Source: Candidatus Woesearchaeota archaeon (GTDB lineage: Archaea; Nanobdellota; Nanobdellia; SCGC-AAA011-G17; GW2011-AR18). From it: a stretch of 64,000 nucleotides of DNA. Shown piece after piece: positions 1-64,000 of the stretch. Location of the stretch: contig JAGVZM010000002.1 of the NCBI GenBank assembly GCA_018302545.1, positions 2,198 through 66,197 on the forward strand. Reading direction: 5' to 3'. Position 1 is the stretch's first letter. Every line of letters starts with the position of its first letter. Below the pieces are notes generated by a model. The model ran no database searches. It saw only the letters and a program-made list of their open reading frames with translations, and was not told the origin of the DNA. Position numbers and translations under genes: made by a program.

Positions 1-131
1 CTCTCAGCATCTAGTTCAGTATTATAAATAGAACTTCCTACATCATCCACTCTATAACTATCTAATACAAAACCAACATAAGCTCCTGCAAGAAAAATAA
101 AGATAGCTATTAAAAAAGCAGTTAGCAGCAT
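1..131 (-). CDS. partial CDS, N-terminal fragment of a membrane protein (continues past window start)
   Basis: ATG at 131-129 (minus) opens a hydrophobic frame MLLTAFLIAIFIFLAGAYVGF... that runs off the window edge; lies 17 nt downstream of the co-directional GT2 gene. Confidence 0.3.
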   Translation of the reverse strand, partial: MLLTAFLIAIFIFLAGAYVGFVLDSYRVDDVGSSIYNTELDAE

Positions 132-148
132 AATTTTTCTAAATACTT

Positions 149-1393
149 TCACCATTTCTTTTCAGCTCCACTAAACTCTAAAATAAAAGCATGCAACCAT
201 TGCATACTTCTAAACAAGGGATATATAAAGATGTAAATAAGGGAAGGTATATAAAACTTCCATTTCTCGCCAACATATTTATGTGCTGCTAAGTATAGAT
301 ATAACCCTAAGAACAAAACAACTAAACTTGGAAAAAGTAAATTCCAGTTTAAATTTAAAATAAATTGAAGGAGTGTAGGAAAATCAAATTCAAGAAAAGC
401 AAGTTTCATTATATAAATCTTAAAAGCTAAATCAAGAAATAAAGTAACTATATGATAACCAAACAGACCAATAGAAAAGAATACACAAAGTAAAACAAAA
501 ACTTCTAAAGGAATTTGAAACATGCCTAATAGACCATAGTTTTTATTTAATATCATTTTTTTGTATTTTAAATTGTTATACATAAATCCTCTAAACCATC
601 TAACTCTCTGCATCCACATTGTTTTTATTTTAGTAGGCACTTGAGTTCTAAAATTGCCATGTTCACACATTACAATCCTATAATCATTATATCTTAGTCT
701 CATAGCAATCTCAAAGTCTTCAGTTAAATTGCCAACATCAAAGCCGCCAATCTTTTTTAAAATACTAGTTCTAAATAAACTAAGTGCATTAGTAATATGT
801 AGAGTATCTGCAGTTCCTAATAATTTCCTAACAAAAGCAGCCATTACATATTCCAAGTTTTGCATCCTAGCAATGAAATTTCCTTTATTCTTGATTAAAG
901 TAATAGCAACAACAGCCGCAACATCAGAATTATTTTTATCATAAAAATATTTAACCATATTTTTTAATAAATTTTTATCAGAAACAGAATCAGCATCATA
1001 AACCCAAAAATATTCTCCAGTTGCTTCCTTGAGAGCAGTATTCAATGCTCCGCCTTTGCCTAAATTTTGATTGTGTTTAATTAGTTTAATTTTAAACTTA
1101 GACTTAGAAATAAAATTATTAAGAACTTTAATAGTATTATCCTTACTTTTATCATCAACAACAATAACCTCTAAATTATTAGTAGGATAATCCTGAGAAA
1201 AAATGGATTTTAAAGTTTGAATAACAGCTTTTTCCTCATTCCAAACAGGAACAGCAACAGTAATATTAGGAAAGGTTTTGAGATCTGGGAGTTTCTTATC
1301 ATAATATTTAGTAGCAAAGTTAAGTATAATCCATAGTATAGCTACAAAAGTAGATATAAATGAGATAATCCAAATATAAATTTCAAATAGCAT
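149..1393 (-). CDS. family-2 glycosyltransferase, processive (membrane-integrated) synthase type
   Basis: 414 aa; N-terminal TM; GT-A core VAVPVWNEE...VVDDKSKDNT, YDADSV (DxD), and QRVRWFRG (QxxRW processivity motif) followed by several TM helices. Confidence 0.8.
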   Translation of the reverse strand: MLFEIYIWIISFISTFVAILWIILNFATKYYDKKLPDLKTFPNITVAVPVWNEEKAVIQTLKSIFSQDYPTNNLEVIVVDDKSKDNTIKVLNNFISKSKFKIKLIKHNQNLGKGGALNTALKEATGEYFWVYDADSVSDKNLLKNMVKYFYDKNNSDVAAVVAITLIKNKGNFIARMQNLEYVMAAFVRKLLGTADTLHITNALSLFRTSILKKIGGFDVGNLTEDFEIAMRLRYNDYRIVMCEHGNFRTQVPTKIKTMWMQRVRWFRGFMYNNLKYKKMILNKNYGLLGMFQIPLEVFVLLCVFFSIGLFGYHIVTLFLDLAFKIYIMKLAFLEFDFPTLLQFILNLNWNLLFPSLVVLFLGLYLYLAAHKYVGEKWKFYIPSLIYIFIYPLFRSMQWLHAFILEFSGAEKKW

Positions 1394-2842
1394 TTATTGA
1401 ACGCTCCTATTAATACTCCACAATCCAACATCATCATTAACAACTAAGGGTATAAAGTAATTACCCCCATAAGTTAACAAAAACATAAATTTTTCATTAT
1501 TGTTATTAAAATATCTTATTTTAGTTTTTTTATCAAACAAAATATAAGTCACATTATAATTATTAAAATAACTTAAAGTTTTATTTAAATCAGTAGAGTT
1601 CATTATGACTTCAAAGTCATTAATTCTCTGGTCTATATCTGAAACATAAAGAGCATTTTCATCTAAAAAAGTTTTCTTGTTAGCATATTTTATAAAATCA
1701 GCATTACGATAGCTTGAAAAAACAACATCTTGATTGTCATGTGATTTCAAAAGCTTAATAGCTTGAAAATAGTTTTGATCAGGAGAAAAATTAGGAAGTT
1801 CATTATAATAAACTAAAAATGAAAATAAAATACCACAAATCAATACTAACAAAGTCATAAATTTAAATATGCCAGATTTCCAATTGTGTTTAAATAACAT
1901 GGAAAAAGCTAAAGCTGCAAAAAAAGCCATTAAAAAGGAGAGATAAAACAAGATATAATGATTATAAAAAGCAAATAACAACAAAAAGAACAAAACAAGA
2001 TAAATAAAAATAAATCTATAAAATCTATTATAGTAAAAATAAATTCCGATCAAAGCTAAAACAAAAATGAAAAGACTAAACCCATATTTTCCGCCAAATT
2101 CAAATATGATAAAAGAGATTAAGTTTACAAAGGAGAATTCTCTTAAACCCAACAAAAAGTCAGGAGGTAAACCAATAAATAAAAGTCTATAAAATTGTAG
2201 AATAAAAGAAATTAAAAAAAAAGTTAATAGTAAAGAAAATTCCTTATAACTCTTCTTTGTATAAGCATAAAAAAGAAAACTAAGTAAAACAAGGAATAAT
2301 CCAAATATAGAAAAGAAACCACTAAGTAAAAAAGATAAATAACTTAAAATTTTTTTGTCAGTTTTAAATAAATAAAAGCCTAAAATAATAAAAAAAACAG
2401 AAGCAAGATACTTAGTAGATACAGAAAAAAAATATAAAAAAGTAGGAGAGACAATTAAAATTAAAGATGCCATAAACTTTAATTCTGGCTTTACTTTATC
2501 TACTAAAAGATAAAATAAAACAAATGACAAAATACCTAAGAAAAAAGGTAAAATCCTGACTAAAAGTCCTGGACTAAAGCTAATTAGATAATACCAACCA
2601 AATTCTTCTAAGTTGACTCTGCCCCCATAACTAAGTTCATCAAAATTATTAATAGCATTTAAATTAGAGTAATCAGCCAGTCTTAAACTATTATAACTAT
2701 CCCCATCTAGAAGCAATCCATTTGTAGAGTAAAACCTAATATAATGAGATAAGCCTAGTAAAAATATACATAAAACAAGGAGGATCCAAAAATACTTCCT
2801 AGCAGTGAACAAAGTAATACCTCCCTTCTCTAAAAGATTCAA
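1394..2842 (-). CDS. polytopic GT-C-fold membrane protein, divergent AglB/STT3-like paralogue
   Basis: 482 aa, about 11+ TM helices then a soluble C-terminal domain; first-loop acidic motif LLLDGDSYNSLR resembles the STT3 DxxYFxxR loop; no WWDYG (region reads SSYRNADFIKYANKKTFLDEN). Confidence 0.45.
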   Translation of the reverse strand: MNLLEKGGITLFTARKYFWILLVLCIFLLGLSHYIRFYSTNGLLLDGDSYNSLRLADYSNLNAINNFDELSYGGRVNLEEFGWYYLISFSPGLLVRILPFFLGILSFVLFYLLVDKVKPELKFMASLILIVSPTFLYFFSVSTKYLASVFFIILGFYLFKTDKKILSYLSFLLSGFFSIFGLFLVLLSFLFYAYTKKSYKEFSLLLTFFLISFILQFYRLLFIGLPPDFLLGLREFSFVNLISFIIFEFGGKYGFSLFIFVLALIGIYFYYNRFYRFIFIYLVLFFLLLFAFYNHYILFYLSFLMAFFAALAFSMLFKHNWKSGIFKFMTLLVLICGILFSFLVYYNELPNFSPDQNYFQAIKLLKSHDNQDVVFSSYRNADFIKYANKKTFLDENALYVSDIDQRINDFEVIMNSTDLNKTLSYFNNYNVTYILFDKKTKIRYFNNNNEKFMFLLTYGGNYFIPLVVNDDVGLWSINRSVQ

Positions 2843-4307
2843 AACAGAGGTTATTCTTAGTATAACTCAAACCATTTATACCATAGAATTCTTTGGTTTC
2901 ATCAGAAACATAAATAAAATTAATATTATACTTCCTCAATAAATCTAAAGCTAATGCTTCACTAGGAGTAGTATAAATAAGTTCTATATCCCTATATCTA
3001 ACAACTGGATCAGGAGCAACTGCAAAATTAGTGTCTATCACATTTTTCCTCATGCCATAATAATTTATTAGATTACCCTCTTCAAAATTTCCCAAGATAA
3101 CATGCTCAGGTAGAGTATTAATACTTAACCACTTAATTTGCTTTACTTTATTATCTGTTAATTGTCGAGAATTATTAGCAGAATCATAAGAAGGAATAAA
3201 AGATAAAAAAATAAAAGAGAATATTAAAACAACTACGAATACTGTTCTCAATCTAATAAACTTAAAATTACTAAAATAGTCATAAACCAAAGTAAAAGTA
3301 GAAGAAGAAAACACACATAGAACTAAACCTAAAAAAATTAAACCAATAGATATTGATAAAAATCTAAAAAAAAGCAATATTAAAACTGAAAGACCAAAAG
3401 AAGCAAGTAAATAAGCAAGTTTCTTCTTTTCTCTTATAACACTAACATAAACCCCAAAAGCTCCCAAAACTAGAGGTAAAAGACCCAATCCAAAGATTAA
3501 ATCTGTAGAGGAAAATTGTCTAAAGAGATCATTAAAAATATTAGAAGGGATATTATTCCAGAGCAAGCCTAATCCATGTTGCAAAATCATTTTTTTATAT
3601 ATTAAAAGTTGTAATAATAAGATTAGAAAAGAAGAGAAGAAAATTGCTTCCTTTTTAATCCTAGTGGAAGATAAAGCTCCTCCAGATAATAAAAAAAGAT
3701 ACAAAAAACCCATAAAAACAAATAGTAGAGAAGAAGGATGTAATAAAGGCAACAAAAAGGAACCTAGAACAAAAAACCAAAGATATTTCTTATCATCCAA
3801 TCTAGTCAAACTATATACCATAAGTAATAAAAGTGGCAGAATAAATGTGTAAATAGAAAGATTATTTAGAGTTTCATAAAATATTAAAGGATAAAACCCA
3901 AAAAGCAAAGAAGAGAATAAAGCACCAAAAGAATTACCGCTTATATCTTTAGATACTAAATAAACCACAAAAACAGTTAAAGAAATTGCTAACTCAGGAA
4001 TCAACTTCAACATAAAAACAGAACCAAAACTAAATAACGCCATTAAAATATGAAATAAATGAGGATAGATTACATCAATACCACCATAACTCAAAGGATC
4101 ATAAATCATTACAGTTCCTTTTTCTAATATGTGTTCAATATACTTCAAGTGAAAATAAGCATCATCGGTATTGAAATATTCTACCTGAAAAGCAAAGTAC
4201 ATTCTAAATGCTAAAATAAATAAAAAGATAAGTAAAAGTAAAATATGTTCAACTTTTATCTTCTTCATTAGTTTTCTCCCCAGAGGATATATTTTCACTA
4301 TTAACAT
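2799..4307 (-). CDS. polytopic GT-C-fold membrane protein, short AglB/STT3-like oligosaccharyltransferase homologue with degenerate catalytic motif
   Basis: 502 aa; first loop FNTDDAYFHLKYIE (compare STT3 FDPYFNYR); WWDYG position reads LINYYGMR followed by KNVIDTNF (compare DNNTW); more likely start is M14 (MKKIKVEH) at 4268. Confidence 0.5.
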   Translation of the reverse strand: MLIVKIYPLGRKLMKKIKVEHILLLLIFLFILAFRMYFAFQVEYFNTDDAYFHLKYIEHILEKGTVMIYDPLSYGGIDVIYPHLFHILMALFSFGSVFMLKLIPELAISLTVFVVYLVSKDISGNSFGALFSSLLFGFYPLIFYETLNNLSIYTFILPLLLLMVYSLTRLDDKKYLWFFVLGSFLLPLLHPSSLLFVFMGFLYLFLLSGGALSSTRIKKEAIFFSSFLILLLQLLIYKKMILQHGLGLLWNNIPSNIFNDLFRQFSSTDLIFGLGLLPLVLGAFGVYVSVIREKKKLAYLLASFGLSVLILLFFRFLSISIGLIFLGLVLCVFSSSTFTLVYDYFSNFKFIRLRTVFVVVLIFSFIFLSFIPSYDSANNSRQLTDNKVKQIKWLSINTLPEHVILGNFEEGNLINYYGMRKNVIDTNFAVAPDPVVRYRDIELIYTTPSEALALDLLRKYNINFIYVSDETKEFYGINGLSYTKNNLCFESFREGRYYFVHC

Positions 4308-4812
4308 TTTCTGTTTTTTCTTCCAATACTTTATCCATTTTAATTTTTAATTGATTTTCAACTATGTCAAAATAATCAAAAAATTTGCTAGTTAATTTAA
4401 TTATTTTAGATCTACCAAAAGGTTCAGAAACAATAAAGTCTAATTCTTTCAAAAGTTTTATATGATCATAAGCTCCATTTCCCCTTATTTTTATTATTTC
4501 GCTTTGTAATGCTGGATTCTTATATGCAATAACTGCTAAAGTCTCTTGTGTAGCCCCATCAAATTCAGCTTCTTGTAATAATGATTGAGTCAGGTGAAGA
4601 TATTCTTTTCTTATATTCAATTTCCATTTATCTACCTGTTGGGTTATCTCCAAGGAACAATTCTTATTTTTGTAATCTTTCACTAATTCAAACAAAACTT
4701 CTTTCAAATAACCAACACTAGCAATTCCAGTCATCTTACTAATCTCATCTAATCCTATAAATCTACCAGTAGTAAACAAGATAGCCTCTACTTTATTTTT
4801 ATCTTCCTGCAT
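4249..4812 (-). CDS. scpB: segregation and condensation protein B (ScpB)
   Basis: 187 aa; N-terminal VEAILFTTGRFIGLDEISKMTG and second winged-helix ETLAVIAYKNPALQSEIIKIRG typical of ScpB. Confidence 0.75.
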   Translation of the reverse strand: MQEDKNKVEAILFTTGRFIGLDEISKMTGIASVGYLKEVLFELVKDYKNKNCSLEITQQVDKWKLNIRKEYLHLTQSLLQEAEFDGATQETLAVIAYKNPALQSEIIKIRGNGAYDHIKLLKELDFIVSEPFGRSKIIKLTSKFFDYFDIVENQLKIKMDKVLEEKTENVNSENISSGEKTNEEDKS

Positions 4813-4859
4813 GAGAGAAATAAAAACAATTTAATTTAAAAGACTTACGTAAGGTAAAT

Positions 4860-5255
4860 CTACCTAAAAGAATTAGGAGAACAAACTCTAAAGACAACAC
4901 CCTCCTCTCCAACAGACCTAACAAAGATATTAATTCCATTAATATTTTCAACACTATTAACATCTATATTCCCTAAAACCCCATTAATACCAAATGTAAC
5001 AACATCTGAAGTAAAGTCCTGCAAAATTATTGTTCTACCAACATTAGGAGCATTTAATGCAGAATTTCTTAAATTAGATCTAAAATCAACCCCATCACAA
5101 AGTTCAAAATCACTAGAATTGTTTTCACTTCCAACATCCTTAACAACATTTCCTGTAATAAGATCTCCACTTAAAATTTTATTTCCATAGAACCCTATAC
5201 TAAAAACTAATAAAACAATTACAATTCCAAAAACAGACCAAACCACTTTTTGCAT
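4860..5255 (-). CDS. hypothetical N-terminally anchored extracellular protein
   Basis: 131 aa; single N-terminal TM/signal anchor VWSVFGIVIVLLVFSIGFY; no recognisable family. Confidence 0.45.
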   Translation of the reverse strand: MQKVVWSVFGIVIVLLVFSIGFYGNKILSGDLITGNVVKDVGSENNSSDFELCDGVDFRSNLRNSALNAPNVGRTIILQDFTSDVVTFGINGVLGNIDVNSVENINGINIFVRSVGEEGVVFRVCSPNSFR

Positions 5256-5291
5256 ATTAAGAATAAACCTAATATAAATATATAAAATTAT

Positions 5292-6389
5292 CTAAAGTTC
5301 AACAGAATACCTTAGTATAGCTGCAACACCACCAAGTTCTTTTAATTGGGATCCTTCTTTAGTATCAAGACTAATAATAAATACATTAGTTCCCGTTTCA
5401 TTAGCTTTTTCTTCATATTCCTCAAGTTTAGAAAAACTCTCACTTAATAATAACTTATCAACTGCCCCATATTCTAAAGATTTTAAAACATCGGCAGGAC
5501 CATAAACCGCCTTATCTGAATTTTTAGATATTAGGGTAAAAAATTCATTAACAATCTTTTTTTCCTTTACAACTTCAGCTTCAGATAAAACATCCTGAGA
5601 TCTTTCAACTAATTCATTTAAACCTTCTTCATCAGTATAAGAGATATCCTTAATTGCTAAAACTTTCTTTCTTAATTCAGCATGAAGATGATTAGAATTA
5701 AAAAAAGTTTCTTTTGTTGGACCCGGACCACCTATTAATATACCCTTAAGATCCTTCCCTATTGCAGCAAATTCAATATTCGCAACATCAGAAACTCTCT
5801 TATAAAACTCATTAGCTGCCTCTTCTCTCAATCTTGCATACCTTTGTTGGGACCAGCCACCAACTTTCAATTTTCCAGGAACAGTAGAACTAAAATCTCT
5901 AATTACTTGTATGCTTTTCCCTTTTAATAAACCAAGTGTAGCTTCTCTATTATCCAAAACAAGCAATCCGTATATTTCATTTATTTGAATCATAGAATCC
6001 AAAGGATCTAAAATAAAAGTTTGATCACATCTATACATCCTAATGTTAACAGGAACAGGAGGCTCAACACTCCAGACTTGTATATCTTGTTTTCCTTCCT
6101 GCTCTGAAACATTACCAGAAAAAGCAGCCAATCCATTAGAAGGAGTAACCTTAAATAATCTCAAATGTCTTATCATCCTTTCTAAAGCATCTTGTACATT
6201 CTGTCTAGTAGTCTTGTCTTTTATATTAGAAGCAGTTCCTTGTTCCTGTGCCAAATGTTGAATTATTTTATTAAGATCATATCCTATAGGAATATAAACT
6301 GTAATAAGCTCAGTATGTCTAGCTCTATATTTTTTAAGTTCATTAACAAATTTCCTTAATTTAAATTGATTTTTTGTGTCCATATTCAA
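5292..6389 (-). CDS. prf1: peptide chain release factor aRF1 homologue with GGQ replaced by GGW and NIKS by NIKD
   Basis: 365 aa; GTASNIKDKTTRQNV (NIKS loop), YRCDQTF (YxCxxxF), PGKLKVGGWSQQRYARLREE aligns without gaps to eRF1/aRF1 PKKHGRGGQSALRFARLR; C-terminus GGVAAILRYSVEL; W codon is TGG at 5855-5853. Confidence 0.85.
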   Translation of the reverse strand: MNMDTKNQFKLRKFVNELKKYRARHTELITVYIPIGYDLNKIIQHLAQEQGTASNIKDKTTRQNVQDALERMIRHLRLFKVTPSNGLAAFSGNVSEQEGKQDIQVWSVEPPVPVNIRMYRCDQTFILDPLDSMIQINEIYGLLVLDNREATLGLLKGKSIQVIRDFSSTVPGKLKVGGWSQQRYARLREEAANEFYKRVSDVANIEFAAIGKDLKGILIGGPGPTKETFFNSNHLHAELRKKVLAIKDISYTDEEGLNELVERSQDVLSEAEVVKEKKIVNEFFTLISKNSDKAVYGPADVLKSLEYGAVDKLLLSESFSKLEEYEEKANETGTNVFIISLDTKEGSQLKELGGVAAILRYSVEL

Positions 6390-6403
6390 ACCCGAATTAA
6401 TTG

Positions 6404-8785
6404 CTAAAACTCTATTTTAAGTTCCTTTCCATATTTTATTTCTTTGGCTTGCGTAACTGCCTTTAAGTCTTTATCTAATAATTTAAGACTTGTATAACAA
6501 TTCAAAAGTTTTAAAGGTTCCTTTAAAGATTTACCTTTAGAAGACTTCTCCTTCCTAACAAAACTAACTACTTCTACAAATTCATTCCCAATTTTCTCAG
6601 ATTTCTTATCAACTAAATTTTTATCAAAAATAGGCCAGGTACTAATATGCAAACTTTTATCCTTCTCTTTATCCTTAAATATGTCTTGATATAACTGTTC
6701 TGTAATGTAAGGCATAATAGGAGCAAATAATTTTAAGATATTAAGTAAGCAAGTATATAAAGTAAATAAAGAACTATCACGTTCTTTACTCTTACCTTCA
6801 CTATAAATCCTATATTTAACAAACTCTAAGTAATTATCACAAAAATCTTTCCAAAAGAATATATCAATCGCAGCTTTAGCTTTACTATATTCATAAACTT
6901 CAAATGCTTGAGTGCAAATTTGAATAGTATTATTCAATTTATTCAAGATCCATTTATCTATAATTTCTAACTCAACTTTTTTCAATTTGTAATTATCCAA
7001 ATGTTGTCTTGCAAAATTAAAAGAGTTCCATAATTTAGTAACTGTTCTTTGTCCAGTACTCAATTCCTTCTCCAAGTATCTCAAATCATCTCCTAATTTA
7101 GAACCTGCTGCCCAAAATCTTAAAGCATCTGCACCGTATTTATCTAAAACTTCTGCAGGTTCTATAGCATTACCTTTACTCTTGTGCATAGCTTGCCCTT
7201 TAGGATCCAAAACATGCCCAGAAATAACTATATCTTTCCAAGGAAGTTTGTTATGATGATATAAACCTTTAACAATTGTATAAAAAGCCCAGGTTCTTAT
7301 TATATCATGTGCCTGAGGTCTTAAACTACAAGGATACATTTTATCAAAATCAAAATCATAAACATTATCCTTTACCCAATTTAAAATAATTTGAGGAGTT
7401 ACACTAGATGTAGCCCAAGTATCCATTACATCCTTTTCTGCTTCAAATTCATTATTACCACATTTACATTTAGTCTTAGGCTTATCATTTAAAGGATCAA
7501 CAGGAAGTTGTTTTTCATCAGCAATAATAACTTCAGAACAGTTCTTACAATACCAAACCGGAAAAGGAACTCCAAAATGTCTCTGCCTAGATATACACCA
7601 GTCCCATTGCAAACCTTGAATCCAATGCTCATATCTTAACCTCATAAATTGGGGATACCAATTTATTTTTTTACCTTCATCAATAAACTTCTTTTTATTA
7701 TCCAAAACTTTAATGAACCATTGTTTTGTACTTAAGAATTCTATTTCTGTTCCGCATCTTTCATGTACATTAACAACTTGTTTAAGAGGTTCTTGTTTAA
7801 CTAAAACTCCTGCCTCTTTCCAATCTTCTAAAACTAGTTCTCTAGCCTCTTTTACACTCATACCTTTATACTTTCCTGCTTTATCATTCAATTTTCCATC
7901 TTTATCAAGGATATGTATAACCTCTAATTCTGGATGTTTCCTTACAAATTGAAGATCATGAATATCTCCATAAGGACACCAATATACTGCACCTGTTCCA
8001 AATTCAATTTTAGAGAAGTCATCAGCTATTATTGGAACCTGAATATTACTAATAGGAATTGTTGCTTTCTTACCAATTAAATTCTTATATCTTTTATCCT
8101 CTGGATGAACAGAAATAGCAATACAAGCCATCATAAGTTCAGGCCTTGTAGTAGCAAAAGTTATGTTGCTTCCCCCCTCAACTTCAACTTTTACATAATT
8201 TAATTTAGATTCTCTTTCTTTGTCTTCCAAATCAGCTTGAGCTATAGCTGTTTGACAATGAACACACCACATAGTAGCGTCCTCACTTTGATAAACTAAT
8301 TTTTTCTTGAATAGATCAATGAAAGATTTTTGAGAAGTCCTTATGCAATGCTCATCTATCGTAGAATAAGTTTTAGAAAAATCACAGCTCATACCCACTA
8401 ATTTCCAATCATTAATAAAATCAGGTTTAATTTCCTCAATAGTCTTTTCACATAATTCTACAAATTCATGTCTACTCATTTTTGTAGACCTAACGTTCTT
8501 TAATTTCTCAACTAATTTCTCTGTAGGTAAACCATTATCATCTGTACCAAAAGGAAAAAAAACATTATCTCCTTTCATTCTATGATATCTAACAACAATA
8601 TCTTGTTGTGTATAACTAAAAGCATGTCCTAAATGCATCTTACCAGATACAGTAGGAGGAGGAGTATCTACAACATAAGGTTTAGCTTTAGATTTTTTAT
8701 TAAATACATAAACCTTTTCTTTTTCCCAAAATTCTCTCCATTTCTTTTCTACATCCTTAAAAACATATTTATTGTTACTATTCAT
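6404..8785 (-). CDS. valS: valyl-tRNA synthetase
   Basis: Class I aaRS; PPPTVSGKMHLGHAF (HIGH), CP1 editing region, AMHKSKGN (KMSKS variant); ORF opens at 8866 but MNSNNKYVFKDVEKKW at 8785 matches family N-termini. Confidence 0.9.
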   Translation of the reverse strand: MNSNNKYVFKDVEKKWREFWEKEKVYVFNKKSKAKPYVVDTPPPTVSGKMHLGHAFSYTQQDIVVRYHRMKGDNVFFPFGTDDNGLPTEKLVEKLKNVRSTKMSRHEFVELCEKTIEEIKPDFINDWKLVGMSCDFSKTYSTIDEHCIRTSQKSFIDLFKKKLVYQSEDATMWCVHCQTAIAQADLEDKERESKLNYVKVEVEGGSNITFATTRPELMMACIAISVHPEDKRYKNLIGKKATIPISNIQVPIIADDFSKIEFGTGAVYWCPYGDIHDLQFVRKHPELEVIHILDKDGKLNDKAGKYKGMSVKEARELVLEDWKEAGVLVKQEPLKQVVNVHERCGTEIEFLSTKQWFIKVLDNKKKFIDEGKKINWYPQFMRLRYEHWIQGLQWDWCISRQRHFGVPFPVWYCKNCSEVIIADEKQLPVDPLNDKPKTKCKCGNNEFEAEKDVMDTWATSSVTPQIILNWVKDNVYDFDFDKMYPCSLRPQAHDIIRTWAFYTIVKGLYHHNKLPWKDIVISGHVLDPKGQAMHKSKGNAIEPAEVLDKYGADALRFWAAGSKLGDDLRYLEKELSTGQRTVTKLWNSFNFARQHLDNYKLKKVELEIIDKWILNKLNNTIQICTQAFEVYEYSKAKAAIDIFFWKDFCDNYLEFVKYRIYSEGKSKERDSSLFTLYTCLLNILKLFAPIMPYITEQLYQDIFKDKEKDKSLHISTWPIFDKNLVDKKSEKIGNEFVEVVSFVRKEKSSKGKSLKEPLKLLNCYTSLKLLDKDLKAVTQAKEIKYGKELKIEF

Positions 8786-9097
8786 TTTATCAACTCCAAA
8801 TAAGATGGTATATAAAATATAATGTAAATGCAATAGCCTAAAGGCTATGCCACCACTACAGAACAAACTAATAAAAACAATACAACACTGAAATTATTGT
8901 TTCTAATCATAAAAAAAAGATAATTAAAAGATATTAAAACCTTTCGATTGAAAACATTTTTAGATTTTAAATAAAAAAGACATAAAAAACTATAATGAAA
9001 AACAGCAAAAACTTTAATAAGAGTAATTTAATCAAAAACAATATTGGGCCTGTAGCTTAACCTGGGAAAGTACACGACTGAAGCTCGTGTTATTGTG

Positions 9098-9129
9098 ACT
9101 GATTAACAGGAATTGTTAGTTGGCAATAA
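9098..9129 (+). other. tRNA-Phe intron 1 (32 nt, T-stem position 51/52), BHB type
   Basis: Central helix ATTG/CAAT (9092-95/9124-27), 5' bulge TGA (9096-98), 3' bulge AAG (9128-30), 9-bp inner helix CTGATTAAC/GTTAGTTGG (3 G-U); outer helix weak. Confidence 0.7.
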
Positions 9130-9137
9130 GGTTCAAA

Positions 9138-9155
9138 TGAGCTTGTCTCTGAAAT
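9138..9155 (+). other. tRNA-Phe intron 2 (18 nt, T-loop position 59/60), BHB type
   Basis: Outer helix GG/CC, central helix TTCA/TGAA (9132-35/9150-53), bulges AAT (9136-38) and ATT (9154-56), inner helix GAG/CTC with CTTGT loop; boundary could equally be written 9139..9156. Confidence 0.75.
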
Positions 9156-9329
9156 TCCCACCGGGCCCAGATTTTAATTTAAATCCAAAAATAAGATAAA
9201 ATACTTATATCCTACAAAAACATGAGGGTATCTCAACTTGCATTTAATTGTGAATATACTAGAAAGAATTCGGGAATATGGTGCAAATAAAAGAATAATC
9301 AAACTTAAAAAGAAATCAAAATCTAAAAA

Positions 9330-9890
9330 ATGATGAAACATATAACTAACTTTATCTATGAATTAGGACAATTAAAAAGAATAAAACATGAGGGTTGGAG
9401 ATTGATAGGTGTTGAAAACCCTGAATCTGTAGCAGACCATACAACAAGAGCAGCACAAATTGCATTCATATTAGCAAATTTAGAAAATTACAAAAATCCC
9501 TATGAAGTTTGTACTCTAGTAGTTTTTCATGATATTGGAGAAACAAGAGTTGGAGACATACATAAAGTAGCAAATAGTTATATTAAAGTTGAAGAAGAAA
9601 AAGCAGTTGAAGATCAAACAAGTAAATTAAATGAAATTGGAAAAGAAATTTTAAAGATTTGGAAGGAATCAGAAAATAGAAATACTCTAGCAGGAGAGAT
9701 AGCAAGGGACGCAGATTTATTAGAACAGGCATTTACAGCAAAAGAATTAATAGAAATAGGCCACGAAAAAGCACAAGATTGGATAAATAACGTCACAAAA
9801 GCACTAAAAACTGAATCAGCAAAAAGATTACTTAAAGAACTACAAGAAATTAATTCCACAGATTGGTTCGATGGATTAAAAAAATTATGA
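9330..9890 (+). CDS. HD-domain phosphohydrolase (YfbR-like 5'-nucleotidase family)
   Basis: 186 aa; ESVADHTTRAAQIAF ... VVFHDIGETRVGDIH (H...HD...D metal-binding pattern). Confidence 0.75.
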   Translation: MMKHITNFIYELGQLKRIKHEGWRLIGVENPESVADHTTRAAQIAFILANLENYKNPYEVCTLVVFHDIGETRVGDIHKVANSYIKVEEEKAVEDQTSKLNEIGKEILKIWKESENRNTLAGEIARDADLLEQAFTAKELIEIGHEKAQDWINNVTKALKTESAKRLLKELQEINSTDWFDGLKKL

Positions 9891-9929
9891 ATAAAAAACT
9901 TTAAATATAATTCAAAACTAAAATTAAGT

Positions 9930-10448
9930 ATGAATTCAAAAAAAGGTGCGATTGAACTTTCTATGACTACTATCATAGTTATTGTATTAGGAGTAACTTT
10001 ACTAATTTTAGGTTTGGTTTTTGTAAGAGGAATATTTGATAAGTTAGGAGGATTAACAGAAAAGTCCTTCTTGATAGCAGATAAAGAATTACAAGATAGA
10101 ATTGGAGCTTCAGATAGAATCTATGTCCCCGGAGTGGACTTTGAATTAGAACCGGGAGCATCAACAACAATCACAATTGGAATACAAAATCTTGCAACAA
10201 ACGACGAAGCAACACCATCAACTTTTAAATTAGAAGTGAAACCTGGAGATGAAGCAAGTAAAAGATTAAAAGTAACTCTACCTCCAGAACAAAGCCTAAG
10301 GATAGGACAAAGTAAAGGATTACCTCTAAAGGTGCAATTACCAGAAGGTTCAAATCCTGGAACAAGTTATTCTTTAACTATTAGAGTTCTAAAAAATAAA
10401 GAATTATATGATGAACAATCAATATTCATTTCTGTAAAAAAATCTTAA
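9930..10448 (+). CDS. putative archaeal type IV pilin-like protein (class III signal peptide)
   Basis: 172 aa; N-terminus MNSKKG|AIELSMTTIIVIVLGVTLLILGLVF (basic residues, Gly, then a long hydrophobic helix) followed by a beta-rich domain. Confidence 0.45.
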   Translation: MNSKKGAIELSMTTIIVIVLGVTLLILGLVFVRGIFDKLGGLTEKSFLIADKELQDRIGASDRIYVPGVDFELEPGASTTITIGIQNLATNDEATPSTFKLEVKPGDEASKRLKVTLPPEQSLRIGQSKGLPLKVQLPEGSNPGTSYSLTIRVLKNKELYDEQSIFISVKKS

Positions 10449-10681
10449 AAGTAAAGTCTAGGGACATCTTCTCGTAATTCATGATCTAAACTATCCCTTA
10501 AATCCATATAGGATCTAACAGCAGGACGATAAAACTGAGAAAGAGAGATCATACCACTAGAAGCATTAACTCTTTCAGCAAGATCCATTAGAATAAGCGC
10601 TAAATCTTCTCCACAAAGGTCTTCTTTCTGAATTCGATTAAGTTCATTAGAGAGATTTTCCGCAGTTATTGGTTTTGCCAT
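10445..10681 (-). CDS. hypothetical protein (orphan cluster, gene 5)
   Basis: 78-aa acidic ORF, co-directional with four upstream orphans; no family recognised. Confidence 0.4.
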   Translation of the reverse strand: MAKPITAENLSNELNRIQKEDLCGEDLALILMDLAERVNASSGMISLSQFYRPAVRSYMDLRDSLDHELREDVPRLYF

Positions 10682-10717
10682 AAAATAAAAAGAAAATAAA
10701 GAAATTAATAAAATTAT

Positions 10718-11257
10718 CTAAGCAGCTTCCGGAATATTATTTAACTCATTATAATTATCTAAACTCTCTTTAGCTCTCTTCAAATAATTAATAGAAGTAA
10801 TTAAATATCCACAAACTAATATCTTATTTTTAGGTATAGGAAACATTCTTCTTTCCATCTCAGGACCCCACATATCTTTATTTAGGGTTTTTAAAATTCC
10901 AGAATCTTCAGATTCAAGAGCTAAAATCCAATTGTTAATCATATCTCTAAGTTGATCTAAACTCTTTATAGTATTCATAGTATTTACAGTATTCTTCAGT
11001 TTCTCTTCAATAAAAATAATTCCATTTCTAATCTCTTTCCTAATATTAATTAATTTAGCTTTAACATCTGTGTTATACATCTCATAATGCCTATGGGCTG
11101 GCTCAAATCCTTTCAAACCATCTAAGAAATTACCCATAAACTCAAAACCGCTCCTTAAATTAGTCTTAGCCACATCCAAATAAGAATTCATTTCCTCATC
11201 CATAACCTTTTTTCTTGTAGAAGGTAAACCCCCTTTAAAAAAATCAATGATTCCCAT
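10718..11257 (-). CDS. hypothetical protein (orphan cluster, gene 4)
   Basis: 179-aa soluble helical ORF; no family recognised. Confidence 0.5.
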   Translation of the reverse strand: MGIIDFFKGGLPSTRKKVMDEEMNSYLDVAKTNLRSGFEFMGNFLDGLKGFEPAHRHYEMYNTDVKAKLINIRKEIRNGIIFIEEKLKNTVNTMNTIKSLDQLRDMINNWILALESEDSGILKTLNKDMWGPEMERRMFPIPKNKILVCGYLITSINYLKRAKESLDNYNELNNIPEAA

Positions 11258-11298
11258 AATACTAGAATAACTATTTTTAATTTAAATAGATTTCCATA

Positions 11299-11568
11299 CT
11301 ATATTTCATCTAATCTAAAAGATTTAGAAAAACTCTCAATTCTTTTATTAATCCTAAATCCTCTAAGGTTTATACCATATATTGAAGGCTTACCTTTATC
11401 TACAAACTTAACCCCACATTCAAGGGAGCTTAGTTTATTCTTTCTAACTTCACAATATAAATCCCCCTTATGTTCTTGATATTTAGTAAATACATAGTCT
11501 AATATCCCAAAATTATAACTAAAAGCAATTAAAAAAGCACTATATTTAATAGTCTGCCCCAATGTCAT
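11299..11568 (-). CDS. hypothetical protein (orphan cluster, gene 3)
   Basis: 89 aa with a hydrophobic N-terminus; start overlaps the stop of the upstream gene by 4 nt (ATGA-type coupling). Confidence 0.4.
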   Translation of the reverse strand: MTLGQTIKYSAFLIAFSYNFGILDYVFTKYQEHKGDLYCEVRKNKLSSLECGVKFVDKGKPSIYGINLRGFRINKRIESFSKSFRLDEI

Positions 11569-11957
11569 TTATATTTCCCTCCCTTAATACAACTATAAAA
11601 TTCAGACTCCAGTTCCATCCATCTAAAAACAAGCCTTCTCTTTTCTTCCTCAGTAAATTTTTCAAAAGTATAATCTGGATCACCAACCATGAGCCCATCT
11701 TCTCTTAAGTATATAGGAATTCTTCTCTGATAAAAGTTAAGGTATAGTTCATATCTAGAATTAAAATTAATTACTCCCAAAACTCCAATATTCCTCCCCT
11801 GTTCTTTTGTAGGAAAACCAGGTTCAGCTTCATAAGGAATAGATTTTACCCTATTTATTATGCTTTCAATATTTTCATGATAACTATAAGTCAAAGAGGA
11901 AATAGCTAAAGCACCAAAAACAAAACTTAAACTTCTTCTTGTATTATTTAACGCCAT
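11565..11957 (-). CDS. hypothetical exported protein (orphan cluster, gene 2), Tat-like N-terminus
   Basis: 130 aa; MALNNTRRSLSFVFGALAISSLT resembles a twin-arginine/signal peptide; preceded by the recurring 22-nt motif. Confidence 0.45.
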   Translation of the reverse strand: MALNNTRRSLSFVFGALAISSLTYSYHENIESIINRVKSIPYEAEPGFPTKEQGRNIGVLGVINFNSRYELYLNFYQRRIPIYLREDGLMVGDPDYTFEKFTEEEKRRLVFRWMELESEFYSCIKGGKYK

Positions 11958-11994
11958 AAGAAAAAATTTAAAACTAGATTAATAAATTCTAATA

Positions 11995-12016
11995 AAGAAT
12001 TTCCGAAAGATTTTCA
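11995..12016 (-). promoter_or_regulatory. recurring promoter-proximal motif, instance 3 (TGAAAATCTTTCGGAAATTCTT)
   Basis: Motif centre is 47 nt upstream of the ATG at 11957, with TTTTAAAT TATA-like box in between; near-identical to 14074-14095 and 24991-25012. Confidence 0.5.
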
Positions 12017-12024
12017 AAAAAGTT

Positions 12025-12333
12025 TTAATCATCACTCTTTATGCCTAATCTTTCCTCTAATTCTCTTATCCTTTCATTATTTTTAATTCCAGAAGCAATA
12101 CCCATAACAGCAGCACCACCTATAACTTGAAGAGAAGAAAATAACTGACGCTGTTCTTCTAGAAGAGCACCTAGTATAGGTCCCTTTGAGATTTCATAAA
12201 GTTGTGTAGCCTCACTAGGAGCAACATATTTCAATAAAGAAATCCCCGTATAAAGACCTTGAATAGCATCCAAAACTCCAAAACCAACGGTGCTAAGACC
12301 AGCATACCACAAGAAATCATAATATTTTGCCAT
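12025..12333 (-). CDS. hypothetical membrane protein (orphan cluster, gene 1)
   Basis: 102 aa, two hydrophobic segments, C-terminal charged helix. Confidence 0.45.
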   Translation of the reverse strand: MAKYYDFLWYAGLSTVGFGVLDAIQGLYTGISLLKYVAPSEATQLYEISKGPILGALLEEQRQLFSSLQVIGGAAVMGIASGIKNNERIRELEERLGIKSDD

Positions 12334-12453
12334 GTATAAATGACAAAAAGAAAAATATATAAAGGATGTGTAGAAACCTTTTTAAATACCTTAAAAGTCA
12401 CAAATTAATCTTAAAGGGCTAAAACCCAATTACTCCGAAAGGAGCTCAAGAAA

Positions 12454-12879
12454 ATGGTAACAATATACGACGGAGATATACAAAAATCTATAGAAAAACT
12501 TAGTTCTAGTTTAAAATCTAGTATTAAAGTACCAGAATGGGCAAAATTTGTCAAAACAAGCTCAGGAAAACAAAGACTTCCTGAAAATCCAGATTGGTAT
12601 TATATAAGGGCAGCATCTATTCTAATAACAGTATATAAAAGAGGTCCTATTGGAGTCTCAAAATTAAGAATGAAATATGGAACAAAAAAAGATAGGGGCC
12701 ATAAACCAGAAAAGTTTGTAAGAGCTTCTGGAAAAATAATAAGGGATATCTTACAACAATTAGATAAAGCAGATTTAACTATTTACAAAAAAGACGGAAT
12801 TCACAAAGGAAGAATAATTGCTCCTAAAGGAAGATCATTAGTTGATAAAAATGCAGTTATTATAAAAAATGAAAACTGA
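12454..12879 (+). CDS. rps19e: 30S ribosomal protein S19e
   Basis: 141 aa; VPEWAKFVKTSSGKQRLPENPDWYYIRAASIL...GPIGVSKLRMKYG; TGA stop. Confidence 0.9.
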   Translation: MVTIYDGDIQKSIEKLSSSLKSSIKVPEWAKFVKTSSGKQRLPENPDWYYIRAASILITVYKRGPIGVSKLRMKYGTKKDRGHKPEKFVRASGKIIRDILQQLDKADLTIYKKDGIHKGRIIAPKGRSLVDKNAVIIKNEN

Positions 12880-13114
12880 AAATAATTTAGAAGAAATGAA
12901 AAAAATGCAAGAACAAATAGCAAAGCTAGAGTTAATTGCAAAAAATCAAATGACTAATTCAGCAGTATCCAGATATGGAACATTAAAATCTGCACATCCA
13001 AAAAAAGCATTGCAAGCTGCAACAATAATTGCCCAATTAGTCTCACAAAATCAAATTCAAGAAAAAATAACAGATGAACAATTCAAACAATTATTAATAA
13101 GTATGGAGCAATAG
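12869..13114 (+). CDS. PDCD5/TFAR19-like DNA-binding protein
   Basis: 81 aa; ...[45 protein letters not shown]; conserved archaeal position between S19e and L39e. Confidence 0.75.
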
Positions 13115-13115
13115 A

Positions 13116-13289
13116 ATGGCAAGAAACAAACCAAAAGCAAAAAAACTAAGATTAGCAAAAGCAGCAAAACAAACAAAGTGGGCTCCCCTTTGGTTAGTTC
13201 CAAAAATAGAAAAAGGATTAAGAAAGGTTCATCCAGCAAGATATACAACTAAAAAAAGACACTGGAAAAAACATAAAATAAGTGCATAA
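13116..13289 (+). CDS. rpl39e: 50S ribosomal protein L39e (not in supplied ORF track)
   Basis: Hand translation gives [57 protein letters not shown] (57 aa); expected position before L31e. Confidence 0.85.
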
Positions 13290-13293
13290 GAAA

Positions 13294-13824
13294 ATGGCAG
13301 AAGAAAAAACATTCACAATAAATTTAAGAAGAGAATTCATAAAAAAGCCTAATTATAAGAGAAGTAAGAAGGCAATAACTGCAATAAAAGAATATACATT
13401 AAAACATTTAAAGACAAAGGAAGTAAAAATAGGGCCAAAATTAAACCTAAAAATATGGGAAAGAGGAAGAAAGAATCCTCCACCAAAAGTAAAAGTAAAG
13501 GCAATCGTCGAAGATAATATAGCTTATGTTGAACTTCCAGGTTTCGAATTCATTAAACAAAAGCCAAAAGAAGAAAAAAAGTCAGTAGCAGATAAATTAT
13601 TAGGTAAAAAAACACAATCAGAACAAAAACAAGAAGAAAAGAAAGCTGAAGAAAAAGAATTAGCAAAAGAAGCTGAAAAGGAAATAGAAGTTAAAGAAAA
13701 AAAAGAACATAAAAAGGGGATAACAGCCCAAAAAACAAAAACTCAAGAAGAAATGATTGAAAAAGTTAAAGACGAAGGTCAAAAAATAGGCAGAACAGGT
13801 AAAAAAGGTTCAAAGAGTCAATAA
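13294..13824 (+). CDS. rpl31e: 50S ribosomal protein L31e with long K/E-rich C-terminal extension
   Basis: MAEEKTFTINLRREFIKKPNYKRSKKAITAIKEY...KIWERGRKNPPPKVKV; about 90 extra K/E-rich residues; ORF opens at 13282 but that overlaps the L39e stop. Confidence 0.85.
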   Translation: MAEEKTFTINLRREFIKKPNYKRSKKAITAIKEYTLKHLKTKEVKIGPKLNLKIWERGRKNPPPKVKVKAIVEDNIAYVELPGFEFIKQKPKEEKKSVADKLLGKKTQSEQKQEEKKAEEKELAKEAEKEIEVKEKKEHKKGITAQKTKTQEEMIEKVKDEGQKIGRTGKKGSKSQ

Positions 13825-13863
13825 AATCAAAATCCTTTAATATATTTCTAAAATACATTTTCC

Positions 13864-14064
13864 ATGGAAAAAAATCTAAGTTATGAAAAAGAATTAGAAT
13901 TAGCTGAAGATTATGCAAATGATGGCCCTTATGATTGGGATGAAGAACATATGGAAAGATGTCTCAGAAAGGCAATAGAGAAAGCTAAGAAAGAAGGTGT
14001 TGATATCTCAAAAGAAGTAGAGCGTATAAGAAAAATTTGGAAGGATCAAGAAAATGGAAAATAA
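13864..14064 (+). CDS. hypothetical small acidic protein
   Basis: 66-aa ORF, no family recognised. Confidence 0.35.
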   Translation: MEKNLSYEKELELAEDYANDGPYDWDEEHMERCLRKAIEKAKKEGVDISKEVERIRKIWKDQENGK

Positions 14065-14073
14065 ATTACCTTA

Positions 14074-14095
14074 TGAAAATCTTTCGGAAATTCTT
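14074..14095 (+). promoter_or_regulatory. recurring promoter-proximal motif, instance 1 (TGAAAATCTTTCGGAAATTCTT)
   Basis: Motif centre is 57 nt upstream of the ATG at 14142, with TATA-like GATTATATAAG in between; flanked by inverted CCTTAT/ATAAGG. Confidence 0.5.
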
Positions 14096-14141
14096 AGTAA
14101 ATCATTATAAGGGATAAAAGATTATATAAGTTAATTCTAAA

Positions 14142-15557
14142 ATGAAAGTAATAGCTAGAGAGATAATCCAAAATAAAATATTATATGATTTAATATACAA
14201 AGAAAAGTATGACTTTAAAACAAAATTAAAGATTTTTTTGGGTAATCGTCCTTTCATTACAATATTAAAAAAACAAAGAGAAAGAAATAAACTTTATGAA
14301 GGAGAATTAGTTGTAGTAAGGATTAATAAAGAAAATAGAATATACGAATTCATAACAAAAATTAGGGAATGGGGAAAAATAAATATCCCCATTAAAATAA
14401 TTAAAGATTTATCAATAAAAAACAAAGAAAAATTAAAGATAGAATTAATTAAAAATAAAGAATTTAAAAACATAAACAGAGAAAACACTATAAATCTAAC
14501 GAACATAATAAGGTTTAATAAGAAGTTAGAGATTATAAATAGAAATGAAAAGTATATAACAATTTACAAAACAAGTTGTATACCAATTACAATTCCTAGA
14601 ATAATAAAGATAAATGAAGATTTGATAGAAGCAATTTATTTACTGCATGGAGATGGACATTATCAAAAAAAATTATATTTTTCAAACAAGAATTATGATC
14701 TACATAAATTTATAATAAACACTTTCAATAAACAATTATTTATTCCTAAAAAACTATGGAGATATAGAATTAACCACAATAAAAGAGAATTAATAGATAA
14801 AGCAAAAAATTTTTGGATAGAAAATTTAAAGGCAAATAAAAAGAGATTTTATGAAACAAGAAAATTAAGCAGTTTTAATACAGTAAAATATGGAAACTTA
14901 AGATCAATAATAGATAATACAATAGTTTCAGAAATATTCAATTATTTAATTCATAAAATCAAAATAGATAAAGAAAGACTAAGTTTAATTGCTTTAAATG
15001 GAATACTCTCAGCAGAGGGGAATGCTCAAATAGATAAAAAAGGTTTGCACAAAATAACAATTGCATATAACGAAGACGAGAAACAAATGTTCATTAATTT
15101 ATTAATAAAATCAAACCTAAAGAATTTCAAAATAGAACAGAATAAAAGGTTTTGTATTAGAAAATGGGAGCACCAATACAAATTCATCAAAAAATTTCTT
15201 TCAAATAATCTTATACCCTTCAATAAACATAGTGAGAGAAGATTAAACCTTATAATAGGTTTTCTAAATCATTCATACACAAGATCTGCAATAAAATATC
15301 TAGAGATATTAAAACAAGGAAAGAGTTATGAAGAGATAGCAAAAACATTAAATCATAGAAAGGATTCAGTTTTAGAGTTACTCAAAAAAGATAGATATAA
15401 AAAGTTTACTAAGAAAACAATTTCAGGTAAGATTAAGATAAATAAGAGAGGTAAAGAGTTTATAGAAATAACAGAAAAATTAAAAAACATGTTAAAAGAA
15501 ACAGAAAAAGAATATTTAGAGTACATAAAACCAATAAACAAATTCAAGGAGGAGTAA
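14142..15557 (+). CDS. free-standing double-motif LAGLIDADG homing-endonuclease-like protein with extra N- and C-terminal domains
   Basis: 471 aa; LAGLIDADG-type motifs AIYLLHGDGHY and LNGILSAEGNA about 110 aa apart; N-terminal about 150 aa includes WGKINIPIKIIKDLSIKNKEKLKIEL (AbrB/SpoVT-like hairpin, weak); C-terminal HTH-like GKSYEEIAKTLNHRKDSV; its stop TAA abuts the cbf5 ATG. Confidence 0.7.
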   Translation: MKVIAREIIQNKILYDLIYKEKYDFKTKLKIFLGNRPFITILKKQRERNKLYEGELVVVRINKENRIYEFITKIREWGKINIPIKIIKDLSIKNKEKLKIELIKNKEFKNINRENTINLTNIIRFNKKLEIINRNEKYITIYKTSCIPITIPRIIKINEDLIEAIYLLHGDGHYQKKLYFSNKNYDLHKFIINTFNKQLFIPKKLWRYRINHNKRELIDKAKNFWIENLKANKKRFYETRKLSSFNTVKYGNLRSIIDNTIVSEIFNYLIHKIKIDKERLSLIALNGILSAEGNAQIDKKGLHKITIAYNEDEKQMFINLLIKSNLKNFKIEQNKRFCIRKWEHQYKFIKKFLSNNLIPFNKHSERRLNLIIGFLNHSYTRSAIKYLEILKQGKSYEEIAKTLNHRKDSVLELLKKDRYKKFTKKTISGKIKINKRGKEFIEITEKLKNMLKETEKEYLEYIKPINKFKEE

Positions 15558-16562
15558 ATGAAATTACCGTTTGAAGAAGAAAATAGAAAAATTTTAGTGA
15601 AGAAAGAAGCTTCCACAGATCCCAAATTTGGGAAAAAACCAGAAGAACGAACAGTAAGAGAACTGTTAGAGTCTTCGGTAATATGTTTAAACAAAGTAGA
15701 AGGTCCTTCTTCACACCAAGTAGCAGACTATGCAAAAAAAGCTCTAGAAGTAGAAAAAATCGGTCACGGCGGGACACTTGGAATCTTTTAAGATTAGTGA
15801 AATCCTGCAGTAACTGGGGTTCTACCTATATCTATAGGAAAAGCTACAAGAATAATGGAGGCTCTTCTAAAATCAGGAAAAGAATATATTTGTTTAATGC
15901 ACATACATACTAAAGTTCAACAATCAAAGATACACAAAGTAGCTAAACAATTCTTAGGAAAAATAACCCAAATGCCTCCTGTAAAGTCTGCAATTAAAAG
16001 ACAATTAAGACAAAGAGAAATTTATTACTTAGAAATCCTAGAAATAAAAGATCAAGATGTACTTTTCAAAGTAGGATGTCAAGCAGGAACCTACATAAGA
16101 ACACTCTGTGTTGGATTTGGAAAAGAATTAGGAACCAATGCGCACATGCAGCAATTGATAAGAACAAAGGCAGGACCATTTAATGACAAAGAATGGTATT
16201 CTCTACAAGACATAAAAGACGCATATCAATTATACAGAGAAGAAAAAGAAGAACAATTAAAGAAAATTCTAAAACCAATAGAGTTTGCCATACAACATTT
16301 ACCTAAAGTATGGGTAAATGATAATACTATAGATTCAATATGCCATGGCGCATCATTAAAAGTCCCAGGAATAATAAAAGTCCATTCAAAGATAGAAAAA
16401 GAAGAATTAGTAGCTATAATGACTTTAAAAGAAGAATTAGTTGCTTTAGGAACATCAAAGATGAATTCAGAAGAAATGATAAAAAATCAAAAAGGATTAG
16501 CAATAAAAACAACAAAAGTCTTTATGGATCGAAATACATACCCTAATTTTAAAAAAGCTTAA
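15558..16562 (+). CDS. cbf5: tRNA/rRNA pseudouridine synthase Cbf5 (TruB family + PUA), CDS join(15558..15780,15802..16562) after removal of a 21-nt BHB intron
   Basis: Both ORF-track pieces share one frame. Exon 1 ends ...EKIGHGGTL and exon 2 begins (D)PAVTGVLPISIGKATRIMEALLKSGKEYICLMHIH. The spliced product is 327 aa with GTLDP restored and a C-terminal PUA domain. Confidence 0.85.
15781..15801 (+). other. BHB (splicing-endonuclease type) intron within the cbf5 coding sequence
   Basis: GAATCTTTTAAGATTAGTGAA; in-frame TAA, TAG and TGA; outer helix 15769-74/15803-08, bulge TGG, central helix CACT/AGTG, bulge AAA, inner helix AATCT/AGATT with a TTTA loop. Confidence 0.8.
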
Positions 16563-16586
16563 AAATATTTCTGATAAACTTTTAAA

Positions 16587-16808
16587 ATGACAAAATGTAA
16601 ATATGAATATCAACAAATAGGATACATTAATTGCAATTATAATGGAGAATGTCCATATAAAAAATTAAATGAAGGAATTAGATGGGAATTAGATGAACTA
16701 GGTCCTACCTGTGAAAGACCTAAAGACCTAGAACCCCCAAAATTAGTAGATCTCCCAAATAAAAATAGAAGGCTAGAAACAATATTAGAATTTCTTCACC
16801 TAGTATAA
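16587..16808 (+). CDS. hypothetical small Cys-containing protein (weak)
   Basis: 73-aa ORF; its 3' end overlaps the convergent HerA-like gene; no family recognised. Confidence 0.25.
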   Translation: MTKCKYEYQQIGYINCNYNGECPYKKLNEGIRWELDELGPTCERPKDLEPPKLVDLPNKNRRLETILEFLHLV

Positions 16809-18868
16809 ACAACATCATACTTAACTAGATTACATTCCTTATGACTCTTAACCTCAACGAAATTCTTCAAAATTTTCAAAACATCTTCAAGATTATATTT
16901 AATCTCCAATTTATCATCAAAACTAAAGGGAATAAATTCATTCTTTTCATAACAAACAAATTCATTCAATCTCAATAAGGTATTCAAATTATTATGAAAA
17001 ACAAACCCATTACCTTCCTGAACTAAAAACATTTTACTAACTAAACTAGTTAATAAACTCAAAGCTTTAGAAAATTGTATTCCTGTTTTAGCAAATACAT
17101 CTGCAGCAGTAAATTTTTTATTCATTTCTATACAAGTAGCTAAAACTTTTATCTCTTCTTTACTCAATTTATCAAAATCCAAGAAAAAATCAACACCAAC
17201 TCCCCTCTCAAGATCGTTAATTATCTGCCCATTATATAGATTAATTAAAAGATTAAACTCTTTATTATTTTTTATACAAGTAAACATATAACATGGGATC
17301 ATAATAGCTTTCAGACTCTCAATCTTCCTATTAACCAAACCTTTAATCTCTTCTTTAGTAACCTTAGGTCTTATCATACTAACAACTTCCTTACCAGTAT
17401 CATTCCATTGTCTTTTTTTAACTTCAACATCTTCAGAAATTAATTGTTTAGGTAATTCTTCATATTCAATATCCGCATCAACAAAAGTACCAACAACATC
17501 TATACTTTGACCACCATGCAAAGTCATTCTAGGTCTGACATCAATAAACAAAGGCATATCAGAAATACCCACAAGCATAGCAGTTCCTACATGCAAATTA
17601 ACAATTTCCTTCTCAGTCTCAGAAGTTATACCTTCAACAGAATTACTTATAGATTTAAGATCATTAGGATTAGTTATTTTTAATATAAATTGAGTACTAC
17701 ATTGTGAAAGAACAGTCTTGTCTAAACGTGCAGGTCTTTGTGTAACTAAAGCAACACCTAAACCGAACTTTCTACCTTCAGCTATTACTTGTCTTAAAAT
17801 AGGAGAGCTTTTAGCTTCTCCAAAATTTCTTTCAGGAGAATAATTATGAGCTTCCTCCACAACCAAAAAAAATGGTGGAATTTCCCCTCTTTTTCTAGCA
17901 CTAAATAAATCATTAACTAATTTATAAACAATAATCTCTTGCACTTCTTGGGGCACCCCTCTTAAATTAAGAATACTACATTTTCCAACTTTAACCAAAT
18001 CATTTGGAGTTGTACCATCAGATTCAGAAAATATATTTAAACTTTTCAAATAATCAATAACATTTATTAAAGTCCATTTAGCATTATTCTCTTCTGATTG
18101 TAAACTCAGCATTAATTGATCAAAATCATTTACTCTATTAATATTACTTAAAGCACCATACAATAAACCCATTTGACTGCCGCTTAATTTAGCAGGAAGC
18201 ATATGCATTAATTCACTTCCAGTCATGCCTTTTGTATTTAATTTTAAAAGTTTAGCTTCTGGATTTTTCTCAACATCAGGACTAAATTCTTGTATTTGTT
18301 TAAAATAACCTTTAGGTTCTAATCCGAATTTTTTTAACATCTCTCCATCTTTACTAGGATACTTTAAACTAGAATATTCTCCATGTGGATCAATAACAAC
18401 AATTGGAATTTTTCTTTCTAAAATTTCTTCTAAAAGAATAGAAACCAAATATGACTTTCCAGATCCAGACTTAGCTAATACTGCTAGATGTTTAGTAATT
18501 ATTTTATTTAAATCCAAATAAACTTTAATATTTTCTCTATCTTCTAACACCCCCACATAAGCACCCCTTTTACTTTCTTTTAAACCCAAAATATTCCTAA
18601 CTATCTCATCTTCAGCATATTCTATCTCTGCACCGGGTTCCAATGGTGTCCTTAAATTTCTTAAAATACCAAATTTATCTCTATAACCCATAATATTACA
18701 TTTAGCTTTAGTTTCTTCTTTCTCTTTTTGAACATCTACAATTTGAGCTAAAACAATATAATCTTCTTTATGTTTCGCTTTAACATACATAAATTTCTTA
18801 GCAGTATCCTCTACTAGAAAGTAAAATTCATTAGTACCACTTTTTCCAATTATATGTCCAAGGACCAT
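16796..18868 (-). CDS. herA: HerA-like (DUF87/FtsK-HerA superfamily) ATPase with about 230-aa C-terminal extension
   Basis: 690 aa; N-terminal HAS-barrel-like MVLGHIIGKSGTNEFYFLV; Walker A AKSGSGKSY; Walker B FFLVVEEAH; arginine-finger region LVTQRPARLDK; extra C-terminal domain with possible winged helix. Confidence 0.7.
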   Translation of the reverse strand: MVLGHIIGKSGTNEFYFLVEDTAKKFMYVKAKHKEDYIVLAQIVDVQKEKEETKAKCNIMGYRDKFGILRNLRTPLEPGAEIEYAEDEIVRNILGLKESKRGAYVGVLEDRENIKVYLDLNKIITKHLAVLAKSGSGKSYLVSILLEEILERKIPIVVIDPHGEYSSLKYPSKDGEMLKKFGLEPKGYFKQIQEFSPDVEKNPEAKLLKLNTKGMTGSELMHMLPAKLSGSQMGLLYGALSNINRVNDFDQLMLSLQSEENNAKWTLINVIDYLKSLNIFSESDGTTPNDLVKVGKCSILNLRGVPQEVQEIIVYKLVNDLFSARKRGEIPPFFLVVEEAHNYSPERNFGEAKSSPILRQVIAEGRKFGLGVALVTQRPARLDKTVLSQCSTQFILKITNPNDLKSISNSVEGITSETEKEIVNLHVGTAMLVGISDMPLFIDVRPRMTLHGGQSIDVVGTFVDADIEYEELPKQLISEDVEVKKRQWNDTGKEVVSMIRPKVTKEEIKGLVNRKIESLKAIMIPCYMFTCIKNNKEFNLLINLYNGQIINDLERGVGVDFFLDFDKLSKEEIKVLATCIEMNKKFTAADVFAKTGIQFSKALSLLTSLVSKMFLVQEGNGFVFHNNLNTLLRLNEFVCYEKNEFIPFSFDDKLEIKYNLEDVLKILKNFVEVKSHKECNLVKYDVVYTR

Positions 18869-18970
18869 TACAAAACTTGATTTCTTAGCTTATTTATAAA
18901 ATTTTGTCATAAAAATAATAAAAAAGAAAAAATAAGTAAAATAAGATTAAAACCAATATAATTATTAGAA

Positions 18971-19156
18971 TTATTGCTCTTTCTTATTTCTATAGCAGTC
19001 TTTACAAAAAACCTCTCTTCCTTCAGATGGCTTGAATGGTACTTCACATTCCTGTCCGCATGAAGAACAAGTTGCTTTGTGCATCTCTCTAGGGCCTCTA
19101 TTAAAGTTGCCTCTACTACCGCCTCTGTGGCCTCTGTGCTCAAAACTATTTTCCAT
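18971..19156 (-). CDS. small zinc-ribbon protein (CxxC-x17-CxxC type) with RGG-like N-terminus
   Basis: 61 aa; HRGHRGGSRGNFNRGPRE... CSSCGQECEVPFKPSEGREVFCKDC; preferred over the overlapping 104-aa low-complexity ORF 18907..19221. Confidence 0.6.
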   Translation of the reverse strand: MENSFEHRGHRGGSRGNFNRGPREMHKATCSSCGQECEVPFKPSEGREVFCKDCYRNKKEQ

Positions 19157-19317
19157 TTATCTCTCCTAAATAATACAAAGAACGAAACCTTCATATCATT
19201 TAAAAAATGCAATAAAATCACTATTTATATAAGTTACGTTTCTAAAAATAGCTTAAAAAAAGGCAATTGATGAGAATAAATAGAATCTTTTATAATTCTT
19301 TCCAAATTTAATACATT

Positions 19318-20337
19318 ATGAAAACACTACCAATCCAAAAAGAAATCCCAAAATTTAAAGGCTTAATTAAAATAGATAGAGAATCCCAAATACCCCTTAT
19401 AGGAATAATTCAAATAGGCATAATTGATAGAGGTTCTTCATTATTGCAAATAAGAGCTTCAACTGCATGTAATATGAAATGCCAATTTTGCTCAACAGCC
19501 GCAAATTCTTATGATATTCACCCATATAACTACGAAGTAGAATTATTTTATTTAATAGATTGGGTTAAAGAAGTTATTAGATTAAAAGACAACCAAGTAA
19601 ATCAGATAAACATAGATTCCGTAGGAGAACCAACTGCATATAAAGATATAGTAAACTTAGTCAGAGAATGTAAGAAAATTCCAGAAATAAAATTAGTAAC
19701 GATGCAAAGCAATGGAACCTTATTAAACGAAGAATTGATAAAAAAACTAGAAAAGGCAGGCCTAGATAGAATAAACCTATCCGTACATTCTTTAGAAGAT
19801 CAACAATCAAAAGAACTATTTGGATCAAATAATTATAATCTAAAAAAAATATTAGAAAATGCTAAACTAATAAACAAATCAAAGATAGAGTTAAATCTAA
19901 CTCCAGTATATCTCCCAAATATAAACGATAAACAAATTTCAGACTTAATTGAATTCGCAAAAGAGATCAATTGCAGAATTTCCATTCAAAAATATGAAAT
20001 TTATAAATATTCAAGAAAGATGAAAAAAGTAAAAGAGCAGAATTGGTTTAAATTTTATAGAAAATTAGAAGAATTAGAAAAAAAACATGATTATAAGTTA
20101 AAAATTGGACCTACAGATTTCGAGATTTATAAATCAAAGAGAATACCTTTAGAATTTAAAAGAGGAGATATAATAACTGCAGAGGTAATAATGCCTGGAT
20201 GGATTAAACAGGAGAAGATTGCAAAAGCAAACAATAGAGTTATAACAATCGTAGATTCAGATGCAAAGATGGGAGATAAAATAAGAGTAAAAATTCTCGA
20301 ATCTAAAGATTCAATCTACATAACTAAAAAAGTTTAG
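19318..20337 (+). CDS. radical SAM domain protein
   Basis: 339 aa; CNMKCQFC (CxxxCxxC) cluster motif, GEP motif DSVGEPTAY; C-terminal beta-rich domain; TAG stop. Confidence 0.8.
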   Translation: MKTLPIQKEIPKFKGLIKIDRESQIPLIGIIQIGIIDRGSSLLQIRASTACNMKCQFCSTAANSYDIHPYNYEVELFYLIDWVKEVIRLKDNQVNQINIDSVGEPTAYKDIVNLVRECKKIPEIKLVTMQSNGTLLNEELIKKLEKAGLDRINLSVHSLEDQQSKELFGSNNYNLKKILENAKLINKSKIELNLTPVYLPNINDKQISDLIEFAKEINCRISIQKYEIYKYSRKMKKVKEQNWFKFYRKLEELEKKHDYKLKIGPTDFEIYKSKRIPLEFKRGDIITAEVIMPGWIKQEKIAKANNRVITIVDSDAKMGDKIRVKILESKDSIYITKKV

Positions 20338-20492
20338 TGAATTCCAATTTCTCAAAACAATAAATACCCTATATAGATTATATATAACTACTAATAAGTA
20401 AACAACGAAAAAAATAACATTTAAATAGAAAAAATTACAAAAATCTAATTAAATAAAGATCAAAAATAAAAGATATAGGAGGTAGATAAAAA

Positions 20493-20861
20493 ATGGCCAA
20501 AAATAATTCAACATCCGAAATGATTGGCGGTTGGTCCTTTATAGTTGGTGCATTAATTGCATTAATTCTAGGAGTTATACCATCAACAGCAAATAAGCCA
20601 TGGGTAATTGGTTTATTATTAGTACTTGGTGTGATTGTTGGATTAATCAATATAACAGATAAAGAAATTGTTCCATTTTTAATAGCCTGTGTTGCATTTT
20701 TAGTTGCCGCCCCTACATTCGGAGCAGCAGTAGCAGCAGGAGGATTTGGAGCAACCTTTAGTTGGTTAACAAGAATATTAACACATATAGGTGTTTTCGT
20801 AGTTCCAGCAGCTGTTATAGCATCAATTAAAGCAATTATGGCTTTAGCAGGTTCAAAATAA
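20493..20861 (+). CDS. hypothetical integral membrane protein
   Basis: 122 aa, four Gly/Ala-rich TM helices; antisense ORF 20435..20650 rejected. Confidence 0.55.
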   Translation: MAKNNSTSEMIGGWSFIVGALIALILGVIPSTANKPWVIGLLLVLGVIVGLINITDKEIVPFLIACVAFLVAAPTFGAAVAAGGFGATFSWLTRILTHIGVFVVPAAVIASIKAIMALAGSK

Positions 20862-20925
20862 ACCTGTTTTTTTCTTTTTTATTATTTTAGAAAACCTTAA
20901 TTAATCAAACAAAAACAATTTCTTA

Positions 20926-21924
20926 ATGCAAATAATAGCACAGTGTATTCCAAACCTAGAAGAAATCTCAATAAAAGAGATTAAAGAGTTAATAAATCAA
21001 GAATCAAAAATAATAATTCCAGGAAGAATAAAATTTAATGCAACAAAAGAAGAAATAAAAAAATTAGCTAAGAAAACAAGGAGTATACTAAAAATTTATT
21101 TATTCATAGAAAAAATAGAATTCAAAGAGTTAGATGATTTAGAAGAACAAATAAAAAAGATAAAATTCCCAGAAATAAAAGAACCATTTGCTGCAAAATG
21201 TGAAAGAAAGGGAAATCACAATTTTACATCTAACGATATAGAAATAATAATAGGTGATTCTATAAAAAATAAGAAAGTAGATTTAAAAAATCCAGAAACT
21301 ATAATAATAGCAGATATACTAAAACAAGATTGTCTAATAGGCATAGAAATTTCAAATAATTTAAGTAAGAGAGATTATAGAATAAAGATATTGTCTAATT
21401 CTATAAATCCTTGTTTAGCTTATTGTATGTTAAGAATCTCAGAAGTTAAAGAAAAAGAAACAATTTTAGATCCTTCCTGTAAATCAGGAGAAATTATAAT
21501 AGAAGCATTTTTATCATTTAAGACCTTAAAAGGTTACGCAACAGATTCTTTACTTAATCACTTAAAAGCGCTTGAGATTAATTCTAAAATAGCGCAAGTA
21601 TATAAAAAAATAGAAATAAGTAGGCAAGACATAGAATGGTTAGATACTAAATTTAATGAAGAAGAAATAGATCATATAATAACATTTCCACCATATCCTT
21701 CCAAAATTTTTAAAGAAAAAAAAGCAGAGAGATTATACAAAGACCTATTTCATGCAGGTTCTTACATCTTAAAAGAAAAAGGAAACATAACAATATTAAC
21801 AAATTCCCCAAAGTTACTAGAAAAAACAGCAAATTCAGAAAATTTCAAACTCAAAAAACAATATAAATTAAATTATATGAATCAAGAATTTTATATCTTG
21901 GTATTCAGTAAATCTTTTAAATAA
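20926..21924 (+). CDS. THUMP-domain RNA (tRNA m2G-type, Trm14/COG0116-like) methyltransferase
   Basis: 332 aa; N-terminal ferredoxin-like/THUMP region, SAM-binding ILDPSCKSGEIIIEA, motif IV ITFPPYP. Confidence 0.65.
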   Translation: MQIIAQCIPNLEEISIKEIKELINQESKIIIPGRIKFNATKEEIKKLAKKTRSILKIYLFIEKIEFKELDDLEEQIKKIKFPEIKEPFAAKCERKGNHNFTSNDIEIIIGDSIKNKKVDLKNPETIIIADILKQDCLIGIEISNNLSKRDYRIKILSNSINPCLAYCMLRISEVKEKETILDPSCKSGEIIIEAFLSFKTLKGYATDSLLNHLKALEINSKIAQVYKKIEISRQDIEWLDTKFNEEEIDHIITFPPYPSKIFKEKKAERLYKDLFHAGSYILKEKGNITILTNSPKLLEKTANSENFKLKKQYKLNYMNQEFYILVFSKSFK

Positions 21925-21942
21925 ATATAAAGTCGTAAAAAC

Positions 21943-23814
21943 ATGACAAATCCAGAAAATCAACTAATAGACCAAAGATTACAAAAATTAGAAGAAATAA
22001 GAAAGTTAGGAATAGAGCCATATCCCTATTCATACAAAACAAATACTACAGCAAAAGAAATTAAAGAAAAGTTCTCAAAATTAAAGAATGAAGAAAAAAC
22101 TAAAGCTAAAGTATCCCTCTCTGGAAGATTAATGACTATTAGGAGAATGGGTAAAGCATCTTTTGCTCACTTACAAGATCACACAGACAAGGTACAATTC
22201 TACATAAGAGAAGATGAAGTAGGAAACTCTGAATATGAAATATTTAAAAAATTAGATATGGGCGACATTATAGGAATAGAAGGAATAATATTCAAAACAA
22301 AGACAGGAGAAGTTTCTATATGGATAAAAAAATTAACTTTCTTATCTAAGTGCCTACGTCCCTTACCAGAAAAATGGCATGGATTAAAAGATGTAGAAGC
22401 AAGATACAGACAAAGATATCTAGACTTAATAGCAAATCCAGAAGTAAAGGAAATATTCATAAAAAGATCTAAAATAGTATCTGCTGTAAGAGAATTTTTA
22501 GAGATGAAAGGTTATATTGAAGTAGACATTCCAACTTTACAACCTCAATATGGGGGAGCAAATGCAAAACCATTCAAAACCCATATTAATGCTTGGAATA
22601 TAGATCTATATTTGAGTATTTCACCAGAGTTATATTTAAAAAAATTAATAGTTGGAGGATTTGATAAGGTCTTTACTATTTGTAAAAATTTTAGGAATGA
22701 AGGGGTTGACAAAACGCATAATCCAGAATTCACAATGATGGAGTGTTATGCAATAAATGAAGACTATAATTATTTATTAGAATTAATCGAAGATTTATAC
22801 ATATATGCAGCTGAAAAAGTTTTAGGAACAACAAAGATAACTTATCAAGGACAGAAAATTGATTTGAAAAAACCATGGAAAAGACTAACAATGTATGAAT
22901 CACTAAAACAATATGCTAATTTAGATGTCTCAAAAATGTCAGATAAAGAATTAATAAAACAAGCAAACTCACATGGGGTTCAAATAGAGAAAAATACACC
23001 AAGAGGATTAATAATTGAAGCATTATTTGGAGAACTAGTAGAAAAACATCTTATTCAGCCCACTCACCTAATAGATCATCCAAAAGAGACAACACCACTA
23101 TGCAAAGTAAAAAGGGGAGATGAATGTCTAATCGAAAGAGTCGAACCTTATATTAATGGATGGGAAATTGGAAATGGTTATTCTGAATTAAACGATCCAA
23201 AGATACAATATGAATTATTCAAAGAACAAGAAGAAAGAGGAAGAGCGGGAAATGAGGAATTCCATCCAATGGACGAAGATTATGTTAAAGCTTTAGAAAC
23301 AGGTTTACCTCCAACAGCAGGAGTTGGCTTAGGAATTGATAGAATGGTAATGTTACTAACAGATTCCACTACAATAAGAGATGTAATATTATTCCCTACA
23401 ATGCGTCCAGAAAATAAAGATGAGGAAAAAATAACAAAAGAAAATATTTTAGAACAAGAAGGAATAATAGTTGGCAAAGTAGTAAAAATAGAGAAACACC
23501 CAAATGCAGATAATTTAAAAATATGTACTATAAACATAGGAAATAAAGAGGTAATTTCTGTAACAAACTGTAAAAATGCAAGAGAAGGAATGATAATTCC
23601 AACAATATTAACAGGAACAAAATATTTTGATTGGAAAGGTTCAGGAAAAATATTAGTAGCAAAAAGATCAGAGTTAAGAGGAATAGAAAGCAACGCTATT
23701 ATGGGCGCTGGAGAAGAAATAGGATTGCCAACTCCAGAAGACAAAAGAGAATTAATATATGAACTAAAATCCGGAAAACCAGGAGACAAAGTAAAAGATC
23801 ATATACATAGATAA
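21943..23814 (+). CDS. lysS: class II lysyl-tRNA synthetase with C-terminal Trbp111/EMAPII-like tRNA-binding domain
   Basis: 623 aa; RYRQRYLDLI, FRNEGVDKTHNPEFTMMECY (motif 2), GLGIDRMVMLL (motif 3); residues about 510-623 GKVVKIEKHPNADNLKICTINIG...LRGIESNAIMGAGEEIGL match the tRNA_bind OB fold. Confidence 0.9.
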   Translation: MTNPENQLIDQRLQKLEEIRKLGIEPYPYSYKTNTTAKEIKEKFSKLKNEEKTKAKVSLSGRLMTIRRMGKASFAHLQDHTDKVQFYIREDEVGNSEYEIFKKLDMGDIIGIEGIIFKTKTGEVSIWIKKLTFLSKCLRPLPEKWHGLKDVEARYRQRYLDLIANPEVKEIFIKRSKIVSAVREFLEMKGYIEVDIPTLQPQYGGANAKPFKTHINAWNIDLYLSISPELYLKKLIVGGFDKVFTICKNFRNEGVDKTHNPEFTMMECYAINEDYNYLLELIEDLYIYAAEKVLGTTKITYQGQKIDLKKPWKRLTMYESLKQYANLDVSKMSDKELIKQANSHGVQIEKNTPRGLIIEALFGELVEKHLIQPTHLIDHPKETTPLCKVKRGDECLIERVEPYINGWEIGNGYSELNDPKIQYELFKEQEERGRAGNEEFHPMDEDYVKALETGLPPTAGVGLGIDRMVMLLTDSTTIRDVILFPTMRPENKDEEKITKENILEQEGIIVGKVVKIEKHPNADNLKICTINIGNKEVISVTNCKNAREGMIIPTILTGTKYFDWKGSGKILVAKRSELRGIESNAIMGAGEEIGLPTPEDKRELIYELKSGKPGDKVKDHIHR

Positions 23815-23937
23815 ATTAACTTCCGAATAGAAGCAAAGAAAACTTTATAAACACTCAAAAACGGTAATTTCAATGAAAAACGAGGTTTTAAGCTAATATT
23901 CTCGTTTTCAATAAAAATAATTGAGGAGGCAAACAAG

Positions 23938-24108
23938 ATGGGTGAACTGTTAGTTGTAAGAAGTAAAATAAAAGACGTTGCAAAGGGAATGAACGTTGCT
24001 GGTGATTTTGCAGACGCTTTAAGTGAAAAAGTAGAAATGTTAATTAAAGACGCTTGTAGAAGAGCTAAAGAAAACAAAAGAAGCACTATTCAACCTAGAG
24101 ACTTATAA
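23938..24108 (+). CDS. small histone-fold (DUF1931-like) protein (not in supplied ORF track)
   Basis: Hand translation gives MGELLVVRSKIKDVAKGMNVAGDFADALSEKVEMLIKDACRRAKENKRSTIQPRDL* (56 aa); GAGGAGG-like element 8 nt upstream; overlapping antisense ORF 23799..24086 rejected. Confidence 0.55.
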   Translation: MGELLVVRSKIKDVAKGMNVAGDFADALSEKVEMLIKDACRRAKENKRSTIQPRDL

Positions 24109-24182
24109 ATCTCTAGTATATTTTCTTTTTTTATTTAATTTTCATAAACTATTTATATTAATAAATTAAATTCTATCTATAA

Positions 24183-24599
24183 ATGACATCAAAAATTAAA
24201 GGTTCTAGAACTGAAAGAGAATTAGTTCAACTATTCCAAAATACAGGAAATTGGAGTGCAATTAGAGTAGCAGGCTCAGGTTTAACTAAAAATCCAAATC
24301 CAGATGTTTTAGCAGGAAACGGTAAAAGATATTTAGCACTAGAATGCAAAGCAACTAAAAAAACCTCCAAACACATATATGAAGAAGATGTAATACAAAT
24401 AATAACATTTTCAAACAAATTCGGAGCAGAACCCTGGTTTGCAATAAAATTCAATAGAAAACCATGGTTATTCCTAAAACCAGAGCAATTAAACAAAACA
24501 AAAAGTTCAAATTCAAGTATTAATTTAAGATTAGCAGAAGAAATAGGTTTAACATTTGAGAGATTAATAGAAGGAGGAGAATTATGCAAAACACAATAA
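24183..24599 (+). CDS. hjc: Holliday junction resolvase Hjc
   Basis: 138 aa; GSRTERELVQLF...AIRVAGSG...PDVLAG...LALECKATKK (archaeal Hjc E...D...ExK nuclease core). Confidence 0.8.
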   Translation: MTSKIKGSRTERELVQLFQNTGNWSAIRVAGSGLTKNPNPDVLAGNGKRYLALECKATKKTSKHIYEEDVIQIITFSNKFGAEPWFAIKFNRKPWLFLKPEQLNKTKSSNSSINLRLAEEIGLTFERLIEGGELCKTQ

Positions 24600-24964
24600 A
24601 ATATAGCGGTTTAAAAAATCTTAATCCTATAGAACAACAGATAATAAATCAGATATTAGAAAGAGAATATCCAAGAATTCAAAGAATGATAAAAAATGAA
24701 TCAGATTTGCATGTCCATATAAAAACAGTAAAGAAAGATACAAGAAAAAGATACATAATAAGTATACGTTTAGAAGCTGCTACAAAAATGTATTCTACAA
24801 AAACAAAAGACACAGAAGAAGCAGGCGACTGGGATATAAAAAAAGCAACACACAAAGCAATAGAACATTTAGAATCAGAAATAAAAAGAAGTATAAAACC
24901 AGATGAAGGAAAATGGAAAAAAAGCAAATTAAGAAAGATCTTAGAAAAAATCAGGGGAGAATAA
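24584..24964 (+). CDS. hypothetical protein, possibly HPF/RaiA-like fold
   Basis: 126 aa; the pattern DLHVHIKTV...RYIISIRLEA...ATHKAIEHLESEIKR weakly resembles ribosome hibernation factors; overlaps the hjc stop by 16 nt. Confidence 0.4.
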   Translation: MQNTIKYSGLKNLNPIEQQIINQILEREYPRIQRMIKNESDLHVHIKTVKKDTRKRYIISIRLEAATKMYSTKTKDTEEAGDWDIKKATHKAIEHLESEIKRSIKPDEGKWKKSKLRKILEKIRGE

Positions 24965-24990
24965 ACCTCCCAAAAATTTTTCAAGATTTT

Positions 24991-25012
24991 TGAAAATCTT
25001 TCAGAAATTTCT
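24991..25012 (+). promoter_or_regulatory. recurring promoter-proximal motif, instance 2 (TGAAAATCTTTCAGAAATTTCT)
   Basis: Motif centre is 47 nt upstream of the ATG at 25050; TATA-like CTTTTTAAC in between. Confidence 0.5.
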
Positions 25013-25049
25013 ACTAAACCCTTTTTAACCAAAGAAGTTAATTAGTTTT

Positions 25050-26042
25050 ATGAAAAAAATAATATACATAATAATAACTTTAATTTTTTTGCCATTAGTA
25101 TATGCAGAATGTGATTGTACTTGTGAAGATCCAAAAGCAAATCTATCCTTACCAGAAGGCCATTGCAATATTTCATTAACATTAAAAACAGATAAAGATA
25201 GGTACAAAAATGAAGAGAAAATAACAATTTTCAATGAATTGACAGAAAAAAAACAAGACTTTACTATTGAATATTGGATAGAGGATATAAAAGGAGAGAT
25301 AATAAAAGAAAAAACTGAGACAAAAAATACAAATAAAAAACAATTCACACCAAAACTAACTGAGAATACAACTTTAGTAATAAAAAACAACTTAACTTAT
25401 TTAGATTGTAAAAATATAATAGTAGAGAACTATAATAAGGTAGAAGTATTCATAGAAGTCCAGCCAAAAAAAGAACCAGAATTAGAATTAATTAATTATT
25501 CAAAGAAATTAAATTTATCAGACGAATTAAACATCTCTTTAATGATATATTCAGGAGATAATATAAACTATTCAATAGCCTTTTGGATTGACAATATAAC
25601 AAAAACAGAAGATTATAAGATAGATCAAAGATACAAAAATGAAACAGTAAATCTAAGTATTAAGATCCCAAATAACTGTAGTATAGAATCAAAAAAGTAT
25701 GATTTAATAATAAAATCTCAAGAAAAAGAAATAAAGAAAAAAATAGATATAGAAAACAATTGCAAGGAAAAAGAGGAAGAACTAGAGGAAAATACAGAAA
25801 AATGCATTTTAAGCATACATTCAGAAGAAAATAACTCCGAAAACATTATAAATCAAAGTGCAAACCCAATCACAGGATTCACAATATATGAATCCACAAC
25901 AATAAAATCAAAGGAAATAGCTAAATACTTATTGATGATTATATTAGCATCAATTTTAGTATTTATAATCACAATAAACAAAGGAGTAGGAAAAGCAATA
26001 AAAGAATATTCACAAAAATGGTCTTCACAATTAGAGCACTGA
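25050..26042 (+). CDS. hypothetical secreted, C-terminally anchored surface protein
   Basis: 330 aa; signal peptide MKKIIYIIITLIFLPLVYA; many N-x-S/T sequons; C-terminal TM YLLMIILASILVFIITI. Confidence 0.55.
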   Translation: MKKIIYIIITLIFLPLVYAECDCTCEDPKANLSLPEGHCNISLTLKTDKDRYKNEEKITIFNELTEKKQDFTIEYWIEDIKGEIIKEKTETKNTNKKQFTPKLTENTTLVIKNNLTYLDCKNIIVENYNKVEVFIEVQPKKEPELELINYSKKLNLSDELNISLMIYSGDNINYSIAFWIDNITKTEDYKIDQRYKNETVNLSIKIPNNCSIESKKYDLIIKSQEKEIKKKIDIENNCKEKEEELEENTEKCILSIHSEENNSENIINQSANPITGFTIYESTTIKSKEIAKYLLMIILASILVFIITINKGVGKAIKEYSQKWSSQLEH

Positions 26043-26407
26043 TTGAAGTTCTGGGTTTTCCTGAAGAACACATTAAAGAAATTGTAAAAAAAGTATTAGA
26101 AAAACTAGAAAAAGAAGACGGGATAGAAATAATAAATAAAGAGATACATGAAACCCAAAAAGTAAAGGAAACCTTCTTCTCGTGTTTTACAGAATTAGAA
26201 TTAAAGATACATGATTTAAGTATACTATTAAAGTTCTGTTATGATTATCTTCCCTCAAATATTGAGATATTAGATGCAGATAACATAACTATACCCTCAA
26301 GAGAGTTCAACTTAAGTATAAATGAAATGTTAGAGAGGTTGCACCAATATAATATAATAGTAAACAACCTATCAAACCAAGTCAAAAAATTAGAAAAGCC
26401 TCAGTAG
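26018..26407 (+). CDS. hypothetical protein
   Basis: 129-aa soluble ORF overlapping the upstream gene by 25 nt; no family recognised. Confidence 0.45.
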   Translation: MVFTIRALIEVLGFPEEHIKEIVKKVLEKLEKEDGIEIINKEIHETQKVKETFFSCFTELELKIHDLSILLKFCYDYLPSNIEILDADNITIPSREFNLSINEMLERLHQYNIIVNNLSNQVKKLEKPQ

Positions 26408-27738
26408 TTCTTTCTCTTTTGAACGCTCTCAACAAAACCCTCAAATTTATCTTTTTTAGGTTTCATTTTTCTATAAACAATAAATATTATTAACAAAAAG
26501 ATTATCAAAAATATAAACAAAAGAATAAAACCATATCCTCCTTCATCTCCATTTTTAATTGTAGTCTTATTAAATTCAACAAAAGAGTTATTAACAGAAT
26601 TATTAATTTCATTATCAACTTGAACATTAATAGATTTATTAAGAACATTCAAACTAACAGGGATACTAACAAAAGCATTTTCTGCACTTCTAACTTTTAA
26701 GGTACCGTAATAATTTCCAGGTTTTAAATTACTACTATCCTTAAACCCAAAAGAAAATGAAATACTATTATTAGCACTTAAAAAGCTAATCTTAGAGGGT
26801 TCAATCTCAAAAAGATCATCATCAAAACCTTCAGTATAATAACTCAAATTATGCAAATCCACACTGGCATTATTAACAACGACAATTTGTCCTGGAGGAT
26901 AATAATCTCCTATGTTTGTATTTGGCAAACTTATATTTATTAATTTTATACCAGAACCTCTAGTTAAGTAAATTGCATCATTAATTCCAGTCAAATCAAT
27001 ATTTTTTTTAGCCAAGTCATCTGGTTTAACATTAGTATCATTATTATTTTCAGATTTTTCAACATAATTAGTATCAATAATAAAAGGAATGATATAATTA
27101 CCAGAACCATAATCAACAAGAATTCTTCCATTAAATCTAGAAGCCCTCTTATTAAATAAAGAAGTTCTGACTTGAACATTTTTAGATTTATCAGGAGCAA
27201 GATTAAAATTAGATTCATCTAAACTAAAAAAGCCGCCTTCTGCAACTAAAGAGATAGAAACAGAATTATTCATTTTATTACTAAAAACTAAAACAAAAGG
27301 CACTTCATCTCCAGAATTTACAGCCTGATAAAAATATCCAGGCCTTATACTAACACTAGATTTATTAACAATCTTAAGATTAGAAAAAAAATCCTGTCTC
27401 TTCAATATCCCCTTTTCAATATAATTTATATTTTTAAAGCCAATCATATATTCCCCAGAAACAACTTGAGGCAAATCAAAATAAAAAGCATAAAAAGTAT
27501 TGTTAATCTTAACCTTATTTTTAATAATATTCAAAGAATTATTATTCATGTCTAATAATACTATATCAGAAACAGAAAGATCCCTATTTAAAGACAAATT
27601 TGTAAAAACTTCAAATTGAACAGTTTCAAAAGAACCATAGTCATTTTTATAAAGATTAATTTCAAAATCAGAAGCATTAACAAAAGAGATAATTAATAAA
27701 AATGAAACAACAACCAAAAAAAGATTTCTAAAAAACAT
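26401..27738 (-). CDS. hypothetical secreted beta-rich surface protein with C-terminal TM anchor
   Basis: 445 aa; signal peptide MFFRNLFLVVVSFLLIISFVNA; C-terminal TM GFILLFIFLIIFLLIIFIVY plus basic tail; starts 1 nt after the stop of the upstream gene. Confidence 0.6.
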   Translation of the reverse strand: MFFRNLFLVVVSFLLIISFVNASDFEINLYKNDYGSFETVQFEVFTNLSLNRDLSVSDIVLLDMNNNSLNIIKNKVKINNTFYAFYFDLPQVVSGEYMIGFKNINYIEKGILKRQDFFSNLKIVNKSSVSIRPGYFYQAVNSGDEVPFVLVFSNKMNNSVSISLVAEGGFFSLDESNFNLAPDKSKNVQVRTSLFNKRASRFNGRILVDYGSGNYIIPFIIDTNYVEKSENNNDTNVKPDDLAKKNIDLTGINDAIYLTRGSGIKLINISLPNTNIGDYYPPGQIVVVNNASVDLHNLSYYTEGFDDDLFEIEPSKISFLSANNSISFSFGFKDSSNLKPGNYYGTLKVRSAENAFVSIPVSLNVLNKSINVQVDNEINNSVNNSFVEFNKTTIKNGDEGGYGFILLFIFLIIFLLIIFIVYRKMKPKKDKFEGFVESVQKRKNY

Positions 27739-27739
27739 A

Positions 27740-29602
27740 TTAACCTTTAAGTAATTTTTGAGCTTCCTTTAAGGATTTATCTAAATCATCTTCCCCTTTA
27801 ACTCTAGGGCTAGGGCCTAAGGGTCTTAAAGGCCTTGTGGGAGTAAAAGGCTTTGTAGCAGGTTTAACAGGTTGTATAGTTGGTCTTTGAACAGGTTTAA
27901 ATTCTGCTTGTCTCCTAAAGTTTTCAAAATTGGGCCTATCAGATTTTTTCTTAAACAAACTTCCTAAATCTACTTTACCAGTTTTAACATATTTAAAGTA
28001 AAAGAAAGCTCCTCCTCCCCCTAAGATTACCAAGATAATTAACAACCATAACCACCATAAACTACTAGGCTCATCTTCAATAGGAGGTAATGTGGTGTCA
28101 TCTTCATCATCATCCTTAGGAACCTTAAATGGTTCCTCCTCTTTATCATCATCAGAATCTAAACAAGCAACTCTACATCTGCCGCCACAATCAACACCTT
28201 CCTCATCACCATCTTGTCTTCCATTATCGCAAACACATAAAGGATCCTCAACACATGCAGAATCACCACAATCAGTTAAACCATCTCTATCATTATCAAT
28301 ATCATCTCCACAAACCTCAACATCTAAACTAACTCCATCTGAAGGAGTACTGGGTAAAGAAACCCTAGATAATTCAGCACCATGTAAAGCAATTAAAGCC
28401 CAGGAAGTACTCTCTATACTATTCCCCCAATGACCTTCATCTTTATCAACCCTTTTTTGTAAAAAATCAATGCCTTTAGAGACTGCTTCACCTGCTCCTC
28501 CCAAATCAGTTCCAAGTAAACCAAAAATAGAAACACTTGTATCTTTAATACTTCCTCCCCAACTACCATCAACAGCTCTTTGTAATTTAACTAGATCATT
28601 GATAAAAGAAGGCAATACATTAGAAGCTTTAAATCTAATCCTATTCAAAAAACCCAATTTATCTGCTTGATTTCTTTTAGTTAGAGATTGACTCTCTAAA
28701 TAAATGTGTGTTCCTAAATTATCTAAACTTAACTCACTATTACTTCTAACAGAACCAACTTCAAGTAATGCCCAAGTAGCATATAATGTACTTTCATAAT
28801 CACATCTAGAATCTGTTTTAGTTCTACCAAAACAAGCATTAGCAATTTTTAGATTCGTATTAAAACCCGCATCACTCCTTTGAATAAAAAAAGTACTTGC
28901 ACTTGGTTTAAAAACTAAAGTAATAACTGGATCTCCTAAATCTTGATTACAAGATATTCCAATATTTGGCTGAACTTCTGTTCTAACTAAATTTCTACTA
29001 AGTTCATTTAGACTTATATAATACCCGCTTCTTCCACCTGTTGATTTTATTTTATCTCCCTCAATAGTATATGTTTTGGTCCTTGTACCTCCGTAATTAA
29101 CTTCACAAGTACCATTATTCCCTTTAACAACAATCCACCAATCTCCAGTTGGGGGCATAGCAACCCTAGAACTCCTTAACCAGTTTACTTCTTCACTAAC
29201 ATTCCTTCCAGCCAAAGCTAAAGTCAAAGTAGCTAAAGAAGTATCCTTAACATTACAATTACCTGCAGGCCAACAACCATCAGAATCCCTATTGCTTTCA
29301 ATTCTTTCAATCATACCTTGTACATTAATATCACCTTTTTGCATCAAAGCTATAGTTGATAAAGACATTTCATCCACACTTAAAGATGAAGTATTACTAA
29401 CTTTATCATAGAGCCATTTGTAAGATTTATCTTGACTAAATCCTGAAGATTGAACTCTAAACCTAGAACCAGTACTAGAATCTTGATCTGAACTAGAATC
29501 TTCTTCATCAGAAGAAGTATGGTTTTCTGCATAAGCAAAAGACAGACACATTAAAAAAACCAGAATAATGACTAAAGACTTAAAAAACACACCTCTTTCC
29601 AT
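27740..29602 (-). CDS. secreted prenyltransferase/terpene-cyclase-like (alpha/alpha toroid repeat) surface protein with Cys/Asp-rich module, TM anchor and Pro-rich cytoplasmic tail
   Basis: 620 aa; signal peptide; repeats DGCWPAGNCNVKDTSLATLTLALAG, DGSWGGSIKDTSVSIFGLLG, EGHWGNSIESTSWALIALHG; CGDDIDNDRDGLTDCGDSAC...CGGRC; TM WWLWLLIILVILGGGGAFFYF; tail PVQRPTIQPVKPATKPFTPTRPLRPLGPSPR. Confidence 0.65.
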   Translation of the reverse strand: MERGVFFKSLVIILVFLMCLSFAYAENHTSSDEEDSSSDQDSSTGSRFRVQSSGFSQDKSYKWLYDKVSNTSSLSVDEMSLSTIALMQKGDINVQGMIERIESNRDSDGCWPAGNCNVKDTSLATLTLALAGRNVSEEVNWLRSSRVAMPPTGDWWIVVKGNNGTCEVNYGGTRTKTYTIEGDKIKSTGGRSGYYISLNELSRNLVRTEVQPNIGISCNQDLGDPVITLVFKPSASTFFIQRSDAGFNTNLKIANACFGRTKTDSRCDYESTLYATWALLEVGSVRSNSELSLDNLGTHIYLESQSLTKRNQADKLGFLNRIRFKASNVLPSFINDLVKLQRAVDGSWGGSIKDTSVSIFGLLGTDLGGAGEAVSKGIDFLQKRVDKDEGHWGNSIESTSWALIALHGAELSRVSLPSTPSDGVSLDVEVCGDDIDNDRDGLTDCGDSACVEDPLCVCDNGRQDGDEEGVDCGGRCRVACLDSDDDKEEEPFKVPKDDDEDDTTLPPIEDEPSSLWWLWLLIILVILGGGGAFFYFKYVKTGKVDLGSLFKKKSDRPNFENFRRQAEFKPVQRPTIQPVKPATKPFTPTRPLRPLGPSPRVKGEDDLDKSLKEAQKLLKG

Positions 29603-29652
29603 CTTTCATATTCAGCGTAATATATTTATAAAAGTTTCTATAAAGATAAATA

Positions 29653-30156
29653 ATGATGCCTAAAAAATTTATTAAATATAATCCCGAATTATTTGCAAAA
29701 GGAAAGAGAGGTTTGATTTATGTATTTAAAAAAGATAATAAAAAGATAGCAATAAAAATAAAAAATCCAAAATCAGAGGCAAAAGATAGAATTCAAAATG
29801 AAGCAAAGTTTTTAAAAATTTTAAATAAATATAAAATAGGTCCAAAGATAATGACATCTGGTAAAGACTATTTTTGTTATGAGTTTATAGAAGGAAAATT
29901 ATTAAGAGATTATTTAAAAGAAAATAAAAATCCAGAAAAAGTATTAAAACAAATTATGCAACAATGTAAAATTTTAGATAAATTAAAGATAAACAAAAAA
30001 GAGATGCATAAACCTATAAAGAATATAATAATCAAAAAAGATAAAGTAATATTATTAGATTTTGAAAGATGTTATTATGCAAAAAAACCACACAATGTAA
30101 ATCAATTTAAAGAATTTCTAAGAAGATTTAACGAGCATAAGAAGTTTTCCCAGTAG
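29653..30156 (+). CDS. small protein-kinase-like (Bud32/RIO-like) protein, catalytic loop degenerate
   Basis: 167 aa; GKRGLIYVF...IAIKIK (P-loop/VAIK-like), ...HKPIKNIII...LLDFE (HxD/DFG-like positions, HGD lost); 3' end overlaps the convergent gene by 29 nt. Confidence 0.4.
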   Translation: MMPKKFIKYNPELFAKGKRGLIYVFKKDNKKIAIKIKNPKSEAKDRIQNEAKFLKILNKYKIGPKIMTSGKDYFCYEFIEGKLLRDYLKENKNPEKVLKQIMQQCKILDKLKINKKEMHKPIKNIIIKKDKVILLDFERCYYAKKPHNVNQFKEFLRRFNEHKKFSQ

Positions 30157-30979
30157 AACTACTTCTTCTAGGAGGAACGCTACTTGCTCTTCTAAGGGGT
30201 TTTAGAGCAGCCCTCAAATCTCTTTGATAAGCCTCACTAGGAACATAACCAGGAACTACAGGCTCTATAATTCCATATTTTCCAGCTAACATTCTACTAA
30301 GCTCATCTCTTGAAAAGATTCCTAATCTATCATCTGGATCTTGATCACTAAAGCCTTTAATAATTTGTTCTGGATTGTATATCCCTGTTCTTTCAATTAA
30401 ACTAAGTAAAGACAAAATAGACCCTCCCCATTCTGGGTTTCTATTATCATTAACTCTAGGATTTTCTATTAAACCTAAATTCCTTTTAATCATAACCAAA
30501 GGATCTTCAACTGTAAATTCAATTCCAAATAATCCATTAGTTTGAGTTCTAGAATAACGATCTTCATAACTTGCATAAGTATCAAAATGATAACTACCTC
30601 TTGAAGGGTCTTCCTCTATCAAAAAATTTGAGGAAGAAGCTATACCTATAGTTTCCTCCCTTTTAGCAGCAAGACCATAAGAACGATGTAATTGAATTAA
30701 GGAATCTGAAGAACCTAATAAAACAACATGATCATTACCTTTCCAATGAGTTAAAACCTCAGTTCCAAATTTATCAACTAAATGCATCAAAGCACCATAA
30801 GCACCAACAAAAGTAAGATTTGATAAAAGTCCAGAACGAATATAAGCATTCAAATCTAAAGCAGATAAAAAAGTTCTTCTTGGAGCAGAATTATCCAAAG
30901 CATCTTGTAAAGCTAAAAATTCTTCAAGTGTTTTTTCACCACTCTTAAAAACAGCTTCTTCTAAATGCCCCAAAACCAT
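30128..30979 (-). CDS. hypothetical protein (partner of the Fic gene; less AT-rich)
   Basis: 283 aa, no motif I can name; Ser/Arg-rich C-terminal tail LRRASSVPPRRSSSTGKTSYAR; TATA-like TTTATAAAT about 25 nt upstream. Confidence 0.55.
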   Translation of the reverse strand: MVLGHLEEAVFKSGEKTLEEFLALQDALDNSAPRRTFLSALDLNAYIRSGLLSNLTFVGAYGALMHLVDKFGTEVLTHWKGNDHVVLLGSSDSLIQLHRSYGLAAKREETIGIASSSNFLIEEDPSRGSYHFDTYASYEDRYSRTQTNGLFGIEFTVEDPLVMIKRNLGLIENPRVNDNRNPEWGGSILSLLSLIERTGIYNPEQIIKGFSDQDPDDRLGIFSRDELSRMLAGKYGIIEPVVPGYVPSEAYQRDLRAALKPLRRASSVPPRRSSSTGKTSYAR

Positions 30980-31046
30980 TCAAAAATAAAAAAATTAATC
31001 ATTTATAAATTTTTATATTGACAAAAAAATAGATCCAAAAGAAGAA

Positions 31047-32024
31047 TTATTCAGATTTAGAATGAACACTAGTTTTAAAACCATAATCAAGTGCACATTT
31101 AGTAACAATCCCATTAACTTGTTTATAACCTATATCTCCTGTGACATCCAATACTTTATCCTTTCTACCAGAACATTCAATATCTAAAATTCTAACTTTT
31201 ACTCCCTGTCCTCCAATATGATGGCCATAACTTCTAATCCTTTGTGCAGTAGAAATAACAATTGCCCTATCAGGAACATCTACTAAAGTAACAACATATT
31301 TCCTCTGAGCCCTTAGATCCTCTTCTAATCTCCTAGCAGAACCCAAAACCTTTGTAGCTACAAATGTTCTAAACAAATTTTCACCATCACTTGGTTTTTC
31401 AAAAGAACTAGTTTTTGCATATCGATCTTTTAAAGCAATATTCAACAGAGCTATGTAATGTTCTCTATCAGAGGGAACTATAATTCCTGGAGTGTATCCT
31501 GATTTTTTCAAGCAATAACCTTGTACTAATCTAGCAGATCTACCATTACCATCTACAAAAGGATGAACTTGAACAATTTCTAAATGTGCTTCTATCGCTT
31601 TTAAAACAGGATGAGCTTGACTGTGTTCCATCAATTCTACTAAACTTTTCATTCTGCCAGCAATTTGATCATAATCATGTGGAGGATTAAAACTCCCAAA
31701 TTGAACTTCAGTAATTCTAAAATTTCTTGTTTTATTTTTATCTGGTTCTATTAAATAACCTAAAGCAGCTAAAGTCCCTAAACTTAAACCATACATATCT
31801 AAATGACTTGAAGCAGAATCTAAATTTTGGAGGGCTACTCTCTCCCTCTTTCTCAAAGCAGATTTTTTTAGATTTTCTTCCTCTAACTCTAAGGACAATG
31901 AATGTTTGGCTGCCTCAGCAAGCAAAGTGTTAAACTCTCTAGTTCTTAATGAACTAGAATATTCTGGATGAACATTAATTCTCTCTACTACTTCATCTAT
32001 TTTAGCAAGTAACTTTTTCATCAT
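31047..32024 (-). CDS. Fic/DOC family protein (predicted AMPylase) with extra C-terminal domain
   Basis: 325 aa; canonical Fic motif HPFVDGNGRSARL (HxFx[DE]GNGRxxR); about 100-aa C-terminal domain of unknown family. Confidence 0.85.
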   Translation of the reverse strand: MMKKLLAKIDEVVERINVHPEYSSSLRTREFNTLLAEAAKHSLSLELEEENLKKSALRKRERVALQNLDSASSHLDMYGLSLGTLAALGYLIEPDKNKTRNFRITEVQFGSFNPPHDYDQIAGRMKSLVELMEHSQAHPVLKAIEAHLEIVQVHPFVDGNGRSARLVQGYCLKKSGYTPGIIVPSDREHYIALLNIALKDRYAKTSSFEKPSDGENLFRTFVATKVLGSARRLEEDLRAQRKYVVTLVDVPDRAIVISTAQRIRSYGHHIGGQGVKVRILDIECSGRKDKVLDVTGDIGYKQVNGIVTKCALDYGFKTSVHSKSE

Positions 32025-32089
32025 TCAGAAAAAATAATAGTCAATTTATAAATCTTTCTATTAGATTACCACCATTAAATAGTAAAAAA

Positions 32090-33397
32090 TTAATGACGGT
32101 TTGATTTCTTCTTAACATTACTAGAAGCCATTTTAAGCATTTTTAAAGCATAATTAACAGGATTCTTGCATTTACTACAAATACCGTCATCACATTTAAT
32201 GCTCATAGTTTTATAATAACTAGGGTTATCACAATTAGGAGGCAAAACCAATTTCTTCTGCCTTTTAAACCAACTTATCTGAGCCTTAACATAACCTTCT
32301 CTTAAAGGTTCAGCATTTCTTTTATTCCACTCAAGCATAAACTTCTCTATATCTTCTAGATTCCAACCAACATTTTGTAAAAAGTTAACTAAAATAAAAA
32401 TGCCTCTCTTCCTTCCATCTTCCTCTACGCCTTGCATTAATTTTAAAATACAAGGAGGAAAATAATCAACCTTTATTGGAACCTTAGGAGCCTCAAACTT
32501 TCTAGTAATTGTTATTTGTTTCTCTTCAATATAATTAGTTTTTCTAGCCCAATCAAAAGCTTGTATCAACAAATTTTTAGCTTCATCCTTTTCAACATTC
32601 TCTGAATCTAAAAATTTCAATCCAAATTTGACATTATCTATCTTTGCCTGTCTAATGTCAAAATCCTTAATAGTCTTCAAAGGTATACTAACTAACCCAG
32701 ATTTTTCATTTATACTATAAGCACATCTAAACAAATGTCTACTAGATATTAAAACACTATCGATATCTACTAACTTAAAAGGATCCAATTTATTCTCTTT
32801 AATAACATCTTCAACTTTTTTTCCAACACTCTTAGCAGCATCTTCTACTGTATGAGTCTCTAAAATCTTAGCACTTAAATGTTCTTTAATCATATTCTTA
32901 AGATATTCAGAAATAACTCTCACACCATCAGGAAAATAATCTTTTATATTAACATTATTAACATTAGAAGGGAAAGCTTCAAAAGGAATACCAATATGGA
33001 ATCCACGATTACCTGAATATTTTATAGAAAAATTCTTAACATCATTAAACCTTAAAGCATCTTCTAAAAATTCAGCGCACATAATACTAAAGTTTAAATT
33101 TTTACTATCCAAATCCAAGATACAACTCCAACCAATCCTTAAGTTATCTAATTCTTTCTTACTCAAACCACTTTCAAGCATCATAGGATCTTTCCAAATT
33201 TCCTCACTAACATGAAAAGAAGTCATACCTTGTTTAACTAAATCATTAATATCTCCCTGAAAATTAACAATCTCTGGTCTTTTTCCCCTAATATCTCCAA
33301 ACCAAGCCTGAACCTCTCTATTTTGAGATAGTCTCATCAATTCTTTTTGAACTTCGTTTTGAGAATAATACTCTTTTATTTTTTTAAGATCAGACAT
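32090..33397 (-). CDS. priS: archaeo-eukaryotic DNA primase, PriS catalytic domain fused to PriL-CTD-like domain
   Basis: 435 aa; AEP motifs ILDLDSKN (DxD), YSGNRGFHIGIP, SRHLFRCAYSINEKSG; C-terminal FPPCILKLMQG...RGIFILVNFLQNVGW...PPNCDN...C..C..C resembles the PriL Fe-S C-terminal domain. Confidence 0.8.
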   Translation of the reverse strand: MSDLKKIKEYYSQNEVQKELMRLSQNREVQAWFGDIRGKRPEIVNFQGDINDLVKQGMTSFHVSEEIWKDPMMLESGLSKKELDNLRIGWSCILDLDSKNLNFSIMCAEFLEDALRFNDVKNFSIKYSGNRGFHIGIPFEAFPSNVNNVNIKDYFPDGVRVISEYLKNMIKEHLSAKILETHTVEDAAKSVGKKVEDVIKENKLDPFKLVDIDSVLISSRHLFRCAYSINEKSGLVSIPLKTIKDFDIRQAKIDNVKFGLKFLDSENVEKDEAKNLLIQAFDWARKTNYIEEKQITITRKFEAPKVPIKVDYFPPCILKLMQGVEEDGRKRGIFILVNFLQNVGWNLEDIEKFMLEWNKRNAEPLREGYVKAQISWFKRQKKLVLPPNCDNPSYYKTMSIKCDDGICSKCKNPVNYALKMLKMASSNVKKKSNRH

Positions 33398-33465
33398 AAA
33401 ATAAATAGATTTACAATATTTATAAAAACTTCCAAGAAAAAGATATGATATCTACAAAATATATT

Positions 33466-34005
33466 TCATCTTCTATTATAAATACTAACCCCTGCATTAG
33501 TCAATCTAAATTTAACAAAATATTTTCTTAAATCTAAATTTCTAACTACGCATTCAAAGACTCCTAAAGCCCCTTGATGACTAACAATTAAAATAGTTCC
33601 AGAATTATGTTTCTGTAATATGTAACTATAAAATTTCTTAATCCTCTTTTGGACGTCCAACCAATTCTCACCACTAAAAGATTTCTGATGAAATTTATCT
33701 CCTTTCAAATCAGCATGTTCATATTCTTCCTTGCTTTTACCTTCAAAGATACCATATCTTTTTTCTCTTAATAACCTGTTCTTAATAATCTTAACATTAT
33801 GATATTTAGCGATAATTTTAGCAGTATCAAGACATCTTTTCAAATCACTTGTATAAATAATCTCAATTTTATTATTTTTTAAAGATTTAGCAGTCTTCTC
33901 AACTTGATCCTTTCCTTTCTGAGTTAAATGCCCAGGTAACCAACCTTGAATTATATGTTTTCTATTTTCTCTAGTTTGACCATGCCTGACAAAAATTAAT
34001 TTCAT
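33466..34005 (-). CDS. histidine phosphatase (phosphoglycerate mutase-like) family protein
   Basis: 179 aa; MKLIFVRHGQTRENRK (RHG motif) ... IVSHQGAL. Confidence 0.8.
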   Translation of the reverse strand: MKLIFVRHGQTRENRKHIIQGWLPGHLTQKGKDQVEKTAKSLKNNKIEIIYTSDLKRCLDTAKIIAKYHNVKIIKNRLLREKRYGIFEGKSKEEYEHADLKGDKFHQKSFSGENWLDVQKRIKKFYSYILQKHNSGTILIVSHQGALGVFECVVRNLDLRKYFVKFRLTNAGVSIYNRR

Positions 34006-34036
34006 AATAATAAAAAGAAGAGGATTACTTATAAAT

Positions 34037-34441
34037 CTAATTCATACCTTGTATTTCTTTTTGTAATTGCATTAATTTATTTCTAGTATTATTAATCTCA
34101 GTTTTTAATTGAATCATAAAATCACTAACTTCTTGCATTTGGATATTGACTGTCTGTTTAGCTTCATGCAAACTCTTTTCAACACAAAGATTACTACCAA
34201 CATTCATTACAACACTTTGATTATCATTTAAAGAACCTTTCAAAAAAATCCCATTACCTAAGGGAATTAAAGATTCAGTATCTTTTTTAGTATTAGAAAT
34301 AACATCTAAATTCTCATTTAATTTCATAAGATCATTTATGTGTTTTTCTATGTTTTCAGAATTTTGCTCTAATTGTTGTAATTGCTGCATTAACATCTGA
34401 AATTCCATATACTTATGTTGCATTTGATTATTTTCAGACAT
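34037..34441 (-). CDS. pfdA: prefoldin alpha subunit
   Basis: 134 aa; coiled coils flanking ESLIPLGNGIFLKGSLNDNQSVVMNVGSNLCVEKSLHEA (double beta-hairpin of the alpha class). Confidence 0.75.
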   Translation of the reverse strand: MSENNQMQHKYMEFQMLMQQLQQLEQNSENIEKHINDLMKLNENLDVISNTKKDTESLIPLGNGIFLKGSLNDNQSVVMNVGSNLCVEKSLHEAKQTVNIQMQEVSDFMIQLKTEINNTRNKLMQLQKEIQGMN

Positions 34442-34836
34442 TATTCTTTTTTAGAAGAAGTTTTCTTCTTAACTACTTTTTTAATTTTAGACTCTTTTTT
34501 ATTGTCAAGTTTAGATTCCTCAGGCTTATCCAAATGTTTTTGTAAAGATTTTCTAATCTTAACAGGCTTTTGTTTTTTATCTCTAGCCTCTCCTTCCTTA
34601 GGTTCTTTAAAATCGAAACCTGCTTCTTTCAAAGCTTTTCTAACTTCTTCTGTTTTGGCTCCTTTTTTAATCTTAGCTTGGCTACCTAAAAATTCCAAAT
34701 GAATTAAATTACATTTTTTTCTTCTTGTTAATCCATCCACTAAAACAAATTTATCATCAACAACATCAACAACTGCGCACAATTGCCCAGCATCTCTTCC
34801 AGCAATCTTCAAAGCAATTTCCCCAACTTTAACCAT
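34441..34836 (-). CDS. rpl14e: 50S ribosomal protein L14e with K-rich C-terminal tail
   Basis: MVKVGEIALKIAGRDAGQLCAVVDVVDDKFVLVDG...RRKKCNLIHLE (KOW). Confidence 0.85.
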   Translation of the reverse strand: MVKVGEIALKIAGRDAGQLCAVVDVVDDKFVLVDGLTRRKKCNLIHLEFLGSQAKIKKGAKTEEVRKALKEAGFDFKEPKEGEARDKKQKPVKIRKSLQKHLDKPEESKLDNKKESKIKKVVKKKTSSKKE

Positions 34837-35119
34837 CTTGTTTCACCATGCCTTTTGCTTTTTGAACCATAACCTTCCTCATGCAACCACTACAAAGAAC
34901 CCCTCCATAAGGTCTCTCTGGTCTTTTTTGAGTCTTACTTAATTTTTTAATTTGAGCAACTATTCCTCTAGCAACCCCAATTAAATATTTGCCACAATCT
35001 CTACATTGAGGTTTACCTGGTTTTCTTCTCTCATAATGAATGACATTATCCCCAGTAGGAGTTCTTCTATGAACTCTTCTCAAACTTCTTGATCTAAATC
35101 TTGGTTGTACCATTTTCAA
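34829..35119 (-). CDS. rpl34e: 50S ribosomal protein L34e
   Basis: MVQPRFRSRSLRRVHRRTPTG...CRDCGKYL...LCSGC zinc-ribbon pattern. Confidence 0.85.
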   Translation of the reverse strand: MKMVQPRFRSRSLRRVHRRTPTGDNVIHYERRKPGKPQCRDCGKYLIGVARGIVAQIKKLSKTQKRPERPYGGVLCSGCMRKVMVQKAKGMVKQDG

Positions 35120-35571
35120 TGCACCTTCAAAATCTTTCTTAATATTAAACTAAATATAAGGGAAAAGACAATATAATTACCTATTCCCCCCATACCTAAA
35201 AAGACAGTACCAAAAGGTTCATAAATGTTTCTTATCCAAGTAAATATCAATATAAAAGGAATAAGAGTAACTAACATAGGTTTTAAGCTCTGTTTAAATT
35301 GTTGAATTATTAAATCCATTTGCTCTGCTTGTACTTTCTTATTAACTTCCATCATTTTCTTAGGATCATTCTTATGCTTCTTAATTTCATTCTGCATTTC
35401 TTTAGACCTTTCCTTAAAAGATTTCATCAGTTCTTGATCTGTCAAATATTTAAAAGCCAATAAAGAAACTAAAGATAAAATAAAAGAGATTACAATTATC
35501 CCAAATAATGGGCTTATATTTATAGCCCAACCAAACAAAAATCCTAAAATCTGATCTACAAAACTAACCAT
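35116..35571 (-). CDS. DUF106 / EMC3-TMCO1-like membrane protein (archaeal YidC/Oxa1-like insertase)
   Basis: 151 aa; TM, then coiled coil QELMKSFKERSKEMQNEIKKHKNDPKKMMEVNKKVQAEQMDL, then 2 TM; conserved position after secY. Confidence 0.7.
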   Translation of the reverse strand: MVSFVDQILGFLFGWAINISPLFGIIVISFILSLVSLLAFKYLTDQELMKSFKERSKEMQNEIKKHKNDPKKMMEVNKKVQAEQMDLIIQQFKQSLKPMLVTLIPFILIFTWIRNIYEPFGTVFLGMGGIGNYIVFSLIFSLILRKILKVH

Positions 35572-35572
35572 T

Positions 35573-36946
35573 TTAACTATCCCCCCCCATCATCTTTCTC
35601 AAAGAAGGATGCATATCCATCATATGTTGTTTAGCTATATCCTCATATAATTTATATATAATCATAACAGCTAATAAGATACCTGTACCTCTTGACAAAG
35701 CTCCAAGCAAATCTGCTCCTGCAGCAATCAAACCAATAGATAAACCACCCATAACAGTCAAAGGAAAAATATATCTCTCTAGTATTCTCTCTAAAATTCT
35801 TTGATCAGTCCTAAATCCAGCTACATGCAATCCAGCAGCCCTAATCTGTTTAGCTTGACTTTGTGCATTCATACCTGCACTTTGCACCCAAAAAATAGAG
35901 AACACAACAGAACCCAAAGCTAAAACAACCATATAAACCATTGCCTTGAAAACATCACTTGCCACTAAACTTCCGGAGATAGCATTAAGTACTATAGGAC
36001 TACCACTAACCCAAGATGCAATTGAAGTAGCAGTAGCAGAACTAACTATTTCCCTTGTTTGTAAAAAAGTAACTGCTAGTTGTATATTAGCCAACAAAGC
36101 AGCTATTAATATAACTGGAATATTACTTGTGTATAAAAAATTCAGAGGCCATCTAACCCCATACCCTCTCACTCTTCCAAAACTTAAAGGAATTTCTACT
36201 TTCATAGCTTGTCCATAGACACTTATAACAAATACAATAATAGTCGCAATTATTGCAAAAGCAGCTGTAAAAGCCTCACTAGTAGAACCATTAATCAAAC
36301 TTAAAATAAAAACAAAGAATGCGCCAATAGGAGCACCATCAGAACCAACTCCAAAAGCAAAAGTGCCACTACTAGTCAAAGGACTAAAAGCCCTAATAAA
36401 GATCTCAGCAGCAACACCTGAAGCTATAAACAGACTAACACCTGAACCAAAACCCCATTTGTTAGTAACTTCATCCATATAAAATATTAAAATACCTCCA
36501 ATAATCAACTGAGTTATTAAAATATATTCCATACCAGGTTGTGCTCTTAAACCATTTAACATAACATAGACAATTGCTTCAAAAATAATAAAAAACCAAG
36601 TAGTTAATTTTTGTAAACTCTGAAAAAAAGTCCTACCATCATGTGTAGTTGTATCTATCTTTAAGATACCAGAACCAACAAGTAACTGTAAAACAATAGA
36701 TCCGGTAACAATAGGACCTATTCCTAAACTTAAAATAGAACCAAAGCTAGCACCAAGGATAATAGATAATTCTCTAAATTGTGAAAGTGCATTACTTTCT
36801 AAACCATATAAAGGAATCACTCCTAAAATAAAAAAAGAAACTAAAATCATTAAAGTCCATTTTAACTTAACTTTAAAATCCAACTTTTTCTCTGGTTTTC
36901 TTACCTCTGGTATAAAAGAAACTACCTTAGTTACTAGATCCTTCAT
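35573..36946 (-). CDS. secY: preprotein translocase subunit SecY
   Basis: 457 aa, 10 TM; follows L15 as in all archaeal spc clusters. Confidence 0.9.
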   Translation of the reverse strand: MKDLVTKVVSFIPEVRKPEKKLDFKVKLKWTLMILVSFFILGVIPLYGLESNALSQFRELSIILGASFGSILSLGIGPIVTGSIVLQLLVGSGILKIDTTTHDGRTFFQSLQKLTTWFFIIFEAIVYVMLNGLRAQPGMEYILITQLIIGGILIFYMDEVTNKWGFGSGVSLFIASGVAAEIFIRAFSPLTSSGTFAFGVGSDGAPIGAFFVFILSLINGSTSEAFTAAFAIIATIIVFVISVYGQAMKVEIPLSFGRVRGYGVRWPLNFLYTSNIPVILIAALLANIQLAVTFLQTREIVSSATATSIASWVSGSPIVLNAISGSLVASDVFKAMVYMVVLALGSVVFSIFWVQSAGMNAQSQAKQIRAAGLHVAGFRTDQRILERILERYIFPLTVMGGLSIGLIAAGADLLGALSRGTGILLAVMIIYKLYEDIAKQHMMDMHPSLRKMMGGDS

Positions 36947-37397
36947 CTTTATTTATGATAACACCACCCTTTTCTTGAATTTTCTTACTTGCACTATTTG
37001 AAATATGCTCAGCATCTAATTTTAATTTAACACTCAATTCTCCTGTTCCTAACAATTTTTGATAACCTAACTTACTCAAATTCACAATATACATATCTTT
37101 CTCTTTGCTAATCAGCTTACTTTCCAAATAAAAGTTTAATTTCTTTTGTAAATCTTTTATATTAATAGCTTTAACTTTTTTAATCATCTTCTGAGGTCTA
37201 TGAAATCCTCTTTTACCAAAATATTCATTACCATATAATTTTAAAATAGTAGGCTTTTTTTGATCAGCCCTCTTTCCAGTTCCAGCCATGCCCTTACCGC
37301 CCCTATTACCTGCACCTCTTCTCTTCTTTTTACTGCCACAACCATGTGTATGACTTCCTCTGTACCTTGAAAGCTTTCCTCTCTTATTTACTGTCAT
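36927..37397 (-). CDS. rpl15: 50S ribosomal protein L15 (uL15)
   Basis: GSHTHGCGSKKKRRGAGNRGGKGMAGTGKR; operon position. Confidence 0.9.
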   Translation of the reverse strand: MTVNKRGKLSRYRGSHTHGCGSKKKRRGAGNRGGKGMAGTGKRADQKKPTILKLYGNEYFGKRGFHRPQKMIKKVKAINIKDLQKKLNFYLESKLISKEKDMYIVNLSKLGYQKLLGTGELSVKLKLDAEHISNSASKKIQEKGGVIINKDEGSSN

Positions 37398-37861
37398 AGC
37401 ATTTTCCTCACAAGATTATTTATTTCTTTACCCCTATATCCTAAAGAACCACCTAAACTAAAAGGTTTTTTTATACCTTCTCTCTCAAAGCCCCCGCGAG
37501 GTGGAGTCAATCTAAAAAAAGGTTTTAAACCTGGAACTTCTTTTAGTTTAACTTTTCCTTCAATAAAATTATTAATAAATTCATCAAATCCTGCTTTAGC
37601 ATTATCTTTTAAATATTTTTCAGTTAGAGGATGGTTGCCTACTATCTTGCCTCTTTTCTCAAATAATAATTTAACAGTCTCTTTATCTGCCTCTCCCCAA
37701 GTAATATAATCCTTAAGTCTCGCCAACATACCTATTCTTTCAGGAGTATTATCAACAAGCACACAACTATTTTTCTTTATTAGTTTAAGAGATTTCAAAG
37801 TATCTTTAAAATTTCTATTAATATTTAAAACTCCTCTAACTTGAACAACAGCTAATTTCAT
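37394..37861 (-). CDS. rpl30: 50S ribosomal protein L30 (uL30)
   Basis: LAVVQVRGVLNINRNFKDTLKSLKL; operon position. Confidence 0.9.
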   Translation of the reverse strand: MKLAVVQVRGVLNINRNFKDTLKSLKLIKKNSCVLVDNTPERIGMLARLKDYITWGEADKETVKLLFEKRGKIVGNHPLTEKYLKDNAKAGFDEFINNFIEGKVKLKEVPGLKPFFRLTPPRGGFEREGIKKPFSLGGSLGYRGKEINNLVRKML

Positions 37862-38586
37862 AATTCACTCCTAACAAAAGCACCATCAACAACTCCAGAT
37901 TGAGCACAAAAATCATCATTAACCTTAACTTTATTCAATTCTCTCAAAGCTTCGAAAGTAGCCATGAAAAAATTCAGTTTTGTTGAAGTATTCCCTAAAC
38001 TCTTAGAATAAACATCTTTAATACCCGCTAATTCTAGAATCTTTCTACACTTTCTTTCTGCATTCAAACCAGTTCCCCTAGGTGCAGGTTTAAATGTTAC
38101 TTCTACACTACCATGTTTTCCATAAACTCTAAAAGGAATTGAATGATGGGTTTTACAACCACAGTCCCAAGATCCACAACCTCTTCTAATCTTAATAAGA
38201 TTTAATTTAGCATTTCTAATAGCCTTCTCTCTTGCAGGTACAGTTTCTTTACTACTTCCAAAACCAACACCAACAAAACCATTTTTGTTACCCACAACAG
38301 CAAATGCAGAAAACTTCATTCTAGATCCCTCTGAAGTTATTTTTTGAGTTTGTTTCCAAATACTCCCTTTACCACCACCAAACTTACCCTTACTTTGACC
38401 AACTTCTAAAAGTTGTGTCTCTAAATCAGGCAATAAAGCATCTACTAACTCAGCCTCAAGAATTCTATAACCACTATCAAGGATGTAAGCAATATCTGTT
38501 ATCTCTCCAGATTTCACTCTTCTACCTAACTCAGTCTTAGGATTCCACTCCTCCAAATTAAATGTTTTACCTTTTAACATTTGCAA
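37858..38586 (-). CDS. rps5: 30S ribosomal protein S5 (uS5)
   Basis: FAVVGNKNGFVGVGFGSSKETVPAREKAIRNAK; operon position. Confidence 0.9.
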   Translation of the reverse strand: MQMLKGKTFNLEEWNPKTELGRRVKSGEITDIAYILDSGYRILEAELVDALLPDLETQLLEVGQSKGKFGGGKGSIWKQTQKITSEGSRMKFSAFAVVGNKNGFVGVGFGSSKETVPAREKAIRNAKLNLIKIRRGCGSWDCGCKTHHSIPFRVYGKHGSVEVTFKPAPRGTGLNAERKCRKILELAGIKDVYSKSLGNTSTKLNFFMATFEALRELNKVKVNDDFCAQSGVVDGAFVRSEL

Positions 38587-39154
38587 TCATCTTCTCCTTA
38601 GCTTGATCAAAATATTTGCTTAAATCTTCTGGTTTAAATCCATTTTTAAGATAAACAGAAAACTGCTTCTTATAAACTTCACTATCTTTAACCTTTTTAG
38701 CATAATCCTCTATATGTTTACCAGAAACTCTATCTTCACTTGGTAAAAAAGATTCATTAACCTTAACTTTAAATCCTGAATCAATCAATCCTTTAGAAAC
38801 ACCAAATAAAGAAGAGCCCTTAACAACCCTATTAAATCCAAAATCAATAATTCCAGTATCAATACCTTTTTGTAAAGCTTTAAGACCACATAAAAAACCA
38901 ACAAGATAAGAAGAAGGTAAATTTCCTCTATGAGCTTTCCAACCATATTTAATAAGTTCTCTCGAATGGCTAGAAACCAAAACTTTGTCACCTTTTAAAT
39001 CAAAACCTACAATCTGAACAAGTATATTATTCAAAGAAATCCTAACAATCACTCTAAACATATTAGAAGATATAAGTTTCAACCTAGTCCTATAATCTGT
39101 TTTCCCTTCTCTCTTTCTTCTATAAGCCAAAGTATATGCATTTCCTTTTTTCAT
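38567..39154 (-). CDS. rpl18: 50S ribosomal protein L18 (uL18)
   Basis: YRRKREGKTDYRTRLKL; operon position. Confidence 0.9.
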   Translation of the reverse strand: MKKGNAYTLAYRRKREGKTDYRTRLKLISSNMFRVIVRISLNNILVQIVGFDLKGDKVLVSSHSRELIKYGWKAHRGNLPSSYLVGFLCGLKALQKGIDTGIIDFGFNRVVKGSSLFGVSKGLIDSGFKVKVNESFLPSEDRVSGKHIEDYAKKVKDSEVYKKQFSVYLKNGFKPEDLSKYFDQAKEKMIANVKR

Positions 39155-39612
39155 TTTTTATCCTTCTTTAACCATAATTCATGTTCTGTTAAGTAAAGTT
39201 TTATATGTCTTCTGCTTCTGAAAAATCCCCCTCTAGATTTAACTCTCAAGTGCCTATAAGTTTCTCTAGAGATTTTTTGATCAGTAACCAATGAAGAAAC
39301 TAAGTCTCTCTGAGCTCTAATAGAATTCATCCAATTTTGTTTTCTAGACAATCTTGCAGTTTCTTTTCCTTTCTTATTACCTGGACCATTTCTTCTACCC
39401 TTACGTTTTTGGATTATTCTCTTTCTTATTCTAGATCTTGATATTCCTCTTTTAGGTTTAACTAAAATTACTCCATTAGAGATTAAACCTCTTAAATCTT
39501 CTTTAGTCACAGCTTCTTTAATTTCATTAGACTTCTCAGGATTAAACCAAACTCTACCCAAACCAATATCTAGTAACCTAGCAACCATTTCTTTTTTACT
39601 TCTTAGGTTCAT
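39151..39612 (-). CDS. rpl19e: 50S ribosomal protein L19e
   Basis: LLDIGLGRVWFNPEK...RKGRRNGPGNKKG; operon position. Confidence 0.9.
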   Translation of the reverse strand: MNLRSKKEMVARLLDIGLGRVWFNPEKSNEIKEAVTKEDLRGLISNGVILVKPKRGISRSRIRKRIIQKRKGRRNGPGNKKGKETARLSRKQNWMNSIRAQRDLVSSLVTDQKISRETYRHLRVKSRGGFFRSRRHIKLYLTEHELWLKKDKK

Positions 39613-40270
39613 TCTTCTTCACTCCTTTCTTCTTTGGCTTAGATTCTTTAGTTGATTCCGTATTTTCTGCATAAGGATCTATCCTATGATCATCTTTATC
39701 TAATCCTTTAGAATTGCTAGTATCTTCTTTCGAATCTTTATGATGTGAATGATCATGATCTTTATGTTCATGAGATTCTTCTTTCTTTTTTTCTTTTGCT
39801 TCACTTAATTTTTTCTTTTTCTGCTCTTTTCTAGATGCAGAACCTTGTTTTTTAGAAATCAAAATATCTTTAACACTAACAACATAAGCTTCTATATCTT
39901 TAACACCCAAGACTTTAAGGCCTAAAGATTTAGCCTTATCTAAAATTAATAATCTCTTTTTAATGCCTACTCCAGAAGAGATAATCACACAACAATTTTC
40001 TACTACTTTACTGAGATCATTAATATTAGAAACAAGAATAGGCATTAATCCATGTTTGGTTAAACCTTTAACTAAATTAGGACCCGCATAACCTATTGAA
40101 GGAATATTCCTATGCCCTCTAAAACCTCTTCTTAATTTACTTTGAATACCTTTAGGTTTTCTCCACTTTCCTCTAAATTGTTTAATCTTATTAGCTTCTT
40201 GTCTCTCAAAAGGAGGAGTTTTATCTTTAATTTTCTTTCTCAAATCCAATAAAGGTTTTATTTTATTCAT
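39596..40270 (-). CDS. rpl32e: 50S ribosomal protein L32e with about 80-aa K/E/H-rich C-terminal tail
   Basis: FERQEANKIKQFRGKWRKPKGIQSKLRRGFRGH; tail ...SHEHKDHDHSHHKDSKED... Confidence 0.9.
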   Translation of the reverse strand: MNKIKPLLDLRKKIKDKTPPFERQEANKIKQFRGKWRKPKGIQSKLRRGFRGHRNIPSIGYAGPNLVKGLTKHGLMPILVSNINDLSKVVENCCVIISSGVGIKKRLLILDKAKSLGLKVLGVKDIEAYVVSVKDILISKKQGSASRKEQKKKKLSEAKEKKKEESHEHKDHDHSHHKDSKEDTSNSKGLDKDDHRIDPYAENTESTKESKPKKKGVKKNEPKK

Positions 40271-40818
40271 TCTTCATCTCCTGGTTTTAAAATAATAAAA
40301 CAACCATCTTGGAATATTCTTCTATCCCTATTTGTAATTCTAGTGTTTTGCTCTATCTTAGCAGCAGTCTGACCTACCTTCTCTTTATCTAATCCATCGA
40401 CTAAAATAAGGTCACCTTGAACCTTTACAGATACCCCATCAACAAAGCTTGTCTTTCTAGGAACTTTTTCACCTAAAAAATTCTTAATAACAAGAGAATT
40501 ACCTTCAACAGTAACAGTCATAGGGAAATATCCTGAACATATCTTCAACTTAGCTTTATATCCTTCTTGAACTCCTATAAACATATTTCTTACATGTGCT
40601 TTATAAGTATTCATAAACATTTTATCAGAATTAGAAAATCTAACACCATTCTTATTCTTAAAAATAACTACCCCATTTTCAACAACCATAACAATTCTTG
40701 GGTTCAAAAAAGTTCTTTCTAAACTACCTTTAGTTCCCTTAACAAAGATAGTATTATTCTCTACTTTAACTTCCACTCCTTGTGGAATACTAAGTTGAGC
40801 AACGTAAATTTTCTTCAT
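40267..40818 (-). CDS. rpl6: 50S ribosomal protein L6 (uL6)
   Basis: 183 aa, two-domain uL6 pattern; operon position between S8 and L32e. Confidence 0.9.
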   Translation of the reverse strand: MKKIYVAQLSIPQGVEVKVENNTIFVKGTKGSLERTFLNPRIVMVVENGVVIFKNKNGVRFSNSDKMFMNTYKAHVRNMFIGVQEGYKAKLKICSGYFPMTVTVEGNSLVIKNFLGEKVPRKTSFVDGVSVKVQGDLILVDGLDKEKVGQTAAKIEQNTRITNRDRRIFQDGCFIILKPGDEE

Positions 40819-40819
40819 T

Positions 40820-41212
40820 TTAATAACAATAAGCTATAAGCTTGCCTCCAATGCCTTTATCTAAAGCCTCTTTATGAGTCATAATTCCTTTTGAAGTAGT
40901 CACAATAAATAAACCAAAATTTTTAGAAGGTAAATATCTTTTTTCAAAAGTTTCATAATTATCCTTTGTAAAAGAAAATCTAGGTTTGACAACTCCACAT
41001 TTATTTATATTACCTATTAAATTAATTTTTATCCATCCCCCTCTAGACTCATCAACAACAGAAAAGTCACCAATATAATTACTATCCTTAAGTAATGTTA
41101 ACACTGAAACCAAAATTTTAGATTTAGGTCCAACTAAACATTCATTCTTACCCTGTTTCTCACTGTTTAAAATATGACTTAAACAATTTGCTAATGGATC
41201 ATTCAAACTCAT
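40820..41212 (-). CDS. rps8: 30S ribosomal protein S8 (uS8)
   Basis: NDPLANCLSHILNSEKQGK; operon position. Confidence 0.9.
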   Translation of the reverse strand: MSLNDPLANCLSHILNSEKQGKNECLVGPKSKILVSVLTLLKDSNYIGDFSVVDESRGGWIKINLIGNINKCGVVKPRFSFTKDNYETFEKRYLPSKNFGLFIVTTSKGIMTHKEALDKGIGGKLIAYCY

Positions 41213-41220
41213 TTTTCCTC

Positions 41221-41451
41221 CTAGCTAAATTTCTTAAAACCAATTTTCTTAGCATCCTCCCTAAAACACATTCTACACATCTGAATTCCATAACATCTTA
41301 TATGAGCACCAAATCTACCACATCTTCTACACCTTCTCAAACCAATTCCAGTAGTCCTAATTTTAGGTGAATTATGCTTCAAAAATTTCTTCTTTTTAGA
41401 TTTTTTCGCATCTAGTTGTTTAAAAACCTTAGTAAATTCTTTAATAGTCAT
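41221..41451 (-). CDS. rps14: 30S ribosomal protein S14 (uS14, zinc-ribbon type) with N-terminal extension
   Basis: [25 protein letters not shown]; 76 aa. Confidence 0.85.
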
Positions 41452-41963
41452 TATTCATCCTCCAACACCAAACTAAATTCTTTTTTCATGAAATCCATAG
41501 CTTGAACATCACTAATATTGTGCCTGCTAGGAATCTTTCTTTTTAATTTGGATCTTCTCTTAATTCTAAATCCTTTTCTGCTTAAAGTAACAGCCGCTTC
41601 TAAACCTATAACTCCTATACTCGCTTCATAAGGAACTTCAGGAATATCTATATACTCTTTAATACCAAATGAAAAATTACCAAACTTATCAAACTTTCTC
41701 ATAGAAATACTATTATCCATTGCACTCAACAATCTTTTCAGGAGTTTAGAAGCTTCCTTTCCTCTAACCGTAACTTTACATGCAATAGGTAATTTAGGTC
41801 TAACCCCCCAAGTAGGAATTCTCTTATCACTACTTGTTTGAACAGGTTTCCTTCCAGAGATATTTTTAAGTAATCTCATAGCCTTATCTAATTTATCTCC
41901 AGGACTACCAACCCCAATGTTAAGGGTAACTTTTTCAACATGTATTTCTCTCATTAGATTCAT
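41451..41963 (-). CDS. rpl5: 50S ribosomal protein L5 (uL5)
   Basis: [22 protein letters not shown]...; operon position. Confidence 0.9.
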
Positions 41964-42676
41964 GATTTAGCCTCCAAGCCAACTTCAACTTTTCCATTAC
42001 CAACAACAAAAACATAATTCCTCAAAGTAATATAATCTTTATCACCAATCTCAAGAACAAGTTTAGCAGCCTTCATATCTTTAGAAGGAACTAATTCTTT
42101 GACCTTTGCAATAACCCCAACATAACTGCCATCTACCAAATAAACAAAAGATCCTTTGTCTAGAGAAAATAATTTATTTATCTTCTTATTTTTTAGATCA
42201 TATAATACACTATCTCCGATTTTTGCATCAGATTTATCCAATAAAATATTTCTGCCATCATGGAAAGTTATCTGTAATTTCCCATTTTTAACAATAGACT
42301 TTTTAATAACTTTCAAGAGTTTAGTATTTTGTTCATCTTTATCTAAAGGAATTAAAACAAAATTTCCTTTTTTATTAAACACTATTTTATAAGACTCTTT
42401 CAATTTAGGAAGTTCTATAATATCCATTATACCTATTGGAAACTTATAATCTTTTCTAACAACACCATCAATTAAAAGACCACCAGAATTAATTATATTT
42501 TTAACTTCTTTAGCAGTCTTTGCATAATTTAATAAATTTTTAAGTAAAAAATTCACAGTCAAGCATCTTGACAGAGGGTGCGGTCCCGCTAAAGGTCTTG
42601 TTATATATTTGTTTTCCTTTCTAGCTAATTTCCAATTTTTTGGCGATGCCAACCTAGATAAATGATTTTGTCCCAT
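41960..42676 (-). CDS. rps4e: 30S ribosomal protein S4e
   Basis: GQNHLSRLASPKNWKLARKENKYITRPLAGPH. Confidence 0.9.
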   Translation of the reverse strand: MGQNHLSRLASPKNWKLARKENKYITRPLAGPHPLSRCLTVNFLLKNLLNYAKTAKEVKNIINSGGLLIDGVVRKDYKFPIGIMDIIELPKLKESYKIVFNKKGNFVLIPLDKDEQNTKLLKVIKKSIVKNGKLQITFHDGRNILLDKSDAKIGDSVLYDLKNKKINKLFSLDKGSFVYLVDGSYVGVIAKVKELVPSKDMKAAKLVLEIGDKDYITLRNYVFVVGNGKVEVGLEAKS

Positions 42677-42677
42677 T

Positions 42678-43055
42678 TTATTTCCTCTCTAATATTTTCT
42701 TTCTATATTTATCCTCCATATTTAACTCAGTTATAAGTAAATTAGAAGGATCTATAGGTCTGGTTAACTTAGTTCCATCTCTTTTAACATTAACAACCCC
42801 CTCAACATAAACAGAGTGGTTTACTAAACTAACCCTAGTAACTTTAGCAACTCTCCCTTTAAACTCTCCAACAATAACTTTAACAAGATCTCCCTTTCTA
42901 ACAGGAAGATTTCTCTTTCCATATTTTTGTTTTAAATCTTTACTTAACCTAACACTCATAAATTTTCTAATTATGTGTAAAGGAGCATTATATCTATACT
43001 TCCTTTGTTTTCTAGGATTTTTACTCCCAACCCATTTTCTACTCCACAATTTCAT
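42678..43055 (-). CDS. rpl24: 50S ribosomal protein L24 (uL24)
   Basis: KOW VRKGDLVKVIVGEFKGRVAKV; ORF opens at 43067 but MKLWSRKW at 43055 avoids overlap with L14. Confidence 0.88.
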   Translation of the reverse strand: MKLWSRKWVGSKNPRKQRKYRYNAPLHIIRKFMSVRLSKDLKQKYGKRNLPVRKGDLVKVIVGEFKGRVAKVTRVSLVNHSVYVEGVVNVKRDGTKLTRPIDPSNLLITELNMEDKYRKKILERK

Positions 43056-43056
43056 T

Positions 43057-43458
43057 TTACACCACAAGTTTAGCTATTTTAGTAACAGCAGGCCACCTTT
43101 GTGATACCTCCTTAGCAATTGGACCTTTAATTAATGTTCCTTTTGGATTTCCTTTATCATCCTTTAAAACGACTGCAGCATTATCTTCAAATTTAACCCT
43201 AGTACCATCAGATCTTCTATATTCTTTTTTTTGTCTAACTATAATTGCACTAACAACCTTCTTTCTCATTTCAGGATTCCCTTTTCTAACAGACGCAACA
43301 ATATGATCGCCAACGCCCCCACTTAAGTTTCTTCCCTTAACAGTTTTAGCTCTTTTAAAAGACATAACAAATAAAATCTTAGCTCCTGAATTATCACACG
43401 CGAGTACATAAGATCCTTTTTGTATTCCTTTTGTTATATTTGCTTTTAATGCTTTCAT
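43057..43458 (-). CDS. rpl14: 50S ribosomal protein L14 (uL14)
   Basis: GGVGDHIVASVRKGNPEMRKKV. Confidence 0.9.
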   Translation of the reverse strand: MKALKANITKGIQKGSYVLACDNSGAKILFVMSFKRAKTVKGRNLSGGVGDHIVASVRKGNPEMRKKVVSAIIVRQKKEYRRSDGTRVKFEDNAAVVLKDDKGNPKGTLIKGPIAKEVSQRWPAVTKIAKLVV

Positions 43459-43772
43459 TATAATTTCTCCACAATTACAAAGTTTTTAGTTTTACTTATA
43501 GGCCTAGTCTCAACTATCCTTACTTTATCTCCTACTTGTGCATTTATGCATATAGGATTATGAACTTGTATCTTACTTCTCCTTTTTTCATATCTTTGAT
43601 ATTTGGGCAAGTAAACAATTCTACTCCACTGTACTACTGCAGATTTTTGAGCACCAGATTTAACAACTTGAGCAATAAACTCTCTACCTCTAAGTTTCAA
43701 ACCAGTCTCCTCTACTACCATCTGCACAGAGCCCTTTTCAACTTCCATTATTTTTTGTTTTTTCTTAACCAT
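43458..43772 (-). CDS. rps17: 30S ribosomal protein S17 (uS17)
   Basis: VRIVETRPISKTKNFVIVEK. Confidence 0.9.
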   Translation of the reverse strand: MVKKKQKIMEVEKGSVQMVVEETGLKLRGREFIAQVVKSGAQKSAVVQWSRIVYLPKYQRYEKRRSKIQVHNPICINAQVGDKVRIVETRPISKTKNFVIVEKL

Positions 43773-44091
43773 TTTTACCTTGACTTTCTTTGATTATTAT
43801 TGAATCAGCGTTGAATCCTAATTTCTGCAACTCTGCTTTGACCTTTTCAACATGATTACCTTGTAACTCTATAACACCATTCTTAGATGTTCCGCCACAA
43901 GCAAGTTTAGTCTTAAGTTTTTTACTAAGATCCTTAAGATCAATAGTCTTTTCATCAAAGCCTTCCACTACAGTTGCTAATTTACCATATCTTTTTTTAA
44001 CAACTTTAATAGTTATCTTTTGACCTTCCCTGGCAATAGTTTGACAAACACAAAGGTCTTTAGGTAAACTACAAACACTGCATATTTCCAT
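43765..44091 (-). CDS. sui1: translation initiation factor SUI1 (aIF1)
   Basis: 108 aa; N-terminal CSVCSLPKDLCVC, core LKTKLACGGTSKNGVIELQGNHVEKVKAELQKLGF. Confidence 0.85.
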   Translation of the reverse strand: MEICSVCSLPKDLCVCQTIAREGQKITIKVVKKRYGKLATVVEGFDEKTIDLKDLSKKLKTKLACGGTSKNGVIELQGNHVEKVKAELQKLGFNADSIIIKESQGKNG

Positions 44092-44316
44092 TTATTTTGT
44101 CGTTACCTCCTTCTTATTTTTCATATTCAAAATTGTCTTCATTCTAGCAATATTTTTTCTAATTACTTTAACTTTTCCTGGATTCTCAGGAGGAGTACCT
44201 CTTGAGATTTGAGATCTATATTTAATTAGTTCCATATTTAGTTCTTGCATATTTTTTCTAATTTCTTCTTCTCCCATATTTTTTAATTCATTCTTCTTTA
44301 GTTTCGCCATTTTCAA
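44092..44316 (-). CDS. rpl29: 50S ribosomal protein L29 (uL29)
   Basis: 74 aa helical; LKNMGEEEIRKNMQELNMELIKYRSQ; operon position. Confidence 0.88.
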   Translation of the reverse strand: MKMAKLKKNELKNMGEEEIRKNMQELNMELIKYRSQISRGTPPENPGKVKVIRKNIARMKTILNMKNKKEVTTK

Positions 44317-45121
44317 CTTCCTGTTTTACTTCTTTTGTTTTTTTCTTTGTTCTCTTTTTAGGTTTTTCCCCAGTTTCAACTTCAGTAGTCTTAATTTCCT
44401 CTTTGACATCAACTGATTTTTCTTCAACAACTGGTTTAGGTTGATCTAAAACCTCAGAAGATTTTTTAGCTTGTACAATTATATCTTGTTCACTAACTGG
44501 AGTGCTAACAACTTTAATTTGATCTTCTCTAATTTTTATATCATCAGGCAAAACAACCTCTGAATGCAATATACTAACCTTTATTCCAATAGTACCACTT
44601 CTTAAGTTACAAGACTCATAAGACCTATCCATATAATTTTCTGAAACATCACCTGATTTTTTCAAATAGCCTGCTGAAAATCTCCAAGTTTTAGCTCTTT
44701 CACCAGGAACTCCCCTTCCAGATATAACAATTTCTATTCCTTTTGCTCCTGCCCTCATAGCATCCTCTAAGGCTTTGTAAGCCATAGCCTTAAATCTCTT
44801 AGGACCAAACCTATCAAATCCAGTAATCAAAGATCTAGATACAGATGAAGCATCAACTAAAGGATTAGGAATTTCTAAAACTTCTAGCTGAGGATTTTCC
44901 ATATTAAACTTAGTTTTCAAAATATCTGTTAATTTCTTAATGTTAGCTCCTTTTCTACCAACTATTAAACCAGGTCTAGAGGTATAAACACTAATCTTCT
45001 CTCCTAAAGGAGTTCTCTGCATAGCAATATAACTACAGCTAGTTGCACCTAAGAAACTAAATACAAAATCTTGTATTTGTTTTTCCTTCACTTTTTCAGC
45101 AATAATCTGTCTTTCAATCAT
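44288..45121 (-). CDS. rps3: 30S ribosomal protein S3 (uS3) with K/E-rich C-terminal tail
   Basis: KH domain GLIVGRKGANIKKLTDIL; about 60-aa charged tail. Confidence 0.9.
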   Translation of the reverse strand: MIERQIIAEKVKEKQIQDFVFSFLGATSCSYIAMQRTPLGEKISVYTSRPGLIVGRKGANIKKLTDILKTKFNMENPQLEVLEIPNPLVDASSVSRSLITGFDRFGPKRFKAMAYKALEDAMRAGAKGIEIVISGRGVPGERAKTWRFSAGYLKKSGDVSENYMDRSYESCNLRSGTIGIKVSILHSEVVLPDDIKIREDQIKVVSTPVSEQDIIVQAKKSSEVLDQPKPVVEEKSVDVKEEIKTTEVETGEKPKKRTKKKTKEVKQEVENGETKEE

Positions 45122-45558
45122 TTTTTACCTTCCTTTTTATCTTCCACATTTCTCTCTTCAACAATCAATTCAACATGAGTATTTTTCATTTTAGTTCTAC
45201 CCTTCCTAGTAGAATGCCATCTAGCCTCAGCCTTATCAGCTTTAGCATGAACTAAATATAAACTATTAACATTCAATCCCTTATTTTCAGCATTAGCCTC
45301 TAATGAATTAAACAAATTCAAAAATTCAGTACCTGCTTTAACTGGATATTTACCAGGACCAACACCTTTCCTATGGCCTCTATTCCAACTATATCTCCTA
45401 ACAGGAACAGCCCTCTCCTGATCAACAGTATATTGAATCATTTGTTTAGCTTGTTTTAGAGATTTACCTCTAATATAATTACAAATCTCAACAGACATTT
45501 TAGTAGAGATATTTAAAGATCTTCCACTAACCTTTGCAGTATTATTCTTATCAACCAT
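45118..45558 (-). CDS. rpl22: 50S ribosomal protein L22 (uL22)
   Basis: 146 aa; ...VPVRRYSWNRGHRKGVGPGKYP...; operon position. Confidence 0.9.
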   Translation of the reverse strand: MVDKNNTAKVSGRSLNISTKMSVEICNYIRGKSLKQAKQMIQYTVDQERAVPVRRYSWNRGHRKGVGPGKYPVKAGTEFLNLFNSLEANAENKGLNVNSLYLVHAKADKAEARWHSTRKGRTKMKNTHVELIVEERNVEDKKEGKK

Positions 45559-45559
45559 T

Positions 45560-45958
45560 TTACTTCACACTAACTGATGAACTTGATTTAGTTGCACCAA
45601 TACCTGGAGCATTATGTCCAACTTTCTTTCTTGTTAAGGCAAATTCACCTAAATACATACCTAACATATCAATTGTGATTTCAATAGGAACAAACTCCTT
45701 TCCATTATAAATATGAATAGTAGTTCCTAAAAATTCAGGAAGTATAATCATGTTTCTACAGTGAGTTCTTACAGGTTTCTTTAATTTTCCTTCTTTACCT
45801 TTCTTGACTTTTAACAAAAGTCTTTTTTGAGCATCAGTCAATCCTCTTTTCAAAGTTCTTCTAGCTCTTGCAGGAACGTATTTCGCAAAATCAACTAAAC
45901 TCATATTCGCCAGTTCCTCTACAGTCTTTCCTTTAAAATTTACTTCTTTCCTTGCCAT
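45560..45958 (-). CDS. rps19: 30S ribosomal protein S19 (uS19)
   Basis: GKEFVPIEITIDMLGMYLGEFALTRK. Confidence 0.9.
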   Translation of the reverse strand: MARKEVNFKGKTVEELANMSLVDFAKYVPARARRTLKRGLTDAQKRLLLKVKKGKEGKLKKPVRTHCRNMIILPEFLGTTIHIYNGKEFVPIEITIDMLGMYLGEFALTRKKVGHNAPGIGATKSSSSVSVK

Positions 45959-45960
45959 AT

Positions 45961-46674
45961 TTACTTCTTCCTACCTGTTCTTCTCGGTGCTACTTTTCCT
46001 ACCTTTCTTCCTGGTGGAGCATGTCTAGGCGCAATACTTGATTTACCTTTATGCCTACCTCTTCCTGAACCAAAAGGATGTTCAACTGCATTCATCGCTA
46101 CAGCAGAAGTAACAGGATATAATTTACCTCTAGCTCTCATAGCATGCCATTTTTTTCCAGCTTTGACAAATGGTTTTTCAAGTCTACCACCGCCAGCTAC
46201 TTGTCCAACAGTTGCCCTACACTTAGCATTAAATTCTTTTTCTTTTTTACTAGGCATTAATAATTTAACCTTACCCTCTGTTCTCGCCAAAATTTTTGCA
46301 AAAACTCCAGAAGATCTAACAAACTTACCACCGTCTCCTGGTTTAGATTCTATATTATAAACAAAAGTTCCTTCTGGGATCTCAGATAATGAAAGTGTAT
46401 TCCCATTATTGATACTAGACTTATTTCCTGTAAACACTTGATCACCAACAGCCAATCCTTCTGGAGCAATCATATAACAAATTTCTCCATCTTCATATTG
46501 AACAACTGCTAAAGGAGCACTATGACTAACACTATGCATTAACTCAACAATTACTCCAAAACAACCTTCACTATTAAAAGATTTATTCTTAGCTCTAGCA
46601 AAATATCTATGACTAAGTGCTACATATCTCCTAGTTCCTCTTCCTCTCTTCTGTGAAGTTATTCTTTTTCCCAT
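45961..46674 (-). CDS. rpl2: 50S ribosomal protein L2 (uL2)
   Basis: HPFGSGRGRHKGKSSIAPRHAPPGRKVG. Confidence 0.92.
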   Translation of the reverse strand: MGKRITSQKRGRGTRRYVALSHRYFARAKNKSFNSEGCFGVIVELMHSVSHSAPLAVVQYEDGEICYMIAPEGLAVGDQVFTGNKSSINNGNTLSLSEIPEGTFVYNIESKPGDGGKFVRSSGVFAKILARTEGKVKLLMPSKKEKEFNAKCRATVGQVAGGGRLEKPFVKAGKKWHAMRARGKLYPVTSAVAMNAVEHPFGSGRGRHKGKSSIAPRHAPPGRKVGKVAPRRTGRKK

Positions 46675-46935
46675 TTACATTAACCCCAATTTAGTCATTA
46701 TATCAATTGCTGGATTAGCCTCATTTAATTTGACATATGCTCTTTTTTTTCCATCAACATTCAAAAAAGTATTTACTTTATCAACTTTAACATCAAATAA
46801 TTTTTCAACAGCCTGTTTAATCTCTTCTTTTTTAGACTTCAAATCTACAACAAATAATAATTTATTTTCCCTATCCATAAGTCTAATCGCTTTTTCTGTA
46901 GCCAGAGGATATTTTATAACTTGATCTTTTTTCAT
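46675..46935 (-). CDS. rpl23: 50S ribosomal protein L23 (uL23)
   Basis: IKYPLATEKAIRLMDRENKLLFVVD. Confidence 0.9.
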   Translation of the reverse strand: MKKDQVIKYPLATEKAIRLMDRENKLLFVVDLKSKKEEIKQAVEKLFDVKVDKVNTFLNVDGKKRAYVKLNEANPAIDIMTKLGLM

Positions 46936-47702
46936 TTCTTCACTCCAATAAACAACTTCTCTTTATCCATAGTTTCCAAAGCATTTTTAGTAAATATGCA
47001 GGCTCTAGGTAAGTTGTAATTCAAAGACAATAAATGCGCATTCAAACTCTTAACGTCAATAGTATCATAACCAGGAAGATTATTCAGAGCTTTAACAACA
47101 TCACAATTCTTTGTAACGACAACTAAAGGATTCTTCTTATATCTAACAGCCCTTCCTCTAGATTTACCCCTTCCAGCTTTAAAAATTTTTTTTCCATCAA
47201 CATCAAAACCTAAAGTCTCCAAAACTTTCTTAACATCTTTAGTAACTTTAATACTTTCAAACTTAGAATCAATAATAGTCAATTTATTTTGTTGCTGAAT
47301 ACCACTTAAAGCACTTCTAATAGCCTTTCTTCTTTCCTTAACATTAATCTTTAATTCCCAATTTTTACTAGCTTTAGGAGGATGCGCCCTTCTACCTCCA
47401 ACAGTACTTGATATTAAAGCACCAACCCATCCAAACTGCATACCTCTTCTCCACATTGTTTTTCTTGGAACTCTAGATATTCCCTTACCATAAGAACCTT
47501 TATAATTCCTTCTTCTTCTAGATAATTTAGCAGAATAATTCTTTCCAGCCCTAGGCATAGTTCCATAAGGCTGTCTTAAATGACTAAATATAGCTAATTT
47601 AGCTCTATTGACCAAACCAGGCTCATATTCTTCAGTAAATTGAATAGGCAATTCTATACTACTTAGTTTTTTCCCATCCAATCCTAAAACATCAACTTTC
47701 AT
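46932..47702 (-). CDS. rpl4: 50S ribosomal protein L4 (uL4)
   Basis: RQPYGTMPRAGKNYSAKLSRRRRNYKGSYGKGISRVPRK. Confidence 0.9.
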   Translation of the reverse strand: MKVDVLGLDGKKLSSIELPIQFTEEYEPGLVNRAKLAIFSHLRQPYGTMPRAGKNYSAKLSRRRRNYKGSYGKGISRVPRKTMWRRGMQFGWVGALISSTVGGRRAHPPKASKNWELKINVKERRKAIRSALSGIQQQNKLTIIDSKFESIKVTKDVKKVLETLGFDVDGKKIFKAGRGKSRGRAVRYKKNPLVVVTKNCDVVKALNNLPGYDTIDVKSLNAHLLSLNYNLPRACIFTKNALETMDKEKLFIGVKK

Positions 47703-48703
47703 TGCTTACTCTCCTTACTAATATAATCTACATTTATTCCAGCGCCAAATCCCTTTGTTTGCCTTATAGGACTAGTAAAAGTAATTAATCTTTTAACATG
47801 ACCTGGCAAGCTTCCTTTTATTAATAAATAATCATTCTTAACTAAACCATAATGTAAAAATCCACCTTTAGGATTAACTTTTTCAGGATCAGAACTAACA
47901 AATAAAATATCTTTATTATATTCTGTTCTCAAATGTATACCCATTCCACCAGGCATTTTAACTCCCCACCAAACACGTCCAGGACTCTCAGGACCAAGAA
48001 TATTACCTCTTCTTTTCTTCTCTGTTTTATGGTTTCTTAAATTAATTCCAAATCTCTTAACTGTACCTTGAAATCCTTTACCTATAGTAACAGCATGAGC
48101 ATCAACTTTAATACCTTCTTTTAAAATATCACTAACTTTAATCTCTCTATCAAACAATGTTTTAGCATAATCAAGTTTATCTTTTACATTATTTCCACCC
48201 ACACCTAATTCAAGAACTTCAGGCTTTTTCTTGCCAATTCCTGTTTTTTTAGGCTGTGTGTATATTTTAACTCTTAAATCATAAAACTCTCCAATTTTAG
48301 ACTCTAACTCCTTTATTTTAGAGTCATAATCCTGCTTTTTTGGAAGTTTAATCTTCTTAGCAAGCTCTTTGTCTAATTTTGGATTCATAATTTCAGAAAC
48401 TAAAACTAAATGATTAAATGAATTTTTTTTATAAAATTTTAAAGAAAGAACCTTAATAGAAGGACATTCAACAACAGTAACAGGCCAAATAAGACTCTCA
48501 TTTTTTGTCATTGAATTTGATCTTGTATCCTTAACATTAACATGGGTCATACCAACTTTATAACCAACAAATCCTTGTAAACCAACATCTTTACTTTTAA
48601 CCCAAGATCTAACTCTAGCAACCATTTTCTTAGCCCTCTTTCTAGGCCAAAATTGCTTACTTCCATGTTTAGGATTATTTCTCCTATTTTTTGTGTGTCC
48701 CAT
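47699..48703 (-). CDS. rpl3: 50S ribosomal protein L3 (uL3)
   Basis: GSKQFWPRKRAKKMVARVRSW...; first gene of the cluster. Confidence 0.92.
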   Translation of the reverse strand: MGHTKNRRNNPKHGSKQFWPRKRAKKMVARVRSWVKSKDVGLQGFVGYKVGMTHVNVKDTRSNSMTKNESLIWPVTVVECPSIKVLSLKFYKKNSFNHLVLVSEIMNPKLDKELAKKIKLPKKQDYDSKIKELESKIGEFYDLRVKIYTQPKKTGIGKKKPEVLELGVGGNNVKDKLDYAKTLFDREIKVSDILKEGIKVDAHAVTIGKGFQGTVKRFGINLRNHKTEKKRRGNILGPESPGRVWWGVKMPGGMGIHLRTEYNKDILFVSSDPEKVNPKGGFLHYGLVKNDYLLIKGSLPGHVKRLITFTSPIRQTKGFGAGINVDYISKESKQ

Positions 48704-48725
48704 TGTTCTTCTCGACCTTTATCGG

Positions 48726-48735
48726 TTTTATAAAT
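48726..48735 (-). promoter_or_regulatory. TATA-box-like element of the ribosomal protein cluster promoter (probably leaderless or very short leader)
   Basis: ATTTATAAAA on the minus strand; its proximal edge is 22 nt upstream of the L3 ATG (48703). Caveat: TATA-like words are common in this AT-rich DNA. Confidence 0.4.
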
Positions 48736-49027
48736 CTTTTGCTAAATCCTAGCCTCAAAATCGATAATACACTCTAGAATCAGCGACTAATTACAATCAG
48801 TAGGGTAATAATAAAGACCCAAGAACTTATTTATAAATTTATTGGTAAAAAATAAGTATATACTGTATATGATAAAGTCCTATATTTAAAAATTCTAAGT
48901 AAATATTGGGACAACCTCAAAAAATAAAGTCACCCTTAAGAATTTCAAGAAATAACAAGTACAACAAATTTAGATTCAAAAGACGAGGTTGCCACCCCCA
49001 TAAAAATAAATTTAATAGTAAACAAAA

Positions 49028-49477
49028 ATGAAAGATTGCCTAAGAATGTTATTACCACTAGTTGCAATGGCTAGTTGTTTAGAATCAGGTTGTATAAATC
49101 CAAGAGGAACATATCAAGAAGTAACTAGAACAAAAGGCCCAAGTTCGATAAATTCAAAAACAATTAATTATGGTTTTGCTAGTTCAAAAAATAATGAAGG
49201 ACGAATACAAGTAGCAACCTTATCTTATGGAATAACAAGAGATAAAACTTTCAGAAATTTAAATGATAAATTAGCACAAGCAAAATATGATCCAAAAAAA
49301 TGTTCAGAATTGCCAATATATATAGAAATAACAAGCCATTCTCTAGGAAGATTAGAAAGCAATTTAGAGAGAGGGATAAAAGGCCTAGAAAACTCAAGAG
49401 ATTATCAAGAACTAAAATTGGCAACAAGATTAGAAATGAAAGTTTATAAAGATGAAGCAAGAAAAATATGTAACTAA
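49028..49477 (+). CDS. hypothetical lipoprotein-like exported protein
   Basis: 149 aa; MLLPLVAMASCLESGC signal/lipobox-like N-terminus. Confidence 0.45.
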   Translation: MKDCLRMLLPLVAMASCLESGCINPRGTYQEVTRTKGPSSINSKTINYGFASSKNNEGRIQVATLSYGITRDKTFRNLNDKLAQAKYDPKKCSELPIYIEITSHSLGRLESNLERGIKGLENSRDYQELKLATRLEMKVYKDEARKICN

Positions 49478-50178
49478 GCCTCAAAATCAAATTCATTAAT
49501 TATCTCTTTTCCATCTAGATCTAACTTTCTAACTATCTTACCCTTTTTCTTTGCATGGATTCTAGCCAAAGCAAAATCATTTTGATATTCTTTAGGAACT
49601 ATTATCTCATTAATTATAAAAGTATGATTTATTTTACAAGATTTGAAAGAATCATGAACATCAAAAACAAAGTCTCTAAGAAGGTTCTTATCTGAAGTAG
49701 TAAAAGTACAATAATCTGCCTTAGCATCTTCATCTCCTTTCCCAGGTTTAGCAGACTTAGGACTCTTAACTTTTGTTTTCAAAGAACCATAATCATTAGT
49801 AAAAGTTAAACAATAAACAGCATCTGAAAACTTATTCATCGCATTCAAAATATCATCTTTAGATAAATCCGTATTAATCATATAAGTTCTAACACCTTGA
49901 AATTGTTTAGTCTTATCAATAGGAATTCCTGTAACTTGTTCAAAATCTTTAGCTGTTGTTATAATACCCCCTGTAACATTAACTTTAGTTGTTATTTTTT
50001 CAGCCAATAATCTAACAAATCCTTCTGCGTATTCAAAGCTGGTCTTAATCTTAATTTTAGAACCAACAGTAATTTCCATTATGGCCCTATCTTTAAATTC
50101 GCCTTTACTAAATCTCTTAAATTGTCTATGCTCAAAATCCCCAACAGTTCCCTCAAAAATATTTTTAATAAAATTCAT
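49474..50178 (-). CDS. hypothetical protein (downstream of the giant surface protein gene)
   Basis: ORF opens at 50223; MNFIKNIFEG at 50178 is the more plausible start; soluble, no family recognised. Confidence 0.5.
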   Translation of the reverse strand: MNFIKNIFEGTVGDFEHRQFKRFSKGEFKDRAIMEITVGSKIKIKTSFEYAEGFVRLLAEKITTKVNVTGGIITTAKDFEQVTGIPIDKTKQFQGVRTYMINTDLSKDDILNAMNKFSDAVYCLTFTNDYGSLKTKVKSPKSAKPGKGDEDAKADYCTFTTSDKNLLRDFVFDVHDSFKSCKINHTFIINEIIVPKEYQNDFALARIHAKKKGKIVRKLDLDGKEIINEFDFEA

Positions 50179-50289
50179 CTTCCAAACATTTCCTTGTATT
50201 TTTTTTCTCCAAATAAAATCCAATATATAGTTAATATAAAAGTAACAAAGATTAAACTTAATAAAAATAAATTAACCATAAAAAATAAA

Positions 50290-53241
50290 TTATTTACTCT
50301 TTTTTAAATCTTTTCTATTCCTAACATTAAAAATAGAGTAGTAAACAATCAATAAAACTAAAGCAAAAACTAAAGCCCCTATGCCCCAACCAGGAATATT
50401 GTTGGATTCAAAACCAGTAGCACAAACCCCTACAACTCTAAGCGGACTACTCAAACCCATTGCTGTAGCTTCTGCTTGAGTTATTTGATTGGTATTACAA
50501 ACATCAAAACCTAAAGCTGCAAAATTCTGACCACAAGTAACCTCAACATCATCCAACTCTCCATCATTATCTAAATCAATACAACTCTTAAGATTAACAA
50601 AGGACGTCCCAGGAATACCTCTTGTACAAGATTGGCAACAATTAGGTTCATTTATATTACCAGATAAAGAAAGATTACCATTACAAGCTTCACCAACACC
50701 GCATAAATATCCTCTAACACTACCGCAACTAACTGATCCTCCACCAGGACCTCTACCTATTATACTTCCACAATCGTTTCTACAAACACCATCACCACAA
50801 CAAGTCATTCCTCCAAGACAGTCATTATTATTAAGACACTGCCCTCCTATATTAGTAATTCCAGTATACAAAAGACAACTAGGACAAAAACTAGAATTAA
50901 ATCCTCCTAAAGCATTTTCTAGATCAGAAACAGGACCATAATGAATCCAACCTAAGTAAAGATAAGTAGCATTCATAGGAGCAACATAATTAAAATTTAT
51001 TATACCATTCAAAACAGGTATAGCTGTTAGAGTATCTAAAACTACAAGAGAATTAGTATCATTAAATCCAACAACAAAGCTAGTTGCATATCCTGAGAAT
51101 ATTGAAGAACCTCCTCCAAAAGTTGGATCTTCTCTTACACAACTACACTGCAAACTAACTGTTTGACCAACAACAGCTGTAACCATCATTCCTCTATTAG
51201 TTATTGCAGTTCCATTGTTCCAGACACATTCAGTTTGACAAGTATTAGAACAAATAGGATCAGGAAGAACTCTACAAATACCAGAATTCGCACCTTGTTG
51301 AAGAGCGCTACTTCCACTATTAAGATCACAATAAAATCCAGTGCCTAAGGAAGAACAATCATTATTACTACTACAAGTAACAACCTCACATAAACTAGTT
51401 GAAGGATTACAAACCTCAGTTAACCCACAGTCATTATTGGTATTACAAATTGAACAAGTTCCAGTTTGACAAATCAGACATTGCCCAACTAAAGGATTGC
51501 TAGTTCTTAAACATCTTGCATCAGGATAATTCTGACAAGTTCTACCAATCCTACAACCAGAAACACACTGACATCCATCACAAACTTCCCCAATACTACA
51601 ATCACTATCAAAAACACAACTAGCATTAACAATATGAAGTAATTGATCATTTCTATTTCCAGAATCACAAATTAAATTATTATTTGTAGAATTTAGAAAA
51701 TTAAAAGCATATCTTCCCTCATCTAAAAAAGCAGAAGATAAGAAACCAGTACTACCAAAACGAATTGGTGAATAATTACCATATGAAAAAGAGTTATTAT
51801 CTAAATCTCTTAAAGTAAAATTCAAAGATCCACTATTCAAAACATTTCCTTGTGAATCTAACAAACAAGAAAGATAACCTATAGCAGAGTCTCCCTCTTC
51901 AATCGTTAAATTATATCCATTACCGCTATGTAAAATACGGCCGTCAGTCCAATTACAAGAAGGATTACAATTTAAACCTAAATTAGGATCTCTAACTTGT
52001 AAAACCCCTCTAAAGTTATCTACAGAATTACAATTAGGATTAGGAGCACCACCAACTGTAAATATATAAACCCCAGGAGTAGAAGGAACAAAAGATCTAA
52101 TAGCATTACCATTAGTAACACCAATATTAGTATCCACTAAAACAGGGGCAGTTAAACTATTAAAGATATTATAAATCACCAAATTTGTATTTGTGCTATC
52201 TAACAAAGCACCAGAAGAATCTTGTAAACATGAAGCATTTATCATAACATTATCTCCTGTGTTTACACTAACAACATTAGGACCTGAAAGATAATTCCCT
52301 CCTTCCCACTGACAACCAAGATTACATGATACACTAGAAGCTGCCCTAAGAAGACAACTAACTTTATTTCCATCATTATTACAAGAGTAATTAGGATCAC
52401 AAAAATATTGTCCTAATTGATAAACATTTTTACAAGAAGCAAAATCACCAGAACAACTCCATCCATCAGAGACATAACCACAAAGACCTTGATGAGTACC
52501 ACCACCAATTTGAGGACTAACACAAATATTAGTAGAAATATCACAAGTTTCTCCAAGATTACAATCAGAGTTACTCAAACATCCAGGTCTACAAAGACCA
52601 CTAGAAAAATCACAAAAATTACCACTAGGACAAGTAAAACTTTGAGAAGAACAAGTAAAAGTACAAATACCAGGGCTAGCAACTCTTAAATCACAAGTTT
52701 CTCCAAGATTACAATTATTGTTGCTCAAACATCCAGGTCTACAAATTCCAGAAATAGTATCACAATAATTTCCCGAAGTACAAGGAGCATTTTGTCCACA
52801 ATTGTTAGGTGATTGAATTCCACAAATTCTAGTATTAGGATCACAATAATTAGAGCTACACTCTATGTTATTATTACATGAAAGTCCATCAGTTTTTTTA
52901 GGATCACACGAAACACCACTTCCTATATTACTGCAATAATAATTAGTATTACAAAAATATTCTGATGCAGTTAGACCCGAAACTTGTTTACAAGAAGTAA
53001 AATCCCCTGAACAATACCATCCATTTATAGTATCCCCACAATATCCAATATAATTAGTTATAGTAGTTCCACCACTTTGTTGTCCAATAACACAAGTATT
53101 AGTAGTAAAGTCACAAGTCTCACCAGTATCACAAAATTGATTTATTTGTCCACAAGGAGCTCCAGGTATAGCAAAAACAAGTTCAATAGAAAATAAACTA
53201 ATTAAAACAGCAATAAGTAAAAATAATCCCCTCTTTAACAT
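50290..53241 (-). CDS. giant cysteine-rich secreted surface protein with C-terminal TM anchor
   Basis: ORF opens at 53304; signal peptide MLKRGLFLLIAVLISLFSIELVFA starts at 53241; dozens of Cys in recurring C..G(E/N)(T/Y)CD.....C modules (e.g. GLCRPGCLSNSDCNLGETCD twice); DLDNDGELDD; C-terminal TM GIGALVFALVLLIVYYSIF plus basic tail. Confidence 0.75.
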   Translation of the reverse strand: MLKRGLFLLIAVLISLFSIELVFAIPGAPCGQINQFCDTGETCDFTTNTCVIGQQSGGTTITNYIGYCGDTINGWYCSGDFTSCKQVSGLTASEYFCNTNYYCSNIGSGVSCDPKKTDGLSCNNNIECSSNYCDPNTRICGIQSPNNCGQNAPCTSGNYCDTISGICRPGCLSNNNCNLGETCDLRVASPGICTFTCSSQSFTCPSGNFCDFSSGLCRPGCLSNSDCNLGETCDISTNICVSPQIGGGTHQGLCGYVSDGWSCSGDFASCKNVYQLGQYFCDPNYSCNNDGNKVSCLLRAASSVSCNLGCQWEGGNYLSGPNVVSVNTGDNVMINASCLQDSSGALLDSTNTNLVIYNIFNSLTAPVLVDTNIGVTNGNAIRSFVPSTPGVYIFTVGGAPNPNCNSVDNFRGVLQVRDPNLGLNCNPSCNWTDGRILHSGNGYNLTIEEGDSAIGYLSCLLDSQGNVLNSGSLNFTLRDLDNNSFSYGNYSPIRFGSTGFLSSAFLDEGRYAFNFLNSTNNNLICDSGNRNDQLLHIVNASCVFDSDCSIGEVCDGCQCVSGCRIGRTCQNYPDARCLRTSNPLVGQCLICQTGTCSICNTNNDCGLTEVCNPSTSLCEVVTCSSNNDCSSLGTGFYCDLNSGSSALQQGANSGICRVLPDPICSNTCQTECVWNNGTAITNRGMMVTAVVGQTVSLQCSCVREDPTFGGGSSIFSGYATSFVVGFNDTNSLVVLDTLTAIPVLNGIINFNYVAPMNATYLYLGWIHYGPVSDLENALGGFNSSFCPSCLLYTGITNIGGQCLNNNDCLGGMTCCGDGVCRNDCGSIIGRGPGGGSVSCGSVRGYLCGVGEACNGNLSLSGNINEPNCCQSCTRGIPGTSFVNLKSCIDLDNDGELDDVEVTCGQNFAALGFDVCNTNQITQAEATAMGLSSPLRVVGVCATGFESNNIPGWGIGALVFALVLLIVYYSIFNVRNRKDLKKSK
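52541..52744. repeat. intragenic tandem duplication (two ~54-nt near-identical units 150 nt apart)
   Basis: 52541-52594 tcacaagtttctccaagattacaatcagagttactcaaacatccaggtctacaa versus 52691-52744 tcacaagtttctccaagattacaattattgttgctcaaacatccaggtctacaa; encodes the repeated CRPGCLSN(S/N)(D/N)CNLGETCD module. Confidence 0.8.
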
Positions 53242-53281
53242 ATAAAATAGAACATCAAAATAGCTATTTAAAATTATTCTT

Positions 53282-53689
53282 TTAATCAGACCAGATAGAA
53301 ACAAACATTAAGATAGTAACTAAAGGAAATAAATTTGTTATAAATGCATATTGTGGGAAAAACCAAACACCCACCATTATTTCAACAACAGCAATAATTG
53401 CAAAAATTTTGCTCATGTGATGTCCCCTTCTAGCAAATACCCAAAATAAAACAAAAGCACCTATCGCACCAGCAAGATCAAATAAACCATTATCAAAACT
53501 TAATAGATCTATAGCATCAACAGCAATTGCAAAAGGTAGTTTCCACAAATCCAAAGCAATATCTAAAAAGTGTTTTAAAGAAAACAAAACAGCAAAAGCC
53601 AGAACAATACCAAAAATAACCCAACCATAATCAAAAGGTTTACTAACAGAATTAACAACAAAACCTGTTAAATCATCTAAACCGAACAT
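53282..53689 (-). CDS. hypothetical integral membrane protein
   Basis: 135 aa, 4 TM; immediately upstream of and co-directional with the giant surface protein gene. Confidence 0.5.
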   Translation of the reverse strand: MFGLDDLTGFVVNSVSKPFDYGWVIFGIVLAFAVLFSLKHFLDIALDLWKLPFAIAVDAIDLLSFDNGLFDLAGAIGAFVLFWVFARRGHHMSKIFAIIAVVEIMVGVWFFPQYAFITNLFPLVTILMFVSIWSD

Positions 53690-53798
53690 GAATTAATTCT
53701 GAATTAATTAATATTTAATACTTTTTAATTAAAGAAAAAGGAGAAGTAAGAAAAATTAAAATAGTGAATGAAAACATTTTATTCATTCATAGAAAAAA

Positions 53799-54212
53799 TT
53801 AATCTTTAGAAATTATTGCATAAATAGCTTTTCCAGGCAACCTCTTTCTAAACCCAGACTTAGCATATTTAATATAACTATTTTTCAAATTAAAATTTAA
53901 CCAAGAATCCATCCAACCTTGAGCAGTATAAACTAAATAATGCCCAGAAGGATATTTTTTAGATCTCTGGATAAAAACAATAGTATTTTCTTTATATCTA
54001 ATTCTTTTATTTCCAATGTATCTATAAAAATATTCTCTTCCAGAAATTCTTAAAGCATTAACAAGGTCTTTACAAATAAATCCCCTAATTCTAGCTAGTG
54101 TAGAATATCTAAAATAATTCTTTTTGGAATAATTATAAGAGTTACCGCAAATGAAAGAAACACATGCAATACCACAACCTAAAGGATCCTTTTGGACAAC
54201 AGCATTTTTCAT
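53799..54212 (-). CDS. stand-alone C39-like (papain-fold) cysteine peptidase domain protein
   Basis: 137 aa; QKDPLGCGIACVSFI (Q...CG.AC catalytic Cys context) and SGHYLVY (catalytic His context). Confidence 0.5.
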   Translation of the reverse strand: MKNAVVQKDPLGCGIACVSFICGNSYNYSKKNYFRYSTLARIRGFICKDLVNALRISGREYFYRYIGNKRIRYKENTIVFIQRSKKYPSGHYLVYTAQGWMDSWLNFNLKNSYIKYAKSGFRKRLPGKAIYAIISKD

Positions 54213-54263
54213 ACAATAAAAGAGTTAGTAAAGTTTATAACAATTAGGATCAATTAGTTAACA

Positions 54264-55061
54264 ATGAAAAAGTTCATACTAATTCTAGTGATGTTAATTC
54301 TAATAATAAGTTGTACTAACAAAGATAAACCTACAAAAGAGGATAAAAGAACAGAGATATACCTCCCATCCCCAGGAACAACTTGGCAATGGCAATTATC
54401 AGGAAAAATAAATACCAATTATAATGTAGAATTATATGATGTTGACCTATTTGAGACATCAATAGAAACAATTAATGAATTACATAATAGAAATATAAAA
54501 GTAATCTGCTATTTCTCAGCAGGTACATTAGAAGAATACAGAGAAGATTATGAAAATTTTCCCAAGGAGATAATAGGTAAAAGCTTATTAGAATGGCCAG
54601 ATGAAAAATGGTTAGATATATCTAATTATAAAAAGTTTTCAGATATCATGGCAAAGCGTATGGATTTAGCTGTAGAAAAAAATTGTGATGGTATTGAACC
54701 AGATAATGTAGATGCATATACTCAGGATAGTGGCTTCAATTTAAGCTACGATAATCAATTAGAATATAATAAGTGGTTAGCAGAAGAAGCACACAAAAGA
54801 AATTTATCTATTGCGTTAAAAAATGACCTAAATCAAGTTAAGGATTTGGTAAATTATTTTGATTTTGCAATAAATGAACAATGCTTTTTATATAATGAAT
54901 GTGAATTACTCCTTCCCTTTATTAAACAAAATAAAGCAGTTTTAGGAGTAGAATACGAATTAGATTTACACCAATTTTGTAAAGAAGCAAATTCATTAAA
55001 TTTTAGTTGGTTGAAAATGGATTTAGAATTAGACGGCAGTAGAGAATCTTGCAACAATTAA
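54264..55061 (+). CDS. GH114-like endo-alpha-1,4-polygalactosaminidase family lipoprotein
   Basis: 265 aa; lipobox-like LILIISC; WQWQL...YDVDLFE...KVICYFSAGT.EEYRED...WPDEKWLDI...CDGIEPDNVDAY...YNKWLAEEAHKRNLSIALKND. Confidence 0.65.
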   Translation: MKKFILILVMLILIISCTNKDKPTKEDKRTEIYLPSPGTTWQWQLSGKINTNYNVELYDVDLFETSIETINELHNRNIKVICYFSAGTLEEYREDYENFPKEIIGKSLLEWPDEKWLDISNYKKFSDIMAKRMDLAVEKNCDGIEPDNVDAYTQDSGFNLSYDNQLEYNKWLAEEAHKRNLSIALKNDLNQVKDLVNYFDFAINEQCFLYNECELLLPFIKQNKAVLGVEYELDLHQFCKEANSLNFSWLKMDLELDGSRESCNN

Positions 55062-55108
55062 GTATTTAAAGTTTCATAAAATTTTGAAATCATAGTCCCG
55101 TCGTCTAG

Positions 55109-55131
55109 ATTAGTTTAAAAACTAAAGACAA
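55109..55131 (+). other. tRNA-Gln intron 1 (23 nt, D-loop after A14-G15), canonical hBHBh' motif
   Basis: Outer helix GTC/GGC (55100-02/55133-35), central helix GTCT/AGAC (55103-06/55126-29), bulges AGA (55107-09) and AAC (55130-32), inner helix TTAGTT/AACTAA with a TAAA loop. Confidence 0.75.
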
Positions 55132-55154
55132 CGGCCCAGGATCGAGGACTCTGG

Positions 55155-55167
55155 ATCAATAGGAGAA
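55155..55167 (+). other. tRNA-Gln intron 2 (13 nt, position 37/38)
   Basis: Anticodon stem as outer helix, central helix CTCT/GGAG (one G-U), bulges GGA and AAA; no real inner helix (relaxed hBH). Confidence 0.7.
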
Positions 55168-55403
55168 ATCCTTGGACGGCAGTTCGAATCTGCCCGGGAC
55201 TATTTTTCCAATAAATTTAAATAACTTTAGTCTTAATCTATTTTCATGAAAACATCAAAGCTAATACAAAATAAGTATTTTTTCTTAGCCATGCTTATGA
55301 TGTTCTAATAGCCTAAAATATTTAGGAGGCCATTGCAATGATAAAAAACAACAAACAGATAGAAGAAGGAACTTTTAAATATCTAGAACTATCAAAGAAA
55401 AAA

Positions 55404-57527
55404 ATGAAGAAAAAGTTTTATATCACAACACCAATTTACTATGTAAATGATAAACCTCATGTTGGTCATGCATATACTACAATAATAGCAGATATTCTAG
55501 CAAGGTGGCATAGATTAAAACAAGAAGATGTATTTTTCCTAACTGGATTAGATGAAAACGGACAAAAAACAGTCGAAGCTTCTATAAAGTTCGGATTTAA
55601 AAGTCCACAAGCATGGTGTGATTATATAGCAGAAGAATATCTAAAAACATGGAAAAATCTAAACATAAGCAATGATGATTTTATAAGAACAACAGAAGAA
55701 AGACACCATAAACTTTCTATAGAGTTCACAAAAAAAGTTCAAAAAAAAGGAGACATCTATAAAGGAAACTATATAGGATTATATTGTGAAGGTTGTGAAG
55801 CATACATAACAGAATCAGAATTAACAAAAGAAGGTTTTTGTCCAAATCACAATAAAAAACCAAAGGAGTTACATGAAGAAAATTACTTTTTCAAATTAAG
55901 TAAATATGATAAACAATTACTAGAACATATAGAGAATAATCCAAGTTTCATACAACCCGAGTTCAGGAAAAAAGAAATTATTAATTTCATAAAGCAAGGA
56001 TTAAAAGATATAAGTATCTCTAGGCAGAGTTTAACATGGGGAATTCCTTTTCCTGGAGATGAATCTCAAAGAATTTATGTTTGGTTTGATGCATTATTAA
56101 ATTATTTGCACCCAAAGGAATATTGGCCTGCAAATATACAAATGATGGGTAAAGAAATAATAAAATTTCATTGTATAATCTGGCCGGCAATGCTTCTCTC
56201 AGCCGGATATAAACTTCCAAAAAAAGTATTTGCTCATGGATGGTTAACAATAAATGGAGAAAAGATGTCTAAATCTTTAGGCAATGCTATAGACCCAAAT
56301 CACCTTACTAAAACATTTGGAACAGATGCATTAAGATACTATTATGCAAGAGAAGTACCTTTAGGAAATGATGGAGATTTTTCAGAAAAACAATTAGTAG
56401 CTAGATTAAACAATGAGCTAGCAAATGAACTAGGCAACTTAATTTCAAGAACCTTAACTTTAATAGAAAAAAAATTAAATTCAGAAATAAAAAAAGATAA
56501 GGTAGATAAAACATTATTCAAAGATTTAAAGGTTAAACAAATCGACAAGTTCATCCAAGATATAGAACCCCATAATGCAATTGCATTAATTTTTCATTTT
56601 ATACATTCATGTAATCAATATATTAGCGAAAAAGAGCCATGGAACATCAATAAAGAAAATGAATTAAATAAAATACTCTATAATTTAACAGATGCTATTA
56701 GAATAATATCAATATTGCTCTATTCATTTCTACCAGAAACATGTGAAAAGATTCATAAACAATTATCTTTAGACACTAAAAAATTAAGTTTAGCTCAGGC
56801 TATTCCTGGAATATTAACAACAACAAAAATAAACAAAGGAGAAATTTTATTCCAAAAAGTAATTTTCAAAGAAACAAAAGATGTTTTCAAAAATCCTAAA
56901 TGTTATGTAACTCCAGAAGTGCAAAGATTAGGAATTAAAGTTAAATTTGCAGAATTAATCAACCTAAATATAAAAAAGAAACATATGGGTTTAGAAAAAT
57001 TAAAATCTGAAATAAAGAAAAGTTTCAAACCGAACATAAGAGTACTAAAAGGATATGATAATTACTCTAGATTATTAAACATAGAAGAAGGACAATGCTC
57101 AGTCTACAATTTAATGGATTTAGTTGAAGAAAACGGAAAACTTCCAACAATAAATACAGCTGTAGATAGTTATAATATTATATCTCTTGCTAAAAGCCTT
57201 GTTGTAGGTGCTCATGATAGAGAACATGTAAAGGGACCAGTGAGGTTTGATATTTTTAAAGGAAATGAATTATACATCCCATTATTCACAAATGAAAAAA
57301 AATCAGTTAATAAAGGAGAATTTGGTTGTATTGATGATGAAAAAGTTCTTTGTAGACTAGATATTAAACAAGGCGATCAAACAAAGGTGACAGAAAAAAC
57401 AAAGAATATTATTCTTTATGTACAAGGAAATGAATATACTTCAGAAGAATATTTGCAGGAAGCAATAGAAGAAATTTGTAAGTTAATGATTAGATTTTGT
57501 GATGGAGAATATAAAATATTAAATTAA
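55404..57527 (+). CDS. metG: methionyl-tRNA synthetase fused to a C-terminal B3/4 (COG3382-like) domain
   Basis: FYITTPIYYVNDKPHVGHAY (HIGH), Zn knuckle CEGCEAY...CPNH, KMSKSLGN; C-terminal about 200 aa LPTINTAVDSYNIISLAKSLVVGAHD...GEFGCIDDEKVLCRLDIKQGDQTKVTEKTKN match the B3/4 pattern; ORF opens at 55338 but MKKKFYITTP (55404) fits the family. Confidence 0.9.
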   Translation: MKKKFYITTPIYYVNDKPHVGHAYTTIIADILARWHRLKQEDVFFLTGLDENGQKTVEASIKFGFKSPQAWCDYIAEEYLKTWKNLNISNDDFIRTTEERHHKLSIEFTKKVQKKGDIYKGNYIGLYCEGCEAYITESELTKEGFCPNHNKKPKELHEENYFFKLSKYDKQLLEHIENNPSFIQPEFRKKEIINFIKQGLKDISISRQSLTWGIPFPGDESQRIYVWFDALLNYLHPKEYWPANIQMMGKEIIKFHCIIWPAMLLSAGYKLPKKVFAHGWLTINGEKMSKSLGNAIDPNHLTKTFGTDALRYYYAREVPLGNDGDFSEKQLVARLNNELANELGNLISRTLTLIEKKLNSEIKKDKVDKTLFKDLKVKQIDKFIQDIEPHNAIALIFHFIHSCNQYISEKEPWNINKENELNKILYNLTDAIRIISILLYSFLPETCEKIHKQLSLDTKKLSLAQAIPGILTTTKINKGEILFQKVIFKETKDVFKNPKCYVTPEVQRLGIKVKFAELINLNIKKKHMGLEKLKSEIKKSFKPNIRVLKGYDNYSRLLNIEEGQCSVYNLMDLVEENGKLPTINTAVDSYNIISLAKSLVVGAHDREHVKGPVRFDIFKGNELYIPLFTNEKKSVNKGEFGCIDDEKVLCRLDIKQGDQTKVTEKTKNIILYVQGNEYTSEEYLQEAIEEICKLMIRFCDGEYKILN

Positions 57528-57529
57528 AG

Positions 57530-57727
57530 TCAATCTTTCTTTAAACCAATTCTAATTAATTCAAACCCGATAATTGAAAATATGGAAGACAAAATAACTG
57601 AAATAAAAACAGCATTTCCTAAACTACTTCTTTGGCCGCCAAATAAAGGTTGTGTCATGTAAAAAACACTAATATAAAATAGGAGTAATATAAAAACCCC
57701 AAAAATCAAAGAAATAATTTTTTTCAT
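57530..57727 (-). CDS. hypothetical small membrane protein
   Basis: 65 aa, 2 TM. Confidence 0.35.
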   Translation of the reverse strand: MKKIISLIFGVFILLLFYISVFYMTQPLFGGQRSSLGNAVFISVILSSIFSIIGFELIRIGLKKD

Positions 57728-57765
57728 GTTAAATAATATTTAAATATTAAAAAAATAAAGAAAAT

Positions 57766-58011
57766 TTAAGCAGAGCCTTTAAAGCCCCACCATAACATTT
57801 TCAAACCCCATAAAAATACTAACAATCCCAAAGATCTTTCAAATGTAAACCATCCAACTGGAAACATCATTAATAACCCTAGAACAGCAGTTAACAAAGC
57901 ACATAAAACCATACACCAGCTGCCACTCATACACTTACAAGGACTACAATTACACATAGAACACATGTTCTTATTCATTGATTTCATTTCTTTTTTAGCC
58001 ATAAATATCAC
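57766..58011 (-). CDS. hypothetical small Cys-rich membrane protein
   Basis: 81 aa; CSMCNCSPCKCMSGSWC then 2 TM. Confidence 0.4.
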   Translation of the reverse strand: MIFMAKKEMKSMNKNMCSMCNCSPCKCMSGSWCMVLCALLTAVLGLLMMFPVGWFTFERSLGLLVFLWGLKMLWWGFKGSA

Positions 58012-58086
58012 ACTCCCTTTAATAGATTATTGATAAAAATTAGATTTAAAATACTTTCCAAAAATAGCTATAAGTTCATATTAAAA

Positions 58087-59409
58087 TTATTTTAAGATCT
58101 TTTGACAAATTATTAAAGTAAATAAAGAAACTGGCAATGAAATTACTGCTGTTTCCGGATTAATTAAATTTGTAATAAACAAAATTAAAACTGTAATTAT
58201 ACCCATCATAAGACTATAAAAAACTGCCTTTTCTTTAAGTTTCCAATAAAAAGATCCAAATACCACTGGAAAAAGAACAAGAGATAAACTGCCTAATGAA
58301 AAACCTATTCTAATAATATCCTGATAAAACGAAGCAATTAAAACTGCTAAAGAAACAAAAATAACCATAAAGACTCTTGTTAATTTTATCATTGAATATT
58401 CACTACATCTTATTGAGTAATTTTTTAAATCCCTAGTTACAATAGAAGATACTACAAAAGTAATCGTATCTGAAGAAGATAAACTAACAGCATAAAGTAA
58501 AATAATTCCAAATTCTTTTAATCCTAAAGGTAATAAGTTTGAAAAACCAGTAAGAAGAGCATCTTCTGGAACTATATTTGGAAAGAACTGCTTAGTTACA
58601 AGTCCAACAACACTTATAATAACTGCTAGAAAAGGAAGTATAAATGCAGAATAGCTTAACCCTTTTTTTACACTTTTCTCATCTTTAGCAGCAAAAATTC
58701 TCTGCCATAAGTCTGGGGCAACAACAATACTAAAGGCACCAATAAGAACAAAACCTAAGATATTTCCAAATCCTAAATTTGTTAAATTTATGTCCAAACT
58801 AGGAACGTCTGCCTTTCCAAAAAGAAATAACCCAACAGTCAAGCTCATTAAAATCATAATCATAAATTGAAAATAATCTGTTCTTAAGACAGCTTTAAAG
58901 CCTGCTAAAAACAAGTAAGTAAGAACAACAAGCCCCCCAATACTAACTGCAATATACAGAGGCAAAGAAAAAATACTTGAAAGAATTTTACCACTAATAA
59001 TAAGATTTACTATTAAGATTCCAAAAAATTGAATGATGAGAATAATGGAAAAAAGAAGGCCATTAGACTTACCAAAAATATTATAAAAGAATTCAGGCAT
59101 AGAATAAGAGTTTGTTAAATCTGCCTTAGTTTTGATATTTATAGCATATTTTCTTAATAATATAAACCCAAAAGCTAAACCTATAAAGAGCCAAATTGCA
59201 GAGAATCCAAATTGATAAATATAAGCCACAAATATAGCTAAGGTTGCACCATCAAAAAAACCTGCACTCATTGTTGCAGCTAATTGCACCCCTTTAACTT
59301 TTCTTTCAGCAATCATAAAACTGTCTTCAGTTTTGCTTCTAGAAGAAATAATACCTATTAAAAAAACTACTAAAAAGTACAATAAGAAAAATACAATCGC
59401 CCAATTCAT
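58087..59409 (-). CDS. sodium:solute symporter family (SSF) transporter
   Basis: 440 aa, about 12 TM; N-terminal pattern ...FMIAERKVKGVQLAATMSAGFFDGATL typical of SSF. Confidence 0.7.
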   Translation of the reverse strand: MNWAIVFFLLYFLVVFLIGIISSRSKTEDSFMIAERKVKGVQLAATMSAGFFDGATLAIFVAYIYQFGFSAIWLFIGLAFGFILLRKYAINIKTKADLTNSYSMPEFFYNIFGKSNGLLFSIILIIQFFGILIVNLIISGKILSSIFSLPLYIAVSIGGLVVLTYLFLAGFKAVLRTDYFQFMIMILMSLTVGLFLFGKADVPSLDINLTNLGFGNILGFVLIGAFSIVVAPDLWQRIFAAKDEKSVKKGLSYSAFILPFLAVIISVVGLVTKQFFPNIVPEDALLTGFSNLLPLGLKEFGIILLYAVSLSSSDTITFVVSSIVTRDLKNYSIRCSEYSMIKLTRVFMVIFVSLAVLIASFYQDIIRIGFSLGSLSLVLFPVVFGSFYWKLKEKAVFYSLMMGIITVLILFITNLINPETAVISLPVSLFTLIICQKILK

Positions 59410-59443
59410 AAAATAAAAATCTAAAATTTACTTATAAATAATA

Positions 59444-59462
59444 GTTGTTTTTAAAAAACAAC
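59444..59462. promoter_or_regulatory. near-perfect palindrome in divergent promoter region, candidate TrmB-family operator
   Basis: GTTGTTTTT-A-AAAAACAAC (9-bp arms) lies between the divergent SSF transporter (start 59409) and TrmB-like regulator (start 59495). Confidence 0.35.
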
Positions 59463-59494
59463 ATATTTAAATAAACCAAAAATAAACATAACTT

Positions 59495-60214
59495 ATGGAA
59501 TATCAAAGCTTAAACTATTTAGGATTAAATGAAAAAGAAAAAGAAGTTTATATTTTACTTTTAAAACTAGGAACTAGTAGAGCAAGTAATTTATTACAAA
59601 AAATAAATATCAATAGAAGTGTTCTTTACTCTATATTAAATTCCTTAGAAAATAAAGGATTTATAACAAAAATAATAAAACAAAATCTAACTTATTTTAA
59701 TCCAATAAATCCAAATTTATTATTAAAAAAATACAAAGAAAATGAAAAAATTTTAGAAAAAGAAATAAAAAAATTAACTGAAATTTCTAGTATAAAAATA
59801 GAAAAACCAAAAATACAAATTTTATCTGGACATAATGGAATATTAACTCTTATGCAAGATATTATAGATTCAAAAGAAGAAAATTTAGTAATAGGAGAAG
59901 AAAAGCATTATCATCAAATAGTAGAAATCTATTCAAAACAATTTTTAACAACAATAGAAGAATTAGATTTAAAAGAAAGAGTACTTGTAACTCATGGTCT
60001 TAAAACTTCTCCAAATACTAAAAATTCTGAGAAAAGATATTTACCAAAAGGATATGAATTTTCTTCTTCAGTAGGGATTTATGGAAATAAAGTAGTAATT
60101 GCTTTTTGGAAAGATCCTTTAACATTTCTTTGGATTGAAGATAAAGATTTAGCAGAGAGTTATAAAAATATTTTTGAGATTCTTTGGAAAATAAGAAAAA
60201 AAAGAATTAATTAA
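59495..60214 (+). CDS. TrmB-family transcriptional regulator
   Basis: 239 aa; N-terminal wHTH LGLNEKEKEVYILLLKLGTSRASNLLQKININRSVLYSILNSLENKGFI; C-terminal effector-type domain. Confidence 0.7.
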   Translation: MEYQSLNYLGLNEKEKEVYILLLKLGTSRASNLLQKININRSVLYSILNSLENKGFITKIIKQNLTYFNPINPNLLLKKYKENEKILEKEIKKLTEISSIKIEKPKIQILSGHNGILTLMQDIIDSKEENLVIGEEKHYHQIVEIYSKQFLTTIEELDLKERVLVTHGLKTSPNTKNSEKRYLPKGYEFSSSVGIYGNKVVIAFWKDPLTFLWIEDKDLAESYKNIFEILWKIRKKRIN

Positions 60215-60237
60215 ATGGTAGGCTATGTTAGATTTCC

Positions 60238-60286
60238 TCTGCCTCTAAAAAGGGCTTTTCCGTAAAGGAAGAACTTTGGAGGCAGA
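60238..60286. terminator. GC-enriched long hairpin between convergent genes (terminator or small structured RNA)
   Basis: TCTGCCTC (60238-45) pairs with GAGGCAGA (60279-86); internal AAAG/CUUU and UUUUCC/GGAAGA helices. Confidence 0.3.
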
Positions 60287-60337
60287 CAATGCTTAATATT
60301 TTGATTACGTTCTCAAATAGGAAAAATCTTCATACAA

Positions 60338-61321
60338 TCAAGACTTTAAAGAAATATCTACATAATTAAAATATAACTTATGTAATCTAAAAAATTCTCC
60401 TAGGATTATTCTATTATTTTTTTCATAATTATCAAAAATAAGCCTCGCTTCATAAAAGAATAATCTTAAAATTTGTTGATTCGTATTTAAGGCCACTTTA
60501 TAATCATTTTTAAAATTTTTAAGTTCTTTCAAGTATAAATTCCGTACTTCTTTAATTATAAAACTAAATTTCCTTTTCTTGATTCTAAGTTCATGAGAAT
60601 CTAAGAGTACTTTATTTAGTTCTCTCTCATTAAGCAAAGTAAATGAAGTCGATACAAGTTCTAAATAACCAATCATTAAAGATTGGAAATTCTTTCTTTT
60701 TATGAGTGAAAGTTTCTTTGCAAGTAGATCAATGAGTTTTTTCTCTTCTTTAAATGAAAAAAATTCCAAAAAATCTTTAATAATATCCTTATTTTTTCCC
60801 CGAATAAGACTTATAAAAGGAGGTTGATTTTCTAAGGAAGTACTCCATAAAATTGCTGGAAATTCTTCAAGAATTGAAGTAACTTCAGATCCTTTAACTT
60901 TTAAAAATGTTGGAGTTGTTGTTGATTTATTCTTTCTATTTTTTTTAATATTATTTAATATTGATGAGAAAAAAATATGAATAAGGTCGTGTGCAGCAAG
61001 TAGGGAAAGTTCTTTTTTTAATTTTTCTAAAGCTTGTTTTCGGTCAACACCTTCCTGTCTCCATTTTTTGAAAGCCGCGACTAACAATTTTTTTCCTGCA
61101 TACTTAACATAGGATTTAAGAAATAATACTTCTTTTTTAGAGAGCTGATTTTTTGTTACTCCCAGGCCTTTCAAAAACAAATCAAAACATTTTCCCTTAA
61201 TGTAAATATTTTCTATCGATTCTCTAATCTCTTTCTGAGAAAGCAAATAATCAACTCTTGATTTAAAAGTTCTCATGTCAAAAACTAAATATAAAAAGTA
61301 TTTAAAGAATTGTTTTCTCAT
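60338..61321 (-). CDS. hypothetical protein
   Basis: 327-aa K-rich helical ORF; no family recognised. Confidence 0.5.
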   Translation of the reverse strand: MRKQFFKYFLYLVFDMRTFKSRVDYLLSQKEIRESIENIYIKGKCFDLFLKGLGVTKNQLSKKEVLFLKSYVKYAGKKLLVAAFKKWRQEGVDRKQALEKLKKELSLLAAHDLIHIFFSSILNNIKKNRKNKSTTTPTFLKVKGSEVTSILEEFPAILWSTSLENQPPFISLIRGKNKDIIKDFLEFFSFKEEKKLIDLLAKKLSLIKRKNFQSLMIGYLELVSTSFTLLNERELNKVLLDSHELRIKKRKFSFIIKEVRNLYLKELKNFKNDYKVALNTNQQILRLFFYEARLIFDNYEKNNRIILGEFFRLHKLYFNYVDISLKS

Positions 61322-61456
61322 CGCAAGTTCAAATCACAAGAGTTTCGCAATATTTAAGTAATACAAGCCATAAGTACAATATAACTAGGAGAAAACAAAA
61401 CAAGAGGGTGAAGCGTTATTCGTCAAAACCCACTCTCGAAAGTTCAGATCATAAAG

Positions 61457-61530
61457 TGGGCCCGATGTGATTTGAACACACGACCCCTACCTTATCAGAG
61501 TAGTGCTCCACCAAGCTGAGCTACGGGCCC
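61457..61530 (-). tRNA. tRNA-Ile(GAU), intronless
   Basis: Minus strand GGGCCCG TA GCTC AGCTTGGTG GAGC A CTACT CTGATAA GGTAG GGGTC GTGTG TTCAAAT CACAT CGGGCCC A; 74 nt; no encoded CCA. Confidence 0.9.
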
Positions 61531-61557
61531 TTTAGTTAAAAAAGCTCTAAAGAAGAT

Positions 61558-62373
61558 TTATAAAGATTTTGGGAAGCTTTTATAGAAAGAATAAGGGTCT
61601 AAATCTCCTTTAAGAATTAATTCTCTTTGTGGCAAATTAGTATGAGTAGGACAAAAACCAAATTTTTTCCAAACTAAATATTTAGTTAAATGCTTTCGAG
61701 AATTAAAACTAATAGTTTTCATCCATTTTTCTAACATATATTCACCAGAAATTTCTAATTGATTAGAGATATGGGTCTTTTCATATCTTTTCTTTGGAAA
61801 ATTAAATAAAGTAGATGTTTTGAAATTTAATTCTAATAATTTTTCATTAATTTGAGAAACTAAAGAAAATGAGCTAGAATTAAAACTAATAACTGGATAA
61901 GAATGATAAGTATTTTTTCGTTCCTTAAATGTTAAACAAAAATCAGAATCAGCCAAACCTCTAATAAAATCATTAAGAAATCTAGGTTCGAGTATAATAG
62001 AAGATATAAGATGATTAACTTTTGGACCAACTGGAAAATTAAGGGAAGTACTAAGAAAAGTAAAAATACCTTTGGATTGAGTAGACAATTTAAGGAAATC
62101 TCCTGAGTCCCTATAAATTTCATAGATCCTCAAGTTTTTATTAAATAATTTTTTAAACAATTTTACAAAAAAAATTCTATAAAAAATAGATTCATCTATC
62201 AAATGTCCGGCATATTCTAAAGAATAATAATATTTTTTAGGGTTTCCAAGATGGCCGTCACCCCAATGAATCCCTGAAAAATAACTTAATTCTCTAGTTA
62301 ATTTTGTGGGAATATTGATCTTATGAGAGAGGTCATAATTACTATATTGCACATTAGAAACGTCTAAATTCAT
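61558..62373 (-). CDS. free-standing double-motif LAGLIDADG homing-endonuclease-like protein
   Basis: 271 aa; motifs YFSGIHWGDGHL and FIRGLADSDFCL about 110 aa apart; lies between tRNA-Asn and tRNA-Ile on the same strand. Confidence 0.65.
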   Translation of the reverse strand: MNLDVSNVQYSNYDLSHKINIPTKLTRELSYFSGIHWGDGHLGNPKKYYYSLEYAGHLIDESIFYRIFFVKLFKKLFNKNLRIYEIYRDSGDFLKLSTQSKGIFTFLSTSLNFPVGPKVNHLISSIILEPRFLNDFIRGLADSDFCLTFKERKNTYHSYPVISFNSSSFSLVSQINEKLLELNFKTSTLFNFPKKRYEKTHISNQLEISGEYMLEKWMKTISFNSRKHLTKYLVWKKFGFCPTHTNLPQRELILKGDLDPYSFYKSFPKSL

Positions 62374-62411
62374 TTAACTAATTAAAGAAAAAAGATTTAA
62401 AAGCTATATTT

Positions 62412-62433
62412 GAATTTTTCCGAAAATATTTCA
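62412..62433 (-). promoter_or_regulatory. recurring promoter-proximal motif, instance 4 (degenerate: TGAAATATTTTCGGAAAAATTC)
   Basis: Motif centre is 48 nt upstream of the ATG at 62373; TATA-like CTTTTAAATC in between; about 15/22 identity to instance 1, with a conserved TTTCGGAAA core. Confidence 0.4.
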
Positions 62434-62491
62434 GAAAAGTTGTGAAGAACATAAACGCCCTAGGCGGGACTCGAACCTGCGACCCCTTGAT

Positions 62492-62505
62492 CTCTGCTCA
62501 GTAAG
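62492..62505 (-). other. tRNA-Asn intron 3 (14 nt, position 37/38)
   Basis: Central helix CTGT/GCAG (one G-U), bulges TAC and AGA; cuts leave CTGTTA|A. Confidence 0.65.
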
Positions 62506-62512
62506 TAACAGT

Positions 62513-62534
62513 TTCACAGTCGTTATGTAGAACA
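62513..62534 (-). other. tRNA-Asn intron 2 (22 nt, anticodon stem 30/31)
   Basis: Bulges TGT and AAA flank CAC(T)/(T)GTG; inner helix GTT/GAC; removal turns CTTG...A into the 5-bp stem CTTGA/TCAAG. The 31/32 alternative would leave a U-U mismatch. Confidence 0.55.
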
Positions 62535-62549
62535 CAAGTGCTCTACCTG

Positions 62550-62565
62550 TTGCTCCCTAATAGGT
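62550..62565 (-). other. tRNA-Asn intron 1 (16 nt, D-loop after A14-G15)
   Basis: Central helix GCTC/GAGC, bulges AGA and AAC (identical to the tRNA-Gln D-loop intron), inner helix CCT/AGG; outer helix poor (relaxed BHB). Confidence 0.65.
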
Positions 62566-62779
62566 CTGAGCTACTAGGGCGTCTAAGAATTAGGCAACTA
62601 AAATTCTTTAAAAGCTTTTCTAAGATAAAAAATAGAATAAAAAAGAGTAAAATTATAAATTAGAGTGTAGCCCTGCTGATTACGCTTATTTTCATAAAAA
62701 GCCAAAGCTTCAATCAACAAGCTTAAGTACAGGGCCTTAAAAAAGAAACCTTTTTTTAATATAAAGTTTTCTAAAAAAT

Positions 62780-63337
62780 ATGATAGAAGCAAGATGGAAA
62801 ATAGAGTCTTATGAAGATACAAGAAATAAAATTCTAGAACTAAAAGCAAAACAAAAAGGAAAATACTCAGCAACAGATATAATTTTTATTCCTAAGAATA
62901 ATAAAAGCCTAAATAAAGAATTTATAAGAGTAAGATCCTACATTGTAAACAATTGGAATACCAAAAATGTTGTGCTAACACATAAAGAAACAAGATGGAT
63001 TAATAATTTTAAAGAGGATATAATTGCAATTAAAAGAGAATTTGACAAAGAACAAGAAGCTATAAAATTTATAGAAGAACAATATAAAAATAGCTTAAAA
63101 GAGTTAGTAAGATTCAAAAGGGAAGGAGAAGATTTTGAAATAAATAATAACAAATTATTTTTAGAAACATTAGAATATTTAGGACCAACAATAGAAATAG
63201 AAACAGATTCAAAAGAATTATTAATAGATTTAGAAAAACAACTAGCTTTAAAAGAAAGAATAACACAGTCTATACCAGAAACAATAAGGTTATTGAAAAA
63301 CAATGAAAGTTTATCACGGTTCTCCAAAAAAGATTGA
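62780..63337 (+). CDS. CYTH-domain protein (class IV adenylyl cyclase / triphosphatase family)
   Basis: 185 aa; N-terminal IEARWKI (ExExK-like), FIRVRS, LTHKE, RFKREGEDF, LEYLGPTIEIE. Confidence 0.5.
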   Translation: MIEARWKIESYEDTRNKILELKAKQKGKYSATDIIFIPKNNKSLNKEFIRVRSYIVNNWNTKNVVLTHKETRWINNFKEDIIAIKREFDKEQEAIKFIEEQYKNSLKELVRFKREGEDFEINNNKLFLETLEYLGPTIEIETDSKELLIDLEKQLALKERITQSIPETIRLLKNNESLSRFSKKD

Positions 63338-63713
63338 AGTTTTAATTCCAAAACAAGCAAAAGGTCATAATGGTTTTCAGAATTTAGAAGCAGTATTCCT
63401 AACAGATAATTTCTTAGAAGCTAGTTTATATGCAATAGGAAAATCACTCAAGGGAAAAGCGCATTTTGGAATACAAAAAGGTAAATTAGTAATTATAGGA
63501 AACGCCTCAACTGCTTCAGAGGGGTATGTATATGAGTTTGATCTTCCAGAAAGTGAATTGATTAAAGGAGAACAGAAAGAAGATTTGGGAGTTTATGCAT
63601 ATCAAAATACTCTAATCTGCCAAGATCCAAAAATTGTCAAAATTGAAGAAATTCAAAGTTACATAATTTATGTAAAAAATAAAAATGAATTAATGCAAGT
63701 TCTCTACAGTTAA
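63303..63713 (+). CDS. hypothetical protein
   Basis: 136-aa ORF overlapping the upstream gene by 35 nt; no family recognised. Confidence 0.4.
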   Translation: MKVYHGSPKKIEVLIPKQAKGHNGFQNLEAVFLTDNFLEASLYAIGKSLKGKAHFGIQKGKLVIIGNASTASEGYVYEFDLPESELIKGEQKEDLGVYAYQNTLICQDPKIVKIEEIQSYIIYVKNKNELMQVLYS

Positions 63714-64000
63714 TCTAAAAATTCTCTCTTCTTTATTTTTTCTGGCAAGTAAGTTTCAGAAATAAAACTAATACCTTTAGAGCTTAAAGACTGTATTTCA
63801 ACTTTAGCTTTATATTCCTTCATTTTCTTAAATTGTCTCTGCCATTCCTTATTGTCTTTAAACCATTCATATTCACTAACTTGTTTTATTCTAGCATAAT
63901 CTGCTTCTTTTAATTTAATAAAATGTTTTTGTAATTGATATTTTTCAACATCATCCATTGTTATTCCAACATACCTGACACTAGGAATTGTTAACCGCTC
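63710..64000 (-). CDS. top6A: DNA topoisomerase VI subunit A, C-terminal fragment (5' end beyond window)
   Basis: The frame is open from 64000 (no stop upstream of the first Met at 63958). ERLTIPSVRYVGITMDDVEKYQL...IKLKEADYARIKQ...WFKDNKEWQRQFKKM...KAKVEIQSLSSKGISFISETYLPEKI matches the Toprim C-terminus of Top6A/Spo11. Confidence 0.6.
   Translation of the reverse strand, partial: ERLTIPSVRYVGITMDDVEKYQLQKHFIKLKEADYARIKQVSEYEWFKDNKEWQRQFKKMKEYKAKVEIQSLSSKGISFISETYLPEKIKKREFLD

What the first reader, a model, noticed from the sequence alone, without database searches (positions are those of the whole stretch)
5292..6389. aRF1 homologue with the universal catalytic GGQ replaced by GGW (and NIKS replaced by NIKD)
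Seen in sequence:
- PGKLKVGGWSQQRYARLREE aligns residue for residue with eRF1/aRF1 PKKHGRGGQSALRFARLR. The catalytic Gln position is Trp (TGG at 5855-5853, two substitutions away from CAR).
- The NIKS loop reads NIKD, while YxCxxxF (YRCDQTF) is kept.
- Domain C is about 45 aa shorter than typical aRF1.

Established knowledge: the GGQ glutamine is essential for peptidyl-tRNA hydrolysis in all class I release factors.

Inference: this protein should recognise stop codons but not release peptides. It could be a repurposed paralogue (for example with a Pelota-like rescue role). If it is the only copy, termination in this organism works unusually.
Basis: partly seen in the sequence, partly recalled or inferred. 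Interest (0 to 1): 0.6.

Follow-up and report, generated by a model that had tools for sequence, protein, structure and literature searches.

The report
Archaeal release factor without catalytic glutamine
The factor that ends protein synthesis in this tiny archaeon carries tryptophan in place of the "universally conserved" glutamine; the change is kept across whole archaeal lineages in what appears to be their ordinary termination factor, so the textbook GGQ rule has natural exceptions.

Summary
ORF 5292-6389(-) is a full-length aRF1 (TIGR03676, 433 bits) with GGW, and TGG at 5855-5853 falls on the Gln of GGQ in ungapped alignments.

The change is not an error or an oddity of one genome:
- The same DNA occurs in independent assemblies.
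- All of the roughly 30 closest homologues have GGW or GGF.
- GGW dominates a second lineage, Aenigmatarchaeota (113 of 118 hits).
- W, F, M, A or S occur in up to 16 clades among 413 sampled aRF1s.

It is not a displaced paralogue:
- GGW, GGF and GGQ genes occupy the same slot (ValRS-aRF1-ScpB here; KaiC-like ATPase/aRF1/Nop5 in Aenigmatarchaeota).
- Evolutionary rate is not accelerated, and dN/dS is 0.05-0.2.
- The stop-codon motifs, GG, Ser+1, Arg+4 and the C-terminal LRY are invariant.
- The window uses all three stop codons.

NIKD and the short domain C are shared with GGQ relatives and are unrelated to the change.

Loss of Gln co-varies with Gln at +2 (81% vs 31%) and Tyr at +5, giving GG[W/F/M]SQxRY.

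Most likely this is the organism's working release factor with a remodelled catalytic loop. Copy number per genome and catalytic activity remain untested. I found no prior report.

The parts
5292..6389 (-). aRF1 gene. It is 365 aa from TTG 6389, or more likely 363 aa from ATG 6383 as in the NCBI protein P0001. The stop codon is TAG, at 5292-5294.
   Evidence: ORF. TIGR03676 aRF1_eRF1 scores 432.7 bits against a cutoff of 234.7. Pfam eRF1_1, eRF1_2 and eRF1_3 all hit. The best solved relatives are 4af1 and 3agk. The AF2 model matches 4af1 with TM 0.83.
5991..6353 (-). Domain N (aa 13-133), the stop-codon recognition domain. It holds TASNIKD (NIKD at 6227-6216) and YRCDQTF (6035-6015).
   Evidence: Pfam eRF1_1 at 1.2e-16. 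T52, A53, N55, I56, K57, Y119, R120, C121 and F125 are invariant across 65 GGW, GGF and GGQ relatives.
5580..5972 (-). Domain M (aa 140-270), the peptidyl-tRNA hydrolase domain that carries the catalytic loop.
   Evidence: Pfam eRF1_2 at 1.4e-38. In the AF2 model the loop spans residues 168-180 at pLDDT about 60, and the helix starts at Gln181.
5853..5861 (-). GGT GGC TGG, encoding Gly177-Gly178-Trp179. This is the GGQ position with Trp in place of Gln.
   Evidence: Sequence read. Ungapped alignment to GGQ of 4af1, 3agk and human eRF1. In the six related loci that encode GGW the codon is TGG. Related loci that encode GGF use TTC or TTT, and GGQ relatives use CAG.
5838..5852 (-). Ser180-Gln181-Gln182-Arg183-Tyr184. 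Gln181 (+2) and Tyr184 (+5) are the two positions most strongly coupled to loss of the canonical Gln.
   Evidence: A scan of every alignment column ranked these two first. Gln at +2 occurs in 15 of 16 non-Gln clades against 36% of GGQ sequences. Tyr at +5 occurs in 11 of 16 clades against 22%.
5301..5573 (-). Domain C (aa 273-363), the aEF1alpha-binding domain, ending in GGVAAILRY. It lacks the ~50-aa insertion found in many aRF1s.
   Evidence: Pfam eRF1_3 at 2.3e-24. The alignment to 4af1 shows the gap, while 3agk aligns end to end. The same 360-370 aa length is seen in GGQ relatives.
6404..8866 (-). Valine--tRNA ligase gene, 15 nt upstream of aRF1 on the same strand. It serves as a synteny anchor.
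   Evidence: NF009687 scores 1024.9 bits. ValRS followed by aRF1 is found in GGW, GGF and GGQ loci alike.
4249..4812 (-). ScpB gene downstream of aRF1. It serves as a synteny anchor. A 131-aa ORF at 4860-5255 lies between the two.
   Evidence: Pfam SMC_ScpB at 2.1e-29. The order aRF1, ScpB, DUF6541-like, hypothetical protein, GT2 is conserved in L001, L002, L005-L013.

Best explanation
This is the organism's ordinary and probably only class I release factor. It reads all three stop codons through an unchanged N domain and still releases the peptide, but its catalytic loop has been remodelled from GGQ-S-x-x-R-F to GG-W-S-Q-x-R-Y.

Proposed mechanism (inferred, not shown):
- The two glycines and the main-chain NH of residue 179 do the chemistry, as in other release factors.
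- The bulky hydrophobic Trp (Phe or Met in relatives) takes over the packing role that the N5-methyl-glutamine side chain has against the peptidyl-transferase-centre nucleotides.
- Gln181 and Tyr184 are co-adapted helpers.

What is shown:
- The protein belongs to the aRF1 family.
- The substitution is real and is conserved across lineages.
- The gene is the positional orthologue of GGQ genes.
- It is under purifying selection.
- Residues 181 and 184 co-vary with loss of the Gln.

What is inferred: that it is the sole copy, that it retains hydrolytic activity, and what the Trp does.
For: - **Family and motifs.** aRF1 equivalog score of 433 bits against a cutoff of 235. All three domains are present. 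TASNIK, YxCxxxF, GG, Ser+1, Arg+4 and the C-terminal LRY are invariant in 65 mixed GGW, GGF and GGQ relatives.
- **Lineage conservation.** The ~30 nearest homologues (65% identity or more) are all GGW or GGF, from many independent metagenomes. Aenigmatarchaeota aRF1s are GGW in 113 of 118 hits and in about 104 of 120 hits.
- **Positional orthology in two lineages.** ValRS-aRF1-ScpB is shared by GGW, GGF and GGQ loci. KaiC-like ATPase | aRF1 | Nop5 is shared by GGW locus L017 and GGQ loci L020/L021.
- **Purifying selection.** dN/dS is 0.05-0.2 inside the clade. The distance to an outgroup is 0.448, against 0.445 for GGQ neighbours, and is similar in every domain.
- **Inteins.** Intact mini-inteins persist in GGW alleles at the same GGx|S site as in GGQ alleles.
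- **Genetic code.** The window uses TAA 38, TGA 22 and TAG 10 times, is 89% coding under the standard code, and holds no suppressor tRNA. An omnipotent release factor is therefore needed.
- **Literature.** The main-chain amide is the catalytic group and the side chain packs and selects water. Methylation adds van der Waals contacts to U2506, A2451 and 2452 (PMC4691834, PMC5799190, PMC6742477).
- **Replacement residues.** They are almost only W, F or M (194 of 197).
Against: - No whole genome could be searched, so a second GGQ-type aRF1 elsewhere is not excluded.
- There is no biochemical evidence.
- In model organisms, changes at this Gln are poorly tolerated in vivo. Yeast Q182E could not be propagated (PMC12440015), and reviews call the motif essential and universal (PMC2613156, PMC6144793).
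- The packing idea alone does not explain why Gln at +2 is so tightly coupled to the change.
- A Trp is much larger than methyl-Gln and may not fit the same pocket.
Confidence: 0.55

Rival explanations
1. The protein is the same functional sole release factor, but the carboxamide has moved. Gln181, two residues downstream, is now the residue that coordinates the hydrolytic water. This gives a GGxSQ (GxuQ) register like that described for the aVLRF1 and acVLRF1 peptidyl-tRNA hydrolases. The Trp would be a spacer or anchor.
For: - In a scan of all alignment columns, +2 Gln is the position most associated with loss of the canonical Gln: 15 of 16 non-Gln clades against 36% of GGQ sequences.
- Pooled, 159 of 197 non-Gln sequences have Gln at +2, and 190 of 197 have Gln at +2 or Asn/Gln at +3. 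The corresponding figures for GGQ sequences are 67 and 110 of 216.
- In Aenigmatarchaeota, the GGQ forms listed (13; 3) all have Ala or Ser at +2, while 70% of GGW forms have Gln there. The Gln was therefore gained along with the Trp.
- Burroughs & Aravind 2019 give GGxSQ as the motif of aVLRF1 and acVLRF1, and GxuQ as a general signature of this hydrolase domain (PMC6514570).
- Pfam acVLRF1 also hits this domain (49.6 bits).
Against: - 38 of 197 non-Gln aRF1s have Ala at +2 (GGWSAN, GGWSAS), and 7 have no amide at +2 or +3.
- In the AF2 model Gln181 is the first residue of the following helix, not part of the loop tip. This is the free-state model at low loop confidence.
- GGQSQ is also common in GGQ relatives, so part of the signal reflects shared background.
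Confidence: 0.2
2. The protein is a repurposed paralogue that recognises stop codons or an empty A site without hydrolysis, with a rescue, regulatory or hibernation role like Pelota or Balon. A canonical GGQ aRF1 would be encoded elsewhere in the genome.
For: - The canonical catalytic Gln is absent.
- Whole genomes could not be searched.
- Relatives of this fold without the Gln (Pelota, Balon) are known non-hydrolytic A-site factors (one search lists them as weaker structural matches).
Against: - The gene occupies the slot that GGQ genes occupy in related genomes, in two separate lineages.
- There is no second aRF1 or Pelota homologue in the 64-kb window.
- GGW and GGQ sequences are intermixed at the same 60-69% identity to a GGQ query, and no GGQ hit shares any of the 10 large GGW-bearing contigs, which range from 115 kb to 1.1 Mb.
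- Evolutionary rate is not accelerated.
- The Pelota model score is below its cutoff (120 against 178).
- The stop-codon motifs are invariant.
- It would require a parallel duplication in every lineage that switched.
Confidence: 0.12
3. The protein is the sole aRF1 but is hydrolytically dead. It would recognise the stop codon and recruit ABCE1 to split the ribosome. The peptidyl-tRNA would then be hydrolysed off the ribosome or on the 50S subunit by another enzyme, such as Pth2 or an aVLRF1-type factor.
For: - The Gln is lost while everything needed for ribosome and aEF1alpha binding is kept.
- In principle this is compatible with the Pelota-type rescue pathway known in archaea. That point rests on my own knowledge and was not tested here.
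Against: - The invariant Gly-Gly, Ser+1 and Arg+4, and the tight restriction of the replacement to W, F or M with co-varying +2 and +5 positions, indicate that the loop is still under strong functional constraint. In Pelota and Balon-type relatives the loop decays (PMC2613156, PMC6514570).
- No candidate partner hydrolase lies in the window or in the conserved neighbourhood.
Confidence: 0.08
4. The change is a sequencing or assembly error, or the gene is a decaying pseudogene.
For: None beyond the rarity of the motif.
Against: - The DNA is identical in independent assemblies.
- TGG or TTY occurs at the site in the related loci that encode GGW or GGF, with many synonymous differences around it.
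- The ORF is intact, and dN/dS is 0.05-0.2.
Confidence: 0.01

Closest known systems
Canonical archaeal aRF1 (for example Halobacterium salinarum 4af1, Aeropyrum pernix 3agk) and eukaryotic eRF1
   Same: - It has the three-domain architecture, and the TIGR03676 equivalog score is above cutoff.
- The TASNIK, YxCxxxF, Gly-Gly, Ser+1, Arg+4 and C-terminal LRY motifs are present.
- The predicted fold matches 4af1 with TM 0.83.
- It sits in the same genomic slot as the GGQ orthologues of related genomes.
   Different: The Gln of GGQ, described as universally conserved and as the target of Mtq2 methylation in Haloferax (PMC6144793), is Trp. It is coupled to Gln at +2 and Tyr at +5. Like A. pernix aRF1, the protein lacks the domain-C insertion, and its NIKS loop reads NIKD. 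Both of these are lineage traits that GGQ relatives also have.
Aenigmatarchaeota aRF1 (for example P0310, P0295, P0304), annotated simply as 'peptide chain release factor aRF-1' in NCBI
   Same: It has the same Gln-to-Trp replacement at the same position, mostly with Ser-Gln after it and Tyr at +5. It is the positional orthologue of GGQ genes in its own lineage.
   Different: It belongs to a different phylum-level lineage. It has canonical NIKS and the long domain C with a Cys4 insertion. About 30% of these sequences have Ser-Ala-Asn or Ser-Ala-Ser instead of Ser-Gln. It is 50-55% identical to the window protein.
aVLRF1 / acVLRF1 (Vms1-like release factor clade of the aeRF1 superfamily)
   Same: The catalytic-loop motif is described as GGxSQ / GxuQ (PMC6514570), which GG-W-S-Q satisfies literally. 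Pfam acVLRF1 hits the M domain at 49.6 bits.
   Different: The window protein has the stop-codon-reading N domain and the aEF1alpha-binding C domain of classical aRF1. It scores far higher on eRF1_2 (132.7 bits). By the paper's description VLRF1 proteins act in rescue, not in stop-codon termination.
Pelota/Dom34, and the bacterial hibernation factor Balon
   Same: They are homologous in the M and C domains and lack the catalytic Gln. Structural matches are weak.
   Different: Pelota lacks NIKS, YxCxxxF and the whole GGQ arm (PMC2613156), all of which are intact here. The TIGR00111 pelota score is 120.4, below the cutoff of 177.65.
Laboratory GGQ mutants of RF1/RF2/eRF1
   Same: The substitution is at the same residue. 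The literature held here says that the side chain packs and selects water, while the main-chain amide is critical (PMC4691834, PMC5799190).
   Different: Those are engineered, usually deleterious variants. This one is a natural, lineage-wide state that has been maintained for a long time and is accompanied by co-varying changes at +2 and +5.

Membership tests
aRF1/eRF1 class I release factor (TIGR03676; Pfam eRF1_1/2/3) | Whole-protein profile score above the curated cutoff | tested here: met
   TIGR03676 scores 432.7 bits against a cutoff of 234.7.
aRF1/eRF1 class I release factor (TIGR03676; Pfam eRF1_1/2/3) | Three domains, N, M and C, in order | tested here: met
   eRF1_1 covers aa 13-133, eRF1_2 aa 140-270 and eRF1_3 aa 273-363, all above their gathering scores. 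The AF2 model matches 4af1 at TM 0.83.
aRF1/eRF1 class I release factor (TIGR03676; Pfam eRF1_1/2/3) | Stop-codon recognition motifs NIKS-type loop and YxCxxxF | tested here: met
   TASNIKD and YRCDQTF are present. N, I, K, Y, C and F are invariant in relatives. The fourth residue of NIKS is known to vary (L, N or D; PMC2613156).
aRF1/eRF1 class I release factor (TIGR03676; Pfam eRF1_1/2/3) | Gly-Gly of the GGQ loop | tested here: met
   G177 and G178 are invariant in 65 relatives.
aRF1/eRF1 class I release factor (TIGR03676; Pfam eRF1_1/2/3) | Gln of the GGQ loop | tested here: not met
   Trp179 (TGG 5855-5853) aligns to the Gln without gaps. For this reason I call the protein a variant of the family, not a typical member.
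aRF1/eRF1 class I release factor (TIGR03676; Pfam eRF1_1/2/3) | Stop-codon-dependent peptidyl-tRNA hydrolysis on the ribosome | not testable with these tools
   This needs an in vitro release assay.
aRF1/eRF1 class I release factor (TIGR03676; Pfam eRF1_1/2/3) | Orthology to the canonical single-copy aRF1 gene of related genomes | tested here: met
   The ValRS-aRF1-ScpB context is the same in GGW, GGF and GGQ loci. Copy number per genome was not testable.
Pelota/Dom34 (TIGR00111) | Profile score above cutoff, and absence of the NIKS, YxCxxxF and GGQ arm | tested here: not met
   The score is 120.4 bits against a cutoff of 177.65, and only the M and C domains match. The N-domain motifs and the full-length loop are present.
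aVLRF1/acVLRF1 (PF18859; GGxSQ) | GGxSQ catalytic-loop motif | tested here: met
   G177-G178-W179-S180-Q181. The motif is as given in PMC6514570.
aVLRF1/acVLRF1 (PF18859; GGxSQ) | Best-scoring family for the domain, and an architecture without the stop-codon-reading N domain | tested here: not met
   PF18859 scores 49.6 bits against 132.7 bits for eRF1_2 on the same residues, and the eRF1_1 domain is present. NF041024 scores 43.1 bits against a cutoff of 125.

The most novel reading that the evidence does not exclude
Whole archaeal lineages terminate translation with a sole release factor that has no glutamine at the GGQ position. These are most sampled Aenigmatarchaeota, a large Woesearchaeales clade that includes this organism, and several other small-genome lineages. 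[quoted passage not shown] A hydrophobic residue (W, F or M), usually with a Gln two residues later, would be a second workable solution for ribosomal peptidyl-tRNA hydrolysis. It may spread between lineages by short-tract gene conversion at an intein homing site.
Probability: 0.6. Interest if true: 0.85.

Novelty: new variant of a known kind. Interest (0 to 1): 0.8.

Why it matters
GGQ is the textbook example of a motif conserved, by convergence, in bacterial, archaeal and eukaryotic release factors. Its Gln is the target of dedicated methyltransferases in all three domains, and its exact catalytic role has been debated for 25 years.

A natural, long-maintained and repeatedly arising replacement by Trp, Phe or Met gives an evolutionary experiment that separates the roles of the main chain and the side chain. 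It predicts concrete compensating residues, Gln at +2 and Tyr at +5. It also raises the question of what happens to Mtq2 in these lineages.

All of this is directly testable with recombinant proteins and heterologous archaeal or yeast systems. On the practical side, annotation pipelines currently label these proteins as ordinary aRF1 without flagging the change.

Tried and rejected
1. **Second copy in the same genomes.**
   - Whole contigs cannot be read beyond 10 kb either side.
   - As a proxy, I compared the contig lengths of GGQ-type and GGW-type hits and found no shared large contig.
   - The coincidence of two 3934-bp contigs (P0376 and P0383) was checked. L019 carries a single aRF1.
2. 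**Loss of the Gln methyltransferase Mtq2.**
   - A ~197-aa MTS-domain methyltransferase lies downstream of aRF1, but it is present in GGQ and GGW loci alike. It scores far below the PrmC/HemK cutoffs (33 against 199 bits). From memory, its NPPFG motif suggests a METTL5-like enzyme.
   - The methyltransferase next to GGQ locus L019 is a generic class I enzyme.
   - Neither case is informative.
3. **Stop-codon reassignment.** Rejected. All three stop codons are used, coding density is 89%, and the only tRNA is tRNA-Ile(GAU).
4. **NIKD and the short domain C as part of the phenomenon.** Rejected. Both are lineage traits of GGQ relatives as well.
5. **A single ancient non-Gln paralogue clade.** Rejected.
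   - Non-Gln sequences fall in up to 16 separate clades on a tree built with the motif masked.
   - Some are 85% identical to a GGQ sequence.
   - The figure of 16 is an upper bound, because at least one case (P0027) is a short recombinant tract.
6. **Strict "shifted glutamine" rule.** Weakened by the GGWSAN and GGWSAS forms in Aenigmatarchaeota.
7. **Intein presence correlating with loss of Gln.** No enrichment: 27 of 197 against 46 of 216.
8. **Literature.**
   - Eight full-text searches found nothing on non-Gln aRF1.
   - Shaw & Green 2007 and Seit-Nebi 2001 are not in the library, so their data are cited only second-hand.
9. **AF2 model.** It only confirms the fold and that W179 lies in a flexible loop. 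It cannot address catalysis.
Full report
**1. The observation**

The ORF at 5292-6389 on the minus strand is real. The ORF listing starts it at TTG 6389. The identical NCBI protein P0001 (363 aa, [quoted passage not shown]) starts at the ATG two codons in.

Reading directly:
- GGT GGC TGG lies at 5861-5853, and TGG (Trp179) at 5855-5853.
- TCC CAA CAA AGG TAT (S-Q-Q-R-Y) follows.
- NIKD is at 6227-6216 and YRCDQTF at 6035-6015.

The protein hits Pfam eRF1_1, eRF1_2 and eRF1_3 and the aRF1 equivalog TIGR03676 at 432.7 bits against a cutoff of 234.7. The Pelota model stays below its cutoff, at 120.4 against 177.65. phmmer alignments to solved aRF1 and eRF1 chains are ungapped around the loop and put W179 on the Gln of GGQ. 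An AlphaFold model built from 65 relatives has mean pLDDT 85 and matches aRF1 4af1 with TM 0.83. Residues 168-180 form a flexible loop, and the next helix starts at Gln181.

**2. It is not an error and not a private oddity**

The same DNA, with 0 differences over 3092 nt, occurs in two other ENA assemblies.

Among the 120 nearest database proteins, the closest ~30 (65% identity or more) all read GGW or GGF, and more distant ones read GGQ. In the related genomic loci that encode GGW or GGF, the codon is TGG or TTC/TTT, while GGQ relatives use CAG. Gln to Trp therefore needs two nucleotide changes and Gln to Phe three.

An exhaustive search of 50%-identity representatives found GGW, GGF, GGM, GGA and GGS among the 150 best aRF1 representatives.

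I built a profile from one such group and searched with it. It retrieved 118 further proteins that NCBI names as Aenigmatarchaeota. Of these, 113 are GGW, 1 GGF, 1 GGM and 3 GGQ. A GGQ-type query from the same neighbourhood still returned about 104 GGW out of 120.

Pooled over 413 readable sequences, the site is Q 216, W 167, F 20, M 7, A 2 and S 1. This sample is centred on the query lineages and is not a census of archaea.

**3. NIKD and the short domain C are unrelated to the substitution**

NIKD is the norm in Woesearchaeal aRF1s, including GGQ ones. Variation of the fourth NIKS residue to L, N or D is already documented (PMC2613156). The 360-370 aa length is shared by GGQ relatives, and A. 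pernix aRF1 aligns end to end. The Aenigmatarchaeota GGW proteins have NIKS and a long domain C with a Cys4 insertion.

**4. Orthologue or paralogue?**

In the window the gene lies 15 nt downstream of valine--tRNA ligase (NF009687, 1025 bits) and upstream of ScpB.

The order ValRS, aRF1, ScpB, DUF6541-like, hypothetical protein, GT2 is found in:
- GGW loci: window, L001, L006-L010.
- GGF loci: L002, L003, L005, L013.
- GGQ loci: L004, L011/L012. L014 and L023 keep only ValRS followed by aRF1.

The Aenigmatarchaeota group repeats the pattern in a different context. A KaiC-like ATPase, aRF1 and Nop5 flank each other both in GGW locus L017 and in GGQ loci L020/L021.

Further points against a displaced paralogue:
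- No second aRF1 or Pelota homologue is in the 64-kb window.
- GGW-bearing contigs of 115 kb to 1.1 Mb share no contig with any GGQ-type hit.
- dN/dS inside the GG[W/F] clade is 0.05-0.2.
- The clade's distance to an outgroup is 0.448, against 0.445 for neighbouring GGQ lineages, with no acceleration in any domain.
- TASNIK, YxCxxxF, G177, G178, S180, R183 and the C-terminal LRY are invariant across 65 mixed relatives.

The window uses TAA 38, TGA 22 and TAG 10 times, is 89% coding under the standard code, and holds only tRNA-Ile. An omnipotent release factor is therefore required.

Together these results make a displaced, repurposed paralogue unlikely. They are indirect, however. I could not search a whole genome, because the genome scan returned only 10 close relatives, one per genome.

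**5. What changes together with the glutamine**

I built a neighbour-joining tree with the motif region masked. Non-Gln sequences fall into 16 maximal clades on it. Some are very close to GGQ sequences: P0027/P0028 are 85% identical to GGQ P0033, and P0255 is 62% identical to a GGQ sequence but only 40% to any other non-Gln one.

I then scanned every alignment column for association with the non-Gln state, counted per clade. The two top positions are inside the loop:
- +2 is Gln in 15 of 16 clades, against 36% of GGQ sequences.
- +5 is Tyr in 11 of 16 clades, against 22%.

Pooled, 159 of 197 non-Gln proteins have Gln at +2, and 190 of 197 have Gln at +2 or Asn/Gln at +3. The figures for GGQ proteins are 67 and 110 of 216. 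In Aenigmatarchaeota, the GGQ forms listed (16 in all) have Ala or Ser at +2, while 70% of GGW forms have Gln there. The remaining GGW forms read SAN or SAS.

The resulting signature is GG[W/F/M]-S-Q-x-R-Y. It literally matches the GGxSQ / GxuQ motif that Burroughs & Aravind give for the aVLRF1 and acVLRF1 hydrolases (PMC6514570).

**6. Independent origins are an upper bound**

P0027 (GGF) is about 80-90% identical in nucleotides to GGQ P0033 along the gene. In the 20-codon windows spanning the motif this drops to 0.63-0.68. In those windows it is instead 0.80-0.82 identical to the window and L001 GGW genes, down to synonymous choices: Arg AGA against CGT/CGC, and Ser TCA against AGC.

So the cassette can move between lineages by short-tract conversion. 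The more distant cases keep lineage-specific flanks and look independent. One example is HGKHNAGGWSQARY next to HGKHRAGGQSHRRF.

**7. Mechanism**

The literature held here says three things:
- The main-chain amide of this residue is critical, and a Pro substitution abolishes release.
- The side chain provides packing that selects water as the nucleophile.
- N5-methylation adds van der Waals contacts to U2506, A2451 and 2452 (PMC4691834, PMC5799190, PMC6742477).

Reference titles in PMC2613156 and PMC12440015 record that Gln substitutions in human eRF1 do not abolish activity. Against this, in vivo tolerance is poor in yeast (Q182E, PMC12440015), and the Gln is methylated by Mtq2 in Haloferax (PMC6144793).

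I therefore infer that the Gly-Gly backbone geometry and the residue-179 amide still carry out the chemistry. The large hydrophobic side chain would supply the packing, and Gln181 and Tyr184 would be co-adapted. The main alternative is that Gln181 has itself become the water-coordinating amide. The SAN and SAS forms argue that this is not obligatory. A hydrolysis-dead factor is less likely, because in Pelota and Balon-type relatives the loop decays (PMC2613156, PMC6514570), whereas here it remains tightly constrained.

**8. Comparison with known families, and novelty**

The protein passes every aRF1 membership test except the Gln itself. It fails the Pelota and VLRF1 tests.

The papers I could read call GGQ "universally conserved" in e/aRF1 (PMC2613156, PMC6144793, PMC5799190). 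PMC6514570 gives GGQ as the motif of classical aeRF-1 and calls its di-glycine pair absolutely conserved. Eight full-text searches found no report of GGW, GGF or GGM in aRF1, or of the motif in Woesearchaeota, Aenigmatarchaeota or DPANN generally. The library lacks most subscription journals, so prior notice cannot be excluded.

I rate the finding as a new variant of a known kind.

**9. Verdict**

Interest is high. A textbook invariant has natural, lineage-wide exceptions with a clear compensatory signature, and the decisive experiments are simple.

Noticed in passing
Relatives of the window gene: L006 9995-12355, L007 9950-12352, L009 9989-12169, L010 3376-4896, L008 6372-7898; proteins P0009, P0012, P0015-P0018, P0020-P0022, P0036, P0043, P0050, P0121 and others: An intein (C...HN, 130-570 aa) is inserted exactly between GG[Q/W/F/M/S] and the following Ser in 73 of 413 sampled aRF1s. 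Both GGQ alleles (46 of 216) and non-Gln alleles (27 of 197) carry it. The window gene has none. A paper search for inteins in aRF1/eRF1 listed no paper containing the word 'intein'.
   Followed up: partly
L022 117-1223 (P0027, GGF) compared with L023 5030-6136 (P0033, GGQ) and window 5292-6383: There is a short recombinant tract around the motif. P0027 matches its GGQ sister along the gene but matches GGW/GGF genes in the ~20-30 codons around the loop, including synonymous Arg and Ser codons. This suggests that the cassette spreads by gene conversion, possibly by co-conversion during intein homing.
   Followed up: partly
P0273-P0420; loci L017, L018 (1.1-Mb contig ERZ25039515 contig_22876), L019-L021: Most sampled Aenigmatarchaeota aRF1s are GGW (113 of 118, and about 104 of 120), with canonical NIKS. 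About 30% read GGWSAN or GGWSAS, with no Gln in the loop at all.
   Followed up: partly
P0148, P0155, P0159, P0164, P0221 (GGM); P0261, P0262 (HMGGASQ); P0243 (GGS); P0201 in GCA_003558235.1 (L016): Further aRF1 lineages of unknown taxonomy have Met, Ala or Ser at the Gln position. P0201 (GGW) lies next to a diphthamide-synthesis gene and TruD, on a contig that also carries RuBisCO.
   Followed up: no
L011 16944-17537, with homologues in L001, L005, L006, L008, L010, L012: A ~197-aa MTS-domain methyltransferase with an NPPFG motif is conserved about 6 kb downstream of aRF1, after GT2, a hypothetical protein and aMBF1. It is present in GGQ and GGW loci alike and scores far below the PrmC/HemK cutoffs. 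It is probably not the release-factor methyltransferase.
   Followed up: partly
window 55338-57527 (+): A methionyl-tRNA synthetase (tRNA-synt_1g, 5.9e-103) carries a C-terminal B3_4 domain (aa 581-711, 9.2e-16). That domain is usually found in the PheRS beta subunit, so the fusion is unusual.
   Followed up: no
window 21943-23814 (+): A class II Asp/Asn/Lys-type tRNA synthetase has a C-terminal tRNA_bind (EMAP/Trbp111-like) domain.
   Followed up: no
window 50290-53304 (-), 27740-29602 (-), 26401-27738 (-), 25050-26042 (+): Large ORFs of 1004, 620, 445 and 330 aa have no Pfam hit at E<=1e-4.
   Followed up: no
window 31047-32024 (-) and 54264-55061 (+): There is a Fic/DOC-domain protein and a GH114 glycoside hydrolase (3.8e-83) in an otherwise housekeeping region. 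That region includes the ribosomal-protein operon at about 33-48 kb with L3, L4 and SecY.
   Followed up: no
window 5853-5855 and the homologous codon in L004, L011, L014: GGQ relatives use CAG and not CAA for the catalytic Gln, even though the genomes are AT-rich (29% GC in this window). No Leu, which is the single-step codon hub between Gln and Trp/Phe/Met, was seen at the site in 413 sequences.
   Followed up: no

Follow-up and report, generated by a model that had tools for sequence, protein, structure and literature searches.

The region 9046-9169 of the window (the whole 64-kb stretch of DNA that was analysed) raises the question of whether a tRNA gene interrupted twice within its T arm can be a working source of tRNA-Phe(GAA), and by which route the interruptions would be removed. 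The results presented here indicate that the region is very probably the functional, and probably the sole, tRNA-Phe(GAA) gene of a Woesearchaeota (DPANN) archaeon, the introns of which would be excised by EndA at two BHB motifs. A tRNA-Phe(GAA) with two non-canonical introns at 51/52 and 59/60 had been proposed at these coordinates in a preliminary description of the DNA, and this proposal was borne out by the call obtained for the spliced form and by the comparative data. The elements of the locus are as follows:

9013-9020, plus strand: TATA-box-like element TTTAATAA, read directly from the sequence; its centre lies about 29 nt upstream of the tRNA 5' end, and archaeal promoter architecture suggests a promoter role.

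9046-9097, plus strand: exon 1, tRNA positions 1-51 (acceptor 5' strand, D arm, anticodon arm with GAA, variable loop, and G49 U50 G51).

9098-9129, plus strand: intron 1, 32 nt at 51/52, relaxed BHB (HBh'); central helix 9092-9095/9124-9127, bulges 9096-9098 and 9128-9130, inner helix 9099-9108/9114-9123.

9130-9137, plus strand: exon 2, 8 nt, GGTTCAAA, tRNA positions 52-59.

9138-9155, plus strand: intron 2, 18 nt at 59/60, strict hBHBh'; outer helix 9130-9131/9157-9158, central helix 9132-9135/9150-9153, bulges 9136-9138 and 9154-9156, inner helix 9139-9141/9147-9149.

9156-9169, plus strand: exon 3, tRNA positions 60-73 (T60, T-stem 3' strand, acceptor 3' strand and A73; TCCCAC, CGGGCCC and A).

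9170-9180, plus strand: T-rich trailer GATTTTAATTT, read directly from the sequence.

Direct reading of 9046-9169 confirmed that the acceptor, D and anticodon arms are contiguous and canonical. Exon 1 opens with GGGCCTG (positions 1-7), T8 and A9, and continues with the D arm, in which GCTT and AAGT enclose AACCTGGGA, the anticodon arm CACGA-CTGAAGC-TCGTG with anticodon GAA and G37, and the variable loop TTATT, which is followed by GTG. The features of a tRNA-Phe are all found in the gene, namely the anticodon GAA, A73, G20, G37 (the wyosine site), a 7-bp acceptor stem, and standard D and anticodon arms; A73, G18-G20 and G37 are likewise canonical in the spliced product. Excision of 9098-9129 and 9138-9155 gives a 74-nt RNA, the minimum free energy (MFE) structure of which is a cloverleaf. 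The T stem-loop GUGGG UUCAAAU CCCAC is present only after both excisions, as had been claimed, and ARAGORN accepts only the doubly spliced form. CCA is not encoded at the 3' end of the gene. The three exons are colinear within 124 nt, and a split or permuted tRNA gene was rejected. In the flanks, the block AA(C/G)(T/A)TTTAATAAG is kept amid diverged sequence in the relative L084, which is considered below, and the conserved TTTAATAA block about 29 nt upstream of the gene is consistent with an archaeal promoter. The trailer GATTTTAATTT is likely to act as the transcription stop; a T-run is found at the same place in L084.

The position of the introns follows from the exon sequence as well as from the BHB motifs. 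In an exhaustive search over two deletions, 9098-9129 was the sole placement of the first deletion that restored the T arm, while the second deletion (18 nt) can slide by sequence equivalence, 59/60 being the same as 60/61, and the BHB register selects 59/60. The register applied was that of canonical archaeal introns, which on the 5' side consists of outer helix, 4-bp helix, 3-nt bulge and inner helix, and on the 3' side of inner helix, 4-bp helix, 3-nt bulge and outer helix, each bulge being cut between its second and third nucleotides. Intron 2 conforms to the strict hBHBh' motif, with the central helix TTCA/TGAA (4/4), the bulges AA-T and AT-T (the hyphen marks the cut), an inner helix GAG/CTC of 3 bp and an outer helix GG/CC of 2 bp, and its register yields the T loop UUCAAAU. 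The preliminary description had called this intron a perfect helix-bulge-helix-bulge-helix, and all of the elements were indeed found in register. Once intron 1 has been removed, the outer helix of intron 2 grows from 2 bp to 5 bp, which is the full T stem.

For intron 1, the earlier reading had to be amended. The 4-bp helix ATTG/CAAT (4/4), the 5' bulge TG-A and the long inner helix, 9-11 bp including 3-4 G.U pairs, all stand, but the proposed 3' bulge AA-G is virtually without a closing outer helix, which consists of a single U.G pair, and RNAfold pairs the two A's of this supposed bulge with U44-U45 instead. Because the 3' bulge is not closed by an outer helix, the motif is a relaxed HBh' rather than a strict one; the relaxed HBh' form is a recognised BHB variant (PMC5829648). 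Cutting after the second bulge nucleotide restores the expected T arm in both registers. Under a null model in which the inserts were shuffled in place, the BHB features were reached in 7.6e-4 of trials for intron 2 and in 5e-6 for intron 1. The thermodynamic support for the splicing-competent fold is weak, and energies were not used as evidence: the precursor MFE of -40.7 kcal/mol belongs to an alternative fold in which intron 2 is paired with the anticodon region, the cloverleaf with two BHB motifs reaches -28.4 kcal/mol, and the isolated intron-2 hairpin is no more stable than its shuffles. The non-cloverleaf MFE is treated as a caveat and not as counter-evidence, because BHB motifs are presumably recognised on protein-bound, co-transcriptionally folded RNA.

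The preliminary description had also suggested that standard finders may miss such a gene, and for ARAGORN and default Rfam cmscan this proved to be the case. ARAGORN calls the spliced 74-mer as tRNA-Phe(GAA); the precursor and the two singly spliced forms give no call, whether its intron option is on or off. Whole-window Rfam scans with gathering and E-value thresholds missed the gene, and the match to RF00005, which covers exactly 9046-9169 and takes up 61 nt of the T arm as an insert (32.4 bits against a gathering score of 29, E=4.5e-5), was obtained only when a 421-nt region (8900-9320) was scanned. The archaeal mode of tRNAscan-SE was built to handle such non-canonical introns (PMC8450103). 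No other tRNA-Phe gene is present within the 64-kb window. A second tRNA hidden from ARAGORN and default Rfam scans, a tRNA-Gln, lies at 55094-55202.

The host was identified from the protein-coding content of the window, which has a GC content of 29% and encodes archaeal aRF1, ribosomal proteins, HerA, Hjc and primase. The ValRS adjoining the tRNA-Phe gene is 100% identical to the NCBI entry 'valine--tRNA ligase [Candidatus Woesearchaeota archaeon]', and its best genome matches are all Woesearchaeota/Nanoarchaeota MAGs with 78-50% identity; therefore the host is a DPANN archaeon (a Woesearchaeota MAG) and not a member of the Thermoproteales. The protein database contains no ValRS relatives between 78% and 100% identity, so that the comparison proceeds without a sister-species series for the window. 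The closest ValRS relative (L004, 78%) has no tRNA directly upstream of its ValRS, and a blastn search with exon 1 against the collected loci of ValRS homologues returned only the identical contigs and weak seeds. The flanks of the ValRS homologues were scanned for split tRNA-Phe genes with a strict scanner, a looser one having given AT-rich false matches. In many relatives a tRNA-Phe gene was located near or upstream of ValRS, at the syntenic site.

The most informative of these relatives is L084 (assembly GCA_964482175.1), the ValRS of which is 72% and the aRF1 81-87% identical to that of the window. Its tRNA-Phe gene carries both T-arm introns of the window together with a third, 21-nt intron at 27/28. 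Between the two genes, 73/74 exon positions and 49/50 intron positions are identical, the sole intron change being a U-A to U.G replacement in the inner helix. In the 5' flank identity is 60%, in the 3' flank 44% and at the four-fold third positions of conserved ValRS codons 57%, and it falls sharply at the borders of the tRNA gene. If the introns evolved like four-fold third positions, at least 49 matches out of 50 would be expected with P of about 2e-11 (binomial estimate).

A second relative, L007, provides covariation. Its tRNA-Phe gene is interrupted once, by a 30-nt intron at the position equivalent in sequence to 51/52; this intron starts with ACTGA-TAA and ends with CAAYAA like intron 1 of the window. 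The central helix is GTTG/CAAC in L007 and ATTG/CAAT in the window, a compensatory change between A-U and G-C, and a further compensatory change is seen at the end of the inner helix (T-A in L007, C-G in the window). Two G.U pairs of the window's intron 1 are Watson-Crick pairs in L007, the outer helix of which comprises 5 bp. These changes were counted by explicit pairing, since MAFFT aligned the 51/52 introns without regard to structure (a bulged G is present in L007). The genome L006 (archaeon GW2011_AR18), with a ValRS 93% identical to that of L007, contains a tRNA-Phe gene that is missing exactly the 30 nt of L007 and is otherwise identical except for U55C. This intronless allele corresponds to the predicted product of splicing. 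The same intronless sequence occurs in L092 and L093. Moreover, the T arm that splicing should give in the window, GTGGGTTCAAATCCCAC, is equal to the uninterrupted T arm of the syntenic tRNA-Phe in three other relatives (L008, L085 and L094).

A pattern scan of metagenomes added three tRNA-Phe genes with a 59/60 intron, L089, L090 and L091, which have one, three and two introns, respectively. The pattern forced TGAA-NN at the intron end, and the central helix of these matches is thus present by construction. The contig of L091 encodes EndA beside the tRNA. The scan found only such other 59/60 cases and no further tRNA-Phe gene with introns at both 51/52 and 59/60. Across the tRNA-Phe genes of the clade and the metagenomes, introns occupy 18/19, 27/28, 37/38, ~45-47, 51/52 and 59/60, with 0-3 per gene in mosaic combinations, and close relatives differ precisely by the presence or absence of an intron.

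The near-identity of the window and L084 may be explained in more than one way. The 51/52 and 59/60 pair is 98% identical across two lineages with saturated neutral sites, which could reflect selection on the introns or a recent exchange of the whole tRNA gene. The latter explanation, in which the gene was recently transferred laterally or converted and the introns are spliced but evolve neutrally, is possible, though rather unlikely. It would account for the fact that intron loop nucleotides free of BHB constraint are also unchanged, and it gains from two comparisons: the homologous 51/52 intron of L007 is only ~70% identical to that of the window at a ValRS distance similar to that of L084, and L005, with a closer ValRS (76%), has a far more different tRNA-Phe. 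The abrupt drop of identity at the gene borders, however, was counted against it, and the extra 21-nt intron at 27/28 in L084, which is absent from the window, means that the two genes are not simple copies. Furthermore, ValRS itself appears to be laterally mobile, as it has bacterial-like matches, and the ValRS distance on which these comparisons depend may mislead.

It is very improbable that the locus is a decaying tRNA-Phe pseudogene with two insertions in the T arm, the cell being supplied with tRNA-Phe by another gene. Such decay would fit the failure of ARAGORN to recognise the unspliced sequence and the precursor MFE that is not a cloverleaf, and the part of the genome inspected is the 64-kb window, which leaves room for a second gene elsewhere. 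A pseudogene would not be expected, however, to keep its exons and both inserts 98-99% conserved relative to L084 while the flanks and synonymous sites are near saturation, nor to show the exact BHB registers of the inserts, the compensatory change in L007 and a conserved promoter block. The syntenic site upstream of ValRS, moreover, holds a tRNA-Phe gene in many relatives.

The remaining two explanations carry next to no weight. The source is a metagenome assembly, and chimeric inserts formed by mis-joined reads were considered for this reason; such an artefact is excluded because the locus is identical in 3 independent metagenome contigs, from assemblies of different samples, and the same two inserts recur in L084, a different species-level genome. 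Group I introns are known from archaeal genes and CPR tRNA genes (PMC6125680, PMC13011429), but inserts of 18 and 32 nt are far too short for a ribozyme with a core of hundreds of nucleotides, no Rfam intron family came near significance in 8900-9320 (one chance-level match fell outside the gene), neither insert has another copy in the window, and the BHB registers are exact, so that self-splicing group I/II introns or mobile-element remnants in place of EndA substrates are a negligible prospect.

With the locus read as a functional gene, a splicing pathway can be proposed in which the enzymes and the order of steps are taken from established archaeal tRNA splicing. Transcription from the TATA-type promoter about 29 nt upstream would yield a precursor of ~124 nt. 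EndA would recognise the two BHB motifs and cut after the second nucleotide of each 3-nt bulge, making four cuts at 9097/9098, 9129/9130, 9137/9138 and 9155/9156, and an RtcB-type ligase would join the three exons, of which the middle one measures 8 nt. The spliced RNA would then undergo T-loop modification, CCA addition and aminoacylation. The two motifs are nearly compatible with each other, G52 and G53 being the only nucleotides for which they compete. Simultaneous excision of both introns would leave exon 2 held by two G-C pairs only, while the excision of just one intron would place the ends at a nick in the T stem or T loop. Because exon 2 is so short and so weakly held, and because the outer helix of intron 2 extends from 2 to 5 bp after the removal of intron 1, splicing is probably sequential, proceeding by stepwise cutting and ligation. 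Cases of ordered splicing of multiple introns have been described by the authors of tRNAscan-SE (PMC8450103). As the motif of intron 1 is relaxed, the host EndA would have to tolerate relaxed, non-canonical substrates, which implies a broad specificity. Neither EndA nor RtcB was found among the ~40 ORFs of the 64-kb window compared with Pfam, and a scan of its six frames for EndA motifs was also negative.

The practical lesson of the locus concerns overlooked tRNAs in DPANN MAGs. Two of the three tRNA genes of the 64-kb window (Phe, and Gln at 55094-55202) escape both ARAGORN and default Rfam scans, and therefore 'missing tRNA' calls, completeness estimates and inferences on coding capacity may easily be wrong for such genomes; in a 2026 survey, complete Nanobdellota genomes had a median of only 35 tRNAs (10.64898/2026.05.13.725050). 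The most useful output is the comparative series formed by the window, L084, L007, L006 and their relatives, in which gain, loss and constraint of BHB introns can be followed in a non-thermophilic lineage. The locus is also a demanding substrate for the specificity of the DPANN splicing endonuclease, as one of its motifs is relaxed, its middle exon has only 8 nt and both of its introns fall in the same arm. A more far-reaching interpretation, that woesearchaeal tRNA-Phe is a second hot spot of tRNA intron turnover comparable to that of the Thermoproteales, that the introns themselves are under selection and that 51/52 is a previously unlisted site, is speculative and on balance doubtful. Selected introns might break the T-arm/3'-end attachment sites of integrating elements, or might order T-loop modification.

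Among known systems, the preliminary description had pointed to the Thermoproteales as the group in which multi-intron tRNAs are characteristic. This holds as background, and the window was never assigned there, but the host itself is a woesearchaeon. In the Thermoproteales, tRNAs carry up to three BHB introns at non-canonical positions (Sugahara 2008 and Fujishima 2010, as summarised in PMC4033280, PMC4090602 and PMC8450103), the introns are rapidly gained and lost, and related introns are found at homologous sites (PMC4033280, PMC4090602, PMC8450103). The locus shares with them the presence of multiple non-canonical BHB introns in one tRNA and the use of 59/60, a listed hot spot. It differs in its host, a mesophile-like DPANN archaeon with 29% GC, whereas theirs is a hyperthermophilic crenarchaeon with an (alpha-beta)2 EndA, and the window shows no sign of the same intron having been copied into other tRNAs. 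The positions listed in the review of Yoshihisa (2014) are 20/21, 22/23, 25/26, 29/30, 30/31, 45/46, 53/54, 56/57 and 59/60 (PMC4090602); 51/52 is absent from this list, which ends with 'etc.', and novelty is not claimed for it.

The closest precedent is ARMAN-2, in which pre-tRNA-Pro(GGG) carries two T-loop introns at 53/54 and 59/60, and the 59/60 intron of pre-tRNA-Cys was cleaved in vitro by the host EndA (PMC3239211). The two systems have in common a DPANN host, two BHB introns in the T arm, a very short middle exon and an identical 59/60 position. In the window, however, the isoacceptor is Phe and the lineage Woesearchaeota, the first intron lies in the 5' strand of the T stem (51/52) instead of at 53/54, and its motif is relaxed, while both motifs of the ARMAN-2 tRNA-Pro are described as strict. 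The EndA of ARMAN-2 is of the epsilon2 type, and an alpha4 type with an L3 loop, which is associated with heavy tRNA disruption, has been reported for other DPANN (PMC5829648). In the survey of Kaneta et al. (2018), which included one Woesearchaeota and one Pacearchaeota genome, a marked rise in disrupted tRNA genes and incomplete predicted tRNA sets were noted, undetected disrupted tRNAs were predicted in both groups, and manual searches were called for (PMC5829648). The locus described here is the kind of gene that was predicted to have been missed, although that paper describes neither this gene nor the combination of 51/52 and 59/60 in tRNA-Phe. Heavy tRNA disruption in DPANN is already documented (PMC3239211, PMC5829648), and the two-intron tRNA-Phe is a new example of an already known type of BHB-intron tRNA.

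BHB (bulge-helix-bulge) intron sites among the tRNA-Phe genes located close to ValRS in relatives and those of three metagenome contigs (L089-L091), which came from a scan for tRNA-Phe with a 59/60 intron, comprise 18/19, 27/28, 37/38, approximately 45-47, 51/52 and 59/60. Individual genes in this set carry from zero to three introns in mosaic combinations, and a 27/28 intron with H3 = GCTT is common to the relatives L005 and L084 and to the distant L090.

tRNA-Phe genes of relatives and metagenome contigs
3761-3650 (-), relative L005
3905-3814 (-), relative L008
2905-2814 (-), relative L085
2894-2797 (-), relative L088, with C55
575-431 (-), relative L084
1907-1804 (-), relative L007
1138-1028 (-), relative L097
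4000-4158 (+), metagenome contig L090
487-611 (+), metagenome contig L091
485-381 (-), metagenome contig L089
2841-2768 (-), relative L006, with C55
2844-2771 (-), L092 and L093, with C55

Position 55 of tRNA is normally an invariant U (pseudouridine-55). The tRNA-Phe genes of L006, L092, L093 and L088 were characterized by the T loop UCCAAAU, which places C at this position. In L006, C55 is found together with the absence of the 51/52 intron, while its close relative L007 has both U55 and that intron.

In the window tRNA-Phe, GAGCTT within intron 2 (9138-9147) is the exact complement of AAGCTC, A35-C40 of the anticodon loop and stem (9080-9085). The MFE fold of the precursor is not a cloverleaf because these two segments pair. 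Such complementarity could be due to chance, as about 0.2 occurrences are expected by a rough estimate; the pairing might also delay folding of the anticodon arm until splicing.

The window contains a second hidden tRNA gene, tRNA-Gln(CTG), which is interrupted by two introns and preceded by a TATTTAAA box approximately 27 nt 5' of it.

tRNA-Gln(CTG) and its introns
55094-55202 (+), tRNA-Gln(CTG) gene
position 15/16, D loop (+), 23-nt intron, BHB read manually
canonical position 37/38 (+), 13-nt intron, central helix CTCT/GGAG

By manual reading, the 15/16 intron forms a strict BHB (central helix GTCT/AGAC, bulges AGA and AAC each cut after the second nucleotide, inner helix TTAGTT/AACTAA), a register that the automated check, run on a 24-nt interval, does not confirm. 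ARAGORN identified the spliced 73-mer as tRNA-Gln; the unspliced gene was matched neither by ARAGORN nor by Rfam, even when only 301 nt were scanned.

On L091, where tRNA-Phe has introns at 37/38 and 59/60, the gene for the archaeal splicing endonuclease EndA lies directly 3' of tRNA-Phe and slightly overlaps it.

595-1218 (+), L091, EndA gene, 208-aa ORF (Pfam PF02778 and PF01974, motif GFKFGCDFRVY)

Another long gene resembling a tRNA, apparently interrupted by several inserts, was observed 5' of the L091 tRNA-Phe (L091 17-170, +; acceptor GCCTCAG/CTGAGGC, T arm GAAGG TTCGAGT CCTTC).

The archaeal release factor gene aRF1, located 3' of ValRS, contains an intein inserted after ...KLKVGGW in several relatives (L084 3437-4552, L085 5403-7763, L088 5415-6926), with an Intein_splicing domain and, in L085, additionally LAGLIDADG. 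Unlike these, the window aRF1 (5292-6389) has no intein. For the window ValRS (6404-8785, -), the next-best matches behind DPANN are CPR bacteria and Clostridia (43-55% identity) and not other archaea, which suggests a bacterial-type enzyme common to DPANN and bacteria.

Follow-up and report, generated by a model that had tools for sequence, protein, structure and literature searches.

The classic intron of an archaeal protein-coding gene is the one in the pre-mRNA of crenarchaeal cbf5 (Watanabe et al. 2002; Yoshinari et al. 2006; Yokobori et al. 2009, PMC2738675). It lies between the first and second letter of the catalytic Asp codon, is 16–44 bp long, non-coding, has bulge-helix-bulge (BHB)-like borders, and its published range is Desulfurococcales and Sulfolobales. 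Splicing of cbf5 was shown in Sulfolobus and Aeropyrum, as cited in PMC2738675 and PMC10485636. Reviews up to 2023 state that only a small group of related Crenarchaeota carry this intron and that it is one of just two spliced archaeal mRNAs (PMC10485636, PMC7714728). Here we analyzed cbf5 in a 64-kb stretch of DNA (in the following, the window) from a Woesearchaeota archaeon (DPANN), in which the gene is interrupted at the same nucleotide position. All features of the locus described below are on the + strand. We found no report of the intron in DPANN, Woesearchaeota or Bathyarchaeota in the literature searched, which is absence of evidence only.

The gene is present as two open reading frames in the same frame, 15558..15791 (77 aa) and 15855..16562 (235 aa). 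Public gene calls give these two fragments, as predicted in the initial annotation, and report the first as a 77-aa DKCLD fragment. The 21 nt at 15781–15801 (GAATCTTTTAAGATTAGTGAA) encode GIF, stop, D, two further stops and N in frame. The first exon (15558..15780) extends from Met1 to the first base, G, of the catalytic Asp75 codon and contains the DKCLD domain, whereas the second (15802..16562) runs from the AU of this codon through the stop codon and comprises the TruB_N, TruB_C_2 and PUA domains. A Shine-Dalgarno-like GGAGGAG (15548..15554) is found just before the cbf5 AUG, inside the end of the upstream ORF, the stop codon of which (UAA, 15555–57) abuts AUG 15558.

With RNAfold, the minimum-energy structure of 15765–15812 is exactly the motif proposed in the initial annotation, with an energy of −14.2 kcal/mol and z = −3.06, and the same structure is kept in a 121-nt context. 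The outer helix consists of 6 bp between 15769..15774 (GCGGGA, exon 1, from the Gly-Gly-Thr codons) and 15803..15808 (UCCUGC, exon 2, from the Asp-Pro-Ala codons), five of them Watson-Crick pairs and one a G-U pair (G15771-U15806). The central helix is formed by four Watson-Crick pairs between 15775..15778 (CACU, exon 1) and 15796..15799 (AGUG, intron). It is flanked on opposite strands by the 3-nt bulges UGG (15779..15781) and AAA (15800..15802), which are found in the minimum-energy and the centroid structure. The inner hairpin (15782..15795) has a 5-bp helix, 15782–86/15791–95, and the loop UUUA. Both flanking helices fulfill the definition of at least two Watson-Crick pairs each (PMC7714728). 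The intron, GAAUCUUUUAAGAUUAGUGAA, carries in-frame UAA, UAG and UGA.

Cleavage after the second nucleotide of each bulge, that is after 15780 and after 15801, is predicted to join CUU G to AU CCU (GGGACACUUG to AUCCUGCAG). Among all in-frame excisions of 15–30 nt starting at 15771–15791, only this joining of 15780 to 15802 gives GTLDPAVTG. In-silico splicing yields a protein of 327 aa, which scores 420.7 bits against the NCBIfam Cbf5 equivalog NF003280 (cut-off 242) and 395.5 bits against TIGR00425. PUA matches residues 242–314, and GGTLDP aligns without a gap across the junction to Pyrococcus furiosus Cbf5 (3lwo). This holds only for the spliced sequence. To estimate how often such a motif arises by chance, the window was scanned for BHBs. 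With loose criteria, the hits are at chance level in this AT-rich DNA (94 on the + strand compared to about 114 simulated). In comparison, a BHB as strict as the one in cbf5 (outer helix at least 6 bp, inner at least 5 bp, four Watson-Crick central pairs, intron at most 30 nt) is expected about 0.1 times per 64-kb strand. The cbf5 motif is the only such hit on the + strand and falls on the one position that repairs the gene. The only other short hit under strict criteria, 17152–17178 on the minus strand, is AT-rich and lies in frame inside the HerA-like ORF, and we judged it to be chance.

The assignment to a DPANN-like rather than crenarchaeal lineage in the initial annotation is right. The nearest Cbf5 sequences (69–73% identity) are from Candidatus Woesearchaeota/Nanoarchaeia MAGs and the neighboring ORF is recorded at NCBI as a Woesearchaeota protein. 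A fused PriS-PriL primase, probably a DPANN trait, is present as well.

The intron is not unique to this genome. The same site carries inserts in five Woesearchaeota/Nanoarchaeia species genomes (L010, L021, L046, L057 and L067) and in more than 115 metagenome contigs that are DPANN-, Bathyarchaeota- and crenarchaeal-like. The inserts are 13–42 nt long, many not multiples of three, and every one restores G joined to AY; the register observed here restores the Asp codon in the 117 confirmed metagenome cbf5 genes and in the five species genomes. Strong compensatory covariation over 80 distinct cores supports the helices. The central helix is 98.8% paired, with all four Watson-Crick pair types at its second pair (CG 55, UA 21, UG 2, AU 1, GC 1). 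The three inner-helix pairs sampled next to the bulges are 90.4% paired and all three covary, and the inner four pairs of the outer helix (GGGA/UCCY) are conserved. In total, 117 double-change cells were counted compared to 33.9 in shuffles, with 0 of 500 shuffles reaching the observed value, and slid controls are 30–50% paired. Energy z-scores of the two inserts in L046 are unremarkable; support for these rests on register and covariation. Intron-bearing and intronless Woesearchaeota are interleaved on the Cbf5 tree, and the nearest relatives (L001–L005) do without the intron, which is thus dispensable. A second recurrent intron site, between GP[S/T] and SH, and inteins in the same gene mark cbf5 as a hotspot for mobile elements in these archaea.

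Taken together, we conclude with high confidence that 15558–16562 is an intact cbf5 gene expressed by splicing, although splicing itself is inferred in the absence of transcript data, and that its intron is the same element as the crenarchaeal cbf5 intron. In the proposed pathway, the tRNA splicing endonuclease EndA cuts both bulges, an RtcB-type ligase joins the exons, and the catalytic Asp of GTLDP in a box H/ACA pseudouridine synthase is recreated. That splicing is required for function is inferred as well, because the unspliced mRNA stops after 77 aa and the next start codon (15855) lies beyond the catalytic Asp. Neither EndA nor RtcB was found among the 20 window ORFs of suitable size scanned with Pfam; EndA is reported for DPANN lineages, in a survey that included one Woesearchaeota genome (PMC5829648). 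A second intact cbf5 elsewhere in the genome cannot be excluded; there is none in the window.

A decaying pseudogene, in which the 21 nt are a disabling insertion within a fortuitous hairpin, would be in accordance with the three in-frame stops, the split gene calls and the uninterrupted gene of close relatives. This is, however, very unlikely, since no other defect occurs in 984 coding bases, the full-length equivalog score is reached, the insert falls on the one register that repairs the catalytic codon, and the same site and structure occur with compensatory changes in more than 120 other genes. Further, the intron is 19/21 identical in the close relative L204, whose Cbf5 is only 72% identical, and both differences are at unpaired bases. 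An assembly or sequencing artefact could be suspected, as the source is a metagenome-assembled genome and short palindromic inserts can arise from misassembly. Yet the 21 nt are identical in three independent assemblies from different runs and assemblers (Logan SRR2090155, ENA ERZ27254754 and ERZ27254845), and a homologous 21-nt intron occurs in a distinct organism (L204/L205), itself seen in two samples, making this explanation the least probable.

Similarly improbable is that EndA cuts the BHB without the halves being rejoined, the motif acting as a decay or regulatory switch, or that the ribosome bypasses the 21 nt or two polypeptides assemble. The eukaryotic tRNA splicing endonuclease (TSEN) indeed cleaves mRNAs for decay without ligation (PMC10485636), and 21 nt are a multiple of three. 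Without ligation, however, no product contains the catalytic Asp, as the first fragment ends in GTLGIF and the first start codon after the stops is at 15855. In relatives the insert length is often not a multiple of three, which rules out bypass or read-through as a general solution.

Not noted in the initial annotation were the identity of the position to that of the crenarchaeal intron and the nature of the 471-aa ORF abutting cbf5 (14142..15557). This ORF comprises an AbrB-like N-terminal domain, a double LAGLIDADG core with the alpha-beta-beta-alpha-beta-beta-alpha double-domain fold, and a MarR-like winged helix. Helix 159–170 (LLHGD171G) is followed by D171-G172, invariant in 7 of 7 sequences, and helix 278–291 (ALNGILSAE292G) by E292-G293, conserved in all six sequences that cover it; the acidic residues probably correspond to D21 and E117 of I-DmoI. 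Pfam and NCBIfam gave no LAGLIDADG hit, and a PDB profile search found only the MarR-like C-terminus and the AbrB-like N-terminus. Every homolog found sits directly upstream of an intron-bearing cbf5 and none next to an intronless one. All 10 distinct loci with the ORF have the intron, whereas about 45 DPANN species loci with enough upstream flank lack the ORF, and only four of those have the intron. For the five loci ascertained through the ORF alone, the hypergeometric p is about 6e-5, a figure that treats the loci as phylogenetically independent and compares two differently ascertained sets. Comparing L204 with L001, the ORF is present or absent exactly between the upstream gene and cbf5, and it is an insertion relative to L001.

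These findings suggest, but do not prove, that the ORF is a free-standing homing endonuclease linked to the intron. It would target the intronless GGNACNYTNGAYCCN (GTLDP) site of cbf5, with a break at or near GGGACACTTGATCCTG in the intronless allele only, and the BHB mini-intron would protect its own genome by splitting that site. Endonuclease and intron would then spread together by DNA-level homing, that is by "collaborative homing", so far known only for group I introns in phages. If true, this would give a mobility mechanism for archaeal protein-gene mini-introns too short to encode anything and explain the patchy distribution and the occupation of the same position in Crenarchaeota, Bathyarchaeota-like and DPANN lineages. 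The hypothesis remains tentative and is rather less likely than not. No nuclease or target data exist, and WhiA shows that this fold can be a mere DNA binder. No signal of recent co-conversion was seen, since exon 1 of the window is 71% identical to that of L204 and 70% to that of the intronless L001. Most intron-bearing genes, including all Bathyarchaeota-like and crenarchaeal-like loci, lack any member of this ORF family in the fetched locus, as judged with a family HMM. Their upstream neighbors, of which six ORFs were scanned with Pfam, are ordinary genes (M20 peptidase, transporter, Lhr helicase, M3 peptidase) plus one integrase-family gene.

The intron is present in Woesearchaeota and in many Bathyarchaeota-like contigs. 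Routine annotation silently splits or pseudogenises an essential RNA-modification gene in these genomes, affecting completeness and metabolic inferences for DPANN bins. The shared position also raises the question of ancient inheritance with many losses or repeated site-specific gain, which the linked LAGLIDADG gene makes experimentally testable.

In comparison to the crenarchaeal cbf5 intron, gene and nucleotide position are identical, the length of 21 nt falls within the published range, the borders are of BHB type, the intron is too short to encode a protein, and the distribution is patchy with lineage-specific loss. In contrast, the host is a mesophile-like Woesearchaeon with 28% G+C, and the motif is a strict 3-4-3 hBHBh', whereas the crenarchaeal ones are described as relaxed and linked to the (alpha-beta)2 endonuclease (PMC10485636). 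Further, a LAGLIDADG-fold gene abuts cbf5 here and in nine other Woesearchaeota-like loci. With the canonical archaeal pre-tRNA intron at position 37/38 the locus shares the hBHBh' geometry, and the same enzymes are presumed to act. After splicing, GCGGGA-CACUUGA-UCCUGC is a 6-bp stem with a 7-nt loop that mimics an anticodon arm, the intron being located at the equivalent of 37/38. Here, however, the context is an mRNA coding region and the exon helices are built from the Gly-Gly-Thr-Leu-Asp-Pro codons. No tRNA body is present, as Rfam finds no match at this site and the only tRNA found by ARAGORN and Rfam in the window lies at 61456–61530. The BHB intron of Haloferax volcanii HVO_1309 is likewise part of an mRNA processed by EndA, but lies in the 5'-UTR and is not needed to restore an ORF (PMC7714728).

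Regarding the adjacent gene, the closest arrangement is that of the free-standing endonuclease F-CphI next to the intron-containing psbA of cyanophage S-PM2 (Zeng, Bonocora & Shub 2009, as summarised in PMC6083498). In both cases an endonuclease-like gene sits adjacent to a gene whose most conserved site is split by a small intron encoding nothing, and is never seen without the intron. There, the intron is a self-splicing group I intron, the nuclease is of Endo VII type and cleavage of the intronless allele was demonstrated, whereas here the intron is of BHB type and the protein has a LAGLIDADG fold. In archaeal rRNA BHB introns encoding LAGLIDADG endonucleases (I-DmoI, I-Tsp061I) the endonuclease is encoded inside the intron, while here the candidate gene is found outside, upstream of the host gene.

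The sequence of the interrupted cbf5 gene proved to be exactly as described in the initial annotation, which had proposed that a 21-nt bulge-helix-bulge (BHB) intron splits the gene at its catalytic GTLDP motif. An ORF starting at ATG 15558 stops at 15789-91, and a second ORF in the same frame runs from 15855 to 16562. Between ...EKIGHGGTL and PAVTGVLPISIGKATR lie 21 nt that read GIF-stop-D-stop-stop-N in frame. Unconstrained folding of 15765-15812 with RNAfold returned the proposed structure as both the minimum-energy and the centroid fold, with a 6-bp outer helix, a 4-bp central helix, a 3-nt bulge on each strand and a 5-bp inner helix closed by a 4-nt loop. With an energy of -14.2 kcal/mol the segment is more stable than its shuffled counterparts (-7.4 ± 2.2 kcal/mol), and the structure is retained in a 121-nt context. 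Of all in-frame excisions of 15-30 nt in the neighbourhood, only 15780|15802 yields GTLDPAVTG, and this is the junction predicted by cutting after the second base of each bulge.

Chance formation and assembly artefacts were considered as alternative origins of the motif. A permissive BHB definition is of no value in this window of 28% G+C, since it gives 94 hits on the + strand in comparison to about 114 in Markov simulations. In contrast, a motif as strict as the one in cbf5 is expected about 0.1 times per 64-kb strand. It is the only such hit on the + strand and has the most G+C-rich stems. The only other short, strict BHB-like motif in the window (17152-17178, - strand; outer helix of 7 bp, inner helix of 5 bp, 27 nt) is AT-rich, lies in frame inside a 690-aa HerA-like ORF and is probably due to chance. 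The 21 nt and their flanks are identical in three independent public assemblies (Logan SRR2090155, ENA ERZ27254754 and ERZ27254845), in which gene callers report a 77-aa DKCLD fragment and a 235-aa TruB/PUA fragment. A 73-aa Cys-containing ORF without family match directly downstream of cbf5 (16587-16808, + strand) is also called in all three.

The product of in silico splicing, 327 aa in length, comprises DKCLD, TruB_N, TruB_C_2 and PUA domains and scores 420.7 bits on the Cbf5 equivalog NF003280, for which the cut-off is 242. It aligns end to end with Pyrococcus furiosus Cbf5 and without a gap at the junction, as GHGGTLDPAVTGVLP against GHGGTLDPKVSGVLP. No second cbf5 is present in the window. 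The best Cbf5 matches (69-73% identity) come from Candidatus Woesearchaeota / Nanoarchaeia MAGs, and the adjacent ORF is recorded at NCBI as a hypothetical protein of a Candidatus Woesearchaeota archaeon. In addition, a single 435-aa ORF at 32093-33397 (- strand) matches both the small and the large DNA primase subunits, and such a PriS-PriL fusion is probably a DPANN trait. The gene content had been called DPANN-like in the initial annotation, which is correct. A neighbouring run of about 30 short, tightly packed ORFs on the same strand (33466-48703, - strand) looks like the ribosomal-protein super-operon, with one histidine-phosphatase hit at its edge.

To search for the insert in other archaea, 80 species-representative genome loci were retrieved with the spliced protein. 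Five Woesearchaeota/Nanoarchaeia genomes carry an insert at the same codon, with lengths of 15 nt (locus L010), 21 nt (L021), 21 nt (L046), 15 nt (L057) and 26 nt (L067). Metagenomes were then scanned with a pattern that demands 12-42 extra bases between ...GGNACNYTNG and AYCC.... Of the resulting sequences, 117 are genuine cbf5 genes whose insert (13-42 nt, often not a multiple of three) is removed exactly by the G|AY register. By similarity and G+C content they fall into a Woesearchaeota-like group (metagenome loci L089, L112, L129, L143, L147, L160, L166, L174, L183, L187, L194 and L195), a large group whose nearest named relatives, for the representative tested (L106), are Candidatus Bathyarchaeota, and a crenarchaeal-looking group. 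More than 100 of the contigs carrying the Asp-codon intron are not DPANN-like, and they include other lineages of 40-65% G+C. The published range of Desulfurococcales and Sulfolobales appears far too narrow.

Each gene was reduced to a fixed-register core, and base pairs were counted on 80 distinct cores. The central helix is 98.8% paired, and at its second pair the counts are CG 55, UA 21, UG 2, AU 1 (the window) and GC 1. The inner helix is 90.4% paired, and all three sampled pairs covary. None of 500 shuffles reached the observed covariation, and sliding the partner strand by 1-3 columns lowered pairing to 30-50%. Within the outer helix only the four exon pairs GGGA/UCCY, which come from the Gly-Thr and Asp-Pro codons, are general, whereas the window has two extra pairs. 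A variant motif with a 3-bp central helix (CCC/GGG) flanked by 4-nt bulges (UAGA and AAGA) instead of the 3-4-3 geometry is present in a clade of six metagenome loci with 53-56% G+C (L095, L122, L126, L135, L165 and L169). The nearest intron-bearing relative with a complete gene is L204, whose Cbf5 is 72% identical to that of the window. Its intron, UAAUCUAUUAAGAUUAGUGAA, differs at two bases only, namely the third bulge base and the first loop base, which is the signature of selection on structure.

On a neighbour-joining tree of exon-2 protein sequences, intron-bearing and intronless Woesearchaeota are interleaved, and the sister group of the window (genome loci L001-L005) is intronless. Either loss is frequent, as Yokobori et al. 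argued for Desulfurococcales, or the site is repeatedly re-invaded. Further inserts were noted in the same gene. A second recurrent BHB intron site lies just upstream of the Asp-site intron, between bases 2 and 3 of the Ser/Thr codon in GP(S/T)|SH, in L046 (about 3148-3166) and in the metagenome loci L183 and L166. The lengths are 19, 20 and 13 nt, and the central helices covary (UCCC/GGGA, UCCU/AGGA, GCCU/GGGC). All three loci are Woesearchaeota-like and also have the Asp-site intron, whereas the window has no insert at this second position, of which we know no previous report. In the Woesearchaeota-like contigs L206/L207 (4697-6937) and L208 (4661-6895), exon 2 additionally carries an intein with a LAGLIDADG_3 domain, located in L206 after GTYIRKLC, another conserved active-site motif. 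Thus, cbf5 can hold an intron, an intein and an adjacent endonuclease-like gene at once.

After splicing, GCGGGA-CACUUGA-UCCUGC is a 6-bp stem with a 7-nt loop. The intron sits between loop positions 6 and 7, mirroring tRNA position 37/38, and the coding sequence of GGTLDP therefore supplies a ready-made mimic of an anticodon arm. The motif is a strict 3-4-3 hBHBh', and even the narrow-specificity alpha4 and alpha'2 endonucleases would probably cut it. DPANN EndAs are described as mostly alpha4 with an extra loop (PMC5829648). Unspliced mRNA can only give a 77-aa peptide, and the next start codon, at 15855, lies past the catalytic Asp. From this we infer, in the absence of RNA data, that active Cbf5 requires cleavage and ligation, although neither EndA nor RtcB was found in the part of the window that was scanned.

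Directly upstream, the stop codon of a 471-aa ORF (14142-15557, + strand) abuts the cbf5 AUG, and a GGAGGAG is situated inside its last codons. The ORF is not recognised by sequence libraries. Only six other proteins of this family were found in a collection of 5.8 billion proteins, and each of them lies immediately upstream of, overlapping, or fused in frame to exon 1 of a cbf5 split at the Asp codon (L204/205, L206/207, L208/209, L210/211 and L212). In two of these relatives, L208/L209 and L212, the LAGLIDADG-like ORF has no stop of its own but runs in frame through cbf5 exon 1 and ends at the stop codon created by the intron, giving 543-aa and 534-aa products with a DKCLD domain. Four more copies occupy the same place in the intron-bearing metagenome loci L166, L147, L195 and L143. 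A family HMM found no member in the other roughly 190 loci, which include about 45 DPANN loci with enough upstream flank that lack the ORF, 41 of them intronless. Relative to the intronless L001, L204 has the ORF inserted exactly between a conserved 320-aa HTH gene and cbf5.

An AlphaFold model built from the alignment of seven sequences (pLDDT 82.7, pTM 0.83) shows three parts, with an AbrB-like N-terminus, a predicted double LAGLIDADG fold and a C-terminal winged helix that is MarR-like (profile E 5.6e-4). Both LAGLIDADG helices end in conserved acidic residues, D171 and E292, which probably correspond to the catalytic positions in I-DmoI and appear to be lacking in WhiA. The arrangement matches "collaborative homing", a mechanism described for a free-standing endonuclease next to the intron-split psbA gene of a cyanophage (PMC6083498). 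This possibility is of particular interest to us but remains unproven, as no nuclease activity or target is known. We also observed no sign of recent co-conversion of exon 1, most intron-bearing genes lack the ORF, and six upstream neighbours of Bathyarchaeota-like and crenarchaeal-like cbf5 that were scanned with Pfam are ordinary genes. The linked gene with its predicted LAGLIDADG fold provides a new lead on how such introns move.

Taken together, the finding is real and the interpretation of the insert as a BHB intron is supported. According to later reviews, the cbf5 intron is confined to a small group of related archaea and is, besides HVO_1309, the only spliced archaeal mRNA (PMC10485636, PMC7714728). 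We found no paper reporting it in DPANN or Bathyarchaeota. As far as the searchable literature shows, the host range (DPANN, and by extension many uncultivated archaea) and the canonical form of the motif are new. In kind, however, the element is the known cbf5 BHB intron. For the latter, Yokobori et al. give lengths of 16-44 bp and note that it is too short to encode a homing endonuclease (PMC2738675), and the intron in the window, 21 nt long, is found at the very position they describe (G|AU).
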